Source of the DNA: Promethearchaeia archaeon
Lineage (GTDB): Archaea > Asgardarchaeota > Lokiarchaeia > Sigyniarchaeales > SOKP01
Assembly (NCBI GenBank): GCA_029856235.1
Contig: JAHQWP010000218.1
Location: 70-64,069 of the forward strand
Reading direction: 5' to 3'
Length of the DNA stretch: 64,000 nt
How positions within the stretch are numbered: the first letter of the stretch is position 1; every line of letters begins with the position of its first letter. Shown here one piece after another: positions 1 through 64,000 of the stretch. A program made the position numbers and the translations under genes. Below the pieces are notes generated by a model that did not search any database, had not been told where the DNA came from, and saw only the letters and a list, made by a program, of their open reading frames with translations.

Positions 1-1
1 C

Positions 2-1102
2 GTCTCTGTCAACGCTTCCACAGGATTATGTAACTACTGCGAAGACCCCGAGTATAAAACGCCTTCTTGGTGGAAAACTCAGATAACGGAAGAAATGAGA
101 CTTGACGGTCTTGAGGATTGGCAGCGTGTAATGGAACAAGCGCAATCAAGACGAGGAAGGCATAAGTATGATTGTATTGTAGGATATTCTGGTGGGAAAG
201 ATTCCACAGCTCTTCTATGGAAAATGATACACGAATATAACCTCTACCCTCTTGCTGTAACTGTAGATTCTGGATTTATTCCTGACACAGCATTTGAAAA
301 CATGAGGGATACTCTTCAAAAAATTCATGTAGATCATGTGATAATTGATGGTGCTAAAAAGACTTTCCCAAAATTGTATAAATGGATGTTTTTACATCAA
401 GATTCGGAAGATAGATGTTTAACTACTTCGATATGCGAAGCTTGTAGCGATTTAGTCCATGCTTTAGTTGTGAAAGAAGCTTTGAAGCGTGATATTGATT
501 TAATTCTCTTTGGGTACTCTCCCGACGAGATCAGAAGATATTTCTACGAAATTCCTCAACACGAAATCATCGAAGAATGGATGCCTGAATTCTTCTGGAA
601 CGACAATTTTACCGAAATGGACAGAGATCACTTTATTACTCGCAAAGAAGCGAAAGATCGAAGTCTTCCTCGAATATTGCTTCCGTATCACGTAGTAGAT
701 TACGAAGAAGATAAGATTATAGAGCTCGTCGAGACGAAAAACTTAGTGAAGAGAGGAAATTCAAGCACTCTTAAAACTAGTTGTCATGTTATAATGGCTG
801 CGTCCTTTTACGATCTGAACAGATATGGAATAGTCCCCTACGCATTACAATTTTCGGAACTCATTCGTCAAGATCCAAGTGTAAGGAAGAAATGGATAAT
901 CACGATGAAGCAAATCTCTCCTTTAATAAAACAGGGAAAGTTTAACGAACAAGGATTTAATTTTGCTCTGGAGAAAATGGGTATAACTAAAAGCCAACTT
1001 AGCGAAGTAATTCAAGATCAATTAGCTCGCGATCCAAATCGAGAAAAAATAATTCGAAACGTGGAATTATTCACATCTCAACATCGGAGAAAGCGAAATT
1101 AA
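2..1102 (+). CDS. PP-loop ATP pyrophosphatase, N-acetyl-sugar amidotransferase-like (5' end runs off the window)
   Basis: The frame of the listed ORF 95..1102 stays open back to nt 2 (...GLCNYCEDPEYKTPSWW..., a CxxC zinc-ribbon-like element). SGGKDS PP-loop motif (IVGYSGGKDSTALL). The Zn-ribbon then PP-loop layout resembles WbuX/PseA-type amidotransferases. Confidence 0.6.
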   Translation, partial: VSVNASTGLCNYCEDPEYKTPSWWKTQITEEMRLDGLEDWQRVMEQAQSRRGRHKYDCIVGYSGGKDSTALLWKMIHEYNLYPLAVTVDSGFIPDTAFENMRDTLQKIHVDHVIIDGAKKTFPKLYKWMFLHQDSEDRCLTTSICEACSDLVHALVVKEALKRDIDLILFGYSPDEIRRYFYEIPQHEIIEEWMPEFFWNDNFTEMDRDHFITRKEAKDRSLPRILLPYHVVDYEEDKIIELVETKNLVKRGNSSTLKTSCHVIMAASFYDLNRYGIVPYALQFSELIRQDPSVRKKWIITMKQISPLIKQGKFNEQGFNFALEKMGITKSQLSEVIQDQLARDPNREKIIRNVELFTSQHRRKRN

Positions 1103-1120
1103 TTCGTGCTACTTAATTTA

Positions 1121-1130
1121 TTTTTTTTTT
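1121..1130 (+). terminator. oligo-T tract (archaeal-type terminator candidate)
   Basis: T10, 19 nt after the stop of the PP-loop gene. Confidence 0.35.
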
Positions 1131-1239
1131 CTATTTGTTTAACTCTGATTAGATCAGTCCGCGACAAATTTTTTCTTTAAATATTTAAAATTATTTTCGT
1201 CTCTAACATAAAATATAAGCTGGTAGATGTAAAAATATT

Positions 1240-2928
1240 ATGACAATAGCGTTAGTAAAAGTATCGTGTATTAACGACAGGTTAATTCCGCTAGGTTTGG
1301 CATGTTTACAAGCGTACTTAAAGCTCCATGCTCAGTCGGTCCAAGTTTTTAACTTTAGAGCAACCAATTACACTTTACCTAAGGTGATATTTGACCCACT
1401 CATCCAATTGGATTTAACTAACTTTATCATGAACCACCAGGATTTTCCGATGATTGTTCCCATCGCGAACGATATTTTTAGAAACGAAGATCCCAAATTT
1501 AACGAGGGGATGTACGTCGATATTATAAAAGATTACTCAACGAGAATGTTCGAACCGCTTAATGCGACGAAAATACGATTCGAGGGTATGATAGACTATT
1601 GTAGGAACACCGTTCTCGAGGATTTAAAAGATTACTCAATAATCGCGTTCTCTTTGAACTATCTTAACATTTCGGAAACCATAATTTCCTCGTGTCTGTT
1701 AAAACGGACCAACCCTGAGTGCACAATCGTGTGGGGGGGACCATCTATCACCCAATCTTCTGAAGCGTTTAAAATATTTCTTAAGAAAGGAATATGCGAT
1801 GGGTTAGTAATTGGAGAAGGAGAACATCCATTGCTTGAAATTGCAAAAGGAGTCGATTTAAACGATATAAAAGGTGTAATGAGCTTAAATCAGCAGCACG
1901 GTTACCAATATTCTCCCGGAATTCAGCTCGATTTAGACTTATTGCCAACACCCGATTACACCGATATACCGTTAGATACGTACTATCAAATTGCTTCGAC
2001 TTACAGGTCTCGCGGGTGTACTAATCGTTGCCAATTCTGCGCAGAATGGAAACTTTTCGGTCCACGCTTTAGAATTCGTTCGGTGAATAAAGTGGTTCAA
2101 GATGTGGAGACTATTTTGCGAAAATTTAAACCACGGTTCATGTTGTTTGGAGAATCACTAATTAACGACGATCTTGAATATTTCGAAGAATTATGCGATA
2201 AGCTCATCGAAAAGAATTTAGATATTAAGTTTGGGACTCACTTTAGAGCAAATATAACTCCAAATCTTGCTAGGAAAGCAAAAATGGCGGGATTTGAGGA
2301 CGCTTGGGTAGGTTTTGAAGCCTTTTCGGATAAAGATCTGAAAGAAATGAACAAAGGAACCAGTGTTAACCAGAACTTGGACACTATAGAAAGTTTAACA
2401 CAAGCCGGAGTTAACGTGCTAGCAATGCTAGTTGTAGGTTTTAGCGACATCAAAACTGAAAAAAACAACTGCGAGAACGTTAATCAAACTATAGAACATT
2501 TCTCTCAAAGATCGTATTTCGACAACGAGGGAATCGAACATCCTCTCCCAGTTCAATTCCGCCCTGCTCCTATGTATATTGTTCCAGGATCGTTCGATTA
2601 CAAATCAAAAAAGCACACTGCTATGGGGTCTTGGAAGTGTCAATATAAAGCAAACGAAAATGAAAAGGATATTTCTAATCTAGAAGAGGAGCTAATGGAA
2701 ATTCCCTATATTTTTAATAGACCAATTCCAGACGACAAAATCGTAAATTTTATGATTCAAATACAAGATGCTGATCGTCAAGCTGGTTTTACCATTGGAG
2801 GTGTAATGAAATACGTCATAGATTACACGATGGAAATGAGAAGAAAAAGCCGCCAAAAGCGAAAAGTTCAGAGGATAGGAGTATCCGCTCAAAGGTTTGA
2901 GCCAAAAATCAAACAGCAAATTAATTAA
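1240..2928 (+). CDS. B12-binding-domain radical SAM protein
   Basis: 562-aa ORF. CxxxCxxC radical SAM cluster motif (RGCTNRCQFCAEW) follows a Rossmann-like N-terminal half (IVWGGPSIT, LVIGEGE) typical of class B cobalamin-binding rSAM enzymes. Confidence 0.8.
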   Translation: MTIALVKVSCINDRLIPLGLACLQAYLKLHAQSVQVFNFRATNYTLPKVIFDPLIQLDLTNFIMNHQDFPMIVPIANDIFRNEDPKFNEGMYVDIIKDYSTRMFEPLNATKIRFEGMIDYCRNTVLEDLKDYSIIAFSLNYLNISETIISSCLLKRTNPECTIVWGGPSITQSSEAFKIFLKKGICDGLVIGEGEHPLLEIAKGVDLNDIKGVMSLNQQHGYQYSPGIQLDLDLLPTPDYTDIPLDTYYQIASTYRSRGCTNRCQFCAEWKLFGPRFRIRSVNKVVQDVETILRKFKPRFMLFGESLINDDLEYFEELCDKLIEKNLDIKFGTHFRANITPNLARKAKMAGFEDAWVGFEAFSDKDLKEMNKGTSVNQNLDTIESLTQAGVNVLAMLVVGFSDIKTEKNNCENVNQTIEHFSQRSYFDNEGIEHPLPVQFRPAPMYIVPGSFDYKSKKHTAMGSWKCQYKANENEKDISNLEEELMEIPYIFNRPIPDDKIVNFMIQIQDADRQAGFTIGGVMKYVIDYTMEMRRKSRQKRKVQRIGVSAQRFEPKIKQQIN

Positions 2929-2984
2929 ATTTATTAATTGATATTTTTTCTTCTTTTATAATAGTATTTTAAAGGCTATACTCT

Positions 2985-3245
2985 ATGGATGAAATTAGTG
3001 GGATACTTTCTGCTGAAACCGTAGCAAATGGAACTAAATCCGAAGGACCTAGATATTATATTCAACCGTTAGATGACTACGCTAATCGGTGGTCTAAAAT
3101 TCTCGTAAGGAAACAAGTTATGTTGTGGCAGAACGATCCAGTGCTACATAAATTTATTGGTAAAAAAGTGATAATTCATGGCGAGATAATCGAGACTAAA
3201 AGTACTATCACCGTAGATTACAAATTCGTAGAAGAATTAGAATGA
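2985..3245 (+). CDS. hypothetical small protein (86 aa)
   Basis: ORF 57 nt downstream of the rSAM gene on the same strand. No recognisable motif. Confidence 0.4.
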   Translation: MDEISGILSAETVANGTKSEGPRYYIQPLDDYANRWSKILVRKQVMLWQNDPVLHKFIGKKVIIHGEIIETKSTITVDYKFVEELE

Positions 3246-3267
3246 TTAATCGAATTTTAAATAAAAA

Positions 3268-3492
3268 TTACACCTTTATTTTTTCTACCTTGTAATACTT
3301 ATTAGTTAAGTCATCCTTGTGCGCGTTTCGTTGTTTAGACTTTCGTTCTCGCAGCATTTCGTTCACTAATTCTACACTCCCGCGCTTTAGAAACATTCTA
3401 ATGAATTTTAGCTCATTCACGCTAATATTAAGCGTTTGGAGGAATTCAGAATGCCGAAAATTTCCCCAATCCAGATTACGATTTTTTTTCAT
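3268..3492 (-). CDS. hypothetical basic helical protein (74 aa)
   Basis: ORF only. It competes with an overlapping + strand ORF (3317..3499) whose product is low-complexity; the minus-strand product looks more protein-like. Confidence 0.3.
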   Translation of the reverse strand: MKKNRNLDWGNFRHSEFLQTLNISVNELKFIRMFLKRGSVELVNEMLRERKSKQRNAHKDDLTNKYYKVEKIKV

Positions 3493-3672
3493 GGTATAGA
3501 CCTATTTATGTTTATAATTATAGCGAATAGTTACGCATATATAAAAAAAAATTCGAGTGTAAGATCTCCGAGAACAATTTTGTTCTAAATTTTTCATTTA
3601 AATAAAGCTACGTCTATTAGTATGTATAAAATAAAGTTTATAGCAATTTAATTAAAAAACCTGTTACCCAAG

Positions 3673-4017
3673 ATGATTTGTGAGTACTGTGGCATAGCGC
3701 TTAAGAGTCTCGGAAAGAAAGTAGTTGAGCACATTAACATAACTCAGCCTCAGAAAACTCATTACTTTTGCTCTCAAGCCTGCAAAGATAGATGGTGCTT
3801 ACAAATTCAAAAGAACAAAACCCGCCTTCTTGTTACCTGGTGTGTTGGTTCCTATATAGAAAGATATTTCTTTGTAAAAAAACTCTTGAAAGTCCACAGT
3901 CCATCCTTACTAGGTTCAGAATCAAACAAGTCTTACTTTAAATCCAATTTTCAAGAAGTAGAGATATTAGAGTTAGTAGAATTTAACGGAAAAAAGGTAT
4001 TAAAGGTAAGAAGCTGA
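3673..4017 (+). CDS. TRASH/YHS-like zinc-binding domain protein
   Basis: N-terminal CEYCG...(x)...YFCSQACKDRW cysteine pattern. T9 tract 4036-4044 lies just downstream. Confidence 0.45.
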   Translation: MICEYCGIALKSLGKKVVEHINITQPQKTHYFCSQACKDRWCLQIQKNKTRLLVTWCVGSYIERYFFVKKLLKVHSPSLLGSESNKSYFKSNFQEVEILELVEFNGKKVLKVRS

Positions 4018-4123
4018 ATATTGATGGTTAAGTAATTTTTTTTTAATAGGAAATTAAAGATATTTAATTATTTGATTAGAAATTCCTTAAACTCAGAAAT
4101 TTTTACATAGCAATTTAGAGGTT

Positions 4124-4735
4124 TTACTTGGTTTCTTCAATTTTATCAATCCATTTTTTGATTGTCTTCATACTAACATGTTGCTCGTCAGCAATTTGTT
4201 GAATGTTTTTATTTAACTCAAAATGCTGTTTCTCCAACCATTTTAAATCAGTATAATTTTGATTTTCGTTCCTTTTAGAGTAAATTCTCATGAAGTATAT
4301 TTTCCCTAGAATAAGAAGTAGCCCACCTACAAAGGGAAGAACGACAACAAACTCAAAAATAAAACCGTAAGGAGCAAAAAACGGTACTATAATAATCCAA
4401 CTTATTATCCAGAATGTGTTGAGAATTAAAATCCCAATACCCCAACCTAGCCATTTATTTAAAATAAAATCTAATCGAGTAGGGTTTTTTCTTAAAGAGA
4501 AAATCGAGCTTATTAGAAAGAATGTAATTATGAGAAAATTTAAAGATATAATTTTTTGGGGTATATCAAGTATATTTATTTCAAATATAGGGAAATAAGG
4601 AAAACCCCAAATCCAAAATGGATAAAATCCAGAAGGAGAGCTCTCGTATCTTGTAAATGGGAATACAAACGCTAAAATAATTGAAATAATAGAACCCATA
4701 GGAAATAAAAATATTATACTTTTTTTCATATCCAA
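4124..4735 (-). CDS. polytopic membrane protein with C-terminal HTH-like tail
   Basis: About 5 hydrophobic segments, then NIQQIADEQHVSMKTIKKWIDKIEE, which resembles a sigma-70 region 4 or terminase-type HTH. Confidence 0.55.
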   Translation of the reverse strand: MDMKKSIIFLFPMGSIISIILAFVFPFTRYESSPSGFYPFWIWGFPYFPIFEINILDIPQKIISLNFLIITFFLISSIFSLRKNPTRLDFILNKWLGWGIGILILNTFWIISWIIIVPFFAPYGFIFEFVVVLPFVGGLLLILGKIYFMRIYSKRNENQNYTDLKWLEKQHFELNKNIQQIADEQHVSMKTIKKWIDKIEETK

Positions 4736-4844
4736 GTTCGTCTCATTTTTTTTTCAACTAGATGTTCAAATAATATCAAATAAATAACCCTTTTAAATGT
4801 CTTCTTTCAACTTGCCCTATTTGGATTTAAAGAAGTTTTCAGCA

Positions 4845-5135
4845 TTACTTTCGAGGTTCGATATGTTCTAGAGACGATAGATGACTGATAGAATAATCGT
4901 GATATCCGTCATTAGAAGGTGATCTAATTCCTTCAGCGCGGATGTAATGCCCAACGCGGGGTAAAAAGCCATAGGAATTTATTTTTGAGGAACTCACTAG
5001 GACCGAATACATTTCCGATCCTACGCGAACTGTTAATGATATGTAGCCATAGGTATAACTTCGAGAAATGCGCTTCTCACCTCCTCTAATTTCTACAATT
5101 CTTCCTTCGATCGTCCTTTTTCCCTTATATGCCAT
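4845..5135 (-). CDS. hypothetical protein (96 aa)
   Basis: ORF with balanced composition. No motif recognised. Confidence 0.45.
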   Translation of the reverse strand: MAYKGKRTIEGRIVEIRGGEKRISRSYTYGYISLTVRVGSEMYSVLVSSSKINSYGFLPRVGHYIRAEGIRSPSNDGYHDYSISHLSSLEHIEPRK

Positions 5136-5235
5136 CAGGAATTACCTACTACTCAAAAGTTAAATATAAATAAACAAGAAATTTAAAATTTATATTACTT
5201 AAGAACTTTTCAAATAACTGGTCTAAAGTTCATCA

Positions 5236-5640
5236 TTAAAAAAAAGGTCCAAATTTCTCATAGACTCGTATTAAGTTATCGCGGTAGAATTGAATTTTCT
5301 CGTTAAGTGGATTTAACTCCGTAGCAATTTTCATCACTTCTTCCGCTTTTTTAAGTTCTCCTTTATCCATATATGTTATGGTAAGCAAACCCCACGCTTC
5401 GATTAAAGTGTTATTTAGGTCTGTAGCTGTTTCAAAACTATTTATTGCTATATCGAGGTTTCCTAAACGGCGATTGACAATACCTAAGTAAAGCCACGCA
5501 TGTTCATTCGAAGGATCTTTATCTAATAAACTATTTACAGTAACAAGTGCTTTTTCATTATCCTTTTCTGCGAGGAGTTTATTAATCTGTTCGATAGCTT
5601 GCTTGTTTTTAATTTCGTCTAATTCCAAAGTGTACTTCAC
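5236..5640 (-). CDS. TPR repeat protein
   Basis: Three to four 34-aa TPR-like units (e.g. AWLYLGIVNRRLGNLDIAINSFETATDLNN, AWGLLTITYMDKGELKKAEEVMKIATELNP). Confidence 0.7.
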   Translation of the reverse strand: MKYTLELDEIKNKQAIEQINKLLAEKDNEKALVTVNSLLDKDPSNEHAWLYLGIVNRRLGNLDIAINSFETATDLNNTLIEAWGLLTITYMDKGELKKAEEVMKIATELNPLNEKIQFYRDNLIRVYEKFGPFF

Positions 5641-5770
5641 AATATTTTGTTTACTAATTATAACTTACTCAAGCTTATTTATATACATTTAATATTAAAC
5701 CTTTATAAAAAAAAAGTGTGCCATAGGAATATCACATATTAAAAACGATAAAAAGTATAACAAAACCTTT

Positions 5771-6034
5771 TTAAAATAGCGCAGGATGCTTTTTTTCGAT
5801 ATTATTTAAGGTCGATACTAAATCATAAAGGAGTTTTTCGTCTTGACACTGATTAATTGACTCAGATAACTTATTTAGGAGCGAATTTGCCAAGTTTTTC
5901 TCGTATTCCGTAGGATTTTCAGATCTGTTATGAAAAATTTCGTCAAATTCTGCTTCAAACCACCGTAGTTGTTCCTGAAATTCCTCTTTTTGAAGGTTTT
6001 CACTATTGTAGTTTAGAAACATACGTCTCCTCAA
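5771..6034 (-). CDS. hypothetical helical protein (87 aa)
   Basis: ORF only. Confidence 0.4.
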   Translation of the reverse strand: MRRRMFLNYNSENLQKEEFQEQLRWFEAEFDEIFHNRSENPTEYEKNLANSLLNKLSESINQCQDEKLLYDLVSTLNNIEKKHPALF

Positions 6035-6310
6035 TTTAAAATTTTTATTAAATATTTTAAACTACAATAATAGTTATAAAACTTATTTAAAAAGTTAAGC
6101 AACTCTGCGGATTTTCTAAAATGTCCTACGACAAATGGGAAAATGAGTTATAACTTAAATAATCGTAATAAGTCGGATCGTACAATTCCAATAATCTAAC
6201 AATTAGAGCTCTTGTTCGCAAGTTTAATGGTGATAATAGTATAAAAGCATTTTTGTCGGAGCTCTAAAGAAAAACAAAAGAATCATTACAATTCTAAATT
6301 ATATTATCAG

Positions 6311-6721
6311 TTACCCGCCTAAAACATTTAAAGCTAATACCGAAAAAATATTGCCTAAAATAACTGCGATTATGAATAGAATTACTTGAATAACAAGAAT
6401 AAATTGAATTGCTTCTCCTTTTTCTTTCTTATAATACTTGATAGCGAATACAACACCTATAAGCATATTAGTGCCAAATCTCACAAAGTCAATCATTACA
6501 CTATCTCCATAGAGTAAAGACAAAGGAATTCCAATAACCAGACTAACAACTAACCAAATGGTGTTAATCTTTAAAGGAATATCAAAAGATTGGCCCCACT
6601 TCTTCGAACTTGCATATATTTGCATAATATAGGTACCAGTGATAAACAAAATGAGGGATATCCCAATATATGAAATCAATACAAAAGTAATTACCGTAGC
6701 ATAATCTAATTGAAAAATCAT
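6311..6721 (-). CDS. membrane protein (4 TM)
   Basis: Four long hydrophobic segments. Confidence 0.6.
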   Translation of the reverse strand: MIFQLDYATVITFVLISYIGISLILFITGTYIMQIYASSKKWGQSFDIPLKINTIWLVVSLVIGIPLSLLYGDSVMIDFVRFGTNMLIGVVFAIKYYKKEKGEAIQFILVIQVILFIIAVILGNIFSVLALNVLGG

Positions 6722-6883
6722 TATGGTCTCCTAATTCATAATTTAATAGATAAAAAAGTGAAATCTTCGCATCATTTATAGTTTTTATTTATAAATAATA
6801 TCCATATTGTCATATATTTGAAAAGGAGTTTTATATCTAGGATAACTTTATATATCATTAGACAAAATTGTACTATACTTTAG

Positions 6884-7357
6884 GTGATAGAGATTTCTGA
6901 CATAGAGCATAATGATGAGATAAAGATAGAAAAGGGATTTAGGGACGATAGCTCAGAGGGACTTAATATAAAAAATAATGAACTAAAAGAAAAATTAATG
7001 CTCATAGGATTAATTTTAAATAGTATAGGAGGAATTTTATATCTTCTCTCCGTTTTCATGGTTTTCCAAACCTCTATAGGTTCCATGTATCCATTCGCTA
7101 GTGGGCCATTTTTACTTACAGGAGTAATTTCAATAATAGGAACTATATTAGGAGTAAAGAATTTAAAAACAGGTTATTTAATTATCCTCTCTTCAATACC
7201 ATTTACTTTCGCTATTGGTCTTATATTCTTTCGCTATTTGGATTGTTTCATGTGTCTCATTGGGTTTGTGTTGGTACCAATCCCACTCCCCCACTCCGTA
7301 TTTGTAATAAATGGCGGAATTCTGTGTTTAATAAGCTATAAGAAGAAAATATATTAG
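6884..7357 (+). CDS. membrane protein
   Basis: GTG start preceded by AGGTG. Acidic N-terminus followed by 4 hydrophobic segments. Confidence 0.55.
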   Translation: MIEISDIEHNDEIKIEKGFRDDSSEGLNIKNNELKEKLMLIGLILNSIGGILYLLSVFMVFQTSIGSMYPFASGPFLLTGVISIIGTILGVKNLKTGYLIILSSIPFTFAIGLIFFRYLDCFMCLIGFVLVPIPLPHSVFVINGGILCLISYKKKIY

Positions 7358-7515
7358 TTAATATGAAAACCTAGTTAATACTACATATTCAAAGAAGATC
7401 GTGAAAGCACACTTTTACGAAGTATTTGAAAATAGCGTCTTTTTATACAAAGGATGCATATATACAAAATAAAAACCAAGGTTTAAATTCGACAATTAAA
7501 ATAAGGAAAAATATC

Positions 7516-7740
7516 ATGAGAAAAAGAAACATTGCATTCATATTGTTTGGTGTTGGAGCTGTGAACATTGTAACTCTTCCTATATTACTTTTCGTTTATG
7601 GACCGTTATACCAACAACTTGGGATGCCACCCTACGCCTCAACCGTGGGATTGATGACTAGTACAATAACAACAGTAGTCGCAGCTTCCGCTCTCTTTAT
7701 AGCAGGAATAATTGTTTTTATTAAATTCAGAAAAACTTGA
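7516..7740 (+). CDS. small membrane protein (2 TM)
   Basis: The ORF track starts at TTG 7426. In-frame ATG 7516 (MRKRNIAFILFG...), preceded by AAGGA, is the more likely start. T9 tract 7742-7750 follows. Confidence 0.45.
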   Translation: MRKRNIAFILFGVGAVNIVTLPILLFVYGPLYQQLGMPPYASTVGLMTSTITTVVAASALFIAGIIVFIKFRKT

Positions 7741-7764
7741 ATTTTTTTTTCGGATTCAATTTTT

Positions 7765-8079
7765 TTATTTGATCCTCTTCTTTACTAATTGAACTAAGCT
7801 GTCAAACTCTTCAGCGATTTCCAGATATTCTTCACCCCAACCATTACTAATTGAAATTTCTTGAAAATCGGATGTTGGAAGAAATAGAATTTTCAGCTCA
7901 TTTATTTTTGAAATATCTGATTCCGACAACCTTGTAATGTGATTATCAATAGCATTAATTACATCTTTACTAGTGTTAAAAGTTGACATCGTGACATCAC
8001 AATCTTTGATACCCACATATCCTCTTATGATTTTAAGTAATCTTATAATATCTTTAATTTCATTTTCCAATTTAACCAA
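7765..8079 (-). CDS. hypothetical protein (104 aa)
   Basis: ORF only. Confidence 0.45.
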   Translation of the reverse strand: MVKLENEIKDIIRLLKIIRGYVGIKDCDVTMSTFNTSKDVINAIDNHITRLSESDISKINELKILFLPTSDFQEISISNGWGEEYLEIAEEFDSLVQLVKKRIK

Positions 8080-8103
8080 CTGTGTTAATAAAAAAAAGAG
8101 ATA

Positions 8104-8847
8104 TTATTTTTCCCAATAATCGGGATTAAACTCTTCTAAATCGTAGGGAGGCCAAGCTTTAGGCGTTTTAATATTTCGAACAAAACGATGGGTACACTTC
8201 TCAGCTCCAAATCCTAAAGTTTCTGTGCGCGTAAATCCAAAACCAAGACCTTCAGCTTCATAGTGATCTCCTAAACAAATAAACGGGAGATATTTCTCGG
8301 CCCCTAGTTTCTTATACCCCTTCTGAACTCCACACGCCGTTATGTCCCATCCCCACTCAAAATTTTCACCATCTCCCTCTACAAAATCCATTACCCAATC
8401 GTCGGGATAAAGTCTTAATTGAGTTTCTTCGGTTAATTTTTTTTGATAGTCCATGTATACGGGATCAAAGGGGTATTGGGAAGGATCCCGACCTGCTTGC
8501 TCTAAAGCTTTTTTTCTATTTTTATTAACTTCTAATATGTAGTTATAATGGAATACCCCGATTTCTCCGAATGAAAACCCAATTTTTTCCAGTGTGCGAA
8601 ACACTGCGAGATCTGACATGCATTTGACAAGGATTAAAGTAAGAGGATTTTTTTGTCCTCCAATGTATGGAATGTGAGGTAATATTCCCTCAAATTCTGC
8701 TCTCATTTGGTTAATTAGCTCTTCGCACTTGTTGTTGTCAAATTTCTTACCAAGTACTTCGTTTACTACTGCTAAACGCTCGTCAAAACTCTTTATGAAT
8801 TTTGATTTCTTTTTAACATAAAAATCATCAACTATTTTGGTAGTCAT
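8104..8847 (-). CDS. L-2-amino-thiazoline-4-carboxylate hydrolase-like (ATC_hydrolase family) protein
   Basis: C-terminal pattern ACGV...LGAEKYLPFICLGDHY...FTRTETLGFGAEKCTHRF matches my memory of the C..x..C..D...R..TL..G...C..F signature of that family. Confidence 0.5.
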   Translation of the reverse strand: MTTKIVDDFYVKKKSKFIKSFDERLAVVNEVLGKKFDNNKCEELINQMRAEFEGILPHIPYIGGQKNPLTLILVKCMSDLAVFRTLEKIGFSFGEIGVFHYNYILEVNKNRKKALEQAGRDPSQYPFDPVYMDYQKKLTEETQLRLYPDDWVMDFVEGDGENFEWGWDITACGVQKGYKKLGAEKYLPFICLGDHYEAEGLGFGFTRTETLGFGAEKCTHRFVRNIKTPKAWPPYDLEEFNPDYWEK

Positions 8848-9023
8848 AATTGTCTATTTTATGATTGGTTCATCCAATTTCAATTTATTCAAGTTCTTTG
8901 CTATGTAAAAATTTTATAGAAAAGGTATAGAATGGATAATAATAATTTTTTTATTCTTACTCTTATTATTCTCCTAAAGAACTTTGCTGATAAGGTCTTA
9001 TTCATTAATTTAATTTTTCTACC

Positions 9024-10025
9024 ATGAAACCAGAAAAAAATTCAGATCGCAAACAAGAACTCGTGGCTTATATATTACTAATTTTAACCATGGTTATTTG
9101 GGGCGGTACGTGGCCATTAGGACGATGGTTAGTTTCAGAGGAAGTAGGAGGAGCTACAATCCCTCCATTCATGATTGCAGTAATCCGATATTTTCTAGCA
9201 GTCATTTGCTTTTTTCTGATCCTTAAGTTTAAAGAAGGGTCTTTAAATTGGCAGTTTGCTAAAAAACATTGGAAGATATTAACTTTAATGGGATTATTAT
9301 CGGTGACAATTTATCAAGCGGGTTATTTAATTGGAGAGATATTTACCAGCGCGAGCGACGCGAGCATAATGGTTGCAACTAACGCAGTTTGGGTAGTTAT
9401 TCTTTCAAGTACTTTCTTGAAAACTGAAGGGTTTGCATGGAAAAAGATGGTTGGCTCATTACTAGCATTCATAGCAGTCGTTATTGTTGTAGGTTTTTCT
9501 CCCAATGTAAACGTGGCGAATCGGATTTTTGGAGATATTATGATACTATTAGCGGCATTTGGTTACGCCACTTATACCGTTATAACTCGCTTTTTCTTAA
9601 ATAAAACTCTCGAAAACAATAAATCCTATCAACCTAGCTCCATTTGGATTATGACCTATGTTTCTTTATTTGGTTTTTTAATAACTACTCCTATTGCTTT
9701 AATTATTAGTCCAGAGTTCTTAATTCCTGCAACATTTTTAACTATACCCCCTCGCGTATGGATAGGTATATCATATCTTGCGTTTATATCTACGATCGGT
9801 GCATATACATTCTATTTAGAAGGAGTTAAACGTTTAAATGCTAGTAGAGCCGCAATTTTCCAAGCACTTGTTCCATTATTTGGAGTGTTGTTCTCTGCTT
9901 TGTTCTTGCAAGAGCTATTCGATGTGTTCATCTATCCCTTCGCCTTATTGCTTGTCATACTAGGAATAATTCTCGTAAACCTTAAGAAAACGAAAATCAA
10001 AACTAGAGATGATGATATTAAATGA
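9024..10025 (+). CDS. EamA/DMT-family transporter
   Basis: About 10 TM segments arranged as two 5-TM halves, typical EamA duplication. The stop overlaps the next start (ATGA). Confidence 0.8.
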   Translation: MKPEKNSDRKQELVAYILLILTMVIWGGTWPLGRWLVSEEVGGATIPPFMIAVIRYFLAVICFFLILKFKEGSLNWQFAKKHWKILTLMGLLSVTIYQAGYLIGEIFTSASDASIMVATNAVWVVILSSTFLKTEGFAWKKMVGSLLAFIAVVIVVGFSPNVNVANRIFGDIMILLAAFGYATYTVITRFFLNKTLENNKSYQPSSIWIMTYVSLFGFLITTPIALIISPEFLIPATFLTIPPRVWIGISYLAFISTIGAYTFYLEGVKRLNASRAAIFQALVPLFGVLFSALFLQELFDVFIYPFALLLVILGIILVNLKKTKIKTRDDDIK

Positions 10026-10477
10026 GAATTCCTATTCAAGTATTGGTCTATCCTGTAAGAAGAAATGAGAGAGAATGGGAATTTCTGATGCTTAAAAGAA
10101 TAAAAAGCCGAGGAAGCTTTTGGCAAGGAGTAACTGGAGCCCCTGAAAACGATGAGACCAATCTTGAGGGCGCAAAACGAGAATTATTTGAAGAAACAGG
10201 TTATCGCTCTGTAACCCTAATACAAACGGATGTATCCTACATAATACCAATGGAAGATAGATGGATAGACATCTATCCTAAGGGTACTGTAAAAATCCCT
10301 GAATACCTTTTTATTGCTATAATATCCCAAACAATTCCACCTAAAATTGATCCCGTTGAACACGACGAATGGAAATGGTGTTCATACGAAGAGGCTATGA
10401 ATCTTCTCTCGTGGGATGATAACAAAAGAGCTCTCGAGTATGTTCAAAAGTATTTAGGAGATATTACAATTAAATAA
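10022..10477 (+). CDS. NUDIX hydrolase
   Basis: Exact Nudix box Gx5Ex7REUxEExGU: GAPENDETNLEGAKRELFEETGY. Confidence 0.85.
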   Translation: MRIPIQVLVYPVRRNEREWEFLMLKRIKSRGSFWQGVTGAPENDETNLEGAKRELFEETGYRSVTLIQTDVSYIIPMEDRWIDIYPKGTVKIPEYLFIAIISQTIPPKIDPVEHDEWKWCSYEEAMNLLSWDDNKRALEYVQKYLGDITIK

Positions 10478-10497
10478 AAAAAAGTAAGAAATTGAAT

Positions 10498-10743
10498 TTA
10501 TTCTGTTCTTCTTGCCCTTAAAATAAAAAGAAGAATCCCGACCAGGATTAAAACGATTCCAACTGATAACCAAATATACAAAACAAAATAAGCTCCTGGA
10601 GCCATTCCAAAACCAGGATATTGTGCTTCAAAAGCTAGGGCAGATATGATAACAAAAAGACACCAAAGAGAAATTAAAGCACCAACTACAATAGAAATAA
10701 GAGCAAAGACTAAATATGTTGTTTTTGACACATTTTTCACCAA
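10498..10743 (-). CDS. small 3-TM membrane protein, paralogue of 30571..30813
   Basis: 81 aa. Collinear similarity to the 80-aa ORF at 30571..30813 (LVFAxI..xxGAxL...xPG..M.P......Y..L.VGIxLI.V.ILLFxLRAxR). Confidence 0.6.
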   Translation of the reverse strand: MVKNVSKTTYLVFALISIVVGALISLWCLFVIISALAFEAQYPGFGMAPGAYFVLYIWLSVGIVLILVGILLFILRARRTE

Positions 10744-10847
10744 TAATTTAGGATTTCGATTAGATATGGATAAATGATTTCTTTGGTATATAAATTTAAC
10801 ATTTTTATCGTAATTAAAAAATATAATAGAGAGTTTGATTGATTATA

Positions 10848-13800
10848 TTACTCAATCAAACCATCTACGAACTGTACAAGAAAGTTAATTCCTAACACCA
10901 AATAGACTACTCCTAATATGACCCTACCAAGTTTTGACCAACTTCCCTTAAATGCACTCAAAATTATACTGCCTGATATTAATTTATTACTTCCTTTGAT
11001 TAAACTTCCTACAGTTTCAATAGCTAACTCAACAATATCATCTATGTTCAAATAATCAGCGTAAGTAAGAAAATCTATGTCGTAATTGACATACTTACAT
11101 AGATTATTAAAATTTTTCACTTCTTTTTTTAGGTCATCGTCTGTATATGCGTTTTTATATCTAGAAAATCCGAATTCTTTTACTTGATTAGGTATAATGG
11201 CAGTTACGCCTGAGAGTAAAAAGCCTAAGCCAATTCCTAAATTGATAGCGTTTCCTTTTTCTTCTACTTCAGAACCGATATTATATACAAGTGAAATTAT
11301 CAGCCCTACAATTGCACCAATTCCTACAATTAACGAGATTCCTTTAGTAGCTTTCGCGGCTTCTATTGAAGGACCTAAAATAGAGAAAGTAATACCGCAT
11401 TTTTCCATCGTTTGACCCATTTTTTTAAATCCTTCAAGGTATTCAGTAAGAGTATCTACCCAGGTCTCCTCAGCAGTTTCAGTGAATTCAAAAGTTAATT
11501 CATCAGCTTTAAGAACAAAGTTGAAACCCCAGTCCTCACCACTATAAAACACTTTCAAAGTGGGCATATCCATATTAAAAAAGTCATCAAATTCCATAAA
11601 GACAACAAAACCTAAAGTGAATCCAGGATTTACTGTTAAACTATTTCCTGTAAAGCTTACGTCTATATCGCTAAAAAGGCTAATAATTCCGTAGACTAAA
11701 GCTAAGGATGTAATCACTTTGAACATCATTTCAATAATTATTGCAATCATGAAGTAGTGATTAATTAGGGTGAAAAATTTAAAGATGAGTATTATAAATG
11801 GCGCAAAAGGTCCTGCTGCCCAAACCAACGCTGCTTCAAAAAGTACCAGAGCTACGGAAGTAATTTTAGCTATAAATCGACCAAAAGGTTCAAAATCACC
11901 AACCATAATGCCTTGGATTGCTTCGACCCACAATTTACCTAATTCAACTTGAAAGTCATAAAAATCCGTAGGCGGAGGCCCGATTTCGTCGTTTAAAGTT
12001 GCTGGAGCGATGCTTGGTATGACTTGTAATATATCCGTATGAATGTTCATTAATTCAATGACAAAATTATCAAGTTTGGTGCTGGCAAACTGATTGATAT
12101 ATCCTATAATGTTGTTTGTTTTGTTTACTATCCCTTTTAGTGTATAATTTAAAAGCATTTCAGCTTCTAACCATGTGCATTCTAACATAAGAAGAGTGTT
12201 TAATTGATTACTTGAAGTTTGTGGAATATCGTCGCGGTTTTGAGCAATAAAGGTTCCATCTGCTAAAATAGAATTATTGAACTTAGTTTCATTTTGAATT
12301 ATTGAATTCAGTAGAGAGTCGACATAAAATTCATTCGGAATTAATATGGTATTCAATCCCTGTACGAAAGGACTTGATGTATCAGGTGTATCTGTTACTG
12401 TCACTGAAAAAACATGCATACTATCATATTCATTATAGTGTCCATTGAAAACAGTAGTATTATCAAATATTGCGATCGCATTTGAACGGGAGATGCCAAA
12501 AGTGCTTACTTCAAACCGTAACCAATCATCACTACTATAACGAGTAAAAACTGGATGCACTTTCCCGCTATCGTAAGTAGTTCCAGCGGGATGTTCCCTA
12601 AAACTATGTACGTATTTAACTTCCATCCTTAATGTATCCCAAACTCCTAATCCCTTATCCCAAAGTTGGAATTCTAATTCACAATTTGTTTCATCGTCTT
12701 CTATATCAAAATAATACGCATAATCAAACTCAGCTGTGCGCCAGTATTTAATGTAAGCAGTGTGCTCTCCTTCGTCAGGATCTTGGGTAGCTTCTTCTAC
12801 AGGAGTAATATAACTAATATTACTATTTCGGAAATAATAAGTTACTACTAATTGCATTTCTGGATGTTGTTCTGATGTTATATACCACAGTGGTAAATCA
12901 TCTACGTGACCTTTTTTCAATTTGACTTTTAATAAAACATTTCTTAACGGATCTAAATCACGCGAATCTCTTATACCATCTCCATCTGAATCCCAAGAAA
13001 CTGGATTGGTTGGTTCACTTCTATCGTAAATCTCATAACCATCCGACCATCCATCTCGATCGCTATCTCTCTCGTCTGGTTTTGTAATCCAAGCATCAGT
13101 ATCTTCTGCAGTAGCTTCGCGATGTCCGTATGTGACCAATGATAGATTGGAAAGGATGAATAAATCCAAATCTGATGTGTCGTAGATTTCTAAGATTATA
13201 TCATAGTATCCATCAAATCTATACGGATAATAGCTGGAGGGTCTAAAATGATAATCATTGGAATAACTGCCCAAAGCGGAAAAAGAATGGTTTTGGGAAA
13301 GTCTTATTATTTCAGGAAGTCTGCAATCAATTTCTTTCTGGACTACTTTTACATTGACCCAACCATCTCCATCTAAAATACCATTTGAATTTATTGAAAA
13401 GTAGACATCGGCATCATATATCTTACCAATATCACTAATTTCAATCCGGTAAATATCGTATGTACTGTTATCAGTATCAGCAGTAATATTAACAAGATCA
13501 TCGAACTTGCTTATCTCATAACCTTGAGCATAAAGTTTGCATTCTACACCATCCCATATACCATCGTTATCGAAGTCATTATCGTTTGGATCAAGATATC
13601 TCAGTACATTAATACTATATTTCTCTAGTGATAATTCCCCGTGCTTATCATCCAAATACATAACTTTGAAAACATAATATCCAAAATATGTCTGTCCTGA
13701 ATTTTCAATGATATCTTTTATATCAATAGTTCTACTGAAATATCTTTCAGTGCCATTTGTTAATATAATGTCATCGTAAAGTATAAGCTCTGAATCTAGC

Positions 13801-16800
13801 TTAAATATTTGAATCCTTATATCCGAGAGTAAGTCGCTTGAAGCATCTTCTCCATAAGTTAAAAGGAAGTTGACGCCTGCACTCGCAGCTGTCTCCACAT
13901 CTCTTTTTGCAAAATGCAATATTACTGGAGTAGATACATCTTTTCTTCCATCTATTTCATAATTAAAATTAACCATTTCTTCGTTATCCGCAAGGTAATC
14001 ATTGTCGGAATCTTTAAGTAGAGGATTAGTAATAAACGCCCATCCATGATATTCGTCACCATCTAGCAAACTATCACCGTCTGTATCACTATTATTGTAG
14101 AGAGTCCCTATCTTGAATTCTGTTCCATCCAATAAGTTGTCGTCATCGCAATCAGGATTGGTCGGATCTGAGCCGTATTTATTAATTTCCAGGTAATCAG
14201 TTATACCGTCGTTATCGGTATCTGCTCTACGCGGATTGGTTTTGTATAGGTATTCTTCATAATCATCTAACAAATCTTTATCAGTATCTTTCATAAGAGG
14301 GCTAGAGGTATAATTTATTAGTTGTTTGCCTTGACCAGTATAAATAGTATGAGTCCAACCAAAAAATTCAAACCCATCAAGTAATGAATCAGAATCGGTA
14401 TCGTTTATCAGAGGATTCGTTCCTACGGAAAATTCTCCTGAGAATGTCCCAATATTCCAACCATCGGATAGTCCATCTCCATCGGTATCATAATTAGTAT
14501 CAGATGTGTTCGTTGTTAACTCCTCGTAAAAGTTGGGAAGTCCATCATGGTCCACATCTGTAGAAGTTTTATTATTCAATAGTTCCCACTCATTTGTATA
14601 CCCATCACCATTACTGTCCAAAACAACATCTACATAGAATTCTTGTGAAGCGATTAGATCAGTGGTATCTCTCACCGATACATGACCTTTAATAGTCGAT
14701 GATTCATTACAAAATACAGAGATTTTAGAGGATAGTGTCCCAGATTCGACGAGAACCCTTCTATTTGCTATTAGCCACTCAAATTCTAAGGTTTCCGAAT
14801 CAATGAATGAATCCCACGCATAAGCATTAATCTCAATATACCCGGGACTTCCATAATATCTTCTATTCGGTACGGTGATGATTGGTTCGAGATTTATCAG
14901 ATCTAAGCTAATTTGCACCAAAACAGATTGTTCGTTTTCAATTGATAATTCGATAATGTAACTGCCTTCATCTAAAGCGAGGGATGGTTTTTTTCCATAA
15001 ATCGTATCTACATATTCATCAGAAACAGCTATAGGGTATAGATTATCACCAAGGTTATACACACCTGAACCATCGTAATATCCGAACGCATCGCAATAAA
15101 GGGACATCTCTGCTACTCCTCCCGATTTAATGTGTAAGCAATCGAGATAGGAAGTATTGTGATTAGGAGGTAAACCGAATTGCATCGTATAAGATTGAGA
15201 ACTTATTCCATCCACAATTATTCGCCATTCCTTGTCTTTTAACCCCAAATAGTTACCATTTGAGCATTCATAATCAATACGGATGTGATGCCATGTATTA
15301 GACGAAAATAGAGGTAAATTTGGAATTACAGAATTGTTTCCTAGGTAGTAATTTCTAAATATCCAAGTGCCATTATCGCTAATGAAAATGGGTATTATTT
15401 CTGTTCCAGAATTTGAAATTGAAATTTGGATGTTCTCTCTTTCAGGATCAATATAAGAAGATCTTATCCAAAATTCTATACTTCCATTAACAGATTCACT
15501 ATCACCATAAGTTAATAAAAAGTGTCCCTCTCCTTGATTGTTATTATCTTCTACTTTCAATACATTATAATGATCGGATAATTCTTCAACGATTCCATAA
15601 CTTATGTCAGTCTCGCTATAAAATTCGAAAGGTAAACCGGGTAGATCATCTTCCTCAAATTCATCAAAGTTATAAGTACTATTATAACTGTTTAGCCTTC
15701 TATAAATATCCCAAGTATAAGCCAAATTATAATCTACAATGCTATCAATAGCATCAACATTTAGAGTAATAGTTTGCCCTTCAACCCCACTGAAAGAAAA
15801 TGGGCCGATCACATTAGGAGGTTTTTCAACAACTTCGATAATGTAAGACGCACAATAAGAATCACCATTATTATCTTTAACATATAGTTTTACTGTATAG
15901 GTACCGGCTTCCATAAAAGCATGTGATGGAGATGTTTCAGCTGAGAATACTCCATCTCCGAAATCCCAATAATGTCTGAGGGAGTTTATATCAGAGTCAG
16001 AATCGTAGAAGTCTGCTTCAAAAACAATAGTCTCATCTTCACTTGTTACATTCTGAAATGTTCTAATCTTTGCATATGGTGGTCTATTAACTACTTCAAT
16101 GAAGCGAATCTTCTTCGCATAATTTATTCCGTCGCTAGCTATTACTTGAATAAGGTACATGCCCGCATTAGTATATGTAAAGTTCACTTCGAATTGGTCG
16201 TTTCCAATATCTATCATAGGAAGATAAACTAATCCGCTTCCATCATTTATTCCAAAGGATATATTTGCTTCTAAACTATCAGCATTAATATCGTATATTT
16301 CAGCAAAGTATGTTACAGTTTGATCTTCTATTAGACTATCAGGAGCGTGAATTATAATTTCAGGAGTAAGATTGTCAAATAGACACTTTGAAGTTATATT
16401 AAATCCAAAATTCTCATATTGAATGTTATTTGGAAGTTGTGTTTCATAATATTCAGCATTGATAAAATGATTCGTATCAATAAAATTAATGCTATTTATA
16501 CTTTCATCGTTCAGAATGTCGATAGCAATGTTGTAAATATCAATATGAGTCAAATCCGCTTTGAATGAGAAATCATAGCTTACAGGAAAGGTTCCATTTA
16601 TTAAATCTAAATACCAACCTTTAGGTATCGATCGTATGAATTTTAAGCTCGCATACTTTCTACTATTTCTTTCAGATATTTCTAACTGGCAAGTAACATC
16701 GTCAATTATGAACGATTTATTATAGATTGGAGTAGCGTAATCAACTTCAAAATTAATTTGAATCGAGTAATCAATAGTAAGCTCTATCTTATCGTCGCTA

Positions 16801-19800
16801 GGATCTGATACAGAGCCTCCAAAAGTTAAAGGTACCAGTGAAAAATTATTTGAGTCAACCCAAATGTCGTTAACATCAACCATCCAAATTGTATCCATTC
16901 CATCAAAATTATTAGAAAATGTTGCTCGATATCCATTTTCAAATAAGATAGTTAAATTAAATAGGTGTTGACCTCCTTCTCTTGCTGTTTGATTTACAAC
17001 CAGTTGCCAATTTTCTGAGGGATCTATTTTGATAATTGAAGAATCTAATTCTATTAAGCTAGCGTTATGATTAGATGGAAAATTGGCTAAATAAACGCTT
17101 TGATTGTATCTGTCTGATACTAAGGAAACACTAAAGTTCGCTCCTTCTGGACCACTATTATAAATTGAACCTGATATGTTTGAGACAATATAAGCAGAAT
17201 GAATATCGAGAGTTGGTAACACATTCTTAACTTTAAGATAGTATGAATCAATATCCCAAATATATAGTGGATCCATAACTAATCCAACAATAGGATAAAC
17301 ATCTGTTTCATCTCCATAAATATTGTTAAAGAAAGTATAGGAATAATACCAGCCTTGGTCTGCCCAATCTCCAATATTTAAGTGTAAATCCCCCCATTTA
17401 TAAATAAGTTGCTGATAGTCAGTGAATGTATCATACCCAAATGCTTCAAGAAGTATCGTCTCACCCTCAAAAAATTCTTGTTGGATATATGCGAATTTAT
17501 TATCACCAACACTATAATACGGATCCCAAGAAAAACCAAAATTATCGATGTATACTTGGACGGGTTGAACAGTTACAATATCAGTAAAAATTCCAAAGCA
17601 AGTAAGATTCGAAATATCAGGATGATCAAAATGATTCATTTCTAAAATCTGAGACGGATTATCATCAGCATAAATAATAAATGTATCGTTTTCAAGTCCG
17701 TTATAAAGACTGTTGTCGCAGCAAAAATCGATCCGGATATGCGTCCATGAATTATCTTGTAGTGCCCAAAGATTTTCAAAAATTATTTCACTAGCACCAT
17801 GTCTCCAAGAACCATTCACAAATTCTATAAATATTCCATCTTGAGAATTATCTTCGAAACTTGAGATAAATATCTCTGAGATCGAAGTATCTGTGGTATA
17901 AAGCCAAAATTCCATTGTCCCACTAAGTTGATTTAAGTTACCGGGATCTGATTGGTTATAGGGTAAATCACTTATATTACAAGTCCATATTCCTCCAATT
18001 CCAGTACCATTCCCTATTAAGACAACATTATTGAATTCATCGATAGCCTCAACTACTTTAGTTATATTTAATGTCAATTCTTCTAAAGAACTTCGGTACC
18101 ATCCATCTGGAAATTCTCCAACCTCATTATCAGCAAAATCGTATGTAGTTGCACCATATTTTAAATACTCTATATTTATATTCGGATAATGGTTATCAAT
18201 CCAAATATATTGTTCATAAATGTCAAATATGCCATTATCATCAATCGTAATTAATCTTACCTTATATTTTCCAGATCTTCCGTATGAGTGTAAAACAGTC
18301 TGACCGAATCCAGTTTGATTATCACCAAACATCCAAAGATATCGTAAATTATCTTTGTCAGTAGAAGTGTCAGAGCAATCACCTGAAAATATAATCTCTG
18401 TATCGGCATACACACTAATTCTAGGATAGCGATTATCTCCTACATCATAGGATGGATCCCAAGATGCTCCAATTGCATCTAAATATATAGAATAATCTTC
18501 TCCTTGCTCTTTTGTGCTCCAAATATTCCAGCTAAAATCTGAAACTGGATAGTCAAAACTAAATGGTCCATGTTGAGATTGAACACCATCAATTCTGAGA
18601 TTAAATTCATTTTTGGCTAAACCATAATAATTTCCATTATCTCTACACTCGAAATCAACTCGAATATGATGCCATGTATTATTAAGCATAGAAGGAAGAT
18701 CTGATATTGGGAGATATTCTTCTCCATTTTTATACCACCAATCTCCTTCAGAGCCTAACCATATTCCGCTCTGAAGTGTTTTATGTCCAAGAGACATAAC
18801 TAGCCCTTGAGATGTGTCAGTCGTTCTACACCAAAATTCCAGAGTACCATAATTCGCTTTTGCCATATCTAAAAGCGACGCGAATACAAGATCTTCGTTG
18901 TCGTTGTCATACAACTCAAGGATTTTATGATGCCCATCTATTTCGGAAAGTATATTGGCTGAACAATTATCTGAGATTTTCTCAAAATCATAAGAAGCAA
19001 ACATCCAAGGTCCTAGAATTGTAGATTGGATGGTTTCATCATAGGGGATAGGTCCATTAGGATAAAACCTAAAATCCCAGGTTCCATAATATGTTTCTAA
19101 TCGGGTAGGGTTATTATCACCAAGTAGATAGGATGGATCTGTTGTAAAACCAATTGAATCTATAAACATGTGAGATCCTGCTTTAAGATCAATGCCTAAT
19201 CTATTAAATTGTTTACCTACAGCATCATAAACATTTGAAGGTTGACCATTAATGTAAACTCTCCATTCATTACCAGTTAATCCATCATAATCGATGTTAT
19301 CCGAAAAACAATAATCAAATCTAAAGTGTGTCCATTCATCTACTTGTGGCTGACCTAATTCGAGGATTTCAGCATATGCATATCGATCCTCGTTATTTAC
19401 TCCTTTAAAGGTATAGTACCGCATCCATTTTCCATTTAGAAAGCCAATCCTAGTAGAATTTTTTAAAGCGCGGGGATTATCGTATATCTCCTCTAATTTA
19501 TCTATCCAGAAAAAGAACTGATCGTTTTCAATACTCGTAAAATAGATCCAAAATTCTACTGATCCATTGTATTTAACGTCTGATTCAGGAAATCTTATCA
19601 TTCCGTATCCGCCGGCCTCATTATCGATTTCCAATACTTTTGAAAATTCGTCTTTAAAATCAATTACTTCGATATTTCCATGGGTATAGAGTTCAGTTGG
19701 AGATTGACCCGATATGTCAAATTTAAAATCATAACTTACATCATAATTCAGACCATGCGTAATCGAAGAGGTTGGCTTTTTATTTTCTATTGTAAATGTT

Positions 19801-21476
19801 CTTAACCTTGTTTTCATAGCCCCTTGATCGTCCATTAAAGTTAGGCGGACAGGGTATTCTCCTGCATTAATAAATTTATAGGTCGGGGATTCTTCCCGAG
19901 AATAATTTCCATCGCCAAAATCCCAAAGATAGGAATAATTAATGTTAACATCCGTTTCTAAATTATAGCTAAATCCGGTTTTATCGATATCAGATTCTTC
20001 TAAATTAATCACACTAAATCTTATTTCAAGATCTTCATATAAGTGATCTGGATATATAATTTTTAAATTATCTCCAACACGATAGAGAGGATCCCATGAG
20101 TACCCTACAGCATCTATATACATAGTCCCATTAGATTCGATATTCAGCGAATTTATCCCTAACCAAGAGGGATTCATTCCAAATTCTTTGCTTGATTCTC
20201 CATTAACATAAATCTTGAAATAACCGTAACCCAATCCCATGTAATTGTCAACGAAAGGGCCAGCCCAATCAATTCTTACATGGTACCACGTGTTATTTTG
20301 TGGTAGAGGAGCATATCCATGAGCGGGATCTGTAATATCATTACTTGACACATACCACCTATTATCTTTTTGAACTAAACCAAATTCATCTGAAATTGAA
20401 AATATTTCCCCTCCTAGATTCGTGTTTTCAGTCTTATACCAGAATTCAATTGTTCCATATTCTTGCATTGGAAAACTTTGCTCAATTCCGCAAAATTGTT
20501 GGGATCCACCAAAATCTAATTTAACTATTTTTCCATGATCATGCTCGTCTTTTACGATTTCTACTCCTTTTTCGACTCTTTCAAGCTTTAACCAATCAAT
20601 TGCTATATTCTCGGTATCGTTAGCATTACCTTCAATGTAAAAACTTGTATAAAGTTCTAGAATTTGAGGGTAATTCAATGTTAACACTTGCCCGTTAGCA
20701 TAATTTCCATCAAATAAAATCTCATTCTCTTCTAACTCAGGATTGAACATCAATAAGGACATAGAGTCATTTGCTGAAAAATAGAATTTATATGTTCCTG
20801 GAGTTAAATAATGGTTTTCCCATTGTTCAAAGTTGAGAATTATATCTATGTATCGATATGCATAACCCGTGTGTATAGAGGTGATGTTCCAGTAGTTAAA
20901 ATCTTCAAGTAAAAGGTTTGAAAAATTTCCTCCAGCTAAATATCCAGCAGTTATAATTGTGTCTTCTCCTAAATAGAAATCAATATCGTTACTATATTCA
21001 TTCCAATCTTCAAGTGGTATGCCAACCTCAATATCTTCAAAATCATATGTTCCATTATGATATTCTACAGAAGTATATCCGATGTCAAAATCTGGAGCAT
21101 CGTTCAATACTTCAATTATTAACCATTCTGAATCTGGTACTCCAGGTCCAAAAGCCCATAGCGTTACATTATAAATTCCTTCAGCATCATATGTATGCGA
21201 AAAAGTGGAACCTGTGATATAGTCGATGTAGGTGCCATCTCCTAAAAAGACGCTTGTATTTTCGTAGTTATCTACATCATAAATGAAATTAATTTCTTCA
21301 TAAACATCAGTACGGTATCGCTTATAACCTACAACTTCTGCATCGCATCTGAAATCTACAATTTCTACTAAACCAAAAGATAGATATAGAATTTGAACAA
21401 AGCTAGCCGAAATAATCGTAATACCTATCAATATTGCCTTTATTATCGTACCTGAATTTTTTTTCTTTTCCATCAT
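10848..21476 (-). CDS. giant (3542 aa) membrane-anchored surface protein: LamG_3-like x5, PKD-like domains, thrombospondin type-3-like Ca-binding repeats, multi-TM C-terminus
   Basis: Uninterrupted 10.6-kb ORF with an N-terminal signal/anchor (IIKAILIGITIISASF). Five LamG-like modules carry W(H/T/Y)H(I/V/F)R(I/V/F)D(F/W/Y) cores at nt 20265-20288, 19311-19334, 18651-18674, 17724-17747 and 15270-15293. PKD-like WDFGDG motifs. 12 DxDxDGxxDxxE repeats. Hydrophobic helices in the last ~400 aa. Confidence 0.9.
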   Translation of the reverse strand: MMEKKKNSGTIIKAILIGITIISASFVQILYLSFGLVEIVDFRCDAEVVGYKRYRTDVYEEINFIYDVDNYENTSVFLGDGTYIDYITGSTFSHTYDAEGIYNVTLWAFGPGVPDSEWLIIEVLNDAPDFDIGYTSVEYHNGTYDFEDIEVGIPLEDWNEYSNDIDFYLGEDTIITAGYLAGGNFSNLLLEDFNYWNITSIHTGYAYRYIDIILNFEQWENHYLTPGTYKFYFSANDSMSLLMFNPELEENEILFDGNYANGQVLTLNYPQILELYTSFYIEGNANDTENIAIDWLKLERVEKGVEIVKDEHDHGKIVKLDFGGSQQFCGIEQSFPMQEYGTIEFWYKTENTNLGGEIFSISDEFGLVQKDNRWYVSSNDITDPAHGYAPLPQNNTWYHVRIDWAGPFVDNYMGLGYGYFKIYVNGESSKEFGMNPSWLGINSLNIESNGTMYIDAVGYSWDPLYRVGDNLKIIYPDHLYEDLEIRFSVINLEESDIDKTGFSYNLETDVNINYSYLWDFGDGNYSREESPTYKFINAGEYPVRLTLMDDQGAMKTRLRTFTIENKKPTSSITHGLNYDVSYDFKFDISGQSPTELYTHGNIEVIDFKDEFSKVLEIDNEAGGYGMIRFPESDVKYNGSVEFWIYFTSIENDQFFFWIDKLEEIYDNPRALKNSTRIGFLNGKWMRYYTFKGVNNEDRYAYAEILELGQPQVDEWTHFRFDYCFSDNIDYDGLTGNEWRVYINGQPSNVYDAVGKQFNRLGIDLKAGSHMFIDSIGFTTDPSYLLGDNNPTRLETYYGTWDFRFYPNGPIPYDETIQSTILGPWMFASYDFEKISDNCSANILSEIDGHHKILELYDNDNEDLVFASLLDMAKANYGTLEFWCRTTDTSQGLVMSLGHKTLQSGIWLGSEGDWWYKNGEEYLPISDLPSMLNNTWHHIRVDFECRDNGNYYGLAKNEFNLRIDGVQSQHGPFSFDYPVSDFSWNIWSTKEQGEDYSIYLDAIGASWDPSYDVGDNRYPRISVYADTEIIFSGDCSDTSTDKDNLRYLWMFGDNQTGFGQTVLHSYGRSGKYKVRLITIDDNGIFDIYEQYIWIDNHYPNINIEYLKYGATTYDFADNEVGEFPDGWYRSSLEELTLNITKVVEAIDEFNNVVLIGNGTGIGGIWTCNISDLPYNQSDPGNLNQLSGTMEFWLYTTDTSISEIFISSFEDNSQDGIFIEFVNGSWRHGASEIIFENLWALQDNSWTHIRIDFCCDNSLYNGLENDTFIIYADDNPSQILEMNHFDHPDISNLTCFGIFTDIVTVQPVQVYIDNFGFSWDPYYSVGDNKFAYIQQEFFEGETILLEAFGYDTFTDYQQLIYKWGDLHLNIGDWADQGWYYSYTFFNNIYGDETDVYPIVGLVMDPLYIWDIDSYYLKVKNVLPTLDIHSAYIVSNISGSIYNSGPEGANFSVSLVSDRYNQSVYLANFPSNHNASLIELDSSIIKIDPSENWQLVVNQTAREGGQHLFNLTILFENGYRATFSNNFDGMDTIWMVDVNDIWVDSNNFSLVPLTFGGSVSDPSDDKIELTIDYSIQINFEVDYATPIYNKSFIIDDVTCQLEISERNSRKYASLKFIRSIPKGWYLDLINGTFPVSYDFSFKADLTHIDIYNIAIDILNDESINSINFIDTNHFINAEYYETQLPNNIQYENFGFNITSKCLFDNLTPEIIIHAPDSLIEDQTVTYFAEIYDINADSLEANISFGINDGSGLVYLPMIDIGNDQFEVNFTYTNAGMYLIQVIASDGINYAKKIRFIEVVNRPPYAKIRTFQNVTSEDETIVFEADFYDSDSDINSLRHYWDFGDGVFSAETSPSHAFMEAGTYTVKLYVKDNNGDSYCASYIIEVVEKPPNVIGPFSFSGVEGQTITLNVDAIDSIVDYNLAYTWDIYRRLNSYNSTYNFDEFEEDDLPGLPFEFYSETDISYGIVEELSDHYNVLKVEDNNNQGEGHFLLTYGDSESVNGSIEFWIRSSYIDPERENIQISISNSGTEIIPIFISDNGTWIFRNYYLGNNSVIPNLPLFSSNTWHHIRIDYECSNGNYLGLKDKEWRIIVDGISSQSYTMQFGLPPNHNTSYLDCLHIKSGGVAEMSLYCDAFGYYDGSGVYNLGDNLYPIAVSDEYVDTIYGKKPSLALDEGSYIIELSIENEQSVLVQISLDLINLEPIITVPNRRYYGSPGYIEINAYAWDSFIDSETLEFEWLIANRRVLVESGTLSSKISVFCNESSTIKGHVSVRDTTDLIASQEFYVDVVLDSNGDGYTNEWELLNNKTSTDVDHDGLPNFYEELTTNTSDTNYDTDGDGLSDGWNIGTFSGEFSVGTNPLINDTDSDSLLDGFEFFGWTHTIYTGQGKQLINYTSSPLMKDTDKDLLDDYEEYLYKTNPRRADTDNDGITDYLEINKYGSDPTNPDCDDDNLLDGTEFKIGTLYNNSDTDGDSLLDGDEYHGWAFITNPLLKDSDNDYLADNEEMVNFNYEIDGRKDVSTPVILHFAKRDVETAASAGVNFLLTYGEDASSDLLSDIRIQIFKLDSELILYDDIILTNGTERYFSRTIDIKDIIENSGQTYFGYYVFKVMYLDDKHGELSLEKYSINVLRYLDPNDNDFDNDGIWDGVECKLYAQGYEISKFDDLVNITADTDNSTYDIYRIEISDIGKIYDADVYFSINSNGILDGDGWVNVKVVQKEIDCRLPEIIRLSQNHSFSALGSYSNDYHFRPSSYYPYRFDGYYDIILEIYDTSDLDLFILSNLSLVTYGHREATAEDTDAWITKPDERDSDRDGWSDGYEIYDRSEPTNPVSWDSDGDGIRDSRDLDPLRNVLLKVKLKKGHVDDLPLWYITSEQHPEMQLVVTYYFRNSNISYITPVEEATQDPDEGEHTAYIKYWRTAEFDYAYYFDIEDDETNCELEFQLWDKGLGVWDTLRMEVKYVHSFREHPAGTTYDSGKVHPVFTRYSSDDWLRFEVSTFGISRSNAIAIFDNTTVFNGHYNEYDSMHVFSVTVTDTPDTSSPFVQGLNTILIPNEFYVDSLLNSIIQNETKFNNSILADGTFIAQNRDDIPQTSSNQLNTLLMLECTWLEAEMLLNYTLKGIVNKTNNIIGYINQFASTKLDNFVIELMNIHTDILQVIPSIAPATLNDEIGPPPTDFYDFQVELGKLWVEAIQGIMVGDFEPFGRFIAKITSVALVLFEAALVWAAGPFAPFIILIFKFFTLINHYFMIAIIIEMMFKVITSLALVYGIISLFSDIDVSFTGNSLTVNPGFTLGFVVFMEFDDFFNMDMPTLKVFYSGEDWGFNFVLKADELTFEFTETAEETWVDTLTEYLEGFKKMGQTMEKCGITFSILGPSIEAAKATKGISLIVGIGAIVGLIISLVYNIGSEVEEKGNAINLGIGLGFLLSGVTAIIPNQVKEFGFSRYKNAYTDDDLKKEVKNFNNLCKYVNYDIDFLTYADYLNIDDIVELAIETVGSLIKGSNKLISGSIILSAFKGSWSKLGRVILGVVYLVLGINFLVQFVDGLIE
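12960..14620 (-). repeat. coding repeat region: thrombospondin type-3-like calcium-binding repeats inside the giant ORF
   Basis: DSNGDGYTNEWE, DVDHDGLPNFYE, DTDGDGLSDGWN, DTDSDSLLDGFE, DTDKDLLDDYEE, DTDNDGITDYLE, DCDDDNLLDGTE, DTDGDSLLDGDE, DSDNDYLADNEE, DFDNDGIWDGVE, DSDRDGWSDGYE, DSDGDGIRDSRD. Confidence 0.75.
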
Positions 21477-21495
21477 ATACTAACTCCTTTCAATT

Positions 21496-22359
21496 TTAAT
21501 CAGATTTAGGTGACCGTTTTAGCTTAAAATATGATCTTAACGAATTAAGTGCAAAAAACAAGGTAATCCCCCCAATTGCAATTGAGACAGAGAGAAAAAG
21601 GGGATTAACTATTACTTCAGCTTCATTTGCGTAAAAGTTCATCCAACCAAGTTGACTCACATTTATCCAATTTATTATTAGGTGTAATTGACTTTCGCTA
21701 AGATTAAATGTTAACATTAAGATATTGTTGTAATTACCATTTCCAATAGCATCTAACCACATAACATCACCGCTTGTCACAAGCGAGAGAGAATTTGAGG
21801 GGTTCCAAAGGGCTTGACACTGATTTATTGTAAGTCCTGAAGGATTGGCATGATAAGAGATATTTAGATCAGCATAAGGCATTTGATTATCTAGATCGAC
21901 ATCTCCTATGATTTCAGCACATTCTTCTTGAATGTATCCTCCAATCACGGGGATTTCAACAACAGGAAACCAATCATTTGCCCATTCTTCATAAAACATC
22001 TCTTCTACTGAAGGTAATTTTTCATCGTATAAGCCACCCAACGGATCATTCTTAACTTCATCCAAAAGAGATTGAAATTCAGTTTCTACCGAACACTTAG
22101 CAGTCAAAAGAATATTGGCAAAGTTTTCATCAACTAGATTCTCATTATATACTGTTTGAGACTCAAAACTCAGCATAGCGCCACTTACTGCTAGCCCGAC
22201 GCCCAAAAAAACAATTATCAGATTTAAAATAAGTCGATTTTTTTTTACAGGAGTATTTTTTTCTCTTCTCTTTTTTGAAAAAATACTAATCTTCATTAAT
22301 TTTTCGCCTCTTCTAAGCAAGTAATTAATCTGGAAAAACCATTTTTTTTGATTTCGCAA
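21496..22359 (-). CDS. membrane protein with N- and C-terminal TM helices, co-oriented 19 nt upstream of the giant gene
   Basis: ORF of 287 aa. The more likely start is Met22 (ATG at 22296, MKISIFSKKRREK, GAGG about 12 nt upstream). TM at LNLIIVFLGVGLAVSGAML and at SVSIAIGGITLFFAL. Confidence 0.6.
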   Translation of the reverse strand: MRNQKKWFFQINYLLRRGEKLMKISIFSKKRREKNTPVKKNRLILNLIIVFLGVGLAVSGAMLSFESQTVYNENLVDENFANILLTAKCSVETEFQSLLDEVKNDPLGGLYDEKLPSVEEMFYEEWANDWFPVVEIPVIGGYIQEECAEIIGDVDLDNQMPYADLNISYHANPSGLTINQCQALWNPSNSLSLVTSGDVMWLDAIGNGNYNNILMLTFNLSESQLHLIINWINVSQLGWMNFYANEAEVIVNPLFLSVSIAIGGITLFFALNSLRSYFKLKRSPKSD

Positions 22360-22480
22360 ATGTGAAATACGTAATATTATACATATCTGTTAGACTTTAA
22401 TTTAAACTTATTTGTCTTTTTTTATCGCATAAATAGACTTAAATGTATAACTTACTTAACTAAGATAAGAAATCTATAAA

Positions 22481-25318
22481 ATGAGGATCATCGTGAACAA
22501 ATTAAAAAAACTATTCCTTCTCTTAATTTTAGTTGTATTTTTGATAATAGCTCCAAATATGCAATTTCCTTTAAATTCTAATTTAAGCAGTTTAGAGTCT
22601 GAAGAAAACGCTCAGGATCAGCTCCCTAAAACCAGTCAACCCTTTGTTAATATCTCTATCCCTGAAAATAAAACTTACCTAAGAGATACGAACGATTACC
22701 GTTGTTCGTACGATTTTGAGAATATGTATGATTTCGATGCGGATATAGGTAAAGGAATTATAAATGAGTTGGATGGACATCATCACGTACTAAAACTAGG
22801 TTTTCGTGGTGTTTTATATAAGTATTGGGAAGCTCAATATTCCGGTACTGTTGAATTTTATTTTAGATCTGAAGATGTGACTGATAATTTAGAGATGTTC
22901 TTAGGTTATTTTTGGGAACCAATACACTTATTTGTTGATAATGGCGAATTCTGGTACTATTGGGCTACTGGACGATACGATTCTGGTTGTGACATTATAA
23001 ATTTAGCAGGAGGTTATAAGCCAAAAAACAATGTATGGCATCATATTAGAATTGATTTTGAAATTACTAATGGAGGTTATGCAAGTTTAGAAAAAGAAGA
23101 GTGGAAACTCACAGTTGATGGACATTCATCTGGAGAGTTAAAAATGTGGAAAGATGTTTGGACTAGCAGTCCACCAAGTTTAAAGGTAGACGGTGTATTT
23201 TTAGATTCTTGGGTTAATTATCCAGATGGTGGAGCTTATTTTGACGCTTTTGGCTTTAGCTGGGATAATCCTTATTATTCTGTAGGAGATAACTTAGAGG
23301 AAGGCTTTCCTTTAAGCTTTACCTATGAAAGTGCTATTGATTTTGTTTCATTTAAATTTTCTCTTGATGGTCAGCCTAATATTTCTATTCCAGGGGATTT
23401 TATAATTGAACTGCCCGATTATGGCCCTCATACTATTCAGGTTTTTGGAACAAGCGATACAAGTGATGTTTATCACTCAGAAATAAGACATTTCTTAATG
23501 AGCCCAATAAAAGTCCTTACTCCTTACGAAGACTCGGTGTGGGAAGAAGGTAGTAGCTACGACATAACATGGATCTCAGAATCAACTTTCGATCTTATCG
23601 ATATTGAAATCTATAAGGGAAATAAACTGAAGTTTGCGTTTCCGAATATTAACACTTCCCAAGCTCAAGGAGTCTTCTCTTGGAATATTACTGCTGATAC
23701 ACAACGAGGTATTGATTGGATGGTAAACATTAGCAGTAGTAGCGATCCTTCGCTCTATTCGCTAAGTGATAGATTTCACTTAGCTTCTTCTATATCAGTA
23801 ATCTTTCCTAAATCGACTTCTTCTTGGTCCTCCAATAATTACTATAGCATAACATGGAGTACTTTAGGTACCATCGATTTTGTCGATATCGAGTTATATA
23901 ATGGGACGGAGTTTAAGTATTCGCTCGTAAATAGAACGGATAATGACGGTTCCTTTACCTATTTTCTTCCCTTTAGCATCGAAGCAAGTTTTTTTTGGCG
24001 AGTAAAAGTAATTGATAGCGATAATTCAAGCATTTTTTCGTATAGCCCCTACTTTGAAATTTTTACTTATAAATCCTTTTCGTTTATCGATCCTAACTCA
24101 GATACGGTATGGGAGAGAGGAACGAGCCAATATATCACCTGGACATCGACAGGAAATATCATTTATGTGGACATTGAACTATATAAAGATGGTATCCTCC
24201 AATATTCGATTGTGAATTCAACTGAAAATGATTGGGCAAGATATTGGGAAATCCCCAAAGATCAAGAAGCGGGAGCGGATTATCAATTAAGGATGATTGA
24301 TGTTTACAATAACTCTGTAGATGCTTGGAGCGAAGAATTTGAAATAAAAGTAATCCCAGATATTTATATTACTAGTCCACATAGCACGTCTGCTTGGAAA
24401 TCTGAATCGAGTTATCTAATTACCTGGGGAAACTCGGCGAGAGCTAACATCTCGAGAGTCATTATCGAAATTCGTAAAGGATTTGATTTAAAGTATTCAT
24501 TAGGTGAAACTGATAATGATGGAAGCTATTTGTGGATATTACCGTATAATCCTGAACCAGCCACGGATTGGAATGTAAAAATAAGTGATGCCCATAACGA
24601 ATCGACTTATACCTATAGCCCTAGTTTTGAAATTTATACCGATAAATCAGTTTTTCTAACCGGACCTTCGACTACTTCGGTATGGGCAGCTACTAGAACT
24701 TATACGATTACATGGAGTACAACTGGTACAATTTTTAGTGTCAATTTGAGTATATATCAAGGAACTAGTTTAATTCAAGCATTTGATGAAATTGAGAACG
24801 ATGGATTTTTCGACTGGACAATTCCAGAAGGAGTACAAGCCAGCACAGATTGGTCGATTGAGATAAGAGTTTCTGATTATGAATATATAACTTATCAAAG
24901 CCAAAATTTTGAAATCTACATTATAAAATCGCTTGGTATTACTCATCCAAATGCAACAGTTGTTCTAGAAAAGGGACAATATTATGATATTACATGGAAT
25001 ACTAAAGGCGTGATTGATAACATAGATATAGAACTTTATAAGGATAATTCATTCGTAAGAACTATTACGAGCGATGAATTAAACGACGGGAGGTTTCTAT
25101 GGCAAGTACCAAGTTCTCTAGAAGATTCATCAAATTACAAGATCAAGATCATGGATTCAACGAATTCATCAGTATATGACTATAGCGATTACTCCTTTGA
25201 GGTGAAAACGGGACTTGAAACAGGTATACCTGGTTTTCATATTTTATTCTTATTCATGGGATTCTTCATTACAACCACGGTATTATTAGAAAAAATGTGG
25301 AAAAAACTAAAAAAATAA
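22481..25318 (+). CDS. secreted/anchored surface protein: LamG_3-like module + six ~95-aa Ser/Thr-rich beta-sandwich repeats + PGF-CTERM-like tail
   Basis: Signal peptide. Same LamG signature as the giant protein (WHHIRIDF at 23036-23059; YFDAFGFSWDNPYYSVGDN). Six repeats of the pattern W..G..Y.ITW...G.I..VDIELY...NDG.F.W.IP. C-terminus is GIPGFHILFLFMGFFITTTVLL + KKLKK. Confidence 0.85.
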   Translation: MRIIVNKLKKLFLLLILVVFLIIAPNMQFPLNSNLSSLESEENAQDQLPKTSQPFVNISIPENKTYLRDTNDYRCSYDFENMYDFDADIGKGIINELDGHHHVLKLGFRGVLYKYWEAQYSGTVEFYFRSEDVTDNLEMFLGYFWEPIHLFVDNGEFWYYWATGRYDSGCDIINLAGGYKPKNNVWHHIRIDFEITNGGYASLEKEEWKLTVDGHSSGELKMWKDVWTSSPPSLKVDGVFLDSWVNYPDGGAYFDAFGFSWDNPYYSVGDNLEEGFPLSFTYESAIDFVSFKFSLDGQPNISIPGDFIIELPDYGPHTIQVFGTSDTSDVYHSEIRHFLMSPIKVLTPYEDSVWEEGSSYDITWISESTFDLIDIEIYKGNKLKFAFPNINTSQAQGVFSWNITADTQRGIDWMVNISSSSDPSLYSLSDRFHLASSISVIFPKSTSSWSSNNYYSITWSTLGTIDFVDIELYNGTEFKYSLVNRTDNDGSFTYFLPFSIEASFFWRVKVIDSDNSSIFSYSPYFEIFTYKSFSFIDPNSDTVWERGTSQYITWTSTGNIIYVDIELYKDGILQYSIVNSTENDWARYWEIPKDQEAGADYQLRMIDVYNNSVDAWSEEFEIKVIPDIYITSPHSTSAWKSESSYLITWGNSARANISRVIIEIRKGFDLKYSLGETDNDGSYLWILPYNPEPATDWNVKISDAHNESTYTYSPSFEIYTDKSVFLTGPSTTSVWAATRTYTITWSTTGTIFSVNLSIYQGTSLIQAFDEIENDGFFDWTIPEGVQASTDWSIEIRVSDYEYITYQSQNFEIYIIKSLGITHPNATVVLEKGQYYDITWNTKGVIDNIDIELYKDNSFVRTITSDELNDGRFLWQVPSSLEDSSNYKIKIMDSTNSSVYDYSDYSFEVKTGLETGIPGFHILFLFMGFFITTTVLLEKMWKKLKK
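23505..25205 (+). repeat. six tandem ~95-aa coding repeats (Kre9/KNH-like Ser-Thr-rich module)
   Basis: Repeat openings: IKVLTPYEDSVWEEGSSYDITW, ISVIFPKSTSSWSSNNYYSITW, FSFIDPNSDTVWERGTSQYITW, IYITSPHSTSAWKSESSYLITW, VFLTGPSTTSVWAATRTYTITW, LGITHPNATVVLEKGQYYDITW. Confidence 0.8.
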
Positions 25319-25333
25319 AAGATTAAAAAAGTA

Positions 25334-27742
25334 TTATTGAATTTTTATTTTATTTCGTTCTTTTAAAAGTAATAGTAAAGAGATTCCTAAAATGCTAAAG
25401 ATGATAAATAGACCATATCCGATAACAGGGTCTCCAGTTTCTAGGCAATCGTTATTTTCAAATACATTCCCAACGCAATCTCCAGATTCTCTGAAGCATT
25501 CACCTTTATTTCTAACTTTGTTATTCCTTATAGTATTATAGCTGCTATCACGAAAATCAATTCCATAATGTCCACTCCCATCAATAGAATTGTTGACAAT
25601 TAAATTAGAATCACTCTCCCCTAATTGAATGCCATCCGTATAAGAAGTGATATGATTAGAATCTATAGTATTGTTTGATGATTCATAAATATCAATTCCA
25701 TGAAAATCACTATCTATGGTATTATGGCTTATTTGATTGAAATTACTTTGAAAGCTAATTCTTATTGGAGTTATACAGGCACTGAAATCATTGTCAGACA
25801 CATTATTGTTTTCACTATTCATATATAGATGCACTCCTCTGGTGTATGACAAAAAAGTATTGTCATAAACCTCATTATCACTACCACCACTAATAAGAAT
25901 ACCATTATGAGAATCCGTGAATCCTTGATCTAAATGATCTTGGAAAATGTTATGGAAAATCTTGTTACGTTGAGAACTACCTACATCTAAACCGTTATTA
26001 TGATTTCCAGAGATAGCATTAGAAGAGATATTGGAGTCACTTATAGTTGTATATATGCCTGTGTCGCCATTATAGTCTGCAAAATTCATCGAGATTTCAT
26101 GCTTTCTTCCAGAAGAAATCCGTATCCCATGCTCATGATTATAAGACGCAGTATTTCCTTGAATAGTATTGTTAAATGACCCATGGACATATATCCCATA
26201 ACCGTTTCCAAATCCATAATCATGCCCATAATAATAAGAGCCAAAGAAATTATTATTTGCTTCGTTTGATTGAAGAGTACAATTTACGCTATTTTGTATG
26301 AAGATACCTCCATCTCCATTGAAATTAGTTATTGAATCGACTATTTCACACAAATCGCAGTTATTAAGATAAATTCCAAATCCAGTATTATTATTTGACA
26401 CAATATCAGATAATATTACATTGCGACATTCAATTAGACTCGCACCTATAGTTCCAAAACTAAGATCTAAATTTGAAGCTTGAGAATCGTTACACCTTAA
26501 TAAAACAACTTGGCCAGCGTTAACAAAATCACTGTTAGATAGATTTTTAGTAGAATTATAATAATATAATTTTTTACCATTTACTAAATTTGTGTTAGAA
26601 ACAAAATTGGTGATTAACGAATCAGTCGAGCCCCAAACATTTACACCGCAATTAAAAAGCTCATTATCCGTTATATTGTTATACTCCACATTATCTATAT
26701 TAATACCACAGATATGGTTATTGCTAGCGTTATTAAGGTTAATTTTGTTGTATTGGACTATCTCATAACCGGTCCAATCGGTCAGATCAATACCAATAGT
26801 GTTATCAAAAACAGTGTTTGAACTTATGTTATTAAAGGTAGCGCCACCTGCTAGTTTGATTCCAGAATCTGTATTATTGAAAACTATATTTTCTGTGATA
26901 TGATTGTTGCTAGTATATCCCATTCTTATTCCATCGTTGTTTCTCGTAATGATATTCTCTGAGACAGTATTATTTTTACATGAATTTAATACTATCCCCT
27001 CTTGACCGTTGTTCGTAATCGTATTCTTAATTAACTGGTTATTTTCGCCGCTTAAAGATATTCCGTCATCATCGCTATTGGTTATATGATTTTCTGAGAT
27101 CATATTATTATTCCCATCCACTATTAATCCTCTATTTCTATCCGAATTAGATATCGTATTGTTAAAAATAGTTGTCCCATTACAATTTTCAAGATACATA
27201 TTAAATTCACGAGTAGATCTAATGATATTCCCTGAAAACCAATTATCATAGCTATTTAGGAAGTAAACGCCATACTTATTATAAAACAGGTCACAATCTA
27301 CTACTCTCCCGTTGGATACATTATCGAACTCTATTGCGTAAGCCTCGAAATTACCATAAACATCTTTTATTCCACAGTCGTTAATTCTGAAGTGGACATC
27401 TGAATTCCTTATTTCTATAGCGTTAGAACCGTATCCAGGAGCAAAAAATGTATTTTCAATTAAATATGGATTTAAAAAAGTATTGCCAGGACCACCTGAG
27501 CACCACGCGTAAGTAGATGCGGTATATGCCCAATCCATCGTGGGATTAGTATTATCAATCTCGATATCAGTAAAGTTGTAGAGATACGAGGTTTTTAAGG
27601 AATCTTTTTCAAATTCCGTGTTGATATCACTTTCCTTTTCAGTAAAATAAAAACCATCGTAAAAGAAATTGAATGTAAAAGATATTCCTAACAAAATTAC
27701 GCATATTATAAAAAGCATTTCTATCTTATTTTTAGATTTCAT
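25334..27742 (-). CDS. right-handed parallel beta-helix (NosD/pectate-lyase-like) surface protein, C-terminal TM anchor (copy 1)
   Basis: 802 aa. Signal/anchor at the N-terminus. Dozens of ~22-aa N/G/I-rich repeats (NxIxxNxxxGIxL). C-terminal GYGLFIIFSILGISLLLLL + KERNK. Confidence 0.85.
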   Translation of the reverse strand: MKSKNKIEMLFIICVILLGISFTFNFFYDGFYFTEKESDINTEFEKDSLKTSYLYNFTDIEIDNTNPTMDWAYTASTYAWCSGGPGNTFLNPYLIENTFFAPGYGSNAIEIRNSDVHFRINDCGIKDVYGNFEAYAIEFDNVSNGRVVDCDLFYNKYGVYFLNSYDNWFSGNIIRSTREFNMYLENCNGTTIFNNTISNSDRNRGLIVDGNNNMISENHITNSDDDGISLSGENNQLIKNTITNNGQEGIVLNSCKNNTVSENIITRNNDGIRMGYTSNNHITENIVFNNTDSGIKLAGGATFNNISSNTVFDNTIGIDLTDWTGYEIVQYNKINLNNASNNHICGINIDNVEYNNITDNELFNCGVNVWGSTDSLITNFVSNTNLVNGKKLYYYNSTKNLSNSDFVNAGQVVLLRCNDSQASNLDLSFGTIGASLIECRNVILSDIVSNNNTGFGIYLNNCDLCEIVDSITNFNGDGGIFIQNSVNCTLQSNEANNNFFGSYYYGHDYGFGNGYGIYVHGSFNNTIQGNTASYNHEHGIRISSGRKHEISMNFADYNGDTGIYTTISDSNISSNAISGNHNNGLDVGSSQRNKIFHNIFQDHLDQGFTDSHNGILISGGSDNEVYDNTFLSYTRGVHLYMNSENNNVSDNDFSACITPIRISFQSNFNQISHNTIDSDFHGIDIYESSNNTIDSNHITSYTDGIQLGESDSNLIVNNSIDGSGHYGIDFRDSSYNTIRNNKVRNKGECFRESGDCVGNVFENNDCLETGDPVIGYGLFIIFSILGISLLLLLKERNKIKIQ

Positions 27743-27886
27743 ATGAATTACCCTCTAAACGGTAATATTTACAGAATTGTTAAAATAGTATTTAATATTT
27801 TCGCTTCGAATTATTTGAATTGTAAAATAACAAGATAAGATTTCACAATTTTCTTATAGTAAAGTGTAAAAAAGAAAAAAAGAGAT

Positions 27887-30295
27887 TCATTTATTTTTTT
27901 TTATTTGTTTTTTTAAAAGTAATAGAAAAGAGATTCCTAATACGCTAAAGAGGATGTATAAATCAAATCCACCGATAATATCTCCAGTTTCTTGGCAGAC
28001 ATTATTTTCAAATACATTCCCAACGCAACCTCCAGATTCTACAAAGCAATTAGCTTTATTTCTTATTGTGTTATCTCGTATAGTGTTATAACTAGCATGA
28101 TGGAGTTCAATACCAGTAAAGCCACTCCCCTTAAGAGTGTTATTAACAATTAAATTATAATCACTATCCATTGCTTTTATGCCTGATTGATAACTAGTAA
28201 TTTCATTAGAATCTACAGTATTATTTGAGGATTCTTCTATATCAATTCCCCCCCAATCACTATTGATGGTATTATAACTTAAGTAATTGTGATGGCTATT
28301 GTAGTATATTTTGATTGGTGTTATACAGTCACTAAAATCGTTGTTAAAAACAACATTGTCTTCACTAGATGAATATAGGTGCACTCCTCTGGTGTATGAT
28401 GAAAATGTATTATCATAAATGTCATTCTGTATACTATTCGTTAAATAAACGCCATTGTGAGATGTCAAGAACCCTTGACCGGAATGGTCTTGTACGATGT
28501 TCTGATAAACCTTGTTATCTGTACAAGCATCTAAATGCAAACCGTTATCGTAATTTCCAGAAATAGTATTTGAAAATATATTCGTGTTTCGTAGTCCAAC
28601 TACAAAAATACCTGAGTCGCCATTGTAATCTACATAATTCATCGAGATTTCATGATCTCTTCCAGATGGGATCTCTATCCCATGCTCGTGGTTATAAGAC
28701 GCTGTATTTCCTTGAATACTGTTATTAAAGGAGCCATGGGCATAAATTCCATTGCCAATTCCAAAATCATAAAGATAGCCATAAATATAAGAGCCAAAGA
28801 AATTATTATTTGCTTCGTTTGATTGAATAGTGCAATTAAAACTATTTTTCATAATAATTCCACCATCTCCGTTGAAATTAGCTTCCGATTCTCCTATTTT
28901 ACATAAATCGCAGTTATCAAGAAAAATACCATATACAGTATTATTATTAGACAATATGTTGGAGAATACTACATTACGGCATTCAATTAAAATAAGACCG
29001 ATAGTGCCGAAACTAAGATCTAAATTTGAAACTTGAGAATCGTTGCACCTTACCAATATAACTTGACCAGCGTTAACAAAATCACTGTTAAATAAATTAC
29101 TGGTTGAATTATAAAAATAAAGCTTTTTACCATTCACTAGATTTGTATCGGATATAAAGTTGGTAATTAACGAATCAGTCGAGCCCCAAACATTTACACC
29201 GTTATTAATTAGATTGTTATCCGTTATGTTATTATACTCCACATTATCTATATTAATACCACAAAGAGCATTATTGCTAGCATTATTTAAGTTAATTTTA
29301 TTATACTGAACAGTATTATATTGCTCGGTCAGATCAATACCATAAGTGTTATACTCAACGGTGTTTTCAGTTATATTATTGAAGTTAGCCTCATCTCCAT
29401 CTAACCTGATTCCAGAAATTCTATTATATGAAGCTATATTTTTTTTTATGTGATTATTAGTAGCATAACGAATTCTTATACCGTTTAAGTAATTAGCGAT
29501 AATAATATTCTCGGAGATAGTATTATTTTTACAATCAAATAGTGCAATCCCATCATCTCCGCTATTCATAATAGTATTCTTAATTAACTGGTTATTTTCA
29601 CCGGATAAATAGATTCCGTAATCAGCAGTATGGTTTATATAATTTTCTGAGATCAAATTATTATCCCCATCAATTAGAATTGCGGAATTCCTCGTATTTG
29701 TCAAAGTATTATTGAAAATAACAGTATCATTAGAGTTTTCAAAATAAATATTGTAATCCTCAGTATTGTCAAGAACATTCCCTGAAAACCAATTATCATA
29801 ACTATTAAGGAAGTGAACGCCATACTTGTTATTAAAAAAGTCGCAATCTACTACTCTCCCGTTAGACACATTATCAAACTCTATAGCGTACGATTCCCAA
29901 TTACCCCAAGCATGTTCTATTCCACAGTCTTTAATTCTGAAGTGGACATCTGAATTCCGTATTTCCATAGCATTAGGGCCATAACCTGGTGTAAATAAGG
30001 TATCCTCAATAAAATAAGGGTTTGAAATGTCTCCAGGACCACCTGAGCACCATGCGTAAGTAGATTCCGTATAAGCCCAATCCATAGAAGGATTAGTGTT
30101 ATCAATCTCAATATTTGTAAAGTTGTAGAGATACGAGGTTTTTAAGGAATCTTTTTCAAATTCCGTGTTGTTATCACTTTCCTTTTCAGTGAAATAAAAA
30201 CCACTATTAATTGTAAACGATTTGAATGTAAAAGATATTCCTAACAAAATTACGCATATTATAAAAAGCATTTCTATCTTTTTTTTAGATTTCAT
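27887..30295 (-). CDS. right-handed parallel beta-helix surface protein (copy 2, tandem paralogue)
   Basis: 802 aa, collinear with 25334..27742. The N-terminal ~90 aa and several internal blocks are nearly identical. Confidence 0.85.
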   Translation of the reverse strand: MKSKKKIEMLFIICVILLGISFTFKSFTINSGFYFTEKESDNNTEFEKDSLKTSYLYNFTNIEIDNTNPSMDWAYTESTYAWCSGGPGDISNPYFIEDTLFTPGYGPNAMEIRNSDVHFRIKDCGIEHAWGNWESYAIEFDNVSNGRVVDCDFFNNKYGVHFLNSYDNWFSGNVLDNTEDYNIYFENSNDTVIFNNTLTNTRNSAILIDGDNNLISENYINHTADYGIYLSGENNQLIKNTIMNSGDDGIALFDCKNNTISENIIIANYLNGIRIRYATNNHIKKNIASYNRISGIRLDGDEANFNNITENTVEYNTYGIDLTEQYNTVQYNKINLNNASNNALCGINIDNVEYNNITDNNLINNGVNVWGSTDSLITNFISDTNLVNGKKLYFYNSTSNLFNSDFVNAGQVILVRCNDSQVSNLDLSFGTIGLILIECRNVVFSNILSNNNTVYGIFLDNCDLCKIGESEANFNGDGGIIMKNSFNCTIQSNEANNNFFGSYIYGYLYDFGIGNGIYAHGSFNNSIQGNTASYNHEHGIEIPSGRDHEISMNYVDYNGDSGIFVVGLRNTNIFSNTISGNYDNGLHLDACTDNKVYQNIVQDHSGQGFLTSHNGVYLTNSIQNDIYDNTFSSYTRGVHLYSSSEDNVVFNNDFSDCITPIKIYYNSHHNYLSYNTINSDWGGIDIEESSNNTVDSNEITSYQSGIKAMDSDYNLIVNNTLKGSGFTGIELHHASYNTIRDNTIRNKANCFVESGGCVGNVFENNVCQETGDIIGGFDLYILFSVLGISFLLLLKKQIKKNK

Positions 30296-30551
30296 ACGTA
30301 TTATCCTCTAAATGGTAATACTTACAAGATTGTTAAAATCGTATTTAACACTTTCGTTTTGAAGATGTGTTAAATTCAAATCTGAAGTGTATAATTAGAT
30401 GACTTATTTCTTCTTACGTTTGAATGCTTATGCTTAACTTTAACAGGTACATCGCTAAACTGAATTGAGTGTTCAAGTAATCTGTAGAAAATCTTGAATA
30501 TTAACGCTCTACAAATAATATTTGATTAATTTCAGAAATCTAAAATGAATT

Positions 30552-30561
30552 AAAAAAAAAA
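30552..30561 (-). terminator. oligo-T tract (A10 on + strand)
   Basis: 10 nt downstream of the minus-strand gene ending at 30571. Confidence 0.35.
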
Positions 30562-30570
30562 GAATTAGAT

Positions 30571-30813
30571 TTAATCTTTTCTTTTTGCTCTTAATACAAA
30601 AAGGAGGATCGAAACTGCAATTAAAATGATACCAACTGTGAGCAATACATAGAAGGAAACTACACTTTCAGGATTCATTGTGGTTCCAGGAAATGTTTGT
30701 TTTAACGCTATGTCCATTAAGAGAATGATGGTCCAACCGGTCATAAGAATAGCTCCGAGGACCATTGTAATAATAGCAAATACCAACATAACTGTTTTTG
30801 CCACTTGTTTCAC
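30571..30813 (-). CDS. small 3-TM membrane protein, paralogue of 10498..10743
   Basis: 80 aa. See 10498..10743. Confidence 0.6.
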   Translation of the reverse strand: MKQVAKTVMLVFAIITMVLGAILMTGWTIILLMDIALKQTFPGTTMNPESVVSFYVLLTVGIILIAVSILLFVLRAKRKD

Positions 30814-30909
30814 CTATAGTTTTAGATTTCGAAATTATATATAAGATTTGTTTTTCAAGTATTTAAGTTTTACATTATTGTCTTCTATGATGATATATTG
30901 ACAAAATTG

Positions 30910-32025
30910 TTAAGTTTGGAGGGTAACATTAAAACATTTTTTCTTTATCACTTCTTCGCCTACATCAGCAATTCTTCGTGACAGTTCAGAGATTTTCCAT
31001 TTCTCGTGCCCTTTTACATATGTAGAAAATATATCTTGAAGAGGGTCTCTCCATTTAGAAGGGATGTTATCAACTCCTAATTTAGCACCAAGAATTGCTC
31101 CAATATTGCCGCAATTACAGTCAGTATCGTATCCCATCATAGCAGCAACACAAATAGATTTTCCGAACGAATCTCGTTTATCCTGAACACCATATAGAAG
31201 AGCCAATATGATTATTCCAATGTTTGGTAATACATGCACTCCTCCTAGACGAGTATTCAAAAACATCCTTCTTTCTATTGGAAAAATGGAAGAAGAATCA
31301 AGTACTTTTTCTACCATCTCTTTTATCCAAAAATCTCTTATCAAAATCTTCCGGGCAGCTCTAAAATCGTTTGGATATTGTTCGTATATATTTATTGCTT
31401 TTTTAACCATCTGAGTATATAAACTTTCTTTCTCCGAAGGGAGATATTGAAGAGCTGTCTCAATATTGTATCTAATATCCTCTTCAAAGAACGCTTGAGA
31501 GAGTAAAACTGCAATAAACACTTCTCCTTCAATACCAATTCCAGCATGTGAGATGGAACCATCAATTTCTGCATAATTCTTAGCAAGACTTGGGCAACCT
31601 GGAGTTATTAGTCCCCAAATATCCGCTCTCATCTGAGCGCCTATAAAATCAAAATAAAAATTGTTTAAAATTCCAGATTGAGGAGGTTGAATTCCAGCTT
31701 TAAGATTATTTAAAGCTATTTTTTCTGCAGTAAATACATAATCTTCTCTTTTAAGGAGATTGACCCATTCACGAGCAATTTTCTCGGCCGTAATATCAAT
31801 ACCGTATTTTTCTAATGCTATTAAAGCAATAATCTCATACATTTCATCATCATTAACATGATTAAGATCAATTGGTTCGGGGTAACTTATAATGTCACCA
31901 TATTTAGCTTTAATGCTTGCATAAGATTTCAATTCAACAGGGATACCAACGAAATCTCCAGCAACTCGTCCCAACCACGAGCCAAAAACTTTATTGTAAT
32001 ACTCCTCAGAAGTTATTTCTTTCAT
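30910..32025 (-). CDS. ADP-ribosylglycohydrolase family protein
   Basis: N-terminal GSWLGRVAGDFVGIPVE, DDEMYEI, and C-terminal MGYDTDCNCGNIGAILGA (the GxDTDx(3)GxxxGA metal-site motif of the ARH/DraG family). Confidence 0.8.
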   Translation of the reverse strand: MKEITSEEYYNKVFGSWLGRVAGDFVGIPVELKSYASIKAKYGDIISYPEPIDLNHVNDDEMYEIIALIALEKYGIDITAEKIAREWVNLLKREDYVFTAEKIALNNLKAGIQPPQSGILNNFYFDFIGAQMRADIWGLITPGCPSLAKNYAEIDGSISHAGIGIEGEVFIAVLLSQAFFEEDIRYNIETALQYLPSEKESLYTQMVKKAINIYEQYPNDFRAARKILIRDFWIKEMVEKVLDSSSIFPIERRMFLNTRLGGVHVLPNIGIIILALLYGVQDKRDSFGKSICVAAMMGYDTDCNCGNIGAILGAKLGVDNIPSKWRDPLQDIFSTYVKGHEKWKISELSRRIADVGEEVIKKKCFNVTLQT

Positions 32026-32146
32026 AATGTTATTACCAATCCAAAGTAACTATAACTGTTTGCTTTATTATCTCACCTTTAATATTAGATAATATAAAAA
32101 TTATTAGAAGATATTTTGAGCTATTAAGTTCTAAACAGCTTATCTT

Positions 32147-32157
32147 AAAAAAAAAAA
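32147..32157 (-). terminator. oligo-T tract (A11 on + strand)
   Basis: Downstream of the minus-strand acyltransferase gene ending at 32185. Confidence 0.35.
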
Positions 32158-32184
32158 GAATTTAACTTATAATATTTTAAGTTT

Positions 32185-33621
32185 TTAGCGGGTAACGAAA
32201 AATGCAATAATAAGGTACACTCCCATAGGAAGTAAGAGTATCCAATGTTCGCTTGGTAAGACAACTGTGACTTGAAGAATCATCGAAACGAAGCTTATTA
32301 GTAAAAATCCCGTCCATATAAATACGTTAGCCGTCGATAATGGGGTTTTAACAGCATAATATCTTATTAAAACAGCGATCGCATAAATTACAATAACAAT
32401 AAGCGGTATAGGAACCCAGAAACCTTGCGCCCAAAATGATAGTAAGAAAAGACAAGGAAATATTATGAAAAAATTCAGGTAATATAGAATCCTTCTCTTT
32501 AAATTCTCTTGTTGATCGATTTTATACCATATTATACCAAACCAAATAAATCCAACCCACAACACTATTAAATCTATTATATCAGAAGGGTCGAAGGGGA
32601 CATCCATTCCGTAGTGAGTACCCCAGAACGCCGTAATCATCCCATATCCTAATATCTGAGTAAGTAATATGTGGTACGTTGATTTACTTATCTTAGAAAT
32701 TAACTTGGCAAACCAATTATCCCATCTCTTTGGTAAAAGCTTGATTGCTAGTAAAACTAAAAACGCAGAATACGGAAAAACCATGAGAGTATAGTCTCCT
32801 CTTAGGAAACGGTTGCCATCAATCATGATTCGATAGCCGAAAAACTGATATGCTATTATAAAAGCTAAACTAATAGGATAGAGAATCCACATAAAAAGGT
32901 TCTGCTTAGCAAAGAGATTCGGTCTTTTTGAAAACCACATACCCAACCCTACTGCTGAAAGGTAAAACAGTATACTGCTACTGAATAGGGAATAAACATG
33001 TACCTGTTCCCAACTAGTAAAATCGCCCCCGAATAAGAAAAATACAATTGTTTGCATCGCAATTTCAATTGCAAAGGTTAAAATTAAGGCTACCACCGGT
33101 TTTTTCGTAAAAACCCAATATAACAATGGCACGACGAGAATTGATTGGAATAATACAGGGATAAACCAATTACCCGGGCCCCAAAAAGGCATTATAAAAT
33201 AAAATAAGTTGATAACCCCGTGACTGGGGTAATATTGAGTATCGTACATTGCTATAAAATCGAAACCATACATAAACAAACCGATAAAGGTTGATGCTGC
33301 GTACAAAATAAGAAAGGGGACAACGTAACGCATGATTTTCTTCTTGAAATAATTCCACGAATACAATTGTTTTAACGAAGTATAGCCTTTTTCTCTAAAG
33401 GAAAGCCCCATATTAAAACCAAGGATTACTAAGAAGACAGGTATGGAAATTCTTTCCCAAAGAGCAACTGCAATATTATTTTTGATGTTCCAAGACACAT
33501 TGTGATCGAAAATCACCAAAAATATCATCGCCGCTTTTAGAAAATCAATCTGGAAAAGGGATTTTTTTTCGGAGGGTATTTCTTCCTCTTCTTCAAGAAT
33601 TTGAAGATTAAGTTCGTTCAT
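32185..33621 (-). CDS. acyltransferase-3 (OafA-like) family integral membrane protein
   Basis: More than 12 TM segments. N-terminal IDFLKAAMIFLVIFDH resembles the acyltransferase_3 opening motif. Confidence 0.5.
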   Translation of the reverse strand: MNELNLQILEEEEEIPSEKKSLFQIDFLKAAMIFLVIFDHNVSWNIKNNIAVALWERISIPVFLVILGFNMGLSFREKGYTSLKQLYSWNYFKKKIMRYVVPFLILYAASTFIGLFMYGFDFIAMYDTQYYPSHGVINLFYFIMPFWGPGNWFIPVLFQSILVVPLLYWVFTKKPVVALILTFAIEIAMQTIVFFLFGGDFTSWEQVHVYSLFSSSILFYLSAVGLGMWFSKRPNLFAKQNLFMWILYPISLAFIIAYQFFGYRIMIDGNRFLRGDYTLMVFPYSAFLVLLAIKLLPKRWDNWFAKLISKISKSTYHILLTQILGYGMITAFWGTHYGMDVPFDPSDIIDLIVLWVGFIWFGIIWYKIDQQENLKRRILYYLNFFIIFPCLFLLSFWAQGFWVPIPLIVIVIYAIAVLIRYYAVKTPLSTANVFIWTGFLLISFVSMILQVTVVLPSEHWILLLPMGVYLIIAFFVTR

Positions 33622-33781
33622 TCTTTACATCTATAATTTATTGTTAGAATTTTAAAAGAGTATTATTAATAATTCTAAGCAACATCTAAATTATTAACAT
33701 TGAAGGAGTCCGATTTTTAAATTCTAAGAGTTTAAAAAAGATACGAAACTCATTAGTGATTAGAAATAAAATTTTCATAAA

Positions 33782-35035
33782 GTGAAATTCATGAAAAGAA
33801 TTTATCAAATACTAATAGCGATCATATTTAGTGTATTTCTTACTCTAATTGAAATTGTTGTAGAAATTCTCTTTTTTTCTAGCTATATAGAGCCAAGTGC
33901 GTACTATTTCTTTTATACTTTCTTAATTCTATTTACAGGTTATTTCTATATTTTTCTTCTAATTTTTCTAAGTTACGGATTAAAAAATGATAAAAGAGAA
34001 TTTAATAAAATAATTTCGGTAAAAGTTCTGGGATTCTTACTCCTTGCGATACATCTTGTTTTTTTCTTTCTAGTTAGAATATCTATCTGGGTATTTGCTC
34101 CGTTGATATCTGATACTTTTGAATTAATTTCCTTATATGTATCTTTTGCAGTAATGCCTGCTATCTTCATTACATTTTTCGTATTTGGGGTTAACAACGA
34201 ACGAAATTATGGAAACTATGTAACATCATTTTCCATCCTTTATCTTATTTATTTCATTATAACTCTATTGCACCACTTTTTTATTTCTCCAGTACTCATA
34301 ATCGGAGCTGACAGAACATTAGTTCTTGGGACTACATTCACGACACTTCAAGTGTTACTAGTGTATTTAGCAGCGGGTTATCTTTTCTTTTTTGGCATTC
34401 GAACCAAATTACCTCATTTTGTCTTAATAAGTTTTTCATGGGCATATTACAGCGTGTATCGGCAAATATCAGATTTAATAGACACAATGGGTAAGGATAG
34501 TGATGAATATATCTTCATGCTCTTAATAATTATAATCTGTTTTCTAGGTATAATTGTTTCGATCCGATTTTTTGAACTAGGAAAAAGGCTTAAAAGAGGA
34601 TTGCGAGTATTTATAAGCCACGCTGTCGAAGACTTTGACAGTTATCGTATTAAAGCTCTCGCGGACTATTTAAAAATTCAAAAAAAGATAGGCCATGTGT
34701 ATTTTTGTGAAGAGGGACTAACAGGAAACATTGATAAGTGGATGAAAAAAACAGTTCATCGGAGTCAAGTTTTAGTTTTTATCTCAACTCCTAATTCCCT
34801 GAAATCAAAAGATAGCCTTTTTGAACTAGAGCTTGCGCGCAAACATAAATTACATATAATACCGATTTTAGGCTTTGAAATGGTGTGGGAAGATTTAGAA
34901 GAATTAGATCTTCATCGGGAGTTTGGTTCCCCTTTTAGCCCAATGGAATTTGAAAAATTCTGTGATGAAATATATCAACATATTTTAAAATTCAGAAAAG
35001 ACAAAAAAATAGAGGACGTTGAAGAAAAGAAGTAA
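33782..35035 (+). CDS. polytopic membrane protein with C-terminal TIR domain
   Basis: About 8 TM helices (aa 1-265), then VFISHAVEDFDSYRIKALADYLK...VLVFISTPNSLKSKDSLFELELA...IIPIL. This is a TIR-like beta-alpha pattern with a candidate catalytic Glu in SLFELE. Alternative ATG at 33791. Confidence 0.7.
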   Translation: MKFMKRIYQILIAIIFSVFLTLIEIVVEILFFSSYIEPSAYYFFYTFLILFTGYFYIFLLIFLSYGLKNDKREFNKIISVKVLGFLLLAIHLVFFFLVRISIWVFAPLISDTFELISLYVSFAVMPAIFITFFVFGVNNERNYGNYVTSFSILYLIYFIITLLHHFFISPVLIIGADRTLVLGTTFTTLQVLLVYLAAGYLFFFGIRTKLPHFVLISFSWAYYSVYRQISDLIDTMGKDSDEYIFMLLIIIICFLGIIVSIRFFELGKRLKRGLRVFISHAVEDFDSYRIKALADYLKIQKKIGHVYFCEEGLTGNIDKWMKKTVHRSQVLVFISTPNSLKSKDSLFELELARKHKLHIIPILGFEMVWEDLEELDLHREFGSPFSPMEFEKFCDEIYQHILKFRKDKKIEDVEEKK

Positions 35036-35125
35036 ACAAGTAAGAATTAAAACAGAAAAAAGAAAAAAAGTTCTTCTATTTCTATCAATCACTTTATTTT
35101 TAATAAGATAGAGGATAAAATTGAA

Positions 35126-35971
35126 TTAACTTAAAGGGAATTTTGGCTCTCGTTTCTCCATGTAAGCGTTAAACGCTTCGAATACATCTTTAGAACTACC
35201 TGATAGGACTTGTCCTCGGTTTTCTAATTGGATCATCGTTTCTAAACTCGGAGAATTAAGGGATAGATTAAGCGCTTGTTTTGTCATCCGTAAGCCTAAA
35301 GGGCTTTTCTTCAGCATTTCTCTCGCCAACTCCATTGCTGAATTTAACAAGTATTCCTCCTCAACAACCTTTAAGACAAAACCTGTTTTTAAAGCCTCTT
35401 CAGCGTTTAAAAACCTTCCTGTATACAATAATTCGGACGCTCTTGATAATCCGATAAGACGAGGAAGAAAATAACTACTCCCCATGTCTGCCCCTGTTAA
35501 TCCGATATTTATGTAACCTGCGTTGAACTTAGCGTTTTTTCCGGCTATGCGAATATCAGCAGCCATTGCAATAGAAAAACCTGCCCCCATTGCCGCACCT
35601 TGGACCACAGCAATAATAGGTTGGGAAATCTTTCGCATTTTAACGATAATGTCAGCTATCCTCCATTGGTAATACATGAAGCTTTTTACTACTTCGGGAA
35701 CATCTAAATAATAATATTTCTTGAGATGGTCCGGCTTTTTTTTTGATTTTAATATAGTACCATCACTCAAATCCTGACCAGCGTTAAAGACCTTACCTTC
35801 TGCTCTCATAATCAAAACTCGGCAATCAAGATTCGTCATTAGCGAATCGAATAAAGAATGAAGGTCTTCAACCATTTGAAAAGAAATCGCATTTGCTTTT
35901 TCCGGCCTATTAAAGATTAAATACCCTATACCATTTTCCTCTACTTCGAATTTTATCGTCTCGATTTCCAT
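35126..35971 (-). CDS. enoyl-CoA hydratase/isomerase (crotonase) family protein
   Basis: LIFNRPEKANA, FNAGQDL, AVVQGAAMGAGFSIAMAADIRIAG oxyanion-hole region. Confidence 0.85.
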   Translation of the reverse strand: MEIETIKFEVEENGIGYLIFNRPEKANAISFQMVEDLHSLFDSLMTNLDCRVLIMRAEGKVFNAGQDLSDGTILKSKKKPDHLKKYYYLDVPEVVKSFMYYQWRIADIIVKMRKISQPIIAVVQGAAMGAGFSIAMAADIRIAGKNAKFNAGYINIGLTGADMGSSYFLPRLIGLSRASELLYTGRFLNAEEALKTGFVLKVVEEEYLLNSAMELAREMLKKSPLGLRMTKQALNLSLNSPSLETMIQLENRGQVLSGSSKDVFEAFNAYMEKREPKFPLS

Positions 35972-36065
35972 GCTTTAACACGTAAAAGATCATTTAAAAA
36001 ATTTGTCAATAAACCTTGAAAAAAGAATTTCCTCCGATATGAGAATAGCTTTTTAAGTCAAGTTT

Positions 36066-36075
36066 AAAAAAAAAA
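36066..36075 (-). terminator. oligo-T tract (A10 on + strand)
   Basis: Downstream of the UFM1-like gene ending at 36093. Confidence 0.35.
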
Positions 36076-36092
36076 GTATATTTTTTATTTTA

Positions 36093-36425
36093 CTAAAAAC
36101 ATCCAGCAGTACTAGCAGGAATTAAGAGAATGTCGTCGCCATTACTCAAGTTATAATCTCTTAATTGATCGTTATCGTCCATGGTAACTCCCCCAGACGA
36201 TAAGTGAAATTCGTCAGGATCGAGCCCAAATAAATTTCCTAACGTATTCTTAATGTCGCTTACTCTATTTGCGTCGTTCACTGTTAATTTTTCCTTCTTC
36301 TCGCCAGGACCTATAGTGGACATGAAGTACAAAGTAGACTTCTTTCCGGAGGTAGGCGTCTTTGAAGCCGGTGTTTTTGACTTAACAGGTTCAAATTCGT
36401 CGTCAAAATCTTCTTCATAACTCAT
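36093..36425 (-). CDS. ubiquitin-fold modifier-like protein (UFM1-like beta-grasp) with acidic/basic disordered N-terminus
   Basis: Residues ~31-108 align by eye to ubiquitin/UFM1. LYFMSTIGPGEKKEKLTV corresponds to beta1-beta2; LRDYNLSNGDDILLIPASTAG-CF compares with UFM1 FLKHGSELRIIPRDRVG-SC. Confidence 0.55.
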   Translation of the reverse strand: MSYEEDFDDEFEPVKSKTPASKTPTSGKKSTLYFMSTIGPGEKKEKLTVNDANRVSDIKNTLGNLFGLDPDEFHLSSGGVTMDDNDQLRDYNLSNGDDILLIPASTAGCF

Positions 36426-36540
36426 TTAAATCACATTTGTTTTTCTTGAGATTATTACTCTCATGGTAATTTAGTATATTAAAACCAATTGGAATGATAA
36501 TGAAGTTTTAAATTTTTAAAAATCCTTTTTAGTATTTAGC

Positions 36541-38454
36541 TTAATTTGAAGGTAATAATTGCATTTCTTCCTCGATCTCTGCAAGAAAAAGGTCTACAAT
36601 TGCTAACCATCTATTCTTAGATTCCATATCGCCAATAATTTTACTTGTTAATTCTTTTCCTAACTCAAGATTTTGAGCTGCTAACTCGATATTTTCTAGT
36701 GCGGTGTAACAAATTCCGATTTTGATATAAGTTTGATGGATAAACCAGGCATTTGAATCAATTTCTATGGTTTTTTCGAATTCTTTTATGGCTTTTTTGT
36801 ATTCTTTAAAGTGTATTAAGATTTCTCCGTATGTATCGTGATAGATTCCTTTTTCTGGTTCGTTTTTTACGAGTTCGCGAAGAAGTTCCAGTGCTTCTTG
36901 TTTTTTATCCAGATATGATAACCAATACGCTTTATAATTACGAAGAAAATTGTCTTTTGGATATTTTTCAATTAAATCTTCAATGATTTCTAGGCCCCCT
37001 TCTAAATTTTTATCTTTTTTAAGAGTATACGCCTTTTTTATCATAATATCAGTCTCTTTTTCAGGAAATAGCTTCATCATCTCCTCCAATACCCTTAAAA
37101 CATCATTGTATTGGTTAAAATAGAGTAGAATTCGTAATTTTGAATTGTATAAATCGTAATTCGTTGGAGCTAAGGAAATTTCTTTATCGATTTCATTAAT
37201 TTTTTCTTTGTATTGAGAATCTAATGCGTTAGAATTCAGCGATTCCAATATATCTGTCATGTTCTGCCAAATTATCCCTTCGAGTTTATCATCTGTTCCT
37301 ATTAATTCTTTTTTTATCTCAATTTTATATGCTAAATATTTAATATAACCGGGTAAAAAAGCTCTAAGTGATTCCTTGAAATGTGCATGAAATAAAATTT
37401 CACAAATTTCGTTAAGAATATCATCTACAACAGAATTCATGTCTCCTAAATCTACAAATTTCTCCAAGTATTTGTTTGCCGCTATATGTTCTTCAGTAAT
37501 AGCTCGAAGTATCTTTTCTAATTTCTCATCTGAATGAAAATAATAATGTTTGTCTGGAGAAATATCTAATTTAAAAAACTGTAAATCATATAAGTCGCTT
37601 TCTACGATCTCATTTATCCAAAAATCAAGGATTCGCTTTTTAATTTCATAAAATCTCGAAAACTCCTCAAAAGATAAATAGTCAGGATAAAAATCGGGAT
37701 GATTAATTGAAAGAAAGAGGAGAATTTTGTGAAAATCTTCTTCGTCTTTTAGGATTGCATTAACTTTTGAGTAATCTAGTTTCAATATATTATTGAGAAA
37801 TCTAAATTTGACATGATTATCGTTAATATTAAATTTGTCAAAAAAGGGTTTAGTCTTTGTAGTAATCTCATCAATTCGTTTTCTTTCCTCTTCTAAGATA
37901 GTTTGTCTATCTAAATTGTATAGTTGTAGAATCTTCGAATATTCAGCTTTTCCCGATTGAGTAATTAAATATCTTTTATTTTCGTTGATGAGTAATCCCT
38001 TTTGGATTAATGAGTTTAAACTTTTTGATAACGACGATTGATTTATAGAAAATGGTTCTTCAAGAAAATCAGACCGTTTACAATAGCCATTATTGTAAAC
38101 CATCCATAGAATCCAATGGAAATAATTCCTCCCTCTTTTTAGGATTGCATCAGGTGGATAACTTAACACTCTTGCAGTTTTTCTCTCTTCTGATAGTTCA
38201 TTAAATCTCTCCTTCCCCTCTGGAGTTATTCTGTATTGTCCTCGGGAATACTTTTCTATATATCCTTTGAAGATTAATTTTGTGAAATGACGCGATAACG
38301 TAGAAATGGGAATTTCAATAGGCTTTTGTTCAAAGTTAGACCATTCACAACTTTCATTATTTGATAGCATCCAAAGAATTATATGGTCATAATTCCTTCT
38401 TTGTAGTTTCGAGGGGTTAAGAATCTCATCAGAAGGGTAATTTAATTTTCCCAT
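36541..38454 (-). CDS. dual winged-helix + TPR repeat protein
   Basis: Two N-terminal wHTH copies (HIILWMLSNNESCEWSNF...STLSRHFTKLIFKGYIEK..YRITPEGKERF and HWILWMVYNNGYCKRSDF...SSLSKSLNSLIQKGLL...YLITQSGKAEY). The C-terminal ~200 aa are TPR-like. Confidence 0.7.
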   Translation of the reverse strand: MGKLNYPSDEILNPSKLQRRNYDHIILWMLSNNESCEWSNFEQKPIEIPISTLSRHFTKLIFKGYIEKYSRGQYRITPEGKERFNELSEERKTARVLSYPPDAILKRGRNYFHWILWMVYNNGYCKRSDFLEEPFSINQSSLSKSLNSLIQKGLLINENKRYLITQSGKAEYSKILQLYNLDRQTILEEERKRIDEITTKTKPFFDKFNINDNHVKFRFLNNILKLDYSKVNAILKDEEDFHKILLFLSINHPDFYPDYLSFEEFSRFYEIKKRILDFWINEIVESDLYDLQFFKLDISPDKHYYFHSDEKLEKILRAITEEHIAANKYLEKFVDLGDMNSVVDDILNEICEILFHAHFKESLRAFLPGYIKYLAYKIEIKKELIGTDDKLEGIIWQNMTDILESLNSNALDSQYKEKINEIDKEISLAPTNYDLYNSKLRILLYFNQYNDVLRVLEEMMKLFPEKETDIMIKKAYTLKKDKNLEGGLEIIEDLIEKYPKDNFLRNYKAYWLSYLDKKQEALELLRELVKNEPEKGIYHDTYGEILIHFKEYKKAIKEFEKTIEIDSNAWFIHQTYIKIGICYTALENIELAAQNLELGKELTSKIIGDMESKNRWLAIVDLFLAEIEEEMQLLPSN

Positions 38455-38653
38455 TTTCTAAAAGATCAAAATCTTATTTTCGATAGGTATAATTTGGGAA
38501 CATTTCTATTTATATCTATTTTTCAAAACTTCCACAAATTTTCGGAATTTCCAAGGAACTACCGGAAGTGGAACTATAAATGGATGAATATCTACATTTT
38601 TCATTGATCATCATTTAGATGATAAATTTAGAATTAAAATCAAAAAAAAAGAG

Positions 38654-39358
38654 ATGAATAAAAAGAAAATGCTAGTGAAAAAGAAATTAAAAGTGACTAA
38701 AACACTTATCGCAGCATCATTTTTCATAACTATTATAGCAATTATGACACCAGTGATGGCAGCTGGGTCTAATCGCTTCTTATTCATAGCAATAGGAGAT
38801 GATCTAGATCTCGATGCCACTAATCTTATCGTAGGCAAAATTGAGCTCGATGAATGCGGTGAACCCTTATCAGGGCAAGTAGTTTTCCATCAAAGAATCT
38901 ACGATTCAGGTGAAAAAGTGTATACGATGAAAGGAACGCTTAAAAAAGGATCACTAAATACCTCTAAACATGTGTTCTATTGTCCCATCTTTAATGCCTG
39001 GTGGATTAACGTTTGGTGGATTGAGGGTGAGGGGAAGTTTAAAACTACTAATACAGATTATACAGTATTTTTCCGAAATTCGATGTTTTTAATGATGCCA
39101 AATACGGAAGGTAAATACATCCCGGCTACCATTTTTATGTGGCTAAGCCTTACAAAAGAATATTATCCGGGAGAGTTTGATAACGAGGGTAACCTTCTTC
39201 CTCCACCGTTGGGCGAAGATCCTTTAATTTCGAAAGGAGAAAGTTGGGTACTTGCTGGAGTTTTTTGGGATACAGGTATAGAAATGGATTTTGGATATGG
39301 AATAGGGATAGTACCAATCGGTCCAGTGTCCAATTTAACAAGATACATTAAATTCTGA
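38654..39358 (+). CDS. secreted protein, unknown function
   Basis: Basic N-terminus plus hydrophobic core and AAG cleavage-like site (LIAASFFITIIAIMTPVMAAGS). Confidence 0.55.
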   Translation: MNKKKMLVKKKLKVTKTLIAASFFITIIAIMTPVMAAGSNRFLFIAIGDDLDLDATNLIVGKIELDECGEPLSGQVVFHQRIYDSGEKVYTMKGTLKKGSLNTSKHVFYCPIFNAWWINVWWIEGEGKFKTTNTDYTVFFRNSMFLMMPNTEGKYIPATIFMWLSLTKEYYPGEFDNEGNLLPPPLGEDPLISKGESWVLAGVFWDTGIEMDFGYGIGIVPIGPVSNLTRYIKF

Positions 39359-39489
39359 AACCAATAGCGCCGAATCTATCATGAAAAATAAGATAATATT
39401 CTCTAAAATCTTTTTTTTTTTTAAAACCACATTGATAGTCAATTTGATGATAATAATAAAATAGCAAATAAATTGAGTTGATAAAAAAA

Positions 39490-39885
39490 ATGACTGAAAT
39501 TAAAAAATTAACAAAAATCGCACTTATAGTCGATGCTATTATTTGGTTCATATTTGGGGTCATGCTTGTCTTTCTATATGATATGACATTGAATTATGAG
39601 GGTTGGACAAATCCACTTCACGTAAGAGCTTTTGGAGGTATCTGTTTTGTTGCTTTCCTTTTTGTAATTATAATGCTTCGCAAAAAGGAATGGGAGGAGA
39701 TTAAATTGCTGTTTATTTGTTTAATTAGCATGTGTATATCAGTAATAATTGTTGAAGCTACAGTATTAGCAATGTTTGCGTCAACATTTATGGCTGCCAC
39801 GGTATCTCAGATGATCTTCGATTTAATTATAAATGCTGCAAAAAATATTCTTAGTATTGTCGCCTATATCAAACAGAGAAGCTAA
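39490..39885 (+). CDS. membrane protein (4 TM)
   Basis: The ORF track starts at TTG 39478; in-frame ATG at 39490 (MTEIKKL...). T13 tract 39910-39922 lies downstream. Confidence 0.55.
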   Translation: MTEIKKLTKIALIVDAIIWFIFGVMLVFLYDMTLNYEGWTNPLHVRAFGGICFVAFLFVIIMLRKKEWEEIKLLFICLISMCISVIIVEATVLAMFASTFMAATVSQMIFDLIINAAKNILSIVAYIKQRS

Positions 39886-39909
39886 ACGCCATAATTTAAA
39901 AAATTTCTA

Positions 39910-39922
39910 ATTTTTTTTTTTT
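39910..39922 (+). terminator. oligo-T tract
   Basis: T13, 25 nt after the stop at 39885. Confidence 0.4.
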
Positions 39923-40047
39923 ATCCTTATTTAGAGAAAATGTTCTGACTTTCTTTAATGGAATTAACCACTAGATTTAAAACACAATTTAGTTTATATT
40001 AGTAAATATATCCAAAATTGTCATGATTTAAAATATTTTTTAAGTAG

Positions 40048-41739
40048 ATGTTTCTTCCAGAAATTAAAGGTTTGAATCCCGTAAAAGAACTTAGAGAAGA
40101 GGGGAAAATAAAGGAAGCCTTACATATTGTTTTAGAATTAGAACAAGGAGATGATCTTTCTCTTAAAGAATTACTCTCATATAAACTTGTTAAAGCTAAT
40201 CTATTACGTATTTCAGGAAACCACTTAGCCGCAATTGAAATTGCTAAAGAGATTTTTCAAGAATTTAAGAAACTAGGAGATTTAGTATCGTCATTTGACG
40301 CTTTACTCATTCAAGGTTATTCCTATATGATAACGGCCAATCTAACTCAAGGCGAAGATTTAATTAGGCAAGCAGAAAATTTATTTAAAATAATTAAAAC
40401 AAAATTTTCAATAGACCTAAGAGAAAGAGAATCTTTCTTGGTAAGGATACAGTCTATGTCTTACTTTTTTAAGGGAGATATTCTCACTTCTCTTGAATTG
40501 AATAAAAAAGCTTATGAACTAGCCAAAGACACAGGCAATAAAGCATTGATTTCTACGAGTCTTAATAATATTGCTGACAAATTTTATCATATGAAAGAAT
40601 ATGATAAAGCAATCATGTATGCTAAGCAAGCTGTTAAAGTTAATTATAGCCCATCATTGGCAGCTGCGTTATCTACTTTAATTGAAATTTATGTCAGTAA
40701 GGGAGATATTAAAGAAGCGAAAGTTTATCTTGATCAATTGCGTTATCATTCCAAGAAACTTGATTTTAAACGAAAAAAAAATACATATTACAGTTCAAAG
40801 GCTACGATATTAAAATCAAGTCTACGAGCAAGAGATCGTATCAAAGCGGAAGATATATTTAAAAAGTTAGCTATGGACAATACAATATTTAGTTATATAC
40901 GGATTGAAGCAATTATTGACTTATGTGATTTATATCTCACTGAACTTCGGATAACTAATGACCCTGAGGTAATAAACGATATACACCCATATATTCAAGA
41001 ATTGTTAAGTATTGCAGAAAAGCAACATTTATATTTATATTTAGCCGAAACTTACCTTTTGCAAGCAAAACTTTCATTATTAACTTTGGATATAAAGGAA
41101 GCTAAACGATTTTTAACTCAAGCTCAAAATATAGCAGAATCAAATGGGATAAAACGATTAGCAATGAAAATCTCATATGAGCATGATGAATTACTCAGAA
41201 AAACCAAAATGTGGGAGAATTTGAAAGTTTCTGAAGCGTCTTTATCTGAACGTTTGGAGCTTACTGGTTTGAACGAACAAATGGAAAATATGGTAAAAAG
41301 ACGAATGATTGAAGTTCCAGAGATATCAAAAGAAGACCCTGTTATGCTCTTAATCTTAACGGAGGGTGGTAATCTTTTGTTCTCTAAAAAATTTATAAAG
41401 GCTTTTTCTCTTGAGGATGATATATTAGGGGGCTTTCTAACTTCGATAAATTATTTTATTAGTGAGGTATTTTCAGAAGGTCTTGATAGGGCAGTTTTTG
41501 GTCAATACACTCTTCTTATGATGCCCATTCAACCATTTTTAGTTTGTTATATCTTTAAAGGGGACTCGTATTTTGCTCACCATAAGATTAAAAATTTCCT
41601 TGATTCCATACAGAATGATAGTGTTATTTGGCAATCTTTACAGAAATTTTTCCAAAAGAGTAAATCAGTTCAATTTGACAATATTCCGTCGCTTGAATCG
41701 TTGATAACAGAGATCTTTATTGAGAAAGAAAAATCTTAG
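40048..41739 (+). CDS. TPR-repeat protein with conserved C-terminal longin/roadblock-like alpha/beta domain (copy 1)
   Basis: 563 aa. TPR-like helical repeats (e.g. YHMKEYDKAIMYAKQAVKVN). C-terminal domain from ~nt 41335 (EDPVMLLILTEGGNLLFSKKF...DDILGGFLTSINYFISEVFSEGLDRAVFGQYTLLM). Confidence 0.75.
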   Translation: MFLPEIKGLNPVKELREEGKIKEALHIVLELEQGDDLSLKELLSYKLVKANLLRISGNHLAAIEIAKEIFQEFKKLGDLVSSFDALLIQGYSYMITANLTQGEDLIRQAENLFKIIKTKFSIDLRERESFLVRIQSMSYFFKGDILTSLELNKKAYELAKDTGNKALISTSLNNIADKFYHMKEYDKAIMYAKQAVKVNYSPSLAAALSTLIEIYVSKGDIKEAKVYLDQLRYHSKKLDFKRKKNTYYSSKATILKSSLRARDRIKAEDIFKKLAMDNTIFSYIRIEAIIDLCDLYLTELRITNDPEVINDIHPYIQELLSIAEKQHLYLYLAETYLLQAKLSLLTLDIKEAKRFLTQAQNIAESNGIKRLAMKISYEHDELLRKTKMWENLKVSEASLSERLELTGLNEQMENMVKRRMIEVPEISKEDPVMLLILTEGGNLLFSKKFIKAFSLEDDILGGFLTSINYFISEVFSEGLDRAVFGQYTLLMMPIQPFLVCYIFKGDSYFAHHKIKNFLDSIQNDSVIWQSLQKFFQKSKSVQFDNIPSLESLITEIFIEKEKS

Positions 41740-41914
41740 AATCATAAAATTCTTTTTTATGATACATTTATTGTATACCGTCTTTCTTGTATTGATTCGG
41801 TCCAAAGATACATGAAATTAATAAGCACTTTTTTACATTATATTTAAAACACAATTTAGCTTATATTAGTAATTATATACAAAAATGTCTTGATTTAAGA
41901 TGTTTATTGAGTAG

Positions 41915-43603
41915 ATGTTTCATCCTGAGATTAAAGGTTTGAATTCAGTAAGGCAACTTAGAGAAGAGGGGAAAATAAAGGAAGCCTTCCAAATTATTTT
42001 AGAATTAGAACAAGGAGACGATCTTTCTCTCAAAGAATTACTCTCATATAAACTTGTTAAAGCTAATCTATTAATTCAGTTAGGAAAATTTTTAGACGCA
42101 ATTGAACTTGCTAAGGAAATTTTTCAAGAATTTCAGAAACTAGGAGATTTAGTATCATCATTAGATGTTTTACTCATTCAAGCTTATACCCATATGATAA
42201 TGATAAATTTAAGTGAATGTGAAGATGTAATTAGGCAAACTGAAGATTTATTTAAAATAATTAAAGCAACATCTTCACTAGATCTAAGAGAAAGAGAATC
42301 TTTGTTTGAAAGGATAAAGGCTGGTATTCATTTTTTTAAGGGGGATATTCACACTTCTCTAGAATTGAATAAAAAAGCTTATGAACTTGCCAAAGACACT
42401 GGCAATAAAGCATTGATTTCTGCGAGTCTTAATAATATTGCTGACAAATTTTATCATATGAAAGAATATGATAACGCAATAAAATATGCAAAAGAAGCCT
42501 TTAAGATTAAAAATAATCGACACTTGGCAGTTGTGTTAGGTACCTTAATTGAAACTTATGTCAGTAAGGGAGATATTAAAGAAGCGAAAGTTTATCTTGA
42601 TCATTTGCGTTATCATTCCAAGAAAATTGATACCAAAAATTCTAAAACTTTTTATTATATTTCTAAGGCTACGATATTAAAATCAAGTCTACGAGCAAGA
42701 GACCGTATTAAAGCTGAAGAAATATTTAATAAGTTAGCTTTGGACGATACATTACTTAGTGAGCCACGGATTACAGCGATCATAAATTTATGTGATTTAT
42801 ACCTAACTGAACTTCGGATAACTAATGACCTTGAGATACTAAATGAGATACAACCATATATTCAAAAGTTGCTATATATTGCTGAAGATCAACATTTATA
42901 TTTATATTTAGCCGAAACTTATTTTTTGCAAGCCAAACTTTCATTATTAACTTTAGATATAAAGAAAGCTAAGCGATTTTTAACTCAGGCTCAAAAAATA
43001 GCAGAATCATATGGTATAAAACGATTGGCAATGAAAATTTCGTACGAACATGATGAATTACTCAGAAAAACCAAAATGTGGGAGAATTTGAAAACTTCTG
43101 ATGTTTCTTTATCTGAACGTTTGGAGCTTACTGGTTTGAACGAGCAAATGGAAAATATGATAAAAAGACGAATGATAGAAGTTCCAGAAATATCAAAAGA
43201 AGACCCTGTTATGCTCTTAATCTTAACGGAGGGTGGGAATCTTTTATTCTCTAAAAAATTTTTGACAGATTTTTCTTTTGAAGACGATATTTTAGGAGGT
43301 ATCTTGACCACCATAAATTTTATTATTAGTGAGATATTTTCTGAAGGGCTTGATAGAGCAGTTTTTGGTCAATATACGCTTCTTATGAAGCCTGCTCAAC
43401 CATTTTTAGCATGTTATATCTTTAAAGGACACTCGTATTTTGCTCACTATAAAATTAAAAATTTTATTGATTCCATACAGAATGATAGTGTTATTTGGCA
43501 ATCTTTACAGAATTTTTTCCAAAAGAGTAAATCAGTTCAATTAGACGATATTCCCTCGTTTGAATCATTGATTACAGAAATCTTTGTTGAAAAAAAAAAA
43601 TAG
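41915..43603 (+). CDS. TPR-repeat protein with conserved C-terminal longin/roadblock-like domain (copy 2)
   Basis: 562 aa, collinear near-duplicate of 40048..41739. C-terminal domain from ~nt 43199. Confidence 0.75.
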   Translation: MFHPEIKGLNSVRQLREEGKIKEAFQIILELEQGDDLSLKELLSYKLVKANLLIQLGKFLDAIELAKEIFQEFQKLGDLVSSLDVLLIQAYTHMIMINLSECEDVIRQTEDLFKIIKATSSLDLRERESLFERIKAGIHFFKGDIHTSLELNKKAYELAKDTGNKALISASLNNIADKFYHMKEYDNAIKYAKEAFKIKNNRHLAVVLGTLIETYVSKGDIKEAKVYLDHLRYHSKKIDTKNSKTFYYISKATILKSSLRARDRIKAEEIFNKLALDDTLLSEPRITAIINLCDLYLTELRITNDLEILNEIQPYIQKLLYIAEDQHLYLYLAETYFLQAKLSLLTLDIKKAKRFLTQAQKIAESYGIKRLAMKISYEHDELLRKTKMWENLKTSDVSLSERLELTGLNEQMENMIKRRMIEVPEISKEDPVMLLILTEGGNLLFSKKFLTDFSFEDDILGGILTTINFIISEIFSEGLDRAVFGQYTLLMKPAQPFLACYIFKGHSYFAHYKIKNFIDSIQNDSVIWQSLQNFFQKSKSVQLDDIPSFESLITEIFVEKKK

Positions 43604-43709
43604 AAGAATTGTATTATTCAATCACTCCAGCTCCCCAAAATTTTATATTAAACTAAAACTAATCTTACATTAAAAAAGAATTTTATTTTCATTAAGAAAT
43701 AGAAATCTA

Positions 43710-44264
43710 ATGAAGAACTCGGAGGAATTTCGATTTAAGATTGTAGTCGTTGGAGATGGAGCAGTAGGTAAAACATCCTTAATTAAGAAATTCACTAAGG
43801 GAACATTTGAAAAGGATTATGTAAAAACCATAGGAGCTCAATTATCAAAATATAGCAAAGAAATTAATGGAGACATGATTAGATTAATATTTTGGGATAT
43901 CGCCGGTCAAGCTGATTTCAATTTTCTCCATCACTTGTTTTATAAAGAAAGTAGAGCAGCTATCATAGTAATTAGCCTTGAGGAGAACGATTTAGGCAAG
44001 AACAGCTTCATGCATATAGAAAATTGGTATAATGAATTAAGAAAGTATTGTGGCGATATACAGGTTGTTTTATTCGCTAATAAAGTTGATTTAGTAGAGA
44101 ATGATAATATTAATAACATGAAAATTCAAGAACTTGTTCACAAATATAATTTCCTTGGAAGTTTCATTACATCTGCAAAAACGGGGGAGGGTGTAATAGA
44201 AGCATTTAACGCGATTATTGAGAAGTTATACAACAAATATAAACAACTTTCTACTCAAAAATGA
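43710..44264 (+). CDS. Rab/Ras-like small GTPase
   Basis: G1 GDGAVGKT, switch I YVKTIG, G3 WDIAGQ, G4 NKVD, G5 TSAKTG. 184 aa, no C-terminal Cys. Confidence 0.9.
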   Translation: MKNSEEFRFKIVVVGDGAVGKTSLIKKFTKGTFEKDYVKTIGAQLSKYSKEINGDMIRLIFWDIAGQADFNFLHHLFYKESRAAIIVISLEENDLGKNSFMHIENWYNELRKYCGDIQVVLFANKVDLVENDNINNMKIQELVHKYNFLGSFITSAKTGEGVIEAFNAIIEKLYNKYKQLSTQK

Positions 44265-44451
44265 CTCCACTAAAGTCAAAAATGTGGAGGACGATAATGA
44301 AACATTATTTCTCGATTATAGAGAATAATCATTCTTAATCCAGTCATTAATTTCTAATAGAATGTATTCTAATATAACTTATCATGAAAGCAATTGTATA
44401 TCAATCGATGTACAAAATCAAATATTGTAAAGTAAAGGATGTGTTAGAAAT

Positions 44452-44820
44452 ATGGAAGATGTGAAGATAATACTTTCATTCATATGGGTTGCTGTAATGT
44501 TAGTTTATTTGTTAGGCGACGTAATGCGAATTTTTGCTGGGGATTTTACACCAGGAGAAATAGAAGGTAAGCCAATGACTCAGAAAATGGTGTTTGGAAT
44601 GGCAATAATAATGCTAATTCCGATTGTTATGATTGTCCTATCCCTGATATTGGAGCATCCAGTAAATAGCGTCGTAAACATCATAGTAGCTATTTTCTGG
44701 ATTGTGTTTAATCTCGCTGGAATAAAGGGTTATAAAGCTTACGATAAATTCCTGCTCATTGTAAGCATGGGGTTTAATATACTTACCGTTTGGTTCGCAT
44801 GGACTCAATTTCTTGTTTAA
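44452..44820 (+). CDS. small membrane protein (4 TM)
   Basis: Hydrophobic profile only. Confidence 0.55.
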   Translation: MEDVKIILSFIWVAVMLVYLLGDVMRIFAGDFTPGEIEGKPMTQKMVFGMAIIMLIPIVMIVLSLILEHPVNSVVNIIVAIFWIVFNLAGIKGYKAYDKFLLIVSMGFNILTVWFAWTQFLV

Positions 44821-44827
44821 AAATTAA

Positions 44828-45787
44828 ATGGTGAAAAAAATGGAAAATAAAGAAAAAATGAAAGCTATGGTATATGAAAACTATGGGGGGCCGGAGGTTT
44901 TTCAGCTTAAAGAGGTAGACAAACCTACCCCCAAAGACAATGAAATACTTATAAAAGTATATGCAACAACAGTAAACGCTGCGGTAAAATTAGCTCGAAG
45001 TGGTTATCACCCAGATAAAAAAATATATACACTCGGCGTACGATTAATATTTGGTCTCCGAAAACCAAAAAGGCAAATACTAGGTTTTGAACTAGCCGGT
45101 GAAATTGAAGTTGTAGGCAAAGATGTCACACAATTTAAGAAAGGTGACCAAGTTTATGGGAGTACCACCGGGTTAAAAAATGGTGCTTATGCTGAGTACG
45201 TATGTCTACCAGAAGAATGGAAGGCAGGGATGGTAGCAATAAAACCAAACAATATGACCTATGAGGAAGCTGCTGCTGTTTCTACTGGGGCTAGCACAGC
45301 GTTGCATTATCTTAAAACGGCAAATATCCAGAGCGGCCAAAAAGTTCTTATCTATGGTGCTTCAGGATGTAATGGGACTTTTGCGGTACAGCTCGCTAAG
45401 TATTTTGGGGCAGAAGTTACCGGAGTATGCAGTACCGCGAACTTAGAATTGGTGAAATCTCTGGGAGCCGATAAGGTAATTGACTACACTAAAGAAGATT
45501 TCACAGAGAGCGGAGAGCTTTATGATATCATATTTGATGCCGTTGGAAAGGACTCGTTTTCAAATGGTAAGAAAGGCCTAGCTCCTGACGGGGTCTATGT
45601 GACAGTTTTAAAGGGAAGATATAGCGAAAAGAATGAAACTTTGATATTTCTTAGAGAAATTATTGAGGCCGGGAAGCTAAAATCGGCCATAGATAGAACT
45701 TATCCGTTGGAACAGATGGTCGACGCTCATACCTATGTCGATAAAGGACATAAAAAAGGGAATGTAGTAATAACTGTGGTAGAATAA
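44828..45787 (+). CDS. NAD(P)-dependent medium-chain dehydrogenase/reductase (quinone oxidoreductase-like)
   Basis: [15 protein letters not shown] opening, [30 protein letters not shown] Rossmann motif, C-terminal GHKKGNVVI. Confidence 0.85.
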
Positions 45788-45962
45788 CAGTTCCAAGTTT
45801 CTCTTCACATTATAATCAATAGAACATATTTTTTTTACTCAATCCTTAAAAAGAAGCCACTTATGAGTTTTTTTCTAAATTTTTTTTGGTTACGCAATAT
45901 ACTGGTCCTTTTTCCATCGGAACACTAATGAAAAAAAAATTCAAAATTAAGCTTTTTACTAA

Positions 45963-46526
45963 TTAGGTAGGTTTTCGTTTCCAAATTTTAATAGATTCAA
46001 AAATAAATACAGAAGTGCAATAAATTATAAAAAACAGAAAAAGTAGGCTAGCTGGATTAGTAATAAATGCATCACCATAAATGGTCGCAAGATATGTATA
46101 TCCTATCACACCTAGAATATTAATAACTAAGTATAAAGAATATCGAGGAATCATAAGTGGTCCTATGCGAAAATAAAATCCTAACACACCCTTTTTTACA
46201 CCATCCTTCACATAATATTTACCATCTTCATCGTTTTTTGTAACAATCCCTGCTTTCAATAATTTATTTAATTGATAGGTAACAGTTCCAGGAGATACCA
46301 TTTTTAATGCCTTCTGAATCTCTCTTACTCCCGCGCGATGATGAGTTAAAATATACCAATACACTTGGAGAATCTTCCCTTGCAATACTTTTTCCCGATT
46401 GTCCTTTTTTTTTTGTTCTTGTACATCAGAATCTGACATTGCAAGTGAAGTTCTATTTTTTGATTTCGAGGATCTATAAGTTATTACAAGTCCTTCCTTT
46501 TTATACTTTCTCCCACTTGGTGTCAT
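45963..46526 (-). CDS. winged-helix (ArsR/MarR-like) protein with two C-terminal TM helices
   Basis: ILQVYWYILTHHRAGVREIQKALKMVSPGTVTYQLNKLLKAGIVTKNDEDGKYYV, then 2 hydrophobic segments. Confidence 0.6.
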   Translation of the reverse strand: MTPSGRKYKKEGLVITYRSSKSKNRTSLAMSDSDVQEQKKKDNREKVLQGKILQVYWYILTHHRAGVREIQKALKMVSPGTVTYQLNKLLKAGIVTKNDEDGKYYVKDGVKKGVLGFYFRIGPLMIPRYSLYLVINILGVIGYTYLATIYGDAFITNPASLLFLFFIIYCTSVFIFESIKIWKRKPT

Positions 46527-46622
46527 AAGAAATCCAAATCTTCTTGTAAGAAGTATTTCTTCTATTTTTTGAAATCTCTGAGCCCAAATTTAAACTTCTC
46601 GGGACATAAACAATAATTATTA

Positions 46623-46883
46623 TTAACCAATTGATTGTTTCCATCTTCTTAAGGCTCTCTTTTTTTTTATTAAATCTGATTCATCCTTAACTACAGGGGC
46701 TACGGTAATCTTTTCCTTCTGTTCTAGATTGACATCTTCTTTTAAGTAATATTTACCATCGTCATCATTCTTTGAAATAATCCCTGCCTTCACAAATTTA
46801 TTTTTTTGATAGGATGCAGCTCCAAGAGAAACCATTTTTAAGGTCTTTTGAATTTCCCTTACTTCCGCCCGATTATGTGTCAT
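46623..46883 (-). CDS. truncated paralogue of the wHTH protein (possible gene remnant), start overlaps stop of beta-helix gene
   Basis: MTHNRAEVREIQKTLKMVSLGAASYQKNKFVKAGIISKNDDDGKYYL matches residues ~60-105 of 45963..46526. It lacks the first helix and the TM tail. Confidence 0.35.
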   Translation of the reverse strand: MTHNRAEVREIQKTLKMVSLGAASYQKNKFVKAGIISKNDDDGKYYLKEDVNLEQKEKITVAPVVKDESDLIKKKRALRRWKQSIG

Positions 46884-48115
46884 AAGAAATCCAAATCCTC
46901 TTGAGGTTTTTTAAACATTTTACCATTTTTATATATCATAAAAACAGAAACTCCAACGATGCAGATACTTATAAAGAGAATAGTTGGCAGGTAATTTAAT
47001 GATGGCTTAAGTGTACAATCGTTATCTTGAATTACATTCCCTTGGCAATTTAATTCAACGATACATTCATCATTTCCTATTACATAATTTCCCGAAACGA
47101 TGTTATAATCGCTATCGGAAAGAATTATCCCCCACCGGTTGTAATTTGCGGTGTTTCCTGAAATAGTGTTATAATTGCTATAGAAAAGAACAATCCCACA
47201 TTCGGTATTATAAAATGCGGTGTTTCCCGAGATGATGTTATAATTACTATCTACTAAGCATATCCCACTCCAATTATTGTTATTTACTGTGTTTCTTAAG
47301 AAAGTGTTATTATAACTATATGCTATCCACATCCCATGCATGTTATTATCATTCATAATGTTTCCCGAAATGATGCTATTATTCCCAGCTAAATGTAAAC
47401 CATTCATATTATTATCATTCATAGTGTTTCCCGAAATGACAGTGTAATTACAGGCTAATATATATATCCCACACCATGTGTTGTTATTTGCAGTGTTTCC
47501 CGAGACTGTATTATTAAAACTATCAGATAAAAGTATCCCACCACGGTTGTTATTTACGATATTTCCAGATAATGTGTTGTTATAACAACTCCCACCACCC
47601 CAACCATCGCCAAATACTATCCCCAACTGACTATATGAACAATTATTACCAATCAATTGGGAGTTATTAACATTCAATAATCCGATTCCAGCTTCTGATC
47701 CCCATTCCGCATTATAGAGGGTACAATTTACGATTTTAAAATACACATTGGAATTTTCAATTAAAATAGAATTTCCCGAGCCTTCACCATCTATTTCTAA
47801 ATCTTCAATAATATAAGGATCAGAATAAGTACCATTCCCCGTACATATTCCACCTTCTTTAGCAACAGTCCAATTAATACTTGGATTGTCATCGTTAATA
47901 TGAATTTTTCCTGATACTGCTGGGATTTTTGGTTTTTCCTTGTCAGAATTAATAACATCGTTGTCATCAGTAATAAAACTTGGACTAATTGTAAACCCTA
48001 GTGCTAAAGCGAAAAGGATTCCAAAAGTGATTACTATTATTATTTCTATTTTTACTTTTGATTTCATTTTGGTTTCACCATTATAATATAAATTTGTTTT
48101 TGGATGTGATTTCAA
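46880..48115 (-). CDS. right-handed parallel beta-helix surface protein (short, 411 aa), C-terminal TM anchor
   Basis: The N-terminal region resembles the 802-aa paralogues (NPSINWTVAKEGGICTGNGTYSDPYIIEDLEIDG...VYFKIVNC). Repeats of (I/V)SGNT(A/M)N(N/D)N. TM at LPTILFISICIVGVSVFMI. Confidence 0.8.
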   Translation of the reverse strand: MKSHPKTNLYYNGETKMKSKVKIEIIIVITFGILFALALGFTISPSFITDDNDVINSDKEKPKIPAVSGKIHINDDNPSINWTVAKEGGICTGNGTYSDPYIIEDLEIDGEGSGNSILIENSNVYFKIVNCTLYNAEWGSEAGIGLLNVNNSQLIGNNCSYSQLGIVFGDGWGGGSCYNNTLSGNIVNNNRGGILLSDSFNNTVSGNTANNNTWCGIYILACNYTVISGNTMNDNNMNGLHLAGNNSIISGNIMNDNNMHGMWIAYSYNNTFLRNTVNNNNWSGICLVDSNYNIISGNTAFYNTECGIVLFYSNYNTISGNTANYNRWGIILSDSDYNIVSGNYVIGNDECIVELNCQGNVIQDNDCTLKPSLNYLPTILFISICIVGVSVFMIYKNGKMFKKPQEDLDFL

Positions 48116-48189
48116 AATTGTTTTTTTTTTATTATTGTATAAAATTTCTTATGTTACAATTATGTCATCTATTTAATAATACTATTTTC

Positions 48190-48216
48190 TGTACACCCTG
48201 TACAGAGATTTGTACA
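48190..48216. promoter_or_regulatory. three TGTACA palindromes upstream of the beta-helix/wHTH operon (candidate operator)
   Basis: TGTACA at 48190-48195, 48199-48204 and 48211-48216, about 75-100 nt upstream of the ATG at 48115. Confidence 0.3.
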
Positions 48217-48312
48217 CTTCAACATTAAATTATAATTTTTATTAAAAGGGTGTGTTTTTAAACAGAGAAAGTTGAATTCCTTTTATTCCACTAAATCTAT
48301 ACTATAATTTTA

Positions 48313-48372
48313 TGTACGATCGTCGTATCTTCCTTGATTCTGTCAAGAACGATCTGAGTTTAATCTTCTTCC
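48313..48372 (-). pseudogene. orphan fragment of Lrp/AsnC 3' end (copy A, with in-frame stop)
   Basis: Aligns to 51848-51907. It translates as EED*TQIVLDRIKEDTTIV versus EEVKTQIVLDRIKEDTTII in the intact gene. Confidence 0.4.
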
Positions 48373-48419
48373 AAATGAACTTGAATCCCTTTTTAAACTA
48401 TATAATTTGAATTAAAGCA

Positions 48420-48827
48420 TTAAAGTTTATTCCAATCATATATATTGAGATCATCAATTCTCTCAAAATGTTTTATATTTCCGGAGTAAAGGGATTCTTG
48501 ATGCACAATACAAATACTAGCAATTAATTCATCCATAATACCAATAGGATGTCCCCTAATTTGGAGATCTGAAGAAAGTTTGGCAAACTCTTCTGCAGAA
48601 TCATTCTCAAATAAAAAAATATCATCTAACGCATCAATTATTAACTTAACCTTCATTAATCCTTTAGCAACATTTTTCATGGAATAGCAACCTTTGTACA
48701 ATTCAGCTACATTGAAAATCGTCGTGTTCAAAGACTCCTCTTTTTTTTTTAGATTCTTCATTTTTATATAACTATCATTCTTTCCTCTGAGATAATATAT
48801 TAAAACATCTGTATCTAATACTACCAT
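48420..48827 (-). CDS. vapC: PIN-domain toxin VapC
   Basis: MVVLDTDVLIYYL opening with conserved acidic residues. 135 aa. 11 nt downstream of the antitoxin gene. Confidence 0.85.
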   Translation of the reverse strand: MVVLDTDVLIYYLRGKNDSYIKMKNLKKKEESLNTTIFNVAELYKGCYSMKNVAKGLMKVKLIIDALDDIFLFENDSAEEFAKLSSDLQIRGHPIGIMDELIASICIVHQESLYSGNIKHFERIDDLNIYDWNKL

Positions 48828-48838
48828 TTTAATTCTCC

Positions 48839-49063
48839 TCAGATTCTAGCTGGTCTTCTTCGTTCTTGATATATCTCTTCAATGATTGTGTCCCATTCAT
48901 CATCTTCTTTAAATGCTCCAGCTAAGTCTTCTAATATTTTTTTTCTTGACTTAGTTTTTTTTAATAATCTGCTAATGAGATCTGCAAAGGATTCTCCCTT
49001 TCGCTTTTCTTTTCGCAGTTTTTCGTATGTTTCAGGAGGTAAAGAAATAGTTTTATTTGCCAT
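48839..49063 (-). CDS. vapB: VapB-type antitoxin (archaeal short helical antitoxin)
   Basis: Likely start at ATG 49063 (MANKTISLPPETYEKLRKEKRKGESFADLISRLL); the ORF track extends to 49111. Confidence 0.7.
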   Translation of the reverse strand: MANKTISLPPETYEKLRKEKRKGESFADLISRLLKKTKSRKKILEDLAGAFKEDDEWDTIIEEIYQERRRPARI

Positions 49064-49181
49064 AATAGAATTATAGTTATAAATTATATATATTATTTTG
49101 TGTAAAGTCATAAAAAATTCAAAATTTCGTTATAAATTAAATTTTAAATTCTTTAATAAAAAAGAAATATTAGTATAATAA

Positions 49182-50195
49182 GTGAATATTATGAATGAAA
49201 TTGATATTTGGAAATTATACAAAATGATGCTACGGAGTCGTCTTTTTGAAAACGCCGTAACGAAACTATGGAAAGAAGGGTTGATTACAGGTGAAATGCA
49301 CCTTGGTATTGGAGAGGAGGCAATCGTAGCGGGAGTAGTTTCGCAATTAGAAGACGGAGATGCCATGGCTGTTACTCATCGAGGAACCCCTCAATTCATC
49401 ATGCGAGGAGTAGATCCAGTTTCTTTACTACTCGAGTTTTTTGGTCATTCTGAAGGATTATGTAAAGGACAGGGAGGTCACATGCATCTTTTTTCAAAAG
49501 AACATTTAATCGCTGCTTCAGGAATAGTAGGCGCGTCAGGTCCAGCAGCTACAGGTTTTGCACTCGCATTAAGTTATAAGAAACTAAACAAAATCGCCGT
49601 AGCGTTCTTTGGAGAGGGAGCAGTTAATCAGGGAATGATGATGGAATCAATGAATCTAGCTTCAGTTTGGAACTTACCTGTTCTTTTTGTATGCTGCGAT
49701 AATGATTGGGCAGTCACAACGACTACTAACAATTGTACTGGGGGTACAATCTTAGATAGGGCTAAAGGTTTTGGGATTGAAGGATATAGTGTCAATGGAA
49801 CAGATGTAGAAGCTGTCTGGAATGTGACAAACCAGGCAATATCAAAATTGCGAAAAAACAGTGGACCTCAGTTTATTCACGCCACTTGTACACACATGGA
49901 AGCGCATTTACTTGGAGATTTGCTCCTTAGGAATAATCAAGATCCCGTCATGATGGCTGAAACTGCAGAACCTCTCAAACAATATGCGGGTGAAAGCTTA
50001 GACGAAGTTCTTTTATTGGTTCGAAAAATTGGAGCTCAAACTAAAAAAAAAGGTGATCCTATTGTTTTCACAAAAAAGAAATTAAAGGATGAGGAGGATC
50101 GCTTAAAACAGATTGAAGAAGATGTAGCTAAAGAGATTGAAGAACTTACTAGCAAGGCGTTAGAAATATATAAAGGAGGTATTAAATATGACTAA
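49182..50195 (+). CDS. 2-oxoacid (pyruvate/acetoin/branched-chain) dehydrogenase E1 alpha subunit, TPP-dependent
   Basis: LYKMMLRSRLFE, GEMHLGIGEEA, TPP motif GEGAVNQGMMMESMNLASVWNLPVLFVCCDN. Confidence 0.85.
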   Translation: MNIMNEIDIWKLYKMMLRSRLFENAVTKLWKEGLITGEMHLGIGEEAIVAGVVSQLEDGDAMAVTHRGTPQFIMRGVDPVSLLLEFFGHSEGLCKGQGGHMHLFSKEHLIAASGIVGASGPAATGFALALSYKKLNKIAVAFFGEGAVNQGMMMESMNLASVWNLPVLFVCCDNDWAVTTTTNNCTGGTILDRAKGFGIEGYSVNGTDVEAVWNVTNQAISKLRKNSGPQFIHATCTHMEAHLLGDLLLRNNQDPVMMAETAEPLKQYAGESLDEVLLLVRKIGAQTKKKGDPIVFTKKKLKDEEDRLKQIEEDVAKEIEELTSKALEIYKGGIKYD

Positions 50196-51201
50196 AATGA
50201 CTTTTGCCCAAGCTATTGAAAGTGCGCTTACACAGGCTATGGAGGAAGACGAAAATGTTATTATTCTGGGAGAAGATGTACACACTTTACGGATCAATCT
50301 TTTTGCTCGATTTGGTAAAGAAAGAGTGAAATACACTCCCATAAGCGAAAGTGGATTTGTTGGTGCTGCCGTCGGTGCTGCTATGGCAGGTTTACGACCT
50401 ATTGCAGAAGTCATGTTAGTAGATTTCATAGCAGTTACAATGGATGCAATCCTTAATCACGCTGCAAAAATTCCATTCTTCTCGGGAAATAAATGGAAAG
50501 TACCTCTTGTTATCAGAACCGCTTGTGGTGGAGGATATGGTGATGCTGGACAACACGAACAAAGTTTATGGGGTTGGTTAGCTCACATCCCAGGATTAAA
50601 AATTGTCGTTCCGTCAAATCCTGCAGACGCTGGAGGATTAATGCTGTCTTCTATCTATGAAGATAATCCAGTAATCTATTTTGAACACAAACTCCTAGCT
50701 GATTATTGGTTGGAAAATATGGCTATAGGTGGGAGAACTACGGTTTCTTTTGACGTTCCAGAACAAGGAGCAGAGGGAGAAGTTCCAGATAAATGGGAAC
50801 CAATTCCTTTAGGTAAACTAAATCATATGAAGGATGGAAGTGATATTACATTAGTTAGTGTTGGTGTTGGTGTTCATCGTTCCATAGAAGCTGCTAATAT
50901 TTTAGAAGAAAAAGGTATTTCCGCGGAAGTTTTAGATTTAAGGTGTATAGCACCACTAGATAGTGAAGGATTAAAGAAGTCTGTAGAAAAAACTGAAGCT
51001 CTCTTAGTTGTTGATGAAGATTATAAGAATTTTGGACTTTCAGGCGAAATATGTGCTTTGCTTTTGGAAAATGAAATTTCGTTTAAATTCGGTCGTGTAT
51101 GCACTGAAAATACGATACCTTATGCAATAAAGCTAGAAAACCAAGCGCTTCCCAATACTAAGAGAATCGTCGATAAGACGCTTGAAGTTTTAAATAAGTA
51201 G
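50188..51201 (+). CDS. 2-oxoacid dehydrogenase E1 beta subunit
   Basis: MTFAQAIESALTQAMEEDENVIILGEDV, SESGFVGAAVGAAMAGLRP, QHEQSLWGW. 8-nt overlap with the alpha subunit gene. Confidence 0.9.
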   Translation: MTKMTFAQAIESALTQAMEEDENVIILGEDVHTLRINLFARFGKERVKYTPISESGFVGAAVGAAMAGLRPIAEVMLVDFIAVTMDAILNHAAKIPFFSGNKWKVPLVIRTACGGGYGDAGQHEQSLWGWLAHIPGLKIVVPSNPADAGGLMLSSIYEDNPVIYFEHKLLADYWLENMAIGGRTTVSFDVPEQGAEGEVPDKWEPIPLGKLNHMKDGSDITLVSVGVGVHRSIEAANILEEKGISAEVLDLRCIAPLDSEGLKKSVEKTEALLVVDEDYKNFGLSGEICALLLENEISFKFGRVCTENTIPYAIKLENQALPNTKRIVDKTLEVLNK

Positions 51202-51259
51202 GATTAAATTATTTAATATTTATTTTTTAAATTTCTTTTTTTCTGATTGTTTCGAATCT

Positions 51260-51376
51260 GGAATTATGATTGTCGTATCTTCCTTAATTCTATCAAGAAC
51301 AATTTGGGTTTTAACTTCTTCCACCCCTGGAAGGTTTCGTAATTGCTCTATTAGGTTCATAGAATCTTTTTGAACC
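51260..51376 (-). pseudogene. orphan fragment of Lrp/AsnC 3' end (copy B)
   Basis: About 117 nt align to 51844-51960. It encodes ...DSMNLIEQLRNLPGVEEVKTQIVLDRIKEDTTIIIP... versus the intact ...DSMRLIDQLRNLPGVEEVKTQIVLDRIKEDTTIIIPE. Confidence 0.55.
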
Positions 51377-51490
51377 AATTGTTGAAATATTCTTTACATA
51401 AAATCTTATATTGAGGTAATTATTTTATCTAATCAAAATTGGTACCTTTAAAATAAGAATTAACGAATATATTTTGAATTGGAAAATTCT

Positions 51491-51769
51491 ATGGCAAATG
51501 AATCAAAATCAGAATTGAAAAAAAAAATTGAATCAGATTACCATAAAAAGCTGAAAGATTTAGAATCATTGTTGGCAACAAAACATAAAAAGTTAAACCA
51601 GATTGAACGAACAATACAACATGAATCAAAAAAGATTTATGGCTCAACTCTATCAACTCTTCCTAAGCTCAAAACTGAAAAAGTTGAAATAGACGCGACG
51701 ATTAGGAGGGTAAAGAAGGAAATTAAACGCGTAAGAAGTGATTATATCAAGAAGATGAAAAAATTATGA
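51491..51769 (+). CDS. hypothetical Lys-rich coiled-coil protein
   Basis: ORF (TTG at 51479 in the track; ATG at 51491). Heptad-like charged sequence. Confidence 0.4.
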   Translation: MANESKSELKKKIESDYHKKLKDLESLLATKHKKLNQIERTIQHESKKIYGSTLSTLPKLKTEKVEIDATIRRVKKEIKRVRSDYIKKMKKL

Positions 51770-51836
51770 CCTATCTGTTTACAAAACTCATTATGCAAAC
51801 ATTTATATTTTCCTAGCTAATGGTAAAAAGCTATTT

Positions 51837-52334
51837 TTATTCCGGTATAATAATCGTAGTATCTTCCTTGATTCTATCAAGAACGATTTGAGTTTTTACC
51901 TCTTCCACTCCCGGAAGGTTTCGTAATTGGTCAATTAACCTCATAGAGTCTTCATGGTCTAAACATTTAGCCATGATAAAAAGAGGATATTCTCCGGTCA
52001 CTACGTAGCCGAATTTGATTTTTTCCATGTTCTCTATTTCGGTTTTTACTTGCTCAATTGGTTGTTGTGAGTTAACTCTCAATGACGCCATGACCATTTC
52101 TCGATATCCCAAATGACGACAATCTATTAAAGCTACGTACTTTTTAATTAAGGTGTCTTCTAATTTTTGGACACGGGCCCTGATCGCAGTTGCGCTTTTT
52201 GGTTTTTGTTTTAACTTTGTTGATACCATTTCAGCAATCTTGTTTATTGTGATTTTTCCATCATTTTGTAATAAGTCCAAGATTTCTCGATCAATTTCAT
52301 CTATTTCTAATGGTTTGTTATTATCTGTTGCCAT
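51837..52334 (-). CDS. Lrp/AsnC family transcriptional regulator
   Basis: IDEIDREILDLLQNDGKITINKIAEMV HTH plus a C-terminal RAM/ACT-like domain (GYVVTGEYPLFIMAKC...LPGVEEVKTQIVL). Confidence 0.85.
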   Translation of the reverse strand: MATDNNKPLEIDEIDREILDLLQNDGKITINKIAEMVSTKLKQKPKSATAIRARVQKLEDTLIKKYVALIDCRHLGYREMVMASLRVNSQQPIEQVKTEIENMEKIKFGYVVTGEYPLFIMAKCLDHEDSMRLIDQLRNLPGVEEVKTQIVLDRIKEDTTIIIPE

Positions 52335-52574
52335 TGAAGTTACTCCAATTTTTTATTTATTAATTTAAATATAGTAAGTCTTACTTATAATTTTTTTCAC
52401 TACAATTGATGATCAATTTAGTTTTTTTTTATAGATAAAGGTGATTCTTATAAACAAAAAAACTATGATTTAAATACTGGTCTGCATTTTTAATCTACAA
52501 GGAATATCAGATATAAACTTTATTTGGTATAAAACCAGAAAAAATAAAAAAAATATCTAAAAAAGTTGAAAAAA

Positions 52575-52799
52575 ATGGCAGATTTAACACTTAATGCAGT
52601 AGGAAAAAAATGCCCAATGCCTGTCCTCATGACTAAAAAGGAGTTAAAGAAAATGAGCTCAGGACAAACTCTTGAATTGGTTGTCGACGACAAAGGAGCC
52701 TTAAAAGACGTACCTGCTCTTATCAAAAAGACTGGGGATACGATTGTCGAGACTAATGAAGATAACGGCCATATAACCTTTACAATTCAAAAAGCTTAA
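52575..52799 (+). CDS. tusA: TusA/SirA-like sulfur carrier protein
   Basis: CPMP motif (GKKCPMPVLMTKKELKKM). The ORF track starts at TTG 52566; ATG at 52575. Confidence 0.8.
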   Translation: MADLTLNAVGKKCPMPVLMTKKELKKMSSGQTLELVVDDKGALKDVPALIKKTGDTIVETNEDNGHITFTIQKA

Positions 52800-52829
52800 A
52801 CCTTAGACTTACGAGAAAAGTGATTAACA

Positions 52830-53198
52830 ATGACAACCTATTCTTTTTTTATTAGTACTGAACCTTACAAATTCGAAGCGAGCGACTCGTTAATAGAGAT
52901 TTGTAAATCTTTGATAAAGAAAGGGCATACTATTAAGGGATTTTTTTTCTTTGGAACTGGCGTTTACAACATAAAGGGAGACATTAGCAGTGGAAGCTCT
53001 ATAAGAGATATTCCCAAAAAGCTAGAAACATTTGCAACTGAGAATAATATTCCCACGGTTGGATGTTCAACCTGGGTAAGTCTAACGGGATTAAAAGAAT
53101 CGAGCTTTATTAAAGGAGCTACAGAAGAAGGGTTAGGCGACTTTTCTAACTGGGCTGTAGAATCAGACAAATTAATTGTATTTGGAGCGGGGGGTTAA
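52830..53198 (+). CDS. dsrE: DsrE/TusD-like sulfur relay protein
   Basis: 122 aa. FFISTEPY opening. Candidate active Cys in PTVGCSTWVSLTGL at the position of the TusD/DsrE catalytic Cys. Confidence 0.7.
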   Translation: MTTYSFFISTEPYKFEASDSLIEICKSLIKKGHTIKGFFFFGTGVYNIKGDISSGSSIRDIPKKLETFATENNIPTVGCSTWVSLTGLKESSFIKGATEEGLGDFSNWAVESDKLIVFGAGG

Positions 53199-53203
53199 GT
53201 AAA

Positions 53204-53572
53204 ATGGTAGAATCTGTAGTTATAATAGCTGATCACTCGCCAATAGGTAAGAATTCAGCGTTGGAAGCAGTTCGTATTGGCTCTGGATTTGTAGCTCTTG
53301 GAGAATATATTAATTGTCAAATCGTATTTACGGGAGACGCTGTTTATTTACTTAGCAAAAACGCGAAACCAGAGGCAGTTGGAATGGACACATTCGATGA
53401 AGTTATGGAAATCGCAGACTTATCAGATTTAGAACTTTACGTAGTGGATCAAGCTTTAAAAGATGCTGGGATGAGTGCTGATGACTTAGTTGAATACGAA
53501 AATTTGAAGATCGTCACAATTGAAGAAGTCGTTAATTTAATTGAAAACGCAGACACAAGTTTTAGATTTTAA
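53204..53572 (+). CDS. dsrF: DsrF/TusC-like sulfur relay protein
   Basis: 122 aa. VVIIADHSPIGKNSALEAVRIG..., ELYVVDQALKDAGM. Confidence 0.65.
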   Translation: MVESVVIIADHSPIGKNSALEAVRIGSGFVALGEYINCQIVFTGDAVYLLSKNAKPEAVGMDTFDEVMEIADLSDLELYVVDQALKDAGMSADDLVEYENLKIVTIEEVVNLIENADTSFRF

Positions 53573-53588
53573 GGGAGGAGAATAAAAA

Positions 53589-53930
53589 ATGTCTGAAACC
53601 AGGAAAGTATTGTATTTATTTGGATATAGTGAAATGACTGGAACACAATTAGAGCGATTATTACCGATCTTAAAAGCACAAATTAACAAAGGTTCGCAAC
53701 TTGGATTAGTTCTAATTCACGACGGAGTTATTGGGATCAACAAGAAAGGCAAGGTTCCGGAGAAGATGGAAGAATTACTCAATATGAATATCGTTGTTTA
53801 TGCGATGATCCCTGATTTACAAGCTCGTGGTATAGATCTGGAACAAATTCACGATAAGGTTAAAGCAATTGAATATGACGATTTAATCGATTTATTAGAT
53901 GTAACACCAAAAATAATATCTTGGATGTAA
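53589..53930 (+). CDS. dsrH: DsrH/TusB-like sulfur relay protein (no Cys)
   Basis: 113 aa. LVLIHDGV, VYAMIPDLQARGI. SD-like GGGAGGAG upstream. Confidence 0.65.
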   Translation: MSETRKVLYLFGYSEMTGTQLERLLPILKAQINKGSQLGLVLIHDGVIGINKKGKVPEKMEELLNMNIVVYAMIPDLQARGIDLEQIHDKVKAIEYDDLIDLLDVTPKIISWM

Positions 53931-54052
53931 ATACTCCAGGAGATCAAAATAGATTTTTTGAAAATTATGGTAATAAAATATTACAAAATTTTGGAATATA
54001 AATGAATTAAAAATTATAAAACAAAAAAAACAAAAAACAGAAGTGAAAAAAT

Positions 54053-54469
54053 ATGGGAGAAACAATAAACTATATAGTTAAGGACAAATCGTTCGAGAAA
54101 TTCGCAATGATGATGCTCCTAGGTACCACAGCAGACGCTATGGAAACCAAATCCAATTTTTTCTTCACCTTTTGGGGCTTGAACTTATTAACCAAAAAGT
54201 TTAAACCTAAAGTTGCTGGAATGCCTACCCCAATGAAGGGTATGGGTGCTAAGATTTTTGGCAAAAGGATGGCAAAATTTGGGATTGAAGATCCATGGGG
54301 TATGATTAAAGACGCTGTCGAAAATGGCAACATGAAATTATTTCCATGCCAAATGACAATGGATTTAATGGGAATTAAGCGAGAAGAAATGTATGACTTC
54401 GTTGAAGATCCTGTTGGTGCCGCAACATTCTTAGAAATGAGTGAAGGCGGACAAATAGTCTCACTATAA
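54053..54469 (+). CDS. DsrE-superfamily protein (COG2210 / DsrE3-like)
   Basis: FAMMMLLGTTADAMETKSNFFFTFWGLNLL and a Cys in LFPCQMTMDLMGI. Confidence 0.6.
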   Translation: MGETINYIVKDKSFEKFAMMMLLGTTADAMETKSNFFFTFWGLNLLTKKFKPKVAGMPTPMKGMGAKIFGKRMAKFGIEDPWGMIKDAVENGNMKLFPCQMTMDLMGIKREEMYDFVEDPVGAATFLEMSEGGQIVSL

Positions 54470-54483
54470 ATAAATTTTTAAAA

Positions 54484-54496
54484 TTTTTTTTTTTTT
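54484..54496 (+). terminator. oligo-T tract between dsrE-like gene and hdrC
   Basis: T13, 15 nt after the stop at 54469 and 25 nt before the hdrC ATG. Confidence 0.35.
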
Positions 54497-54520
54497 CAAG
54501 TTAATAAAAAGGTGGAAAAA

Positions 54521-55087
54521 ATGTCTGAAACAAAAGAAGAACACCGAGAATATAAGACGGATGAAGATTTCGATAAAAACTATTTCAAAGATATAGAAAG
54601 AAAATCGAACATCTGGCAATGTATACAGTGTGGTTCGTGTACCGCGAGTTGTGAAAGCGGCAGATGGACCGCGTTAAAGACCCGGTCGATTATTAGAAAA
54701 GTAGTTCTTGGCGATTTATCTGTTCTAGAGGATCCTGATATTTGGTTGTGTACGACATGTTATCAATGTTATGAACGTTGTCCTCGCGATGTAAGGCCAA
54801 CCGATGTAATAATGGAACTCAGAAATTACGCGACTAAATTGGGAAATATATCACCAGCTCATAGAGCTGTCGTTGGCTATTTAAAGAATTTTGGCCACGC
54901 AGTGCCGATAAACGACGAGATTAGAAAGCGAAGGGTCGAATTAGGATTAGAAGAACTCCCTCCAACTGCGTTTAAATATAAGCAAGAGGGAGATGATAAA
55001 GATTTAAAGAAATTTGAAGAACACTTATTTGATCTTCCTCCCGTTAAGGAGGAGAAAAAAAAGGAAGAGAAAAAGGGGGAGAAGTAA
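54521..55087 (+). CDS. hdrC: heterodisulfide reductase subunit C-like (2x[4Fe-4S])
   Basis: CIQCGSCTASCESGR and CTTCYQCYERCPRDV. The ORF track starts at GTG 54512; ATG 54521 follows AGGTGG. Confidence 0.85.
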   Translation: MSETKEEHREYKTDEDFDKNYFKDIERKSNIWQCIQCGSCTASCESGRWTALKTRSIIRKVVLGDLSVLEDPDIWLCTTCYQCYERCPRDVRPTDVIMELRNYATKLGNISPAHRAVVGYLKNFGHAVPINDEIRKRRVELGLEELPPTAFKYKQEGDDKDLKKFEEHLFDLPPVKEEKKKEEKKGEK

Positions 55088-55090
55088 TAA

Positions 55091-56008
55091 ATGGTAAAAG
55101 AACAAACATTTTCGTTTTTTCTTGGATGTCTCATGCCAAATCGATATCCTGCTATTGAAAAAGCAACTAAATTTGTAATGAAGAAATTAGGATATGAGAT
55201 ATTAGATATGGAACGCGCCAGTTGTTGTCCGGCTCCAGGAGTCTTTCGATCTTTTAACAAGGTTGATTGGATGGTAGCAGGTGCTAGAAATCTATGTATA
55301 GCTGAAAAACTTGATGCAGATATTCTTACAGTTTGTAACGGATGCTTTGGAACGCTCCAAGAGATTAATAAACACTTGAAAGAGAACGAAGAACACAGAG
55401 AGTTAGTGAATGAAAAGCTAAAACTGCTCGGAGATTACGAGTTTAAAGGTACGATTGATGTCCGACACGTTGCTGAGGTGTTAGGATACGAAATTGGGCC
55501 ATGGGGCATAGAAGATTTAATAACCAGAAAAGTAAACGCTCGTGCGGCTGTACATTATGGATGTCATTTTCTAAAACCTACAAGAATTCGGGAGATAGAG
55601 AGCTCAGAGGGACCTACCATAGTAGAAGAATTTATTGAGGTTTTAGGAGTGGAGTCTGTTCGATTCAAAGAACAACTCACATGTTGTGGAGCAGGCGGAG
55701 GCGTAAAAGCATATTCCGGAGATACGAGCATGACGATTTTTGGAGAAAAAATGAAAAATATTGACGAAGTCGAACCTGACTTTATTTTAGACATATGTCC
55801 GTTCTGTCACTTACAATTTGAGACGGGGCAGGATTATCTAAACAAAAATAAAAACTGTAATTACGATTATCCCGTAATTCACCTTTCCCAGCTTGTCGCG
55901 TATTGTATGGGGATGGACCAAGAATTTGTTGGTCTACAATATCAAATGATGGGAAAAGATTATATTTTTGGTGGAGAAGAAGTCAAAAAAGAAGAGGAGG
56001 CCATATAG
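55091..56008 (+). CDS. hdrB: heterodisulfide reductase subunit B-like (two CCG domains)
   Basis: GC...CCPAPG...CNGC and GC...CCGAGGG...CPFC. Confidence 0.9.
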   Translation: MVKEQTFSFFLGCLMPNRYPAIEKATKFVMKKLGYEILDMERASCCPAPGVFRSFNKVDWMVAGARNLCIAEKLDADILTVCNGCFGTLQEINKHLKENEEHRELVNEKLKLLGDYEFKGTIDVRHVAEVLGYEIGPWGIEDLITRKVNARAAVHYGCHFLKPTRIREIESSEGPTIVEEFIEVLGVESVRFKEQLTCCGAGGGVKAYSGDTSMTIFGEKMKNIDEVEPDFILDICPFCHLQFETGQDYLNKNKNCNYDYPVIHLSQLVAYCMGMDQEFVGLQYQMMGKDYIFGGEEVKKEEEAI

Positions 56009-58024
56009 ATGGCTGTTAAAGAAGAAAAAATGGAAGAAAGTAAAGTTGGATCGGAGGACTCTGAAGAACCCCGAATTGGCGTATTTGTATGTCATTGCGG
56101 TCATAACATTGCTGGAACTGTAGATGTCGCAAAAGTGGCAAATTACGCAAAAGATTTACCAAATGTTGTAAAAGCAGAGCATTATATGTTTATGTGTTCT
56201 AAACCGGGAGTTCAGATGGTTAAAGATTCAATTAAAGAATTAGGAGTTAATAGAACCGTTGTAGCGAGTTGTTCTAAAAATCAACACGGTAGGACTTTTG
56301 CGAGAGCAATTGCCGAAGAGGGTATTAATAAACACAGACACCAACAAGTCAATGTTCGAGAATATTGTAGTTGGGTTCATCAAAAAGACAAAGCAAAGGC
56401 TACTGAAAAAGCACTTCAATTGGTGGAAGCAGGAGTTAATCGCGCTCGAAAACTTGAAGATGTAGAAACAAGAAGAGTTCAAACTACTAAAGCAGCGTTA
56501 GTTATTGGTGCGGGTATCGCGGGTCTTAGAGCTTCAAATGATTTGGCGGAATTAGGAATACCAGTGTTTTTAGTAGAGAAGAATTCGACGATCGGGGGAC
56601 ATATGACGCAATTGAATAAAACATTTCCAACTTTAGAGTGCCCACAATGTTCAATTTCACCGTTAACTAACGGAGTAGCGAATCATCCTTTAATTGAGCT
56701 TTATACAAACGCTCAGATTAAAAACATTGAGGGATCGTTAGGGAATTTTGAAGTTGAAATCGAAATTAAACCTCGGTATGTTAAGGATAACTGTACTTCG
56801 TGTGGTGAATGTTCATTACACTGTCCAGTAGAAGTCCCAAGCGAATGGGATAAAGGGATGTCTATGCGGAACGCTATTTATAAAGCATATCCACAAGCAA
56901 TTCCAGCAACATTCGTAAGGGACAAGAAGACTTGTATTGAGTGTAATACTTGCATTAATGTATGTCCAGTACAAGCAGTTGATTTCTCGATGCAACCTGA
57001 AACTAAGACGGTTAAAGTTGGCTCGATTGTTGTTGCTGTGGGGTATGATGAATACGATCCTACGGAAGTTGAACCGTATCATTATGGACAAGACGGCTAC
57101 GAAGATGTTATTACTCAATTAAAATTGGAAAGAATGTTATCACCTACCTCTCTTACCAATTCTGAAGTTTTACGACCTTCTGACGGAAAATTACCTAAGA
57201 GTATTGTAATGATTCAATGCGTTGGGAGTAGAAACGAGCAAGTTGGAAATAAGTATTGTACTGGTGTATGTTGTAAATTCGCGATAAAAAATGCTCGAAT
57301 TGTAAAAGAAATGTATCCGGATACCGATGTGACGGTTTGTTATATTGACGTGCGAACTCCGGGATTAAACTTTGAAGAAATGTATCAATCCGCACAAGAA
57401 GTTGGAGTTCGATTTATCCGAGGAAGACCTTCGGAAATCGTTAAGGATCCAATAACTGGAGAACTAAAAGTTATTGTAGAAGACACGTTAAGCATGACGC
57501 CTTTACAATTAAACGCTGATATGGTTGTATTGTCAGCAGCGATGGTTCCTCCTAAAGGAATAGGTCCTCTTGGTTCTAAACTTAAAGTTTTACGTTCCAA
57601 GGAAGGATTCTTAAAAGAATTTCATATTAAGATGAACCCTACATTAAGCAGTAAAGGAGGAATTTTCTTAGCGGGCACGATTCAAGGGCCAAAAGACATT
57701 TCTGAAACCGTAGCACACGCAGGAAGCGCTGCTGCTCTAGCTGCAGCACCATTAGTCAAAGGTTATATTGAAAAGGAAATGTTGGTGCCATCAATAGATT
57801 ACGATTTATGCGTGAATTGTGGAATTTGTAAAACAATTTGCGCACCTGCGGCAATTGATATTGACGAAAATGGGAGACCGACGGTTAACGAGATTGCGTG
57901 TAGATCGTGTGGTATGTGTATGCCAAGTTGTCCTACGAATGCAATTCAATTAATAAATTTTACAGACGATCAATTATACGATGAAATAATCGCTGTATCA
58001 GGCGGGGGTGCTGTTTGCGAATGA
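56009..58024 (+). CDS. hdrA: heterodisulfide reductase subunit A-like flavoprotein
   Basis: VCHCGHNI, FAD fold ALVIGAGIAGLRASNDLAELG, several CxxCxxCxxxCP ferredoxin motifs. Confidence 0.9.
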   Translation: MAVKEEKMEESKVGSEDSEEPRIGVFVCHCGHNIAGTVDVAKVANYAKDLPNVVKAEHYMFMCSKPGVQMVKDSIKELGVNRTVVASCSKNQHGRTFARAIAEEGINKHRHQQVNVREYCSWVHQKDKAKATEKALQLVEAGVNRARKLEDVETRRVQTTKAALVIGAGIAGLRASNDLAELGIPVFLVEKNSTIGGHMTQLNKTFPTLECPQCSISPLTNGVANHPLIELYTNAQIKNIEGSLGNFEVEIEIKPRYVKDNCTSCGECSLHCPVEVPSEWDKGMSMRNAIYKAYPQAIPATFVRDKKTCIECNTCINVCPVQAVDFSMQPETKTVKVGSIVVAVGYDEYDPTEVEPYHYGQDGYEDVITQLKLERMLSPTSLTNSEVLRPSDGKLPKSIVMIQCVGSRNEQVGNKYCTGVCCKFAIKNARIVKEMYPDTDVTVCYIDVRTPGLNFEEMYQSAQEVGVRFIRGRPSEIVKDPITGELKVIVEDTLSMTPLQLNADMVVLSAAMVPPKGIGPLGSKLKVLRSKEGFLKEFHIKMNPTLSSKGGIFLAGTIQGPKDISETVAHAGSAAALAAAPLVKGYIEKEMLVPSIDYDLCVNCGICKTICAPAAIDIDENGRPTVNEIACRSCGMCMPSCPTNAIQLINFTDDQLYDEIIAVSGGGAVCE

Positions 58025-58473
58025 GCAATTGTGAAGTACCTGATGAATACGTGCAGGAAAGGATTAACAACATTGTTGTATTCATGTGCAACGAGTGCGG
58101 TCAAGGATCAGCAAACACTGCGGGTGTCGCTAGAATGGCGTACGACGCTGCGATAAGAATAATTAGAGTGCAATGCACAGGTCAAGTCGGACCAATTCAG
58201 ATCATGGAAGCATTAACTAACGGTGCAGATGCTGTTGCGTGCGTAGGTTGTTGTTTAGGTGCGTGTCATTTTTTTAATGGTAATATAATTTCAATGCATA
58301 GAATAAAATTGATGAAAAAGGTCTTTAAAGAGTTGGGGTATAGCGATCAATTCGTAAACCAATACACATCGAGAGCTGCGGAAGGTGAAACTGCTGTTGG
58401 TGATTTTGAAGATATTATCGATCGATTAACAACTGCAATAACAGAAAAGGGGACGATAAAAGATGGATGTTAA
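58021..58473 (+). CDS. mvhD: MvhD/FlxD-like [2Fe-2S] electron-transfer protein
   Basis: FMCNECGQGSANTAG, RVQCTGQV, GADAVACVGCCLGACHF. ATGA overlap with the hdrA stop (the track lists TTG 58015). Confidence 0.85.
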   Translation: MSNCEVPDEYVQERINNIVVFMCNECGQGSANTAGVARMAYDAAIRIIRVQCTGQVGPIQIMEALTNGADAVACVGCCLGACHFFNGNIISMHRIKLMKKVFKELGYSDQFVNQYTSRAAEGETAVGDFEDIIDRLTTAITEKGTIKDGC

Positions 58474-59704
58474 AGTGTTTCAATTTAACGGATGTAAAAA
58501 GTGCTTCAATGAATCTTTACTATTAAAAGAAGAGTCCAAATACAAAGTTGAATTTGTTTCCGATCCAAAGAACTGGAAAGGAGAAAAAGTTGATGTTTCA
58601 GTTATTACGGGTTATTTACTCCCTAACGACTTAGAGCATCTGGGACGCATAAAAAACAATTCTACTAAAATTATTGCTTATGGAGGCTGTACTGCCACTG
58701 GTGGAGTATTTGCTTTAGCAAATCAAAAAGGGCACGAGGTCACTCCTTTAACGAATTTAGTTGAAATTAATAGTAACGTTCATGGATGTTTAGGCGAAAT
58801 TGAAGAATTAAAATTAGCTATTGACGGAACAGAAGTTCCGAAATTAAAAAGTTTATGCCAAGTTTGTTCCAGAAAGGCAACTTGTGACTATTTAGAATCA
58901 ATCAATAGACAAATTGAATTAGAAGATTCTGAAACTTGTTTTAACGACTTAGGATTTCTATGTAGTGGTTTTACAGCTACTGAATGTAAAGAAAAATGTA
59001 TTGATTACAATACTCCTTGTAGAGGTTGTAAACCAAGCATAGATCGTTCTGGAATTCGCATGTTAGCAATGTTCGGAACCTTAGCTGGGAACATAGAGAT
59101 TGCAACGGAGCATTCAGTTAAGGGAGCAACTGACAAATTAGGAGACGAGGACGATGACCTAACCGATAGTTTACCTGATGTGGTTGGAAATTTTTTCAGA
59201 TTCACATTACCTACTTCAGGTTTTCCAAAAGGTAGAATCCCTTCTTCGGGATCTTTGCTGGAAGATGTTTTTATTGGTAGACTGATCGAAGAGATTCCTT
59301 TGATAACAGGTCTTTTAGGTGGTGCTAAATCAGTATCATTAACGCTTAAGTTTATAGAATCCTACGAGAAAGCGAACCAAATAGAAGTAAGCGAACAGAC
59401 TAAAAAGTATAGAAACGAACTACTACAATTAGAAAGTGACTTGTCAAAAGCTATTGAGAGCGAAGACGCATCAAAATATAAAGAAATTACGGATAAGATT
59501 CGATTTATTGCTGGTAACATGAACTTATCAAATGTATTTTTTGGGGGGTTCAAGTCAATTATCGATCCTAACGATGATTTTAACAATTATAAATCCCATG
59601 TTTTTGATGTGGTGGAAGGAACCTACAAAAATGGTTCGATAGAATATACCCTTGATCAAACGGGTATTATAACAGAAATTAAAATTAGTGAGGAATTATT
59701 ATGA
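58463..59704 (+). CDS. hydrogenase small-subunit-like (MvhG/FrhG-type) Fe-S protein with ~200-aa C-terminal extension
   Basis: NGCKKCFNE, DVSVITG, AYGGCTATGGVFAL, GFLCSGFTATECKEKCIDYNTPCRGCKP. No large-subunit gene nearby. Confidence 0.6.
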   Translation: MDVKVFQFNGCKKCFNESLLLKEESKYKVEFVSDPKNWKGEKVDVSVITGYLLPNDLEHLGRIKNNSTKIIAYGGCTATGGVFALANQKGHEVTPLTNLVEINSNVHGCLGEIEELKLAIDGTEVPKLKSLCQVCSRKATCDYLESINRQIELEDSETCFNDLGFLCSGFTATECKEKCIDYNTPCRGCKPSIDRSGIRMLAMFGTLAGNIEIATEHSVKGATDKLGDEDDDLTDSLPDVVGNFFRFTLPTSGFPKGRIPSSGSLLEDVFIGRLIEEIPLITGLLGGAKSVSLTLKFIESYEKANQIEVSEQTKKYRNELLQLESDLSKAIESEDASKYKEITDKIRFIAGNMNLSNVFFGGFKSIIDPNDDFNNYKSHVFDVVEGTYKNGSIEYTLDQTGIITEIKISEELL

Positions 59705-62166
59705 GTTTTGAGTTGTTAAAAAAAGAAATAATTGACGTTGGTTTGTGTCAAGGCTGCGGTTTGTGTGTAGGATATTGCAAGCATGTAGAAATGGAGACGT
59801 TACGTCCGATATTAAAAGATTATTGTATTCTAGAAAGGGATGGACAAAAATGCGGAAAATGCTACGAAAACTGTCCTCAAGTAATACAGAAAAAATTCAA
59901 AGAGATACACCCAAAAGGAATTTATTCTCTAAGAAGCAAAGATTCTGAGATATTAGAAAAAGCATCAAGTGGTGGATTTGTAACTACAATTGCAAAGCAT
60001 CTTTTGAAAGAAAAAGATCTGTCCAAAATCGTTATGGTACAAAACATCGATGATTTACCAAAAGCAAGTATAGTAACTAACCCTGATGATGTTGTTCAAA
60101 AAGCTGGGGTTGTGTATGGACGATCGGGAGTTTTGCAAACATTAGTTGAGGAAACAGGAGAAGATTTCGAACCTTTAGGAATTATTGGAGTTCCGTGTGA
60201 AATAAGAGGTGCTGCTGAACTTGAGGTGGAAATGAAAAGAGATATCCTCAAAATGGGATTATTTTGCAATTCAAGCATTCGAACTGAAGATACTGATAGA
60301 GGTTTAATTTATTCACCGTGTTCTAGTGGATGCCCTTCAGGAGTTGATGCTCGAGGGTATATTTCCTTAATTCGAGAAGGACATTATTTAGAAGCTGTGG
60401 AATTAGTACGTGAAAACAATCCTTTACCCTCTGTTTGCGGAAGAATTTGTACGAACGAATGTGAACATGGATGTACGTTAATAGGATCCGATAACCCCAT
60501 CGCTATTCGAGAATTAAAGAAATTTGTTACCGAATATGAAATTAAACATGGTAGAGCTGTAAGAGCTCAAAATATCAAAAAGCTGGGAAAAAAAGTGGCT
60601 ATCATTGGTTCTGGACCAGCAGGTTTAACAGCAGGATATTTTCTATCCCTTAAAGGATATTCTCCTACGATTTTCGAAAAAGCGGATCAAACTGGTGGAA
60701 TGTTAAGATTTGGAGTACCGCAATTCAGACTACCTAATTATATACTCGATTACGATGTAGAGACTATTAAAAATACTGGCGTGGAAATAATTTTTAACAC
60801 ACCGTTAGGTCCAGATATGACTATTGAAGATTTAAAAAAAAATGGATTTGAAGCAATTTTTATAGCAACAGGTCAATATAAACCTCGTACATTGCATCTA
60901 GAAGGCGAGGACTTACCAAACGTGTTTGTTGCTATTAATTTTCTTATCGATAGGAAATATCGTGAATGGACAAACCTAGAGGAATTTAAGGGAAAAACCG
61001 TCGGTATTATAGGAGGAGGTCCTGTAGCCGTTGATGTAGCTCAAACAGCTTTAAGATTGGGCGCTGAAAAAATACACCTTGTAGATATTATGTCTGAAAA
61101 AGATCTTGAACTCACATTGAGGGAGATTCCCGAGGAAGAATATAAATATATGGAATATCATTTTGGAACTTCAACTGCCAAAATAACAAAAGGAAAAGAA
61201 GACGGATTGATATTAAATAGTTACAAAATTGAATGGGGAGAACCTAACGAGACTGGTAGACGCCCGCTAAACAAAGTTAAAAACTCTGATTACGAAATTC
61301 CAATCGATATAATTGTAATAGCTGTTGGACAAACCGTCGATTTCAATTTAATTGATGTAGCTACAAATAACAAACTTAAAAAAGAACGGAACAAGATCGA
61401 TATTGACCCTATAACATTTGAAACTAACATTCCAGGTGTTTTTGCAGGCGGGGATATTGTTTCGAACTCAAAAGCCGTTGCCATCGCTGCAATTGCTCAC
61501 GGAAAAGAAGCTGCCATCTCTATCGATCGATATCTAAAAGGCGAAGATCTTAAAACCGGTCGTAATAAAGAAGATAGAATGTTTTTCGCTGGACAAAAGA
61601 AACCACCAAAAGACTTTTCTTTAAAACCAGAATCTTTAGAAATGGCTACAGAGAACATTCAATGGGACTTTGATGAAATCGAGGGTATTTTTAACGAAGA
61701 AACGGCGTTAAGGGAAGCAAAACGGTGCTTAAGCTGTAATCACTTCTGTTTGCATTGCCAAGATTTTCCTGCAATCTATTCGGATTTTACAGCCGGAGAA
61801 GTTGGCTCTGAAAAAGGATATTCTACAGTTGTGGCATGGACAGATAGAGGAAAAGATATTATTGAAAAAGCTATTAAAAAAGGTTTGTTTGAACAAGGAA
61901 GCGTTAACGAAGAAGAATTACAGAAAGCAATCAATCTAAAGTCAAAAAGAGAGTTAAAAGTCCTAGATAAAACACCTAGACAAGAAGTCTTAAATTATAT
62001 CACAAGAACAGGACACGCCACTATCAGTAAAATTGCTGAAATTTTAGATTTAGAAGCAAAAAAAGTGAGATACGAAGCCTTAAGGTTAGTTCAATTAAAC
62101 CAGCTTGAGATGATAGTTGAGCCTGGTATGGATGAGCCAATTTTTTCACTTTTATGTGAAGATTAA
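59701..62166 (+). CDS. fusion protein: FrhB/FdhB-like module interrupted by a GltD-like NAD(P)H flavoprotein module, plus C-terminal winged helix
   Basis: CQGCGLCVGYC, ASSGGFVTTIAKHLL, GIIGVPCEIRGA, LFCNSS. Then PLPSVCGRICTNECEHGCT and VAIIGSGPAGLTAGYFL...GGMLRFGVPQFRLP. Then CLHCQDF...DFTAGEVGSEKGYSTVVAWTDRGKDII. C-terminal ISKIAEILDLEAKKVRYEALRL. Confidence 0.75.
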   Translation: MSFELLKKEIIDVGLCQGCGLCVGYCKHVEMETLRPILKDYCILERDGQKCGKCYENCPQVIQKKFKEIHPKGIYSLRSKDSEILEKASSGGFVTTIAKHLLKEKDLSKIVMVQNIDDLPKASIVTNPDDVVQKAGVVYGRSGVLQTLVEETGEDFEPLGIIGVPCEIRGAAELEVEMKRDILKMGLFCNSSIRTEDTDRGLIYSPCSSGCPSGVDARGYISLIREGHYLEAVELVRENNPLPSVCGRICTNECEHGCTLIGSDNPIAIRELKKFVTEYEIKHGRAVRAQNIKKLGKKVAIIGSGPAGLTAGYFLSLKGYSPTIFEKADQTGGMLRFGVPQFRLPNYILDYDVETIKNTGVEIIFNTPLGPDMTIEDLKKNGFEAIFIATGQYKPRTLHLEGEDLPNVFVAINFLIDRKYREWTNLEEFKGKTVGIIGGGPVAVDVAQTALRLGAEKIHLVDIMSEKDLELTLREIPEEEYKYMEYHFGTSTAKITKGKEDGLILNSYKIEWGEPNETGRRPLNKVKNSDYEIPIDIIVIAVGQTVDFNLIDVATNNKLKKERNKIDIDPITFETNIPGVFAGGDIVSNSKAVAIAAIAHGKEAAISIDRYLKGEDLKTGRNKEDRMFFAGQKKPPKDFSLKPESLEMATENIQWDFDEIEGIFNEETALREAKRCLSCNHFCLHCQDFPAIYSDFTAGEVGSEKGYSTVVAWTDRGKDIIEKAIKKGLFEQGSVNEEELQKAINLKSKRELKVLDKTPRQEVLNYITRTGHATISKIAEILDLEAKKVRYEALRLVQLNQLEMIVEPGMDEPIFSLLCED

Positions 62167-62206
62167 CGAATTAAAAACAATATTAAAAAATAAAGAGGTA
62201 TGAATT

Positions 62207-62443
62207 ATGAAATTTGACCAAGAATTAAATGTGTGCGGTTTAGTCTGTCCCGTACCTGCGTTAAAAACTAAGAAACAACTCATGAAGATGAGACCGGGTA
62301 CCGTGTTAAAAGTAATCACAGACTATAAGCCAGCATCTGAATCAGTTCCACGTGATTTAGCAAAAACTAAGCACAAGCACTTAGGAACGGATTTTCTCGA
62401 CGATGACGAGCTCTGGCACATATATTTTGAAGCTGTAAAATAA
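62207..62443 (+). CDS. tusA: second TusA/SirA-like sulfur carrier protein
   Basis: CGLVCPVPALKTKKQLMKM (CPxP motif). GAGG 8 nt upstream. Confidence 0.75.
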   Translation: MKFDQELNVCGLVCPVPALKTKKQLMKMRPGTVLKVITDYKPASESVPRDLAKTKHKHLGTDFLDDDELWHIYFEAVK

Positions 62444-62622
62444 CTAATTTACAATTTTAACTATTTTTTTACATTTTTATTTTTACAAAAAAATGAGTAA
62501 TCTAATTTTTCATTTGATTTTTTTATTTTATGTCAAACTTATTCTTTCTTAAGCGATAATTAGGTTTTCTATTTAGCTTAAATTTTCTCTATGCTAAGAA
62601 ATATAAATAAATAGAACTTGAA

Positions 62623-63831
62623 TTAATCTGAATTTAAATCATAATACTCAGAAATATTTTTGCCCTTACCGAGAATCGCATCTACCTTTTCAAGTTCTTC
62701 AGGTATGTTTATTTCTTGAGGACATTTCTCTAAACATTCACCACATTTAGTACAGAAGGATGCATTGCCATTTGGATATTCTTTATTTAACTTTTTCTTC
62801 GATTTAGCTAATTTCTTATATCTTCGATTTATAAGGAAGGTCATCCCTCCTTTCTCTCCCGTGTAAGCTACGTTATTCAGAACAGCAAAATTTTCTGGAA
62901 TATTGACTCCAGAAGGACATGGCATGCAATATTTACACGCTGTGCACTGAACAAGAATGCTTTTGCGATAGATTTCTGCTAGTTCTGAAATTATATTATT
63001 ATCTTCTTCACTCAATGAATTAATCCCAGAATTTGAAGCACTTTCAACATTTTCATTGACCATCTTTTTTGATCCCATTCCACTGAGAACCACAGCTACT
63101 TCGGGTTGATTCCAAACGTATTGCAAAGCCCAATCAACGGGTGTTCGCTGGTTTGATGCTTTTTTCATTATTTTTAAGGCTTCTTCGGGAGGATTCGCTA
63201 ATTTTCCACCCTTGACAGGTTCCATTATCACAACTGCAATTCCTTTTTCATGAGCATACTTCAACCCCTCATGAGTTGCTTGAACTGCTGTATCCATGTA
63301 GTTATATTGGATTTGTGCGAGATCCCAATCGTAAAAATCAATTATTTCTTTAAAAACAGGAAGAGTATCGTGAAAAGAAAATCCAACATGCTTGATAAGT
63401 CCCTTATTTTTAGCTTCTTCCATCTTTTCGATTAAATTTAATTCCTTTACTTTCTTAAATGAGTTTCTCGATAGACCGTGGAAAAAATAAGCATCCAGAT
63501 AATCTGTTTGAAGGCTTTTTAATTGCTGGTTGAGATATTTGTAAAAATCTTCTGATTTTCGGACAAGGAACATTGGTAATTTGGTGACAAGGAAAACTTT
63601 TTCTCTATATCCGTCTTTTAATGCTTCTCCTAAGACTTTTTCGCTTGCTCCAAGACCATAAATCCAACCCGTGTCGATGTAATTGATGTCTTTATCAATT
63701 GCATAACGAATTAACTCTATCGATTCGTCCCAATCTACTCTAGGGAGGATTTTTTTTGTAGGAAGTCGCATGGCACCCAATCCAAGCGCAGATACTTTCC
63801 AGTCTATAGATCCAAATTTTCGATATTCCAT
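62623..63831 (-). CDS. aldo/keto reductase with C-terminal 4Fe-4S ferredoxin-like domain
   Basis: LGLGAMRLP, IDTGWIYG, HGL, plus CTACKYCMPCPSGVNIP and CTKCGECLEKCPQEINIP. Confidence 0.85.
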   Translation of the reverse strand: MEYRKFGSIDWKVSALGLGAMRLPTKKILPRVDWDESIELIRYAIDKDINYIDTGWIYGLGASEKVLGEALKDGYREKVFLVTKLPMFLVRKSEDFYKYLNQQLKSLQTDYLDAYFFHGLSRNSFKKVKELNLIEKMEEAKNKGLIKHVGFSFHDTLPVFKEIIDFYDWDLAQIQYNYMDTAVQATHEGLKYAHEKGIAVVIMEPVKGGKLANPPEEALKIMKKASNQRTPVDWALQYVWNQPEVAVVLSGMGSKKMVNENVESASNSGINSLSEEDNNIISELAEIYRKSILVQCTACKYCMPCPSGVNIPENFAVLNNVAYTGEKGGMTFLINRRYKKLAKSKKKLNKEYPNGNASFCTKCGECLEKCPQEINIPEELEKVDAILGKGKNISEYYDLNSD

Positions 63832-64000
63832 TATAATCCCGTTTTATTTATTTCCTAATTGATTTTTAAAATACTTATTCTCTTTTTAACTTATTTCTTT
63901 AAAAATAACATATTAACCCGCCAAAATTATCCACAATATTACCTGCTTCGGATTCTTTTCTGATAATCTTAGTGTTAATCTCCAGGTTTTTTGCGATTTG

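Follow-up and report, generated by a model that had tools for sequence, protein, structure and literature searches.

Several groups of very large surface proteins resemble parts of the protein that we describe here. In DPANN archaea, surface proteins rich in LamG and PKD domains are taken as host-recognition factors (PMC10266531). The multi-LamG/PKD proteins of Nanohaloarchaeota, with as many as five ConA-like/LamG domains, and the "SPEARE" proteins, which are giants anchored in the membrane, are large and secreted or membrane-bound; proteins of this kind, in which several ConA-like/LamG domains are combined with PKD/Ig domains, are read as mediators of cell–cell recognition (PMC10266531). In the Asgard archaeon Promethearchaeum syntrophicum, proteins defined by their PKD domains (DSAG12_02910 and others) are candidate surface or S-layer proteins, which were not detected in the proteome (PMC11284389). 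Lokiarchaeum ossiferum has no S-layer: "complex surface proteins" protrude from its membrane, some of which connect protrusions, and a layer of surface densities is visible by cryo-ET, with assemblies where the membrane is curved (PMC9834061).

Outside the archaea, arrays of thrombospondin type-3 (TSP3) calcium-binding repeats of the bacterial type are found in the surface adhesion/cohesion proteins CglD (NF033765) and MtsD (NF047639) of Myxococcus. The proteins of the LapA, SiiE and MpIBP type are very long, acidic chains of calcium-stiffened Ig-like domains with ligand-binding modules, which project from the surface of the cell; they have many near-identical repeats, leave the cell by type 1 secretion, for which they carry an RTX signal at the C-terminus, and are retained by an outer-membrane pore. 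Polycystin-1 and the adhesion GPCRs carry a huge ectodomain of PKD and/or LamG/lectin domains on a multi-helix membrane domain, with a beta-sandwich domain associated with the membrane part.

The window (the whole 64-kb stretch of DNA that was analysed) contains an open reading frame of 10.6 kb that begins with ATG and codes for 3,542 residues; the ORF list and its translation confirm its extent as given by an earlier, sequence-only reading, on the minus strand (Table 1). This reading raised the concern that the frame might be misassembled, because of the internal repeats. The concern is refuted: about 19 orthologues, separately assembled and found in NCBI, ENA, JGI and Logan assemblies, are 40–84% identical and all between 3,516 and 3,571 aa long, a length that is constant within about 1.5%, and no near-identical DNA repeat or tandem repeat was found within the gene (the longest DNA repeats are ≤43 nt, at about 70% identity, and the modules described below share only 20–31% protein identity). 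Assembly collapse is therefore excluded, and the more general idea of an artefact of assembly or gene calling, in which repeats were collapsed or neighbouring genes fused, has a negligible probability. We conclude that this is a real gene, on which selection acts. Column identity in the orthologue alignment is 0.55–0.80, evenly over the ectodomain, and is lowest (0.35–0.45) in the C-terminal membrane part. We identified no orthologue in a cultured strain.

The protein has an Asgard host, an archaeon of the Lokiarchaeia type in the phylum Promethearchaeota: all its named relatives are from Lokiarchaeota or Promethearchaeota, Arf/Roc GTPase genes are present in syntenic loci, and Hdr/Mvh-type genes lie within the window. 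We rejected an origin from a mobile element: there is no tRNA or Rfam match in the window, and the synteny with housekeeping genes is conserved.

Compared to the DPANN proteins, with which we detected no relationship in sequence apart from the generic folds, this protein is found in an Asgard archaeon; it combines a stalk of TSP3 motifs with a C2-like domain and a polytopic C-terminal anchor, and lacks a VirB4/TraG-like ATPase domain. It matches CglD and MtsD with E 1.4e-13 and 4.7e-8 (49.6 and 31.6 bits, for cut-offs of 400 and 800), but the similarity is limited to the TSP3 region; both Myxococcus proteins lack the LamG/PKD array and the polytopic anchor, and CglD is a lipoprotein of a two-membrane bacterium. 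Unlike the LapA, SiiE and MpIBP type, it has a putative N-terminal signal, a fixed number of divergent modules, and a hydrophobic, polytopic C-terminus that is predicted to be integral to the membrane; no RTX family was found in Pfam and NCBIfam scans. The likeness to polycystin-1 and adhesion GPCRs is one of architecture only. Homology of the membrane domains is not detectable by Pfam or PDB sequence searches, the TIGR00864 match covers only the PKD repeats (39.9 bits, where the cut-off is 1861), and no GAIN/GPS, REJ or PLAT domain was found. What likens the P. syntrophicum candidates to the giant protein is their PKD domains and their Asgard origin.

Table 1. Position of the gene, of the segments of its product (from the N-terminus) and of the adjacent gene in the window, with the evidence for each.
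Feature	Position	Strand	Evidence
Giant surface-protein gene, 3542 aa	10848..21476	minus	ORF list and translation; ~19 full-length orthologues
Lys-rich stretch, then hydrophobic helix (aa 1-37)	21366..21476	minus	hydropathy; one such segment in every orthologue
Ig domain with weak likeness to PKD (aa ~75-110), then 175-aa beta-rich region (aa 40-300)	20577..21359	minus	Pfam, hhalign
M1 (aa 300-480), ConA/LamG-like jelly roll	20037..20579	minus	Laminin_G_3 E 7.7e-6, 26.6 bits; hhalign to M3 E 2.8e-26
PKD domain (aa 495-575)	19752..19994	minus	PKD_4 E 7.6e-13
M2 (aa 575-795), variant tail TTDPSYLLGDN	19092..19754	minus	Laminin_G_3 E 7.7e-4; hhalign to M4 E 4.4e-26
M3 (aa 825-1025), best conserved module, modelled	18402..19004	minus	AlphaFold2 and Foldseek
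PKD domain (aa 1025-1105)	18162..18404	minus	PKD_4 E 5.1e-13
M4 (aa 1110-1335)	17472..18149	minus	hhalign to M3 E 6.6e-27; no Pfam match
Conserved region, no fold match (aa 1335-1700)	16377..17474	minus	no Pfam match; "mid" HMM in some paralogues
Weak PKD-like domain, then strongest PKD domain (aa 1797-1875), within aa 1700-1880	15837..16379	minus	Pfam, hhalign
M5 (aa 1935-2155), variant tail YYDGSGVYNLGDN	15012..15674	minus	Laminin_G_3 E 5.3e-6, 27.1 bits; hhalign to M3 E 1.8e-33
Presumed Ig-like beta region (aa 2155-2285), start of the cassette	14622..15014	minus	"post5" HMM
Nine TSP3-type predicted calcium-binding motifs (aa 2287-2500)	13977..14618	minus	motif scan; TSP3_bac; partial matches to CglD and MtsD
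Two conserved inserts, no fold match, with one TSP3 motif (aa 2634) between them (aa 2500-2800)	13077..13979	minus	HMMs
Two more TSP3 motifs (aa 2804-2840), adjoining the membrane-proximal domains	12957..13067	minus	motif scan; invariant D-x-D-x-D in the family
C2-like beta-sandwich (aa 2841-3005), conserved acidic loops DIEDD, LWD, WD	12462..12956	minus	AlphaFold2, Foldseek; invariant residues in alignments
Most conserved cassette stretch, mixed alpha/beta (aa 3006-3170)	11967..12461	minus	invariant columns, alignments A3, A6, A7
Membrane domain (aa 3185-3542)	10851..11924	minus	hydropathy (giant protein and 17 orthologues), AlphaFold2 secondary structure, charge counts
Upstream partner, ~266-aa membrane protein	21496..22296	minus	alignment with the genes directly upstream of orthologues

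The sequence-only reading described five LamG-like modules that share a series of motifs. Two of these motifs are indeed present exactly five times: EFW (aa 344, 641, 880, 1189 and 2001) and the core W[HTY]H[IVF]R[IVF]D[FWY] (aa 397, 715, 935, 1244 and 2062). The Y[ND]GL motif, said to occur in every module, fits two of the five as written, and all five in the looser form Y-x-G-L. The complete terminal signature, Y..D..G.SWDP.Y.[VL]GDN, is found in M1, M3 and M4 (aa 453, 998 and 1309) but not in M2 and M5, which have variant tails: the corresponding position reads FIDSIGFTTDPSYLLGDN in M2 and, with an insertion, YCDAFGYYDGSGVYNLGDN in M5. The modules are mutually homologous, with hhalign probabilities of 98.5–99.9% (E 3e-15 to 2e-33), and these profile–profile scores exclude a chance pattern.

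The assignment of the modules to LamG holds at the level of the fold, and not by Pfam score. The gathering score of Laminin_G_3 (PF13385) is 27.6 bits, and the matches of M5 (27.1 bits), M1 (26.6), M3 (21.3) and M2 (20.1) are all below this threshold, while the Pfam scan gave no Laminin_G_3 match in M4; a precomputed PF13385 assignment exists for some orthologues. The AlphaFold2 model of M3 (pLDDT 79.5, pTM 0.82) is a two-sheet jelly-roll beta-sandwich of 12 strands, and a Foldseek search of the PDB returned 87 matches at E ≤ 1e-3, all of them ConA-like (best E 6e-8), including the lectin domain of sialidase, the Hcn domain of NTNH/BoNT, PL7 lyases, laminin LG, agrin, neurexin and pentraxin, with query-normalised TM-scores of only 0.40–0.56. 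As judged from this model, the modules would have the concanavalin-A/LamG jelly-roll fold. A sequence-profile search of the PDB with the module alignment gave nothing at E ≤ 1. A word-index search with the module profile added no more than six proteins, each of which comes from Promethearchaeota or from marine sediment. In species-representative genomes, the M3 alignment matched just five modules, in MAGs of Promethearchaeota; these are paralogous (25–37% identity), and no orthologue was found there.

PKD domains between the modules, which the earlier reading also proposed, are clearly recognised by Pfam: PKD_4 (PF18911, 147 bits) and PKD (PF00801, 105.8 bits) each match four stretches above the gathering score, and there are W.FGD motifs at aa 518, 1048 and 1837. 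The protein has three to five such domains in total. The two domains within aa 1700–1880 match each other (hhalign probability 87%), and the match at aa ~75–110 is sub-threshold (PKD_4, E 5e-5). The start of the beta-rich region that follows resembles the start of M2 and M4, and hhalign aligns aa 125–300 with M2 with a probability of 70%; there is possibly a sixth ConA/LamG-like module besides the five. Further on, the "mid" local HMM, built on aa 1335–1700, matches the paralogues P0025, P0027, P0028, P0029 and P0030. No Pfam or NCBIfam family was found for aa 125–300, 1335–1700, 2150–2290, 2495–2640 and 2840–3542. The helix of aa 1–37, which is followed in the orthologues by small-residue c-regions (SFG, TFG, RGA or AAA), is likely a Sec signal peptide; alternatively, it could be an uncleaved N-terminal anchor.

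By its sequence, the C-terminal third of the protein is a conserved cassette that is shared with a wider family, which we define by the following order of elements: Ig-like region, TSP3 array, insert 1, insert 2, TSP3, C2-like domain, FNGHYN region and multi-helix domain. The giant protein has them in this order at its C-terminus; local HMMs show the complete order in P0012 and P0021–P0024, and part of it in P0025–P0029. The same anchor cassette occurs in paralogues whose ectodomains differ. A word-index search with the C-terminal 703 aa gave only one partial match, so that an exhaustive search was needed to reveal the family: with the cassette profile it yields 321 clusters, and all the members for which an organism is named are Lokiarchaeota or Promethearchaeota. 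A tighter cassette alignment gave pattern matches and no relative in species-representative genomes. The family-wide Pfam scan covered all members except one of more than 5000 aa. We found no description of this family in the literature; one paper only remarks that Asgard archaea have many giant genes that are unrelated (PMC8813620). The cassette, the family of 321 clusters, the upstream partner gene and the enrichment in sequons are new here.

The Ig-like character of aa 2155–2285 is presumed; in paralogues P0021–P0029, the "post5" HMM directly precedes the TSP3 array. The twelve calcium-binding repeats of the earlier reading exist as degenerate copies: twelve motifs of the D-x-[DN]-x-D-...-D-x-x-E type are present between aa 2287 and 2840 (nt about 12957–14618), but only three fit the strict DxDxDGxxDxxE pattern (eight fit a looser one), and TSP3_bac (PF18884) just passes its cut-off of 25, with 26.3 bits, for one copy only. 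In an alignment of 12 divergent members of the family, the Asp residues of the motifs do not vary. The two inserts ("ins1" and "ins2" HMMs) are conserved in paralogues and have no Pfam match.

For the C-terminal part, AlphaFold2 gave a model that is moderately reliable overall (pLDDT 69, pTM 0.37), with pLDDT mostly between 70 and 90 in the C2-like block. Each of the top 50 Foldseek matches to this model is a C2 domain (target-normalised TM-score 0.6–0.74, E from 5e-5 to 6e-3), and they probably belong to aa 2841–3005, which would thus form an eight-stranded beta-sandwich of C2 topology. Pfam gave no match at E ≤ 1 for aa 2840–3542, and neither a Pfam C2 domain nor the canonical pattern of calcium-binding Asp was found. 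The next segment, aa 3006–3170, carries the motif NxIAI..N.T.FNGHYN....M...PF..G.N...IPN, and no relative of it was found in the PDB or Pfam.

The several hydrophobic helices that were noted at the C-terminus form three clusters in the last ~360 aa (aa ~3185–3270, 3356–3430 and 3490–3540), separated by an acidic, beta-rich loop A with an invariant D-x-P-T (aa 3271–3355) and by a helical loop B that is richer in Lys/Arg (aa 3431–3489). All 18 sequences have one hydrophobic segment at the N-terminus, none in the middle ~3,100 aa and 5–9 at the C-terminus. A polytopic C-terminus is unusual for such a protein, as the earlier reading said, and it is conserved in all orthologues and in the wider family. 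The C-terminal 703 aa match no channel, transporter or receptor family in Pfam or PDB sequence searches, and a profile search of the PDB with the C-terminal alignment gave nothing at E ≤ 1. Since the membrane domain is also the least conserved part of the protein, its sequence appears to fit an anchor better than the pore that had been suggested as a possibility; we found no support for a role as a pore or in signalling, although such a role is conceivable.

Directly upstream, 19 bp from the start codon, lies the gene of a membrane protein that is anchored by one helix at either end and in which the motif EWANDWFP is invariant. It is 37–46% identical to the proteins encoded upstream of the giant gene in three orthologue loci (L001, L003 and L004), in the first of which the two genes overlap by 4 bp, and it adjoins the giant gene in four of the four orthologue loci examined. 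It was not found beside cassette paralogues in the loci examined, which indicates that this putative partner is specific to the orthologue group of the giant protein.

We consider it fairly probable that the product is a giant glycosylated, calcium-stiffened, glycan-binding surface protein, which serves in adhesion or as a part of the envelope of an archaeon devoid of an S-layer. The earlier proposal of a calcium-dependent adhesin or cell–cell contact protein is reasonable, considering the domain content, the acidic ectodomain (454 D+E for 159 K+R per protein) in which N-glycosylation sequons are 1.74-fold more frequent than expected from shuffling, and the lack of an S-layer in Lokiarchaeia (PMC9834061). 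In the mechanism that we infer, Sec-dependent export would produce an ectodomain of ~3,100 residues, projecting from the single membrane, in which five (possibly six) ConA/LamG-like modules are the likely glycan- or ligand-binding units, with PKD/Ig-like domains as spacers among them. The stalk of twelve TSP3 motifs would bind calcium and thus be stiffened, the C2-like beta-sandwich may rest on the outer face of the membrane, and the C-terminal domain of roughly 5–9 helices would hold the protein in the membrane, probably together with the two-helix partner. Its most likely job would be contact, by binding to partner cells, to the cell's own protrusions or to the extracellular matrix, and in doing so it could be part of an irregular protein coat that takes the place of an S-layer. 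That the PKD candidates of P. syntrophicum were not detected in its proteome counts against this explanation.

Adhesins usually vary fast in repeat number, and a structural role, or one as part of a machine, would explain the fixed length observed here no less well. The protein may be, although we regard it as rather unlikely, a structural element of the envelope and not an adhesin: a fixed-length, calcium-stiffened spacer or scaffold which, with its partner, builds the coat or supports the protrusions, and whose lectin-like modules bind the cell's own glycans. The length of 3,516–3,571 aa is kept at only 40–50% identity, the ectodomain is evenly conserved, there is one copy per examined locus with conserved neighbours and a dedicated membrane partner, and the surface densities and assemblies at curved membranes seen by cryo-ET (PMC9834061) would be accounted for. 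On the contrary, there is no sign of self-assembly or of a lattice, the proteome of P. syntrophicum (PMC11284389) speaks against this role too, and the many paralogues in which shuffled ectodomains are mounted on the same anchor look more like a diversifying repertoire of binding proteins. It is improbable, more so than the structural role, that the protein is a receptor or channel that senses contact, in which engagement of the ectodomain would make the polytopic domain and the partner pass on a signal, or let ions or solutes through, as polycystin-1 or adhesion GPCRs do. The two architectures run in parallel (PKD and lectin-like ectodomain, predicted calcium-binding stalk, multi-helix domain with a structured beta-rich loop), a few residues of the membrane domain are invariant (D-x-P-T and G-x-G-x-G), the opposite charges of loop A (acidic) and loop B (basic) hint at some seven helices in a defined topology, and anchoring alone would need a single helix. 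However, the low conservation of the membrane domain, the absence of any Pfam or PDB sequence match to a channel, transporter or receptor, of a GAIN/GPS-like element beside the first helix and of a cytoplasmic signalling domain, and a predicted number of helices that differs among orthologues (5 to 9) all argue against it. The extension of this idea to the whole family, in which the cassette (TSP3 stalk, membrane-proximal C2-like domain, about seven membrane helices with a structured outer loop and, in the orthologue group of the giant protein, the dedicated partner anchored at both ends) would define an Asgard-specific class of contact receptors whose interchangeable lectin/Ig ectodomains act across the membrane, through signalling, conductance or a cytoskeletal link, is likewise a long shot; if true, this class would be a prokaryotic functional counterpart of receptors of the polycystin-1 and adhesion-GPCR type in the closest archaeal relatives of eukaryotes.

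Lokiarchaeia have no S-layer, and their protruding surface proteins have been proposed to make cell–cell contacts that bear on syntrophy and on how eukaryogenesis is modelled. The genes described here form a concrete, conserved family that is a candidate for these structures: a common membrane-anchoring cassette carries exchangeable lectin/Ig ectodomains, and one group of orthologues has a fixed length and a partner gene. The family offers targets for antibodies or tags in cryo-ET, recombinant modules for glycan arrays and a cassette profile for genome mining. Should the multi-helix domain have a function beyond anchoring, archaea would have a new kind of surface receptor. This so far uncharacterised cassette family may account for surface structures of these close relatives of eukaryotes.

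The gene of the giant protein is, by ORF calling and translation, uninterrupted from its ATG, which follows a GGAG-type ribosome-binding site by a few bases. The sequence-only reading had feared that this 10.6-kb ORF might be an assembly collapse of repeats, which is contradicted by the absence of tandem repeats in the gene's DNA and by about 19 full-length relatives (40–84% identity), every one 3516–3571 aa long, found by database search in NCBI, ENA, JGI and Logan assemblies. The five LamG-like modules (M1–M5) share 20–31% protein identity, and similar DNA stretches within the gene are just 36–43 nt long, about 70% identical and located at motif positions; together with the same-length relatives, this rules out an artefact. 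Those relatives that carry an organism name are 'Candidatus Lokiarchaeota archaeon' or 'Promethearchaeota archaeon', without exception, and are publicly annotated merely as 'PKD domain-containing protein' or 'hypothetical protein'. The G+C content of the window is about 33%. The names of the relatives, the Arf/Roc-family GTPase genes of the syntenic loci and the Hdr/Mvh/DsrE-type and Kre9_KNH genes of the window indicate that the DNA is that of a Lokiarchaeia-type Asgard archaeon.

Motif scans find EFW and the core W[HTY]H[IVF]R[IVF]D[FWY] exactly five times each in the giant, in agreement with the earlier proposal that each module contains both. Two other signatures ascribed to all modules are looser: Y[ND]GL fits two of the five, but the general form Y-x-G-L fits all, and the SWDP.Y.[VL]GDN tail is complete in three, M2 and M5 having variants. 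The homology of M1–M5 is beyond doubt from profile–profile comparison (probability 98.5–99.9%, E 3e-15 to 2e-33). Scanned singly against Pfam, four of the five match Laminin_G_3 just under the gathering score. The AlphaFold2 model of M3, computed from 36 module sequences, is a 12-strand sandwich (pLDDT 79.5, pTM 0.82) which Foldseek matches to ConA-like lectin, LamG, pentraxin and PL7 folds, so that the term 'LamG-like' is correct at the fold level. Judged by sequence, the modules form a family of their own, marked by EFW, W.H.R.D and SWDP.Y.VGDN and found, within word-index reach, only in Promethearchaeota and marine-sediment sequences.

The predicted PKD-like domains are borne out by a PKD_4 match of 147 bits in Pfam and three occurrences of W.FGD (see the table). 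The TSP3 repeats are less canonical than the twelve DxDxDGxxDxxE units first described: twelve D-x-[DN]-x-D...D-x-x-E motifs are indeed readable between aa 2287 and 2840 (nine in an array, one at aa 2634 and two at aa 2804–2840), but only three meet the strict consensus, and Pfam gives a single TSP3_bac match, just over threshold. The regions aa 125–300, 1335–1700, 2155–2285, 2500–2630 and 2645–2800 match no known family; in profile–profile comparison, the start of the first resembles the starts of M2 and M4.

The middle part of the protein (about 3,100 residues) has no hydrophobic segment in 17 of 18 sequences, the sole exception being a single 19-residue window in the orthologue P0013. The ectodomain contains on average 54 N-X-S/T sequons, 1.74-fold more than composition-matched shuffles, and 454 acidic versus 159 basic residues per protein. 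At the N-terminus of the orthologues, a Lys-rich stretch is followed by a hydrophobic core and then by small residues, an arrangement that resembles a cleavable Sec signal peptide and could also be an uncleaved anchor.

By hydropathy, the protein has a single helix at its N-terminus, and its final ~360 residues contain several hydrophobic helices rather than a single anchor, as the sequence-only reading had it. These helices form three clusters, a pattern kept in all 18 sequences (5–9 segments each), and this region is the least conserved (column identity 0.35–0.45 versus 0.55–0.80 for the ectodomain). The loop between clusters 1 and 2 is beta-rich (pLDDT 70–83) and strongly acidic (D+E 15.9 versus K+R 4.3 per sequence), and Lys and Arg are relatively abundant in that between clusters 2 and 3; the positive-inside rule suggests that the acidic loop would be outside and the basic loop inside, with about seven helices. 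The AlphaFold2 model of aa 2840–3542 is moderate (pLDDT 69.3, pTM 0.37, a low pTM being expected where a model spans several domains); its first ~160 residues are a confident beta-sandwich. The best 50 PDB matches of the whole model in Foldseek are C2 domains throughout (E from 5e-5, target-normalised TM-score up to 0.74); the output gives no query range, and from domain size and confidence we infer that they belong to this sandwich. Pfam finds no C2 match in the C-terminal part at the sequence level.

Local HMMs made from the orthologue alignment and run on paralogous giants (3.3–5.0 thousand residues, from Lokiarchaeota/Promethearchaeota MAGs) recover the same order of elements in the C-terminal cassette: Ig-like region, TSP3 array, insert 1, optional modules, insert 2, TSP3, membrane-proximal region and hydrophobic domain. 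The N-terminal module arrays vary among these paralogues, and some other proteins consist of 5–7 modules without the cassette. When 1.84 billion cluster representatives were searched exhaustively with a profile of the C-terminal 703 residues, 321 clusters matched at E<=1e-3, 131 of them also at E<=1e-30, the match lying at or near the C-terminus of complete-looking proteins of ~1,200 to 5,870 aa; all organism-named members are Lokiarchaeota or Promethearchaeota. The 12 divergent members scanned all have PKD domains; their ectodomains otherwise differ (canonical Laminin_G_3, DUF2341 and CBM96, once each). The divergent members share, without variation, the aspartates of the TSP3 motifs, the motif N-T-I-A...F-N-G-H-Y...P-F..G.N...I-P and, in the membrane-domain loop, a D-x-x-x-P. 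Two small Promethearchaeota proteins (P0046 and P0049, ~397 aa) carry the module on its own, and P0061 (1189 aa) is a much shorter, complete-looking protein with the anchor cassette, so that each of the two behaves as a building block independent of the other.

The partner protein has a membrane helix at either end and an invariant EWANDWFP mid-protein, and matches no Pfam family. Every orthologue locus examined, the most distant included, has a homologue (37–46% identity) immediately upstream of the giant gene, which it overlaps by 4 bp in locus L001; none was found beside three paralogues. In the most divergent locus, L004, the partner (8548–9999) has 483 aa, with an apparently cytoplasmic C-terminal extension bearing Cys-x-x-Cys pairs that the others lack. 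Arf/Roc-family GTPase genes are present in the syntenic loci. In the closer relatives, one or two NosD/beta-helix genes also occur near the giant, as in L001, L002 and L003, a sign that this neighbourhood of surface-protein genes may be conserved. In L001 and L002, a Kre9_KNH gene (~930 aa) separates the partner gene from the NosD genes and is oriented as the giant, whereas that of the window is inverted. The TIR_2 protein is possibly a defence or signalling gene, and the co-oriented cluster probably serves electron bifurcation or sulfur relay.

Features of the giant protein (aa) and of its neighbourhood (window positions)
Feature	Position	Strand	Description
Giant gene	10848-21476	-	3542 aa
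Clear PKD domains	aa ~495-575, 1025-1105, 1797-1875		
Weaker PKD domains	aa ~75-110, 1700-1795		
Partner gene	21496-22296	-	~266 aa; 19 bp upstream of giant, same strand
Kre9_KNH protein	22481-25318	+	945 aa; five Kre9_KNH Ig-like domains, weak AglB_L1 match
NosD/right-handed beta-helix paralogues	25334-27742, 27887-30295	-	two in tandem, 802 aa each
TIR_2 protein	33782-35035	+	417 aa; C-terminal TIR_2 domain, E 2.6e-7
MalT-like TPR proteins	40048-41739, 41915-43603	+	tandem paralogues, 562-563 aa
NosD/beta-helix, third copy	46880-48115	-	shorter
Co-oriented cluster	52830-62166	+	four DsrE/DsrH-like proteins, HdrC/HdrB/HdrA-like subunits, MvhD, Oxidored_q6 (hydrogenase small-subunit-like), FrhB/pyridine-nucleotide oxidoreductase fusion

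The building blocks are of known kinds; the novelty lies in how they are combined, in module and cassette families restricted to Asgard archaea, in a membrane-proximal domain of C2-like fold and in the use of a polytopic anchor. Giant Asgard proteins have been listed in one paper, which does not analyse this family (PMC8813620), and our literature searches turned up no account of the module family, the cassette or the partner gene.

In the best-supported reading, the giant is a surface protein that bears lectin modules, is glycosylated and is stiffened by calcium; the multi-helix domain, which probably pairs with the small upstream membrane partner, would anchor it. The pore once envisaged for this domain is unsupported, given the domain's poor conservation and the lack of a match to any channel family; we retain a signalling or conducting role, with low probability, because simple anchoring would require less than a multi-helix domain with a structured loop and a partner of its own. 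A predicted surface protein fits the biology of these organisms: Lokiarchaeum ossiferum has no S-layer, and complex proteins protrude from its single membrane, some of which link protrusions (PMC9834061); in DPANN archaea, surface proteins rich in LamG and PKD domains are regarded as recognition factors (PMC10266531). The data do not choose between adhesion to partners and a structural function in the envelope: the strictly conserved length speaks for a defined geometry, and the way in which ectodomains are shuffled on one anchor across the family speaks for a binding repertoire.

Follow-up and report, generated by a model that had tools for sequence, protein, structure and literature searches.

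A ubiquitin-type modifier gene with an Ala-Gly-Cys-Phe end in Lokiarchaeia

The short gene described here encodes an Asgard (Lokiarchaeia) ubiquitin-type modifier which is unrelated to UFM1 and is part of an archaeal ubiquitin system that is already known. We place it in that system because it is an extra copy of a modifier gene that heads an E1-E2-JAB operon in related genomes. Our preferred reading, which we consider probable, is that the protein is the pro-form of the lokiarchaeial Ala-Gly ubiquitin-type modifier, encoded by a stand-alone extra copy of the operon's ubiquitin-like (Ubl) gene. That modifier would constitute a Ubl family of its own, set apart by the Ala-Gly terminus and an acidic/SKTP extension at the N-terminus. 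The identity of the actual modifier protein matters because no prokaryotic system is more closely related to the ubiquitin machinery of eukaryotes than those of Asgard archaea. For the window itself, by which we mean the whole 64-kb stretch of DNA that was analysed, our result is mostly corrective: the gene turns out to be a regular, well-conserved representative of a system already known, and no prokaryotic UFM1.

The gene and its ubiquitin fold

The open reading frame lies on the minus strand and runs from an ATG start through 110 codons to a TAG stop (Table 1). Its translation, MSYEEDFDDEFEPVKSKTPASKTPTSGKKSTLYFMSTIGPGEKKEKLTVNDANRVSDIKNTLGNLFGLDPDEFHLSSGGVTMDDNDQLRDYNLSNGDDILLIPASTAGCF, ends in Ala-Gly-Cys-Phe, and the first-pass annotation had correctly described both the frame and a Gly followed by a two-residue tail (...LLIPASTAG-CF). 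At E<=1e-3 the protein has 876 homologues, with an identity of 75-97% among the best 120, and it passes the threshold of the Pfam ubiquitin family PF00240 (28.7 bits, cut-off 25.4). Comparison with its two nearest relatives gives dN/dS values of 0.012 and 0.033, at a dS of at least 0.7 that leaves synonymous sites half to fully saturated. Given these homologues, the family match and the dN/dS values, a chance ORF is excluded: the gene is genuine and very highly conserved, stands under strong purifying selection and has retained its function.

The assignment to ubiquitin is borne out at the level of the family and of the fold. Each of the 38 diverse relatives that were scanned also falls in PF00240 (best E 6.7e-23), hhalign assigns the ubiquitin profile a probability of 98% (E 2.9e-13; 65 columns aligned at 23% identity), and human ubiquitin scores 29.1 bits against the family HMM, compared with 8.8 bits for UFM1. 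In an AlphaFold2 model built on 37 aligned sequences, with a mean pLDDT of 76.7 and core blocks at 85-91, the elements follow one another as beta-beta-alpha-beta-(3-10 helix)-beta, with strands at residues 29-36, 43-50, 73-77 and 98-103, helices at 55-66 and 88-91, and disorder at residues 1-16 and 108-110. Searching the PDB with this model in Foldseek returned 627 matches at E<=1e-3. CsUb (the ubiquitin of Caldiarchaeum), ubiquitin and NEDD8 lead the list, and for single-domain targets the TM-scores, taken relative to the length of the target, are 0.74-0.88; the best match is 6fno_D, Caldiarchaeum ubiquitin bound to an Rpn11 homologue, and CsUb is also matched as 6fj7. The beta-grasp fold that had been proposed from the sequence pattern is thus what structure prediction and fold comparison find. 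Residues G39, P40, G79, P103, A107 and G108 are invariant across the 38 diverse members.

Table 1. Coordinates of the gene, its parts and its surroundings in the window
Feature	Position	Strand	Remarks
Complete CDS, 110-aa ubiquitin-type modifier precursor	36093..36425	-	Stop codon 36093-36095 included; ORF list, PF00240, homologues, dN/dS
Disordered N-terminal extension, codons 1-28	36342..36425	-	pLDDT 42-67; invariant columns
Beta-grasp ubiquitin-fold core, codons 29-108	36102..36341	-	AlphaFold2, Foldseek, hhalign, invariant residues
Gly108, predicted mature conjugating C-terminus	36102-36104	-	End of invariant Ile-Pro-x-Ser-Thr-Ala-Gly
Cys-Phe, codons 109-110, predicted C-terminal pro-peptide	36096..36101	-	Tail variable or absent in relatives
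Conserved upstream element of stand-alone paralogue	36430..36508	-	Alignment of 130 nt upstream in eight clade members
Block AAACTTCA..ATCATTCCAA..GG	36485-36508	-	Part of conserved upstream element
TATA-like TTTTAATATA	36475-36484	-	59 nt before ATG
GTGAT Shine-Dalgarno-like motif	36430-36434	-	Part of conserved upstream element
Run of ten T, coding strand	36066..36075	-	17 nt past stop codon
Upstream neighbour, dual-wHTH plus TPR protein	36541-38454	-	115-nt gap; Pfam
TusA/DsrE/DsrH/Hdr-like cluster	52575-62443		16 kb from Ubl gene

The C-terminal end and the N-terminal extension

Ala-Gly is invariant in members of the family down to about 36% identity, and among the members seen, the window protein included, none ends in Gly-Gly. 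A Gly-Gly mature end is typical of ubiquitin, NEDD8, SUMO, Urm1 and the SAMPs; UFM1 and ATG8 lack it. What follows the Gly is free to vary or to be missing: 32 of the 120 closest homologues have no tail and the others end in YF, YI, IF, RLI, CFE and more, while among the genome loci 89 of 138 gene copies stop exactly at the Gly and the remainder continue beyond it, with tails that vary in sequence and run to 1-7 or more residues. In two tandem genes, the tri-Ubl P0121 and the di-Ubl P0122, the units are joined directly after ..STAG or ..SQAG, and where a family Ubl is fused C-terminally to HerA, VWA, Roadblock or zinc-ribbon proteins it always forms the extreme C-terminus of the multi-domain protein. 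This comparison supports the conserved Gly two residues from the end as the functional terminus; Cys-Phe, in turn, behaves like a removable pro-peptide, and the earlier proposal of a precursor-type modifier is well supported by the invariant Ala-Gly, the dispensable tails and the joints of the tandem units. About 60% of the family's genes are tail-less. The contrast drawn with ubiquitin as a protein that ends in GG leaves out of account that precursors are encoded by ubiquitin genes too, that of Caldiarchaeum having a 9-residue pro-peptide.

Tail presence tracks lineage and not locus. As a marker that would tell stand-alone from operon copies the tail was rejected, since it is present on 7 of 25 copies that stand alone, on 23 of 57 operon copies and on 16 of 48 upstream-Ubl copies. 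Within the window gene's own clade the tail is [C/I][F/I/Y], with one member adding E; so non-random a tail could mean a role beyond that of a cap.

The N-terminal extension combines an acidic and aromatic stretch, EEDFDDEFEP, with a conserved KSKTPxxKxPxxGKK segment and invariant Lys17, Lys22 and Lys29. In the 37-sequence alignment S16-K17-T18-P19, K22, P24, G27 and K29 are all invariant, and a [KS]KTP motif persists both in relatives of 40-55% identity and in all the units that make up the poly-Ubl genes. The region had been described as a charged, low-complexity N-terminus of about 30 residues; it is indeed disordered and acidic, but its invariant residues make it more than mere low complexity. 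A LIR/AIM-like reading of the N-terminal 'DDEFEPV' was discarded, as the aromatic residue is replaced by Leu in most homologues. So far unstudied are the Ala-Gly terminus, the acidic/SKTP extension with its conserved residues, and the genes with poly-Ubl units.

The stand-alone locus and the operon of its relatives

No E1, E2 or JAB gene was found within the 64-kb window, either by Pfam scans of the tested ORFs or by tblastn with the operon E1, E2 and JAB (a 3542-aa ORF and some small ORFs being covered by tblastn only), which upholds what had been noted at first sight. The window gene is therefore linked to the operon only through homology and through co-occurrence in relatives. It groups with a clade of stand-alone, tailed paralogues that spans at least eight genomes, and six of the seven other genomes carrying this clade also have an operon copy; the source genome presumably carries a Ubl-E1-E2-JAB operon elsewhere. 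Across 57 loci, orthologues of 73-86% identity sit first in the operon, 75-106 nt upstream of the ThiF E1, and the order is Ubl, E1 (ThiF), E2 (UBC), Rpn11-like JAB and a membrane protein with a Cys/His-rich C-terminus (example locus L005, 10001-13039; Pfam scores 195.7 bits for ThiF, 88 for UQ_con and 52.7 for JAB). Genomes hold two to three copies of the modifier gene, sometimes as head-to-tail repeats.

Among the operon enzymes, the E1 has the SUMO E1 subunit UBA2 as its top PDB match at 140 bits, with UBA1 and UBA3 almost equal, followed by MoeB (113 bits), ThiF (87 bits) and UBA5 (55 bits), and we saw no sign that this E1 is heterodimeric. The E2 is nearest to canonical UBCs (UBE2R/Ubc9 and others in the PDB) and has an intact HPN...C motif, UFC1 being absent from its top 60 matches. 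The JAB is closest to the Rpn11-like protein of C. subterraneum (6fjv, 64 bits), then to Rpn11 and CSN5 among its best PDB matches, and its JAMM motif, HSHPSYGCFMSRED, is intact. JAB is followed by X387, a gene product without a Pfam match that has several predicted transmembrane segments and then a C-terminus rich in Cys and His (CxxC...CxxCxxxxH...CxxC), a possible RING by inspection only.

As for the window locus, the gene does lie directly downstream of a dual-wHTH/TPR gene on the same strand, as the first-pass annotation reported. This adjacency is common only to the closest relative, L010, and is not kept in the rest of the clade, whose members have an MFS transporter, an Arf/Ras-like GTPase or an unknown protein upstream; for these reasons a functional coupling of the two genes was rejected. 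Nor does the wHTH/TPR protein resemble the dual-wHTH protein found beside the operon copy. What is kept among the eight clade members, although the upstream gene differs between genomes, is the upstream block of Table 1, which may well function as a promoter. The T-run stands in the same place after the stop codon in 8/8 of them and is likely an archaeal oligo-T terminator. Taken at face value, these conserved elements suggest that the stand-alone locus is a monocistronic transcription unit of its own. A scan for bacterial sigma-70 promoters and hairpin terminators yielded chance-level matches and is not applicable to archaea; the comparative alignment of upstream regions was used in its place.

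Proposed pathway, rival readings and known systems

If the protein is a pro-form of the Ala-Gly modifier, the precursor would lose the residues beyond Gly108, the likeliest enzyme for this step being the JAMM metalloprotease of the operon, in analogy to Caldiarchaeum Rpn11. Gly108 would then be adenylated by the E1 and held as a thioester, handed to the E2 cysteine and joined to lysines of target proteins, a step that the same JAB enzyme could possibly reverse. Processing at Gly108, the enzyme responsible and conjugation as such are inferred; the precedent is Caldiarchaeum, where a 9-residue pro-peptide is removed from ubiquitin by Rpn11 and only the cleaved form was shown experimentally to be activated by E1 (PMC5654768, PMC6043591). 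Rpn11 cleavage in Caldiarchaeum was tested on a Gly-Gly site. The Ala-Gly rather than Gly-Gly terminus counts against the model, and its acceptance by the operon E1 and JAB is a prediction. As a separate locus with its own putative promoter, the window gene would probably supply an extra or differently regulated modifier, comparable to the several ubiquitin loci of eukaryotes. Precursor, JAB, E1 and E2 together make up a substrate set for reconstituting the lokiarchaeial cascade, and the Ala-Gly family offers a natural test of how important the Gly-Gly rule is.

A rather different explanation was put forward by the first-pass annotation, which called the protein UFM1-like: a UFM1-family modifier resembling pro-UFM1, trimmed by a UfSP-type cysteine protease and served by UBA5-, UFC1- and UFL1-like enzymes. 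The resemblance is real, yet limited to the C-terminal stretch of last strand and tail ([IL]IP-x4-G and two further residues), where LLIPASTAG-CF and RIIPRDRVG-SC agree in where the Pro stands, in the residue before the Gly being other than Gly and in a tail of two residues, and hhalign does put the family and UFM1 in register over 64 columns. The family also fits, by description only, the Ufm1 homologues that a 2026 structural-genomics paper reports in nine Asgard clades, some of these matches having multiple regions and long disordered termini (PMC12962969). Against this, hhalign gives 6.7% for UFM1 compared with the 98% for ubiquitin, the window protein has no match to Ufm1 PF03671 at E<=1, Ufm1 is outside the 25 most-matched Pfam families of the 38 relatives, and UFM1 does not appear in the Foldseek top 50. 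A UFM1 HMM gives at most 5 bits for any member, with the caveat that its profile is low in diversity (Neff 1.4), the 120 matches listed from the human UFM1 search being all animal UFM1s of at least 87% identity; the family HMM prefers ubiquitin in the reverse comparison, as given above. The partner enzymes of the orthologues tell the same story, as their E1 is not UBA5-like, their E2 is a canonical HPN UBC and not UFC1-like, their protease is a JAB and not a peptidase C78, and UBA5, UFC1 and UfSP are missing from the operon; the UfSP-type processing implied earlier is not supported, the operon protease being an Rpn11-like JAB metalloprotease. Largely refuted by sequence and partner enzymes, a UFM1 identity appears very unlikely to us, an x-Gly end with a non-Gly penultimate residue and a short pro-peptide being the sole UFM1-like feature found. 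We also consider it improbable that the N-extended Ala-Gly Ubl represents a separate Asgard modifier lineage and not 'the' archaeal ubiquitin, possibly the 'Ufm1' of the 2026 survey and in that case an ancestor-like UFM1 with canonical E1 and E2 and a JAMM protease. Were this true, the lineage would have a biology of its own, with multi-copy genes and tandem poly-Ubl precursors, an acidic/SKTP extension with invariant lysines, and C-terminal fusions.

The remaining explanations concern the use to which the ubiquitin fold is put. That the protein is an unconjugated adaptor or regulator, with an unprocessed and drifting C-terminus, is suggested by a gene standing alone without enzyme genes nearby, by an N-terminal motif that could serve as a binding peptide, and by non-conjugatable Ubl domains in the same system, such as that of the membrane protein X262, which ends in ALIPSRKK. 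We regard it as unlikely, since Ala-Gly stays invariant to about 36% identity while the residues beyond vary or drop out, the Ubl of multi-domain fusions is always terminal, tandem units are joined at AG, and closely related orthologues head E1-E2-JAB operons. A sulfur carrier of the ThiS/MoaD/Urm1/SAMP kind, thiocarboxylated by a ThiF/MoeB-type E1 and perhaps tied to the TusA-DsrE-Hdr genes, could explain the ThiF-family partner E1 with its MoeB and ThiF scores, the ThiS Pfam matches of three relatives and the presence of the TusA/DsrE/DsrH/Hdr-like cluster in the window. It is nonetheless hardly probable: the window protein itself has no ThiS or MoaD match, its best matches being ubiquitin proper, sulfur carriers end in Gly-Gly, and the operon's E2 and Rpn11-like isopeptidase would be superfluous for sulfur transfer. 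The cluster, moreover, was rejected as a partner as too distant, and its distance and orientation to the Ubl gene differ in L092, the one relative that shows it. The reading as a decaying duplicate of the operon copy, a pseudogene in the making whose tail is a stop-codon slip, could appeal to the gene being a further copy at a distance from the enzyme genes, with residues added at its C-terminus. It is refuted by the selection analysis, with such low dN/dS at such high dS, and is contradicted by the persistence of the clade and its upstream element in at least eight genomes and by the tails of operon copies.

The preferred reading, a pro-form of the Ala-Gly modifier, is best seen against the systems it resembles. 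With the Caldiarchaeum subterraneum system (CsUb, E1, E2, a small RING finger protein and CsRpn11) the lokiarchaeial one shares an archaeal beta-grasp ubiquitin precursor with a short pro-peptide, an operon with E1 and E2, and a JAB closest to CsRpn11. CsUb, however, is only about 21% identical to the window protein, ends in Gly-Gly instead of Ala-Gly, has a pro-peptide of nine residues instead of two and lacks the conserved N-terminal extension of about 28 residues; the Loki family, in addition, has several gene copies per genome, one of them stand-alone, and its operon has, instead of a free-standing small RING, the membrane protein with the Cys/His-rich C-terminus as a putative E3. Of the archaeal ubiquitin operons of Caldiarchaeum/Asgard type, the cluster of Ubl, E1, E2 and JAMM is found at the orthologous loci and not at the window locus. 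Eukaryotic ubiquitin and NEDD8 are alike in PF00240 membership, a DYN motif, a hydrophobic last strand, precursor genes that are tailed or repeated head to tail (as in the Loki tri- and di-Ubl), several loci per genome and, through the orthologue operon, an E1 nearest UBA2, UBA1 and UBA3 and a canonical UBC. They differ in ending in LRLRGG where the Loki protein has IPxSTAG, in lacking the N-terminal extension, and in being processed by USP/UCH cysteine proteases where a JAMM protease presumably acts in Loki; going by the alignment, neither K48 nor K63 of ubiquitin has a Lys counterpart in the window protein, which also weighs against the preferred reading.

UFM1 has the beta-grasp, a single C-terminal Gly after a non-Gly residue, the two-residue pro-peptide and the last-strand Pro in common with the Loki Ubl, but has no N-terminal extension and shares no sequence-family membership with it, and the Loki orthologues are partnered by a JAB protease and by enzymes such as serve ubiquitin, SUMO and NEDD8. 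The family sequence, Gly-Gly end and E2-less E1 that mark ThiS, MoaD, Urm1 and SAMPs are all absent from the window protein or the operon. SUMO likewise has a flexible N-terminal extension with conserved lysines, 27 of the 38 family members match the SUMO-like Pfam family Rad60-SLD, and the top match of the partner E1 is a SUMO E1 subunit, but the Rad60-SLD match of the window protein is below threshold (15.8 against 23.8 bits), UBA1 and UBA3 score close to UBA2 and a heterodimeric E1 is not indicated, so the likeness is a resemblance only.

Within Lokiarchaeia, the experimental 'Loki ubiquitin' of Hatano et al. (2022) is Lokiarch_37670, a protein of 88 aa ending in QAGG-ISIIH, and the window protein's family is absent from those supplementary sequences of that study that were searched. 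Lokiarch_37670, too, is a beta-grasp Ubl from Lokiarchaeia whose reactive Gly is followed by a tail, and it scores 21 bits with the family HMM, but it is of a separate family, ends in Gly-Gly and has no N-terminal extension. The Ubl that physically adjoins the lokiarchaeial E1-E2-JAB genes is, by contrast, the Ala-Gly protein and not the Gly-Gly protein used in the Loki experiments so far. That the 'Ub' of Hatano et al. is another protein counts against the preferred reading, since either Ubl might serve a given set of lokiarchaeial enzymes. In a by-eye comparison, the operon E2 corresponds to A0A0F8VF99 in their alignment.

Fold and family of the Ubl gene

The gene for the ubiquitin-like modifier (Ubl) is real, because it has 876 database homologues (the best 120 being 75-97% identical), matches the Pfam ubiquitin family PF00240 above its cut-off (28.7 vs 25.4 bits) and shows dN/dS values of 0.012 and 0.033 in comparisons with the two relatives nearest to it; with the remaining relatives, proteins are 85-90% identical and synonymous sites saturated. 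The nearest homologues belong to records named Promethearchaeota (Lokiarchaeia) and to other Asgard MAGs, which places the host among the Lokiarchaeial archaea; the window has a G+C content of 33%.

Features of the window and of L005, a locus of a relative
Feature	Sequence	Positions	Strand	Remarks
Ubl ORF	window	36093-36425	-	333 nt, ATG start, 110 codons, TAG stop
Ubl N-terminal extension	window	36342-36425	-	residues 1-28; conserved across the family
TATA-like TTTTAATATA	window	36475-36484	-	within conserved upstream ~80 nt
3542-aa ORF	window	10848-21476	-	
NosD/beta-helix proteins	window	25334-27742, 27887-30295, 46880-48067	-	
Membrane protein with TIR domain	window	33782-35035	+	multi-pass; C-terminal TIR_2, 31.6 bits
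MalT-type TPR proteins	window	40048-41739, 41915-43603	+	562/563 aa
Small GTPase	window	43710-44264	+	Ras/Arf/Roc-like; Ras Pfam 128 bits
Antitoxin-toxin pair	window	48420-49111	-	VapB-type (VAPB_antitox, 52.7 bits) and PIN-domain
Sulfur-related gene cluster	window	52575-62443	+	TusA - DsrE/DsrE/DsrH - DrsE_2 - heterodisulfide-reductase-like
Second, more divergent conjugatable-type Ubl	L005	7743-8150	+	upstream of operon
Membrane protein with C-terminal Ubl domain	L005	8187-8975	-	upstream of operon; ends ALIPSRKK, no reactive Gly
~390-aa membrane protein	L005	13072-14235	+	downstream of JAB, orthologues likewise

An AlphaFold2 model, based on an alignment of 37 sequences, has the beta-grasp order of elements, with a confident core at residues ~29-105 (pLDDT 85-91) and disorder at residues 1-16 and 108-110. 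In a Foldseek search of the PDB its first match was 6fno_D (E 2.4e-7), the ubiquitin of Caldiarchaeum subterraneum in complex with the Rpn11 homologue CsRpn11, followed by ubiquitin variants, NEDD8 and ubiquitin, with no UFM1 entry among the 50 matches listed; a PDB sequence search led to ubiquitin as well. The family HMM scored 29.8 bits for Heimdall ubiquitin, 29.1 for human ubiquitin, 21.3 for Lokiarch_37670 and 8.8 for UFM1, and the UFM1 HMM gave 5 bits or less to every family member. PF00240 was matched by all 38 diverse relatives scanned and the SUMO-like Rad60-SLD model by 27 of them, while Ufm1 was not within their 25 most-matched Pfam families. By sequence, the window gene belongs with the archaeal and eukaryotic ubiquitin family, and it probably works like that family.

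A predicted precursor-type C-terminus in a multi-copy family

The translated product ends ...DDILLIPASTAG-CF, as the first-pass annotation had read it. S-T-A-G is nearly invariant in the 120 closest homologues, 32 of which stop right at the Gly; the others carry tails of 1-4 residues (YF in 38, RLI in 10, YI in 7, also CF, IF, CFE and others). Representatives down to ~36% identity share [LI]IP-x-[ST]-x-A-G as a constant end, with tails of 0-7 residues and never Gly-Gly, the typical end of ubiquitin proper, which the window Ubl lacks. Two tandem genes from the representative search consist of head-to-tail units, three in P0121 (372 aa; loci L093/L094, two short contigs from one JGI and one Logan record) and two in P0122 (250 aa). 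Each unit is built of a linker of acidic residues, the motif [KS]KTP and a beta-grasp with ...STAG/SQAG as its end, directly after which the next begins, an arrangement in common with eukaryotic polyubiquitin; polyubiquitin-like genes from Asgard archaea did not come up in the literature searched. Modifiers that need proteolysis to expose their Gly are classically recognised by tails that vary or are missing and by polyprotein junctions. The occurrence of both in this family thus lends comparative support to the earlier proposal that the product is a precursor.

The N-terminal extension, an acidic/aromatic run and then [KS]KTP with invariant lysines, could serve in chain formation or in partner binding, in the manner of SUMO. 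The same Ubl domain, ending ..AG, also occupies the extreme C-terminus of longer proteins whose N-terminal parts are a HerA-type ATPase (P0140), CDC48_N plus VWA (P0153), Roadblock/LC7 (P0126) or zinc-ribbon (P0128/P0129/P0131), which are perhaps fusions of modifier and cargo, or else products of merged gene calls. At the family level these fusions, the acidic/SKTP extension, the Ala-Gly terminus and the multi-copy and tandem precursor genes are of possible specialist interest.

The ~110-aa Ubl is present two or three times in many genomes, as an operon copy and as stand-alone copies (no E1, E2 or JAB inside the 8-kb flank fetched). In a neighbour-joining distance tree of about 110 residues, the window gene's clade contains only stand-alone, tailed copies (CF, CFE, II, IF x4, IY). 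Since six of the seven other genomes of this clade have an operon-linked copy too (L016, L038, L020, L021, L024, L032), we infer that the window's organism also carries one. Neither Pfam searches of the ORFs tested nor tblastn with the operon proteins found E1, E2 or JAB in the window, so the initial remark that no E1, E2 or protease gene was visible holds over all 64 kb. Tails occur on 7/25 stand-alone, 23/57 operon and 16/48 upstream copies at the loci examined (the scan being the best 80 of 139 matches); as they are found on all three copy types and follow lineage, the tail was rejected as a locus marker.

Partner enzymes and proposed conjugation

Operon context was read from 80 loci, found by looking up exact protein matches and by scanning species-representative genomes (the best 80 of 139 matches retained), with gene models from tblastn matches and simple extension. 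At least 57 Ubl copies are followed after 75-106 nt by a ThiF-family E1, and further downstream by a UQ_con E2 and a JAB protease (195.7, 88 and 52.7 bits in Pfam). Against the PDB, the E1 matched SUMO E1 UBA2 (140), UBA1 (130), NEDD8 E1 UBA3 (121; nearly full length) and UBA5 (55 bits). The E2 has canonical UBC matches and an HPN...Cys motif; judged by eye, it is the Lokiarchaeum protein in the E2/UEV alignment of Hatano et al., whose 'Ub' (Lokiarch_37670, ...QAGG-ISIIH) is of another family than the operon-linked Ubl. The JAB protein, with H-x-H-x7-S-x2-D intact, best matches the C. subterraneum Rpn11-like protease, then Rpn11, CSN5 and AMSH. This operon is of the ubiquitin type known from Caldiarchaeum and Asgard archaea and is not a UFM1 system.

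The ~390-aa protein after JAB has no Pfam match; in L005 it has several transmembrane segments at its N-terminus, a long linker rich in Ser/Thr/Arg and, at its C-terminus, a CxxC...CxxCxxxxH...CxxC module. By inspection it is a candidate for a membrane-anchored E3 of the RING type in the Loki ubiquitin operon. Upstream of the operon lies a divergently transcribed dual-wHTH protein, and the second Ubl found there has 128-135 aa, a longer acidic N-terminus and an S[VTI]AG end with or without a tail.

We consider it likely that the window gene supplies the pro-form of a Lokiarchaeial ubiquitin-type modifier that is trimmed, E1-activated, passed to E2 and attached to lysines. By analogy with CsRpn11, the operon's JAMM enzyme would be the most plausible candidate for removing Cys109-Phe110, whereupon Gly108 would be adenylated and thioesterified by E1, and the modifier handed to E2 and joined to target lysines. 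CsRpn11 cuts a nine-residue pro-peptide off Caldiarchaeum ubiquitin, and E1 activates the cut form only (PMC5654768, PMC6043591).

Membership of the UFM1 family, the label originally given to the gene, is improbable: the 'IP-x4-G plus dipeptide' ending is the sole feature in common, and a profile of 40 non-redundant family domains matched UFM1 at 6.7% probability vs 98% (E 2.9e-13) for ubiquitin, a gap that is large and consistent across methods even though the UFM1 profile is low in diversity. A 2026 paper reported 'Ufm1 homologues', recognised by structure, in nine Asgard clades, the matches being multi-region with long disordered termini (PMC12962969); if these are the present family, sequence and partner enzymes argue that they stand nearer to ubiquitin than to UFM1. 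We likewise give little credence to a non-conjugated Ubl adaptor or a sulfur carrier for a product with this C-terminal pattern and these orthologue partners, and a stand-alone copy with such dN/dS values is very unlikely to be a decaying duplicate.

Surroundings of the gene

The region is loosely syntenic within the clade (acyltransferase-3, enoyl-CoA hydratase, ADP-ribosylglycohydrolase, NosD-like and TusA/DsrE genes near), and the immediate neighbours of the Ubl gene change. The wHTH/TPR gene noted upstream is indeed present in the window, but among the clade loci compared only L010 shares it. Conserved across the clade are ~80 nt 5' of the ATG, with GTGAT shortly before the start codon, and every member has a T-run after the stop codon; these argue for an independent, monocistronic gene, and the promoter and terminator are predicted by inspection and conservation.

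The TIR gene is convergent with the enoyl-CoA hydratase gene adjoining Ubl, and in L010 it lies next to Ubl and is 96% conserved. The several NosD/right-handed beta-helix proteins are likely surface proteins, and two of their genes, paralogous and of 802 aa, stand in tandem with near-identical N-termini. Directly after the tandem paralogous MalT-type pair comes the small GTPase, and such proteins are typical Asgard eukaryote-signature GTPases. The heterodisulfide-reductase-like part of the sulfur-related cluster includes CCG, Fer4, FAD/NAD oxidoreductase and FrhB, with a second TusA-like gene at the end, and a similar cluster occurs near a Ubl paralogue in locus L092.

Follow-up and report, generated by a model that had tools for sequence, protein, structure and literature searches.

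In a contig of an Asgard archaeon, a stretch of 64,000 nucleotides (in the following called the window) carries two near-duplicate genes for TPR proteins directly upstream of a gene for a small GTPase. The initial annotation of this region had taken the three genes for a candidate GTPase-regulator module, and the locus thus raises the question of whether the TPR proteins act on the GTPase next to them and, if so, in which way.

The locus and its gene order

Comparison of the two TPR genes, ORF A and ORF B, revealed 80% identity in a gap-free alignment over 562 aa. As annotated before, the similarity includes the leaders, since about 75 nt 5' of each ATG are c. 90% identical, with an onset near the leader starts given in Table 1. 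The two genes go back to a fairly recent tandem duplication. Both are under purifying selection (whole-gene omega 0.33), so that neither looks like a pseudogene. Exactly 106 nt past the stop codon of ORF B starts the GTPase ORF, which clearly matched Pfam Ras (3.4e-37; 128 bits vs. 46 bits for Arf). The G boxes and the lack of a prenylation Cys could be confirmed: the protein harbors complete G1–G5 motifs (GDGAVGKT, YVKTIG, WDIAGQ, NKVD, SAK) including the catalytic Gln, and a Cys-less, basic and aromatic tail (KQLSTQK). The G motifs are conserved in 64 orthologues. Based on the intact G1–G5 and the catalytic Gln, the GTPase should be a working switch in need of regulators. Its best PDB sequence matches were Rab23, Rab43, Rab21, and a Thorarchaeota Rab (7ezb), with only a small margin of Rab23 over the other Rabs.

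ORF A, ORF B, and the GTPase gene are the downstream part of a larger unit of six genes (Table 1). By sequence comparison, this type of cassette is conserved in Lokiarchaeia-type Asgard archaea, in the order W on the opposite strand, optional s, optional t, TPR-longin genes (one, two, or three), and a single gene for a Rab-like GTPase (G). W revealed matches to HTH_45, HTH_34, MarR, and TPR in Pfam and to Sso10a and MamA-like TPR in NCBIfam, and is predicted to be a transcription regulator, encoded divergently from the other cassette genes. In most of the loci whose upstream DNA was long enough, an orthologue was found at this divergent position, and no specific relationship was found between the TPRs of W and those of ORF A. 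For s, searches against Pfam and NCBIfam detected no known domain, while orthologues were found at the equivalent position in many loci. The product of t is a predicted integral membrane protein of the 4-TM type, with about four hydrophobic segments as read by eye from the sequence; its orthologues also occur in many loci, sometimes between TPR-longin genes as well. Either s or t or both were present in 22/25 cassettes with W directly upstream. The same window also contains a gene for a TIR protein (33782-35035) and, nearby, one for an ADP-ribosylglycohydrolase.

Table 1. Positions of the cassette, its genes, and their parts in the window
Feature	Position	Strand	Basis
Cassette of six genes	36541-44264	W minus, rest plus	ORFs and synteny
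W, 637 aa, two N-terminal winged-helix domains and C-terminal TPRs	36541..38454	-	Pfam/NCBIfam
s, 234 aa, N-terminal hydrophobic signal/anchor, predicted secreted, optional	38654..39358	+	ORF, sequence
t, 135 aa, ~4 hydrophobic segments, optional	39478..39885	+	ORF, sequence
Leader of ORF A, duplicated	39972..40047	+	~90% identity to ORF B leader
L1 (ORF A), TPR-longin, 563 aa	40048..41739	+	ORF, Pfam, models
ORF A TPR superhelix	residues 10-394 (40075-41229)	+	model
ORF A linker, conserved, low model confidence	residues 395-428 (41230-41331)	+	model
ORF A longin domain	residues 429-558 (41332-41721)	+	model, Foldseek
Leader of ORF B, duplicated	41839..41914	+	~90% identity to ORF A leader
L2 (ORF B), TPR-longin paralogue, 562 aa	41915..43603	+	ORF, alignment
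ORF B longin domain	about 43199-43585	+	alignment
BRE/TATA-like element AAAATTTTATATTA	43637..43650	+	conserved in aligned longin-to-GTPase spacers
G, Rab-like small GTPase, 184 aa	43710..44264	+	Pfam Ras, G motifs

Each cassette gene has a promoter-like element of its own. A TATA-like element, TTTATATTA, lies at 39993, about 55 nt 5' of the ORF A start codon, and another one, TTATATTA, at 41861 in the leader of ORF B. Some of the genes are followed by oligo-T tracts, one of which lies behind the stop codon of ORF A. The element in the 106-nt spacer, c. 60-70 nt 5' of the GTPase ATG, was kept in nearly all of 48 aligned longin-to-GTPase spacers, a few of which displayed one-base variants, and it is still conserved in clades whose longin identity drops to about 55%. 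Due to these separate elements, the arrangement in cis has to be understood as clustered genes and not as a demonstrated operon.

The TPR-longin family comprises about 1,000 cluster representatives, publicly annotated as "TPR protein" and with named sources that are all Asgard MAGs. The gene order of the cassette was found again in a set of 73 genome loci, almost all of them with an Asgard label. In these, 50 of 77 evaluable array-terminal TPR-longin genes from other genomes were followed within 450 bp by a GTPase gene of the same orthogroup (63-86% identity, gap mostly 97-143 nt), so that the proposed adjacency proved to be conserved across Asgard genomes. Since only about 2% of the genes of Lokiarchaeum encode small GTPases (109/5381; PMC4917890), this is far beyond chance. 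A genome often carries several cassettes, frequently in tandem. Between one and three TPR-longin copies were found per cassette, a single one being commonest (34/51 arrays preceding a GTPase). Thus, the clustering of TPR-longin and GTPase genes holds, but the duplication is optional. The family is also wider than the module: one clade has no GTPase neighbor, and about a third of the array-terminal members lack one and adjoin housekeeping genes. Conversely, a TPR-longin gene was missing directly upstream of 17 of 68 GTPase matches, among which are short W-G cassettes (e.g., L034 and L051), so that neither partner strictly requires the other. Further relatives revealed TPR-longin-TIR (P0187, P0198), longin-TIR (P0171), and RING (P0149, P0125) architectures, which suggests a possible wider role of the TPR-longin unit as a general sensor-adaptor, beyond GTPase regulation.

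Fold and constraint of the TPR-longin proteins

Neither Pfam nor NCBIfam nor the PDB yielded a sequence match for the last 135-147 aa or so of ORF A and ORF B, and PDB profile searches by sequence were negative as well. An AF2 model of this domain (pLDDT 79, pTM 0.77) displayed the order b-b-a-b-b-b-a-a-a, and the same elements appeared in the full-length model. In a Foldseek comparison with the PDB, the top matches were all longin domains (E 4e-5 to 5e-3, TM up to 0.60-0.65), namely AP-1/2/3 sigma, zeta-COP, Sec22b, and TRAPP sedlin/Bet5/Trs23, furthermore SRX, Mon1-Ccz1, Ykt6, and VAMP7. Roadblock proteins (LAMTOR, MglC) ranked lower with shorter alignments. Of the two folds initially considered, longin or roadblock, the model therefore points to the former, and the domain very probably is a previously unannotated longin domain. 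In Pfam, none of the longin models was matched at its curated threshold, and none at all by the proteins of the window; the only recurrent family, weakly matched by 6 of 36 members, was PF19036 (Fuz_longin_1; Fuz/Mon1/HPS1), with the relative P0273 attaining 25.7 bits over residues 431-507 (cut-off 26.1). An alignment of 36 diverse members revealed six invariant positions (E429, G441, F475, R481, Y501, and G505), and conservation within the domain peaks in alpha1, the alpha1-beta3 loop (FSEGLDRAxFG), and beta3.

In the part in front of it, Pfam recognised TPR_12 (E about 8e-12) along with a MalT-like TPR region (residues c. 49-367), and the full-length model placed about 20 TPR helices N-terminal to the longin domain. 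This part resembles superhelices that bind peptides or proteins, such as LGN/Pins, Rap phosphatases, and APC/C subunits. That most substitutions between the copies fall in the TPR part was only partly borne out, with 78% identity compared to 86% in the C-terminal domain, dN of 0.126 vs. 0.073, and omega of 0.43-0.58 vs. 0.15; the tightest constraint, however, was detected in the linker (residues 401-428, omega 0.07). The dS of the longin domain is not lowered (0.49 vs. 0.29), which argues against recent gene conversion. Paralogue pairs inside loci behaved similarly, with median identities of 76% for the longin domain and 52% for the TPR part, and the longin identity was the higher one in 28/30 pairs.

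Possible roles beside the GTPase

Distance matrices of the longin domains and the adjacent GTPases were correlated (r=0.67, Mantel p=0.001), whereas the TPR parts of the same proteins were not (r=0.06, p=0.16; partial correlations 0.67 and 0.09, respectively), a mirror-tree signal that can arise from co-inheritance alone and in which saturated TPR divergence may depress the TPR value. Together with the fold, the conserved synteny, and the selection pattern, the co-divergence suggests that the longin domain is probably a functional partner of the GTPase and would bind it. We therefore regard the TPR-longin proteins, with a probability of roughly 0.55, as longin-bearing partners or regulators that are cognate to the GTPase encoded next to them in the cassette. 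The earlier idea of the TPR part as a variable scaffold or sensor fits the omega values, the paralogue identities within loci, and the co-divergence.

With regard to a mechanism, the conserved longin domain together with the preceding linker may dimerise, and the longin pair would dock on the GTPase through its alpha1 face. In Mon1-Ccz1 and TRAPP, it is the alpha1 surface of the dimerised longins that binds the Rab, and the catalytic SxDxR elbow loop of Mon1 sits between alpha2 and alpha3 (PMC5216073); inspection of the TPR-longin sequences revealed no counterpart of this loop. The most likely activity would be promotion of nucleotide exchange, but a specifically GEF-like direction of regulation can only be proposed tentatively. 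For the fast-diverging N-terminal TPR superhelix, the ligand would be a variable input (protein or peptide) or a cue for localisation, and several input-specific paralogues would converge on one Rab-like switch.

Instead of regulators, the TPR-longin proteins could also be effectors or adaptors, with the GTP-bound GTPase binding the longin domain and thereby recruiting or releasing whatever the TPR part holds, as with SR-beta and the SRX of SR-alpha or Arf and the sigma/zeta coat subcomplexes. The best structural matches (adaptor sigma subunits, zeta-COP, SRX) and the likeness of the TPR part to protein-binding superhelices would agree with this, and several different paralogues per GTPase are explained equally well by many outputs of one switch and by many inputs, just as the co-divergence is equally compatible. 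We consider it rather unlikely: Foldseek rank among longins is weak evidence at TM 0.4-0.65 and 9-17% identity, the sequence affinity favors a GEF longin family, and no cargo or coat components were detected in the cassette with Pfam and NCBIfam.

Less probable still is a GAP, with R481 as candidate arginine finger complementing the catalytic Gln retained in the DxxGQ motif of the GTPase. R481, on a flexible alpha1-beta3 loop and adjoining the invariant Gly of the beta1-beta2 turn (G441), would act as in the FLCN, NPRL2, and SMCR8 longin GAPs, and both residues belong to the invariant columns. The loop is conserved and modelled with low confidence (residues 474-478, pLDDT below 50), as expected of a mobile catalytic loop, and many relatives open beta2 with GGxP, reminiscent of the GP motif described as a mark of GAP-type longins (PMC12290439). 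However, the window's proteins read EGGNLLF without Pro, so that the GP motif as defined is missing. FLCN, NPRL2, and SMCR8 were also not among the top 50 Foldseek matches, while TRAPP, Mon1-Ccz1, and BLOC-3 were, and in Pfam, affinity was limited to the GEF longin of Mon1/Fuz/HPS1.

A diversifying TPR sensor of immunity or conflict, coupled by the longin-like adaptor to an output (a TIR domain in cis for some relatives and, in the window, the GTPase in trans) and expanding in copy number like immune receptors, appears improbable. Several features are in line with it, namely the TIR- and RING-containing relatives, the TIR forms occurring as a tandem pair without a downstream GTPase (L075) and with a TIR that is similar to ThsB and SAVED-TIR, the MalT-like TPR as fastest-evolving part, the several, often tandem cassettes per genome, and the TIR protein and ADP-ribosylglycohydrolase of the window. 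On the other hand, PADLOC defence models matched no cassette protein, omega stays below 1 throughout with no sign of positive selection, and synteny across MAGs covers the cassette and extends into its flanking genes (L025), unlike typical variable defence islands. Moreover, STAND NTPase and nuclease effector are absent, the GTPase is strongly conserved, with about 75% identity, and TIR fusions are rare (3/150 among the representatives listed).

Equally improbable is a link by shared regulation or history only, with W as the real partner of the GTPase and the TPR-longin genes as passengers: W and G always bound the cassette, W-G cassettes without TPR-longin occur as the minimal form, all genes have separate promoter-like elements, and TPR domains are known as small-GTPase effectors (p67phox for Rac, SgmX for MglA), but the longin-to-GTPase spacing is tight and specific and the GTPase divergence is tracked by the longin domain, not by the TPR part.

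Comparison with known systems

On the reading as GTPase partners or regulators, the cassette represents a rare gene-order clue that pairs a regulator with its GTPase in the prokaryotes most closely related to eukaryotes. SRX (SR-alpha, with SR-beta-GTP) and the AP sigma and zeta-COP longins of Arf-regulated coats are the top structural neighbors, and exemplify longins that serve as GTPase effectors or adaptors and not as regulators; SRP-receptor and coat components are absent here, and the GTPase is not of the Arf/SR-beta type. In the bacterial MglA-MglB system, the gene for a roadblock GAP similarly adjoins that for a Ras-like GTPase, and MglC was among the weaker Foldseek matches. In contrast to the MglB roadblock, the domain lacks an N-terminal helix and has extra C-terminal helices (criterion of PMC10933270), and the GTPase, Rab/Ras-like with catalytic Gln, is not MglA-like.

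Liu et al. (bioRxiv 10.1101/2020.10.19.343400) describe a conserved Asgard neighborhood of a LAMTOR1-like roadblock, a Rab-like GTPase, and a DENN-domain protein, proposed as a GEF module, which like our cassette joins a Rab-like GTPase to a protein of the roadblock/longin superfamily. Here, TPR-longin replaces roadblock and DENN, a wHTH-TPR regulator and membrane proteins are added, and the cassette is multi-copy and tandem with a variable number of TPR-longin genes; in the text covered by our search, we found no mention of the TPR-longin architecture. FLCN-FNIP, GATOR1 NPRL2-NPRL3, C9orf72-SMCR8, and their Asgard look-alikes (PMC12290439) have longins acting on small GTPases; in the cassette family, an Arg and a Gly of the beta1-beta2 turn are invariant. 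The complexes differ in the GP motif, absent in the window's proteins, in the DENN domain, which does not follow the longin here, and in their clients, which are of Rag/Arf instead of Rab/Ras type.

The TRAPP core (Bet5/Trs23; TRAPPC1/C4), the GEF of Ypt1/Rab1, is structurally one of the nearest matches (sedlin 2j3w, TM 0.60-0.65; 3cue, 7b6d, 7e2c, 7u05), and its longin dimer is the Rab-binding platform (PMC5216073). A Bet3/TRAPPC3-type subunit was not found in the cassette with Pfam and NCBIfam, and TRAPP itself has no TPR fusion.

Finally, the tri-longin GEFs Mon1-Ccz1 (Rab7/Ypt7), Fuzzy-Inturned (Rab23), and HPS1-HPS4/BLOC-3 (Rab32/38) have three longins instead of one C-terminal to TPR helices, and are heterodimeric, while a paralogous partner is not obligatory here, as the single-gene arrays show. 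They are of eukaryotic type, in contrast to the archaeal proteins, which lack the SxDxR elbow loop and pair with a GTPase without prenylation site. They share the longin fold, with Mon1-Ccz1 and BLOC-3 among the Foldseek matches and a recurrent, sub-threshold similarity to PF19036, the first longin of FUZ, MON1, and HPS1. Fuzzy-Inturned is the GEF of Rab23, which happens to be the best PDB match of the cassette GTPase. As in these systems, a Rab-like GTPase is accompanied by longin paralogues, and conservation is concentrated on the alpha1 face, with which Mon1-Ccz1 binds Ypt7 (PMC5216073).

Tandem TPR-longin genes and their cassette

The two tandem genes L1 and L2, encoding the TPR-longin proteins ORF A and ORF B, revealed 80% amino acid identity in a gapless alignment. 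Further out, their upstream DNA was unrelated, but the final c. 75 nt before each ATG were about 90% identical, so that the duplication took the leader along, as stated in the initial annotation for this pair of near-duplicates. Nei-Gojobori estimates per region resulted in an omega of 0.33 overall, with 0.43–0.58 for the N-terminal TPRs, 0.15 for the C-terminal domain, and 0.07 for the linker (residues 401–428; numbering of ORF A here and below), indicating that both copies are kept by selection. Since dS was not lower in the C-terminal domain (0.49 vs. 0.29 in the TPR part), the strong conservation of this domain, which had also been pointed out before, reflects constraint and not recent gene conversion. 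A 562-aa ORF equal in length to ORF B was considered as a third paralogue, yet it is unrelated, and the 64-kb window harbors just one cassette of the type described below (see table).

Features of the window (coordinates of L1 and L2 from the ORF list)
Feature	Position	Strand	Remarks
Unrelated ORF	1240–2928		562 aa
Giant ORF	10848–21476	-	3542 aa
NosD/right-handed beta-helix protein	25334–27742	-	802 aa, tandem paralogue
NosD/right-handed beta-helix protein	27887–30295	-	802 aa, tandem paralogue
ADP-ribosylglycohydrolase	30910–32025	-	near the cassette
TIR protein	33782–35035	+	417 aa; C-terminal TIR_2 (Pfam 2.6e-7); N-terminal 275 aa uncharacterised
Ubiquitin-like protein	36093–36425	-	110 aa; Pfam ubiquitin, 1.1e-6
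W	36541–38454	-	wHTH-TPR regulator
s	38654–39358	+	secreted protein
t	39478–39885	+	4-TM protein
L1 (ORF A)	40048–41739	+	563 aa
L2 (ORF B)	41915–43603	+	562 aa
G	43710–44264	+	184-aa Rab-like GTPase; gap to L2 exactly 106 nt
Winged-helix-like ORF	45963–46526	-	
Winged-helix-like ORF	46623–46883	-	shorter of the two
NosD/right-handed beta-helix protein	46880–48115	-	411 aa
Equal-length ORF pair	49182–51201	+	337 + 337 aa
Equal-length ORF pair	52830–53572	+	122 + 122 aa

Adjacent ORF pairs of equal length point to frequent tandem duplication in this part of the genome. The NosD/beta-helix proteins, which are probably surface proteins, look like a further local tandem duplication, and the two adjacent winged-helix-like ORFs have a segment in common (…REIQKALKMVSPGTVTYQLNKLLKAGIVTKNDEDGKYY… vs. 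…REIQKTLKMVSLGAASYQKNKFVKAGIISKNDDDGKYY…), the shorter one looking like a truncated duplicate. A ubiquitin-like protein ending in TAGCF, not in a GG motif, is encoded directly downstream of W and was found to be 95% identical at the same position of locus L025.

A family profile search in 1.84 billion cluster representatives resulted in 998 proteins at E ≤ 0.001 (745 at E ≤ 1e-10), mostly of 560–700 aa with the longin-like domain at the C-terminus. All named homologues originated from Asgard MAGs, the majority labelled as Promethearchaeota (Lokiarchaeia) and others as Hermod-, Hod-, Thor-, Odin-, or Heimdallarchaeota. In public databases they go by "tetratricopeptide repeat protein", "hypothetical protein", or, mis-assigned, "PilW", and the longin domain carries no annotation. 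None of the 150 best family representatives was a longin-GTPase fusion; the C-terminal extensions detected in this set were TIR (TPR-longin-TIR in P0187 and P0198, longin-TIR in P0171), RING (P0149 and P0125), or a probably mis-joined CN-hydrolase. On an 84-kb contig (GCA_054391055.1), a TPR-longin protein was called as two genes of 402 aa (TPR) and 226 aa (linker-longin) (L001:6726-8681), due either to a frameshift or assembly error or to a naturally split version.

For the genomic context, 73 distinct loci from species-representative genomes were surveyed with the window proteins placed by tblastn, and the counts are based on 77 array-terminal TPR-longin genes for which the sequence available downstream sufficed. 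A G orthologue (63–86% identity) followed within 450 bp in 50 of these 77, mostly after a gap of 97–143 nt, and within 2 kb in three more, while the remaining 24 had another neighbor. As small GTPases account for only about 2% of Lokiarchaeum genes (109/5381; PMC4917890), this linkage exceeds chance, and the adjacency first noticed in the window holds across Asgard genomes for one and the same GTPase orthogroup. The arrangement follows the order W< [s>] [t>] (L>)x1-3 G>, often with cassettes head to tail, and a short variant without L (W< G>) was also found. The window (W< s> t> L> L> G>) has the same order as locus L014. Of the arrays, 34 had a single L gene, 10 had two, and 7 had three, so that the tandem duplication is optional. 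GTPase-less loci belonged mostly to one clade (longin identity c. 50%). There, the genes downstream are of housekeeping type, encode a Ras/Arf-like GTPase other than G (L027), or belong to a second recurring set without assigned function. In one neighborhood of this clade (L036:8768-11373), genes for proteins of 244 aa (+), 406 aa with a weak AAA-type P-loop match (-), 207 aa (-), and 414 aa (+) were identified, and the same arrangement, with functions unassigned, occurred in L056, L058, L067, and L069.

The spacer between the longin gene and G harbored a BRE/TATA-like element (AAAATTTTATATTA) about 60–70 nt upstream of the G ATG, which was kept with few one-base variants in nearly all of 48 aligned spacers, including those of distant clades. 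TATA-like elements were also detected upstream of L1 and L2, and oligo-T tracts after s, t, and L1, with no T-tract between L2 and G. These sequence signals suggest separate promoters for the TPR-longin and G genes, the cassette genes being clustered and probably co-regulated. A sigma-70 promoter scan (45 sites vs. 43.8 expected) is uninformative in an archaeon, and a scan for hairpin terminators gave no hits.

Fold of the C-terminal domain and the TPR part

Residues c. 49–367 of both proteins matched Pfam TPR_12 (c. 8e-12; 45.5 bits vs. a cut-off of 30.1, placing them among TPR repeats) and the MalT-like TPR region. For the last c. 147 residues, in contrast, no Pfam match was obtained, with no longin family appearing even at E ≤ 10 and no match to Robl_LC7. 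Neither NCBIfam nor profile searches of the PDB, run with one narrow and one broad alignment, revealed anything significant for this domain. When 36 diverse family members were scanned separately against Pfam, the only recurring family was PF19036 (Fuz_longin_1, the first longin domain of FUZ, MON1, and HPS1), weakly matched by 6 of the 36 with a best E of 0.0063. The full-length relative P0273 came close to the threshold (25.7 vs. 26.1 bits; residues 431–507), and no member scanned reached the curated gathering threshold of a Pfam longin model such as PF19036 or PF13774 (Longin). With sequence searches on the domain itself blank, the fold assignment is based on structure prediction and these weak matches in relatives.

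The AlphaFold2 model of the domain (34-sequence alignment, pLDDT 79, pTM 0.77) displayed the order b-b-a-b-b-b-a-a-a (E14-22, E27-32, H41-56, E65-68, E71-78, E81-88, H93-107, H109-121, H131-141), that is, a five-stranded b-b-a-b-b-b sheet followed by C-terminal helices as in longin domains, and the same elements recurred in the full-length model. Longin domains lack the N-terminal helix that precedes beta1 in roadblock domains and have one more helix at the C-terminus (Tran et al., PMC10933270); the helices preceding beta1 in our model belong to the low-confidence linker. In a Foldseek search against the PDB, nearly all of the top 28 matches were longin domains. The longin hits were led by the sigma subunits of AP-2, AP-1, and AP-3 (from E 4e-5) and further included Sec22b, zeta-COP, the TRAPP subunits sedlin, Bet5, and Trs23 (TM up to 0.60–0.65), SRX of the SRP receptor, Mon1-Ccz1, BLOC-3, Ykt6, and VAMP7. 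The sole roadblock-type match among the top 28 ranked 21st (7t3b_G, 124 aa, type deduced from its length), and LAMTOR, MglC, and HBXIP scored below the longins (82–118 aligned columns, TMq 0.34–0.45). Of the longin or roadblock fold guessed in the initial annotation, the longin part thus stood, and an unrelated fold did not emerge from the Foldseek comparison. Membership in the roadblock/LC7/MglB group was rejected because the a-b-b-a-b-b-b order with an N-terminal helix is missing and roadblock matches rank lower with shorter alignments. Judged by the predicted fold, the C-terminal domain is very probably a divergent longin domain outside the Pfam longin families at their curated thresholds.

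In the full-length AlphaFold2 model (64-sequence alignment, pLDDT 83, pTM 0.69), residues 10–394 formed a TPR superhelix of about 20 helices with pLDDT mostly >90, followed by a linker with pLDDT <50 (residues 407–427) and the longin domain (residues 430–558). The linker is poorly modelled although no other segment is as constrained between A and B, a combination that often marks a segment folding on a partner and might do so here. Top Foldseek matches of the TPR part were LGN/Pins, Rap phosphatases, and APC/C subunits, all peptide- or protein-binding superhelices, and this resemblance of the model tells nothing beyond a binding scaffold. A common origin of the TPRs in W and L was not indicated, as they are not specifically related (E 0.24).

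The adjacent GTPase and its probable coupling to the longin domain

The gene product of G matched Pfam Ras with 3.4e-37 (128 bits vs. a cut-off of 21.6), while Arf and Gtr1/RagA scored 46 and 31 bits. All five G motifs reported in the initial annotation were recovered, namely GDGAVGKT (G1, GxxxxGK[ST]), KTIG with the G2 Thr, WDIAGQ (G3, DxxGQ), NKVD (G4, NKxD), and SAK (G5), which places G in the Ras superfamily; they were kept in 64 orthologues together with the catalytic Gln of DxxGQ. The C-terminal tail lacks a Cys and thereby a prenylation site, again in line with the initial annotation. Best PDB sequence matches were Rab23 (105 bits), Rab43, Rab21, the Thorarchaeota Rab 7ezb, Rab35, and Rab18 (90–105 bits), followed by Ran and RhoA (c. 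82 bits). Based on the PDB and Pfam scores, G is Rab/Ras-like and not Arf-, Rag-, or MglA-like; the name "Rab-like" used here reflects these scores. The RabF1–F5 motifs of Rab proteins are IGVDF, KLQIW, RFrsiT, YYRGA, and LVYDIT, and G revealed IGAQL, RLIFW, DFNFLH, FYKES, and IVISLE at the corresponding positions. Without RabF motifs according to this consensus and without a prenylatable Cys, G was not assigned to the Rab family proper.

Paralogues within a locus revealed a median identity of 76% in the longin domain vs. 52% in the TPR part; the longin value was the higher one in 28 of 30 pairs, with an extreme of 82% vs. 31%. In a mirror-tree comparison of 32 complete pairs, each consisting of the G-proximal TPR-longin gene and its GTPase, longin and GTPase distance matrices correlated with r=0.67 (Mantel p=0.001), while the TPR part of the same polypeptides did not (r=0.06, p=0.16); the partial correlations with the GTPase were 0.67 for the longin domain and 0.09 for the TPR part. 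The longin domain has thus diverged in step with the neighboring GTPase and the TPR part independently of it, by divergence or exchange, though a matrix correlation of this kind is not proof of contact, since co-inheritance alone can yield it. The pattern fits a variable input with conserved coupling to one switch. We propose that the TPR-longin proteins are, more likely than not, cognate partners of the adjacent Rab-like GTPase, a partnership that would be formed through a longin homo- or heterodimer, with the TPR part giving input or localisation specificity.

Possible activities and comparison with known longin systems

Conservation of the longin domain peaked in helix alpha1, the alpha1-beta3 loop (FSEGLDRAxFG), beta3, and the KGxSY turn after beta5, and was lowest in the C-terminal helices among diverse members. 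Just six columns were invariant (E429, G441, F475, R481, Y501, and G505). In Mon1-Ccz1 and TRAPP, two longin domains dimerise and their alpha1 helices together make up the surface to which the Rab binds (PMC5216073); the conservation hot spot is located on the equivalent face. The FSEGLDRAxFG loop was considered as a counterpart of the catalytic elbow loop of Mon1 and rejected, because the elbow loop with its SxDxR motif lies between alpha2 and alpha3 (PMC5216073); no SxDxR motif was found in residues 509–547 of ORF A, the least conserved region of the domain. As the only sequence affinity and several structural neighbors of the domain are GEF-type longins, we tentatively favor a GEF-like exchange activity of the TPR-longin proteins, to which we assign a probability of roughly 0.3.

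The main mechanistic alternative is a GAP, which would use the invariant R481, presumed to lie beside the invariant Gly between beta1 and beta2 (G441). A role as effector or adaptor in the manner of SRX or sigma-adaptin is about as probable, and we consider both unlikely. Arginine fingers of GAP-type longins are R164 in FLCN and R78 in NPRL2. The corresponding arginine of SMCR8 is R147, and GAP-type longins (FLCN, NPRL2, SMCR8, and C9orf72) carry a GP motif that directly precedes or opens beta2 (PMC12290439). Both residues of the TPR-longin family are invariant in the sequence alignment and many relatives display GGxP, which is distinct from GP, but A and B both read TEGGNLLFS without Pro and thus lack the GP motif, which counts against a GAP activity.

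The TIR forms of the family, its copy-number expansion, and the variable MalT-like TPRs make an immune-type role conceivable. The TIR of these forms resembles ThsB and SAVED-TIR, and locus L075:6001-10971 (JGI 3300009034) harbored a tandem TPR-longin-TIR pair (795 and 793 aa) that is not followed by a GTPase gene, which indicates that a TIR in cis can fill the slot of the GTPase in trans. Such a role is nevertheless quite improbable, given that no PADLOC defence model matched ORF A, ORF B, the GTPase, s, or t (W gave only weak, generic wHTH and TPR matches), omega was <1 throughout, synteny across MAGs includes the cassette as well as its flanks, and TIR fusions are rare. The window itself encodes a TIR protein c. 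1.5 kb from the cassette, in which no longin-like domain was found, and an ADP-ribosylglycohydrolase.

Every cassette is flanked by W and G, so that W is perhaps the downstream effector of the GTPase, which is speculation. In a wider and rather doubtful scheme, TPR-longin GEFs would load the GTPase, which in turn would act on the TPR part of W, inserting a eukaryote-type switch into a prokaryote-type transcription circuit. The inputs of the TPR-longin proteins might then be the membrane and secreted proteins of the cassette itself, Lokiarchaeia would have expanded dozens of such sensor-switch-transcription-factor cassettes, and the catalytic first longin of the Mon1/Fuzzy/HPS1 Rab GEFs would have an archaeal forerunner in the single TPR-fused longin. 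If this were true, the longin-based Rab-GEF mechanism would predate eukaryogenesis and any link to membrane traffic.

Small GTPases number about a hundred in Asgard genomes, where longin and roadblock proteins also occur by the dozen. In the cultured strain MK-D1, operons generally do not combine small-GTPase genes with those for roadblock, longin, or TRAPPC3 proteins, so that genome layout offers little help in predicting GTPase partners (Tran et al. 2024, PMC10933270), and operon analysis of Loki GTPases was named as an open question by Dey et al. 2016 (PMC4917890). The cassette offers a specific, conserved, and testable pairing of a Rab-like orthogroup with a longin family that has so far lacked annotation and comprises about 1,000 cluster representatives, including natural variants for experiments (one to three paralogues, GTPase-less clades, and TIR-substituted forms). 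Both outcomes would be informative: if the longin is a GEF related to the first longin of Mon1/Fuz/HPS1, a core mechanism of Rab activation dates before eukaryogenesis, and if it is a TIR-linked sensor, longin domains are connected to immune-type signaling.

Longin and roadblock proteins, longin-GTPase fusions, a LAMTOR1-like/Rab-like/DENN neighborhood, and NPRL2-like and FLCN-like longins are known in Asgard archaea (bioRxiv 10.1101/2020.10.19.343400; PMC10933270; PMC12290439). In our full-text literature search, neither the cassette nor a longin family fused to TPRs was found described, though this architecture may already be catalogued in the asCOG tables or among the 41 Loki longin-like domains of Klinger et al. 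2016. The tri-longin Rab GEFs (Mon1, Ccz1, Fuz, Inturned, HPS1, and HPS4) contain three consecutive longins, whereas TPR-longin proteins possess a single C-terminal longin. These GEFs act as obligate heterodimers of two paralogous subunits; of TPR-longin paralogues, the window encodes two, and the arrays across genomes one, two, or three.
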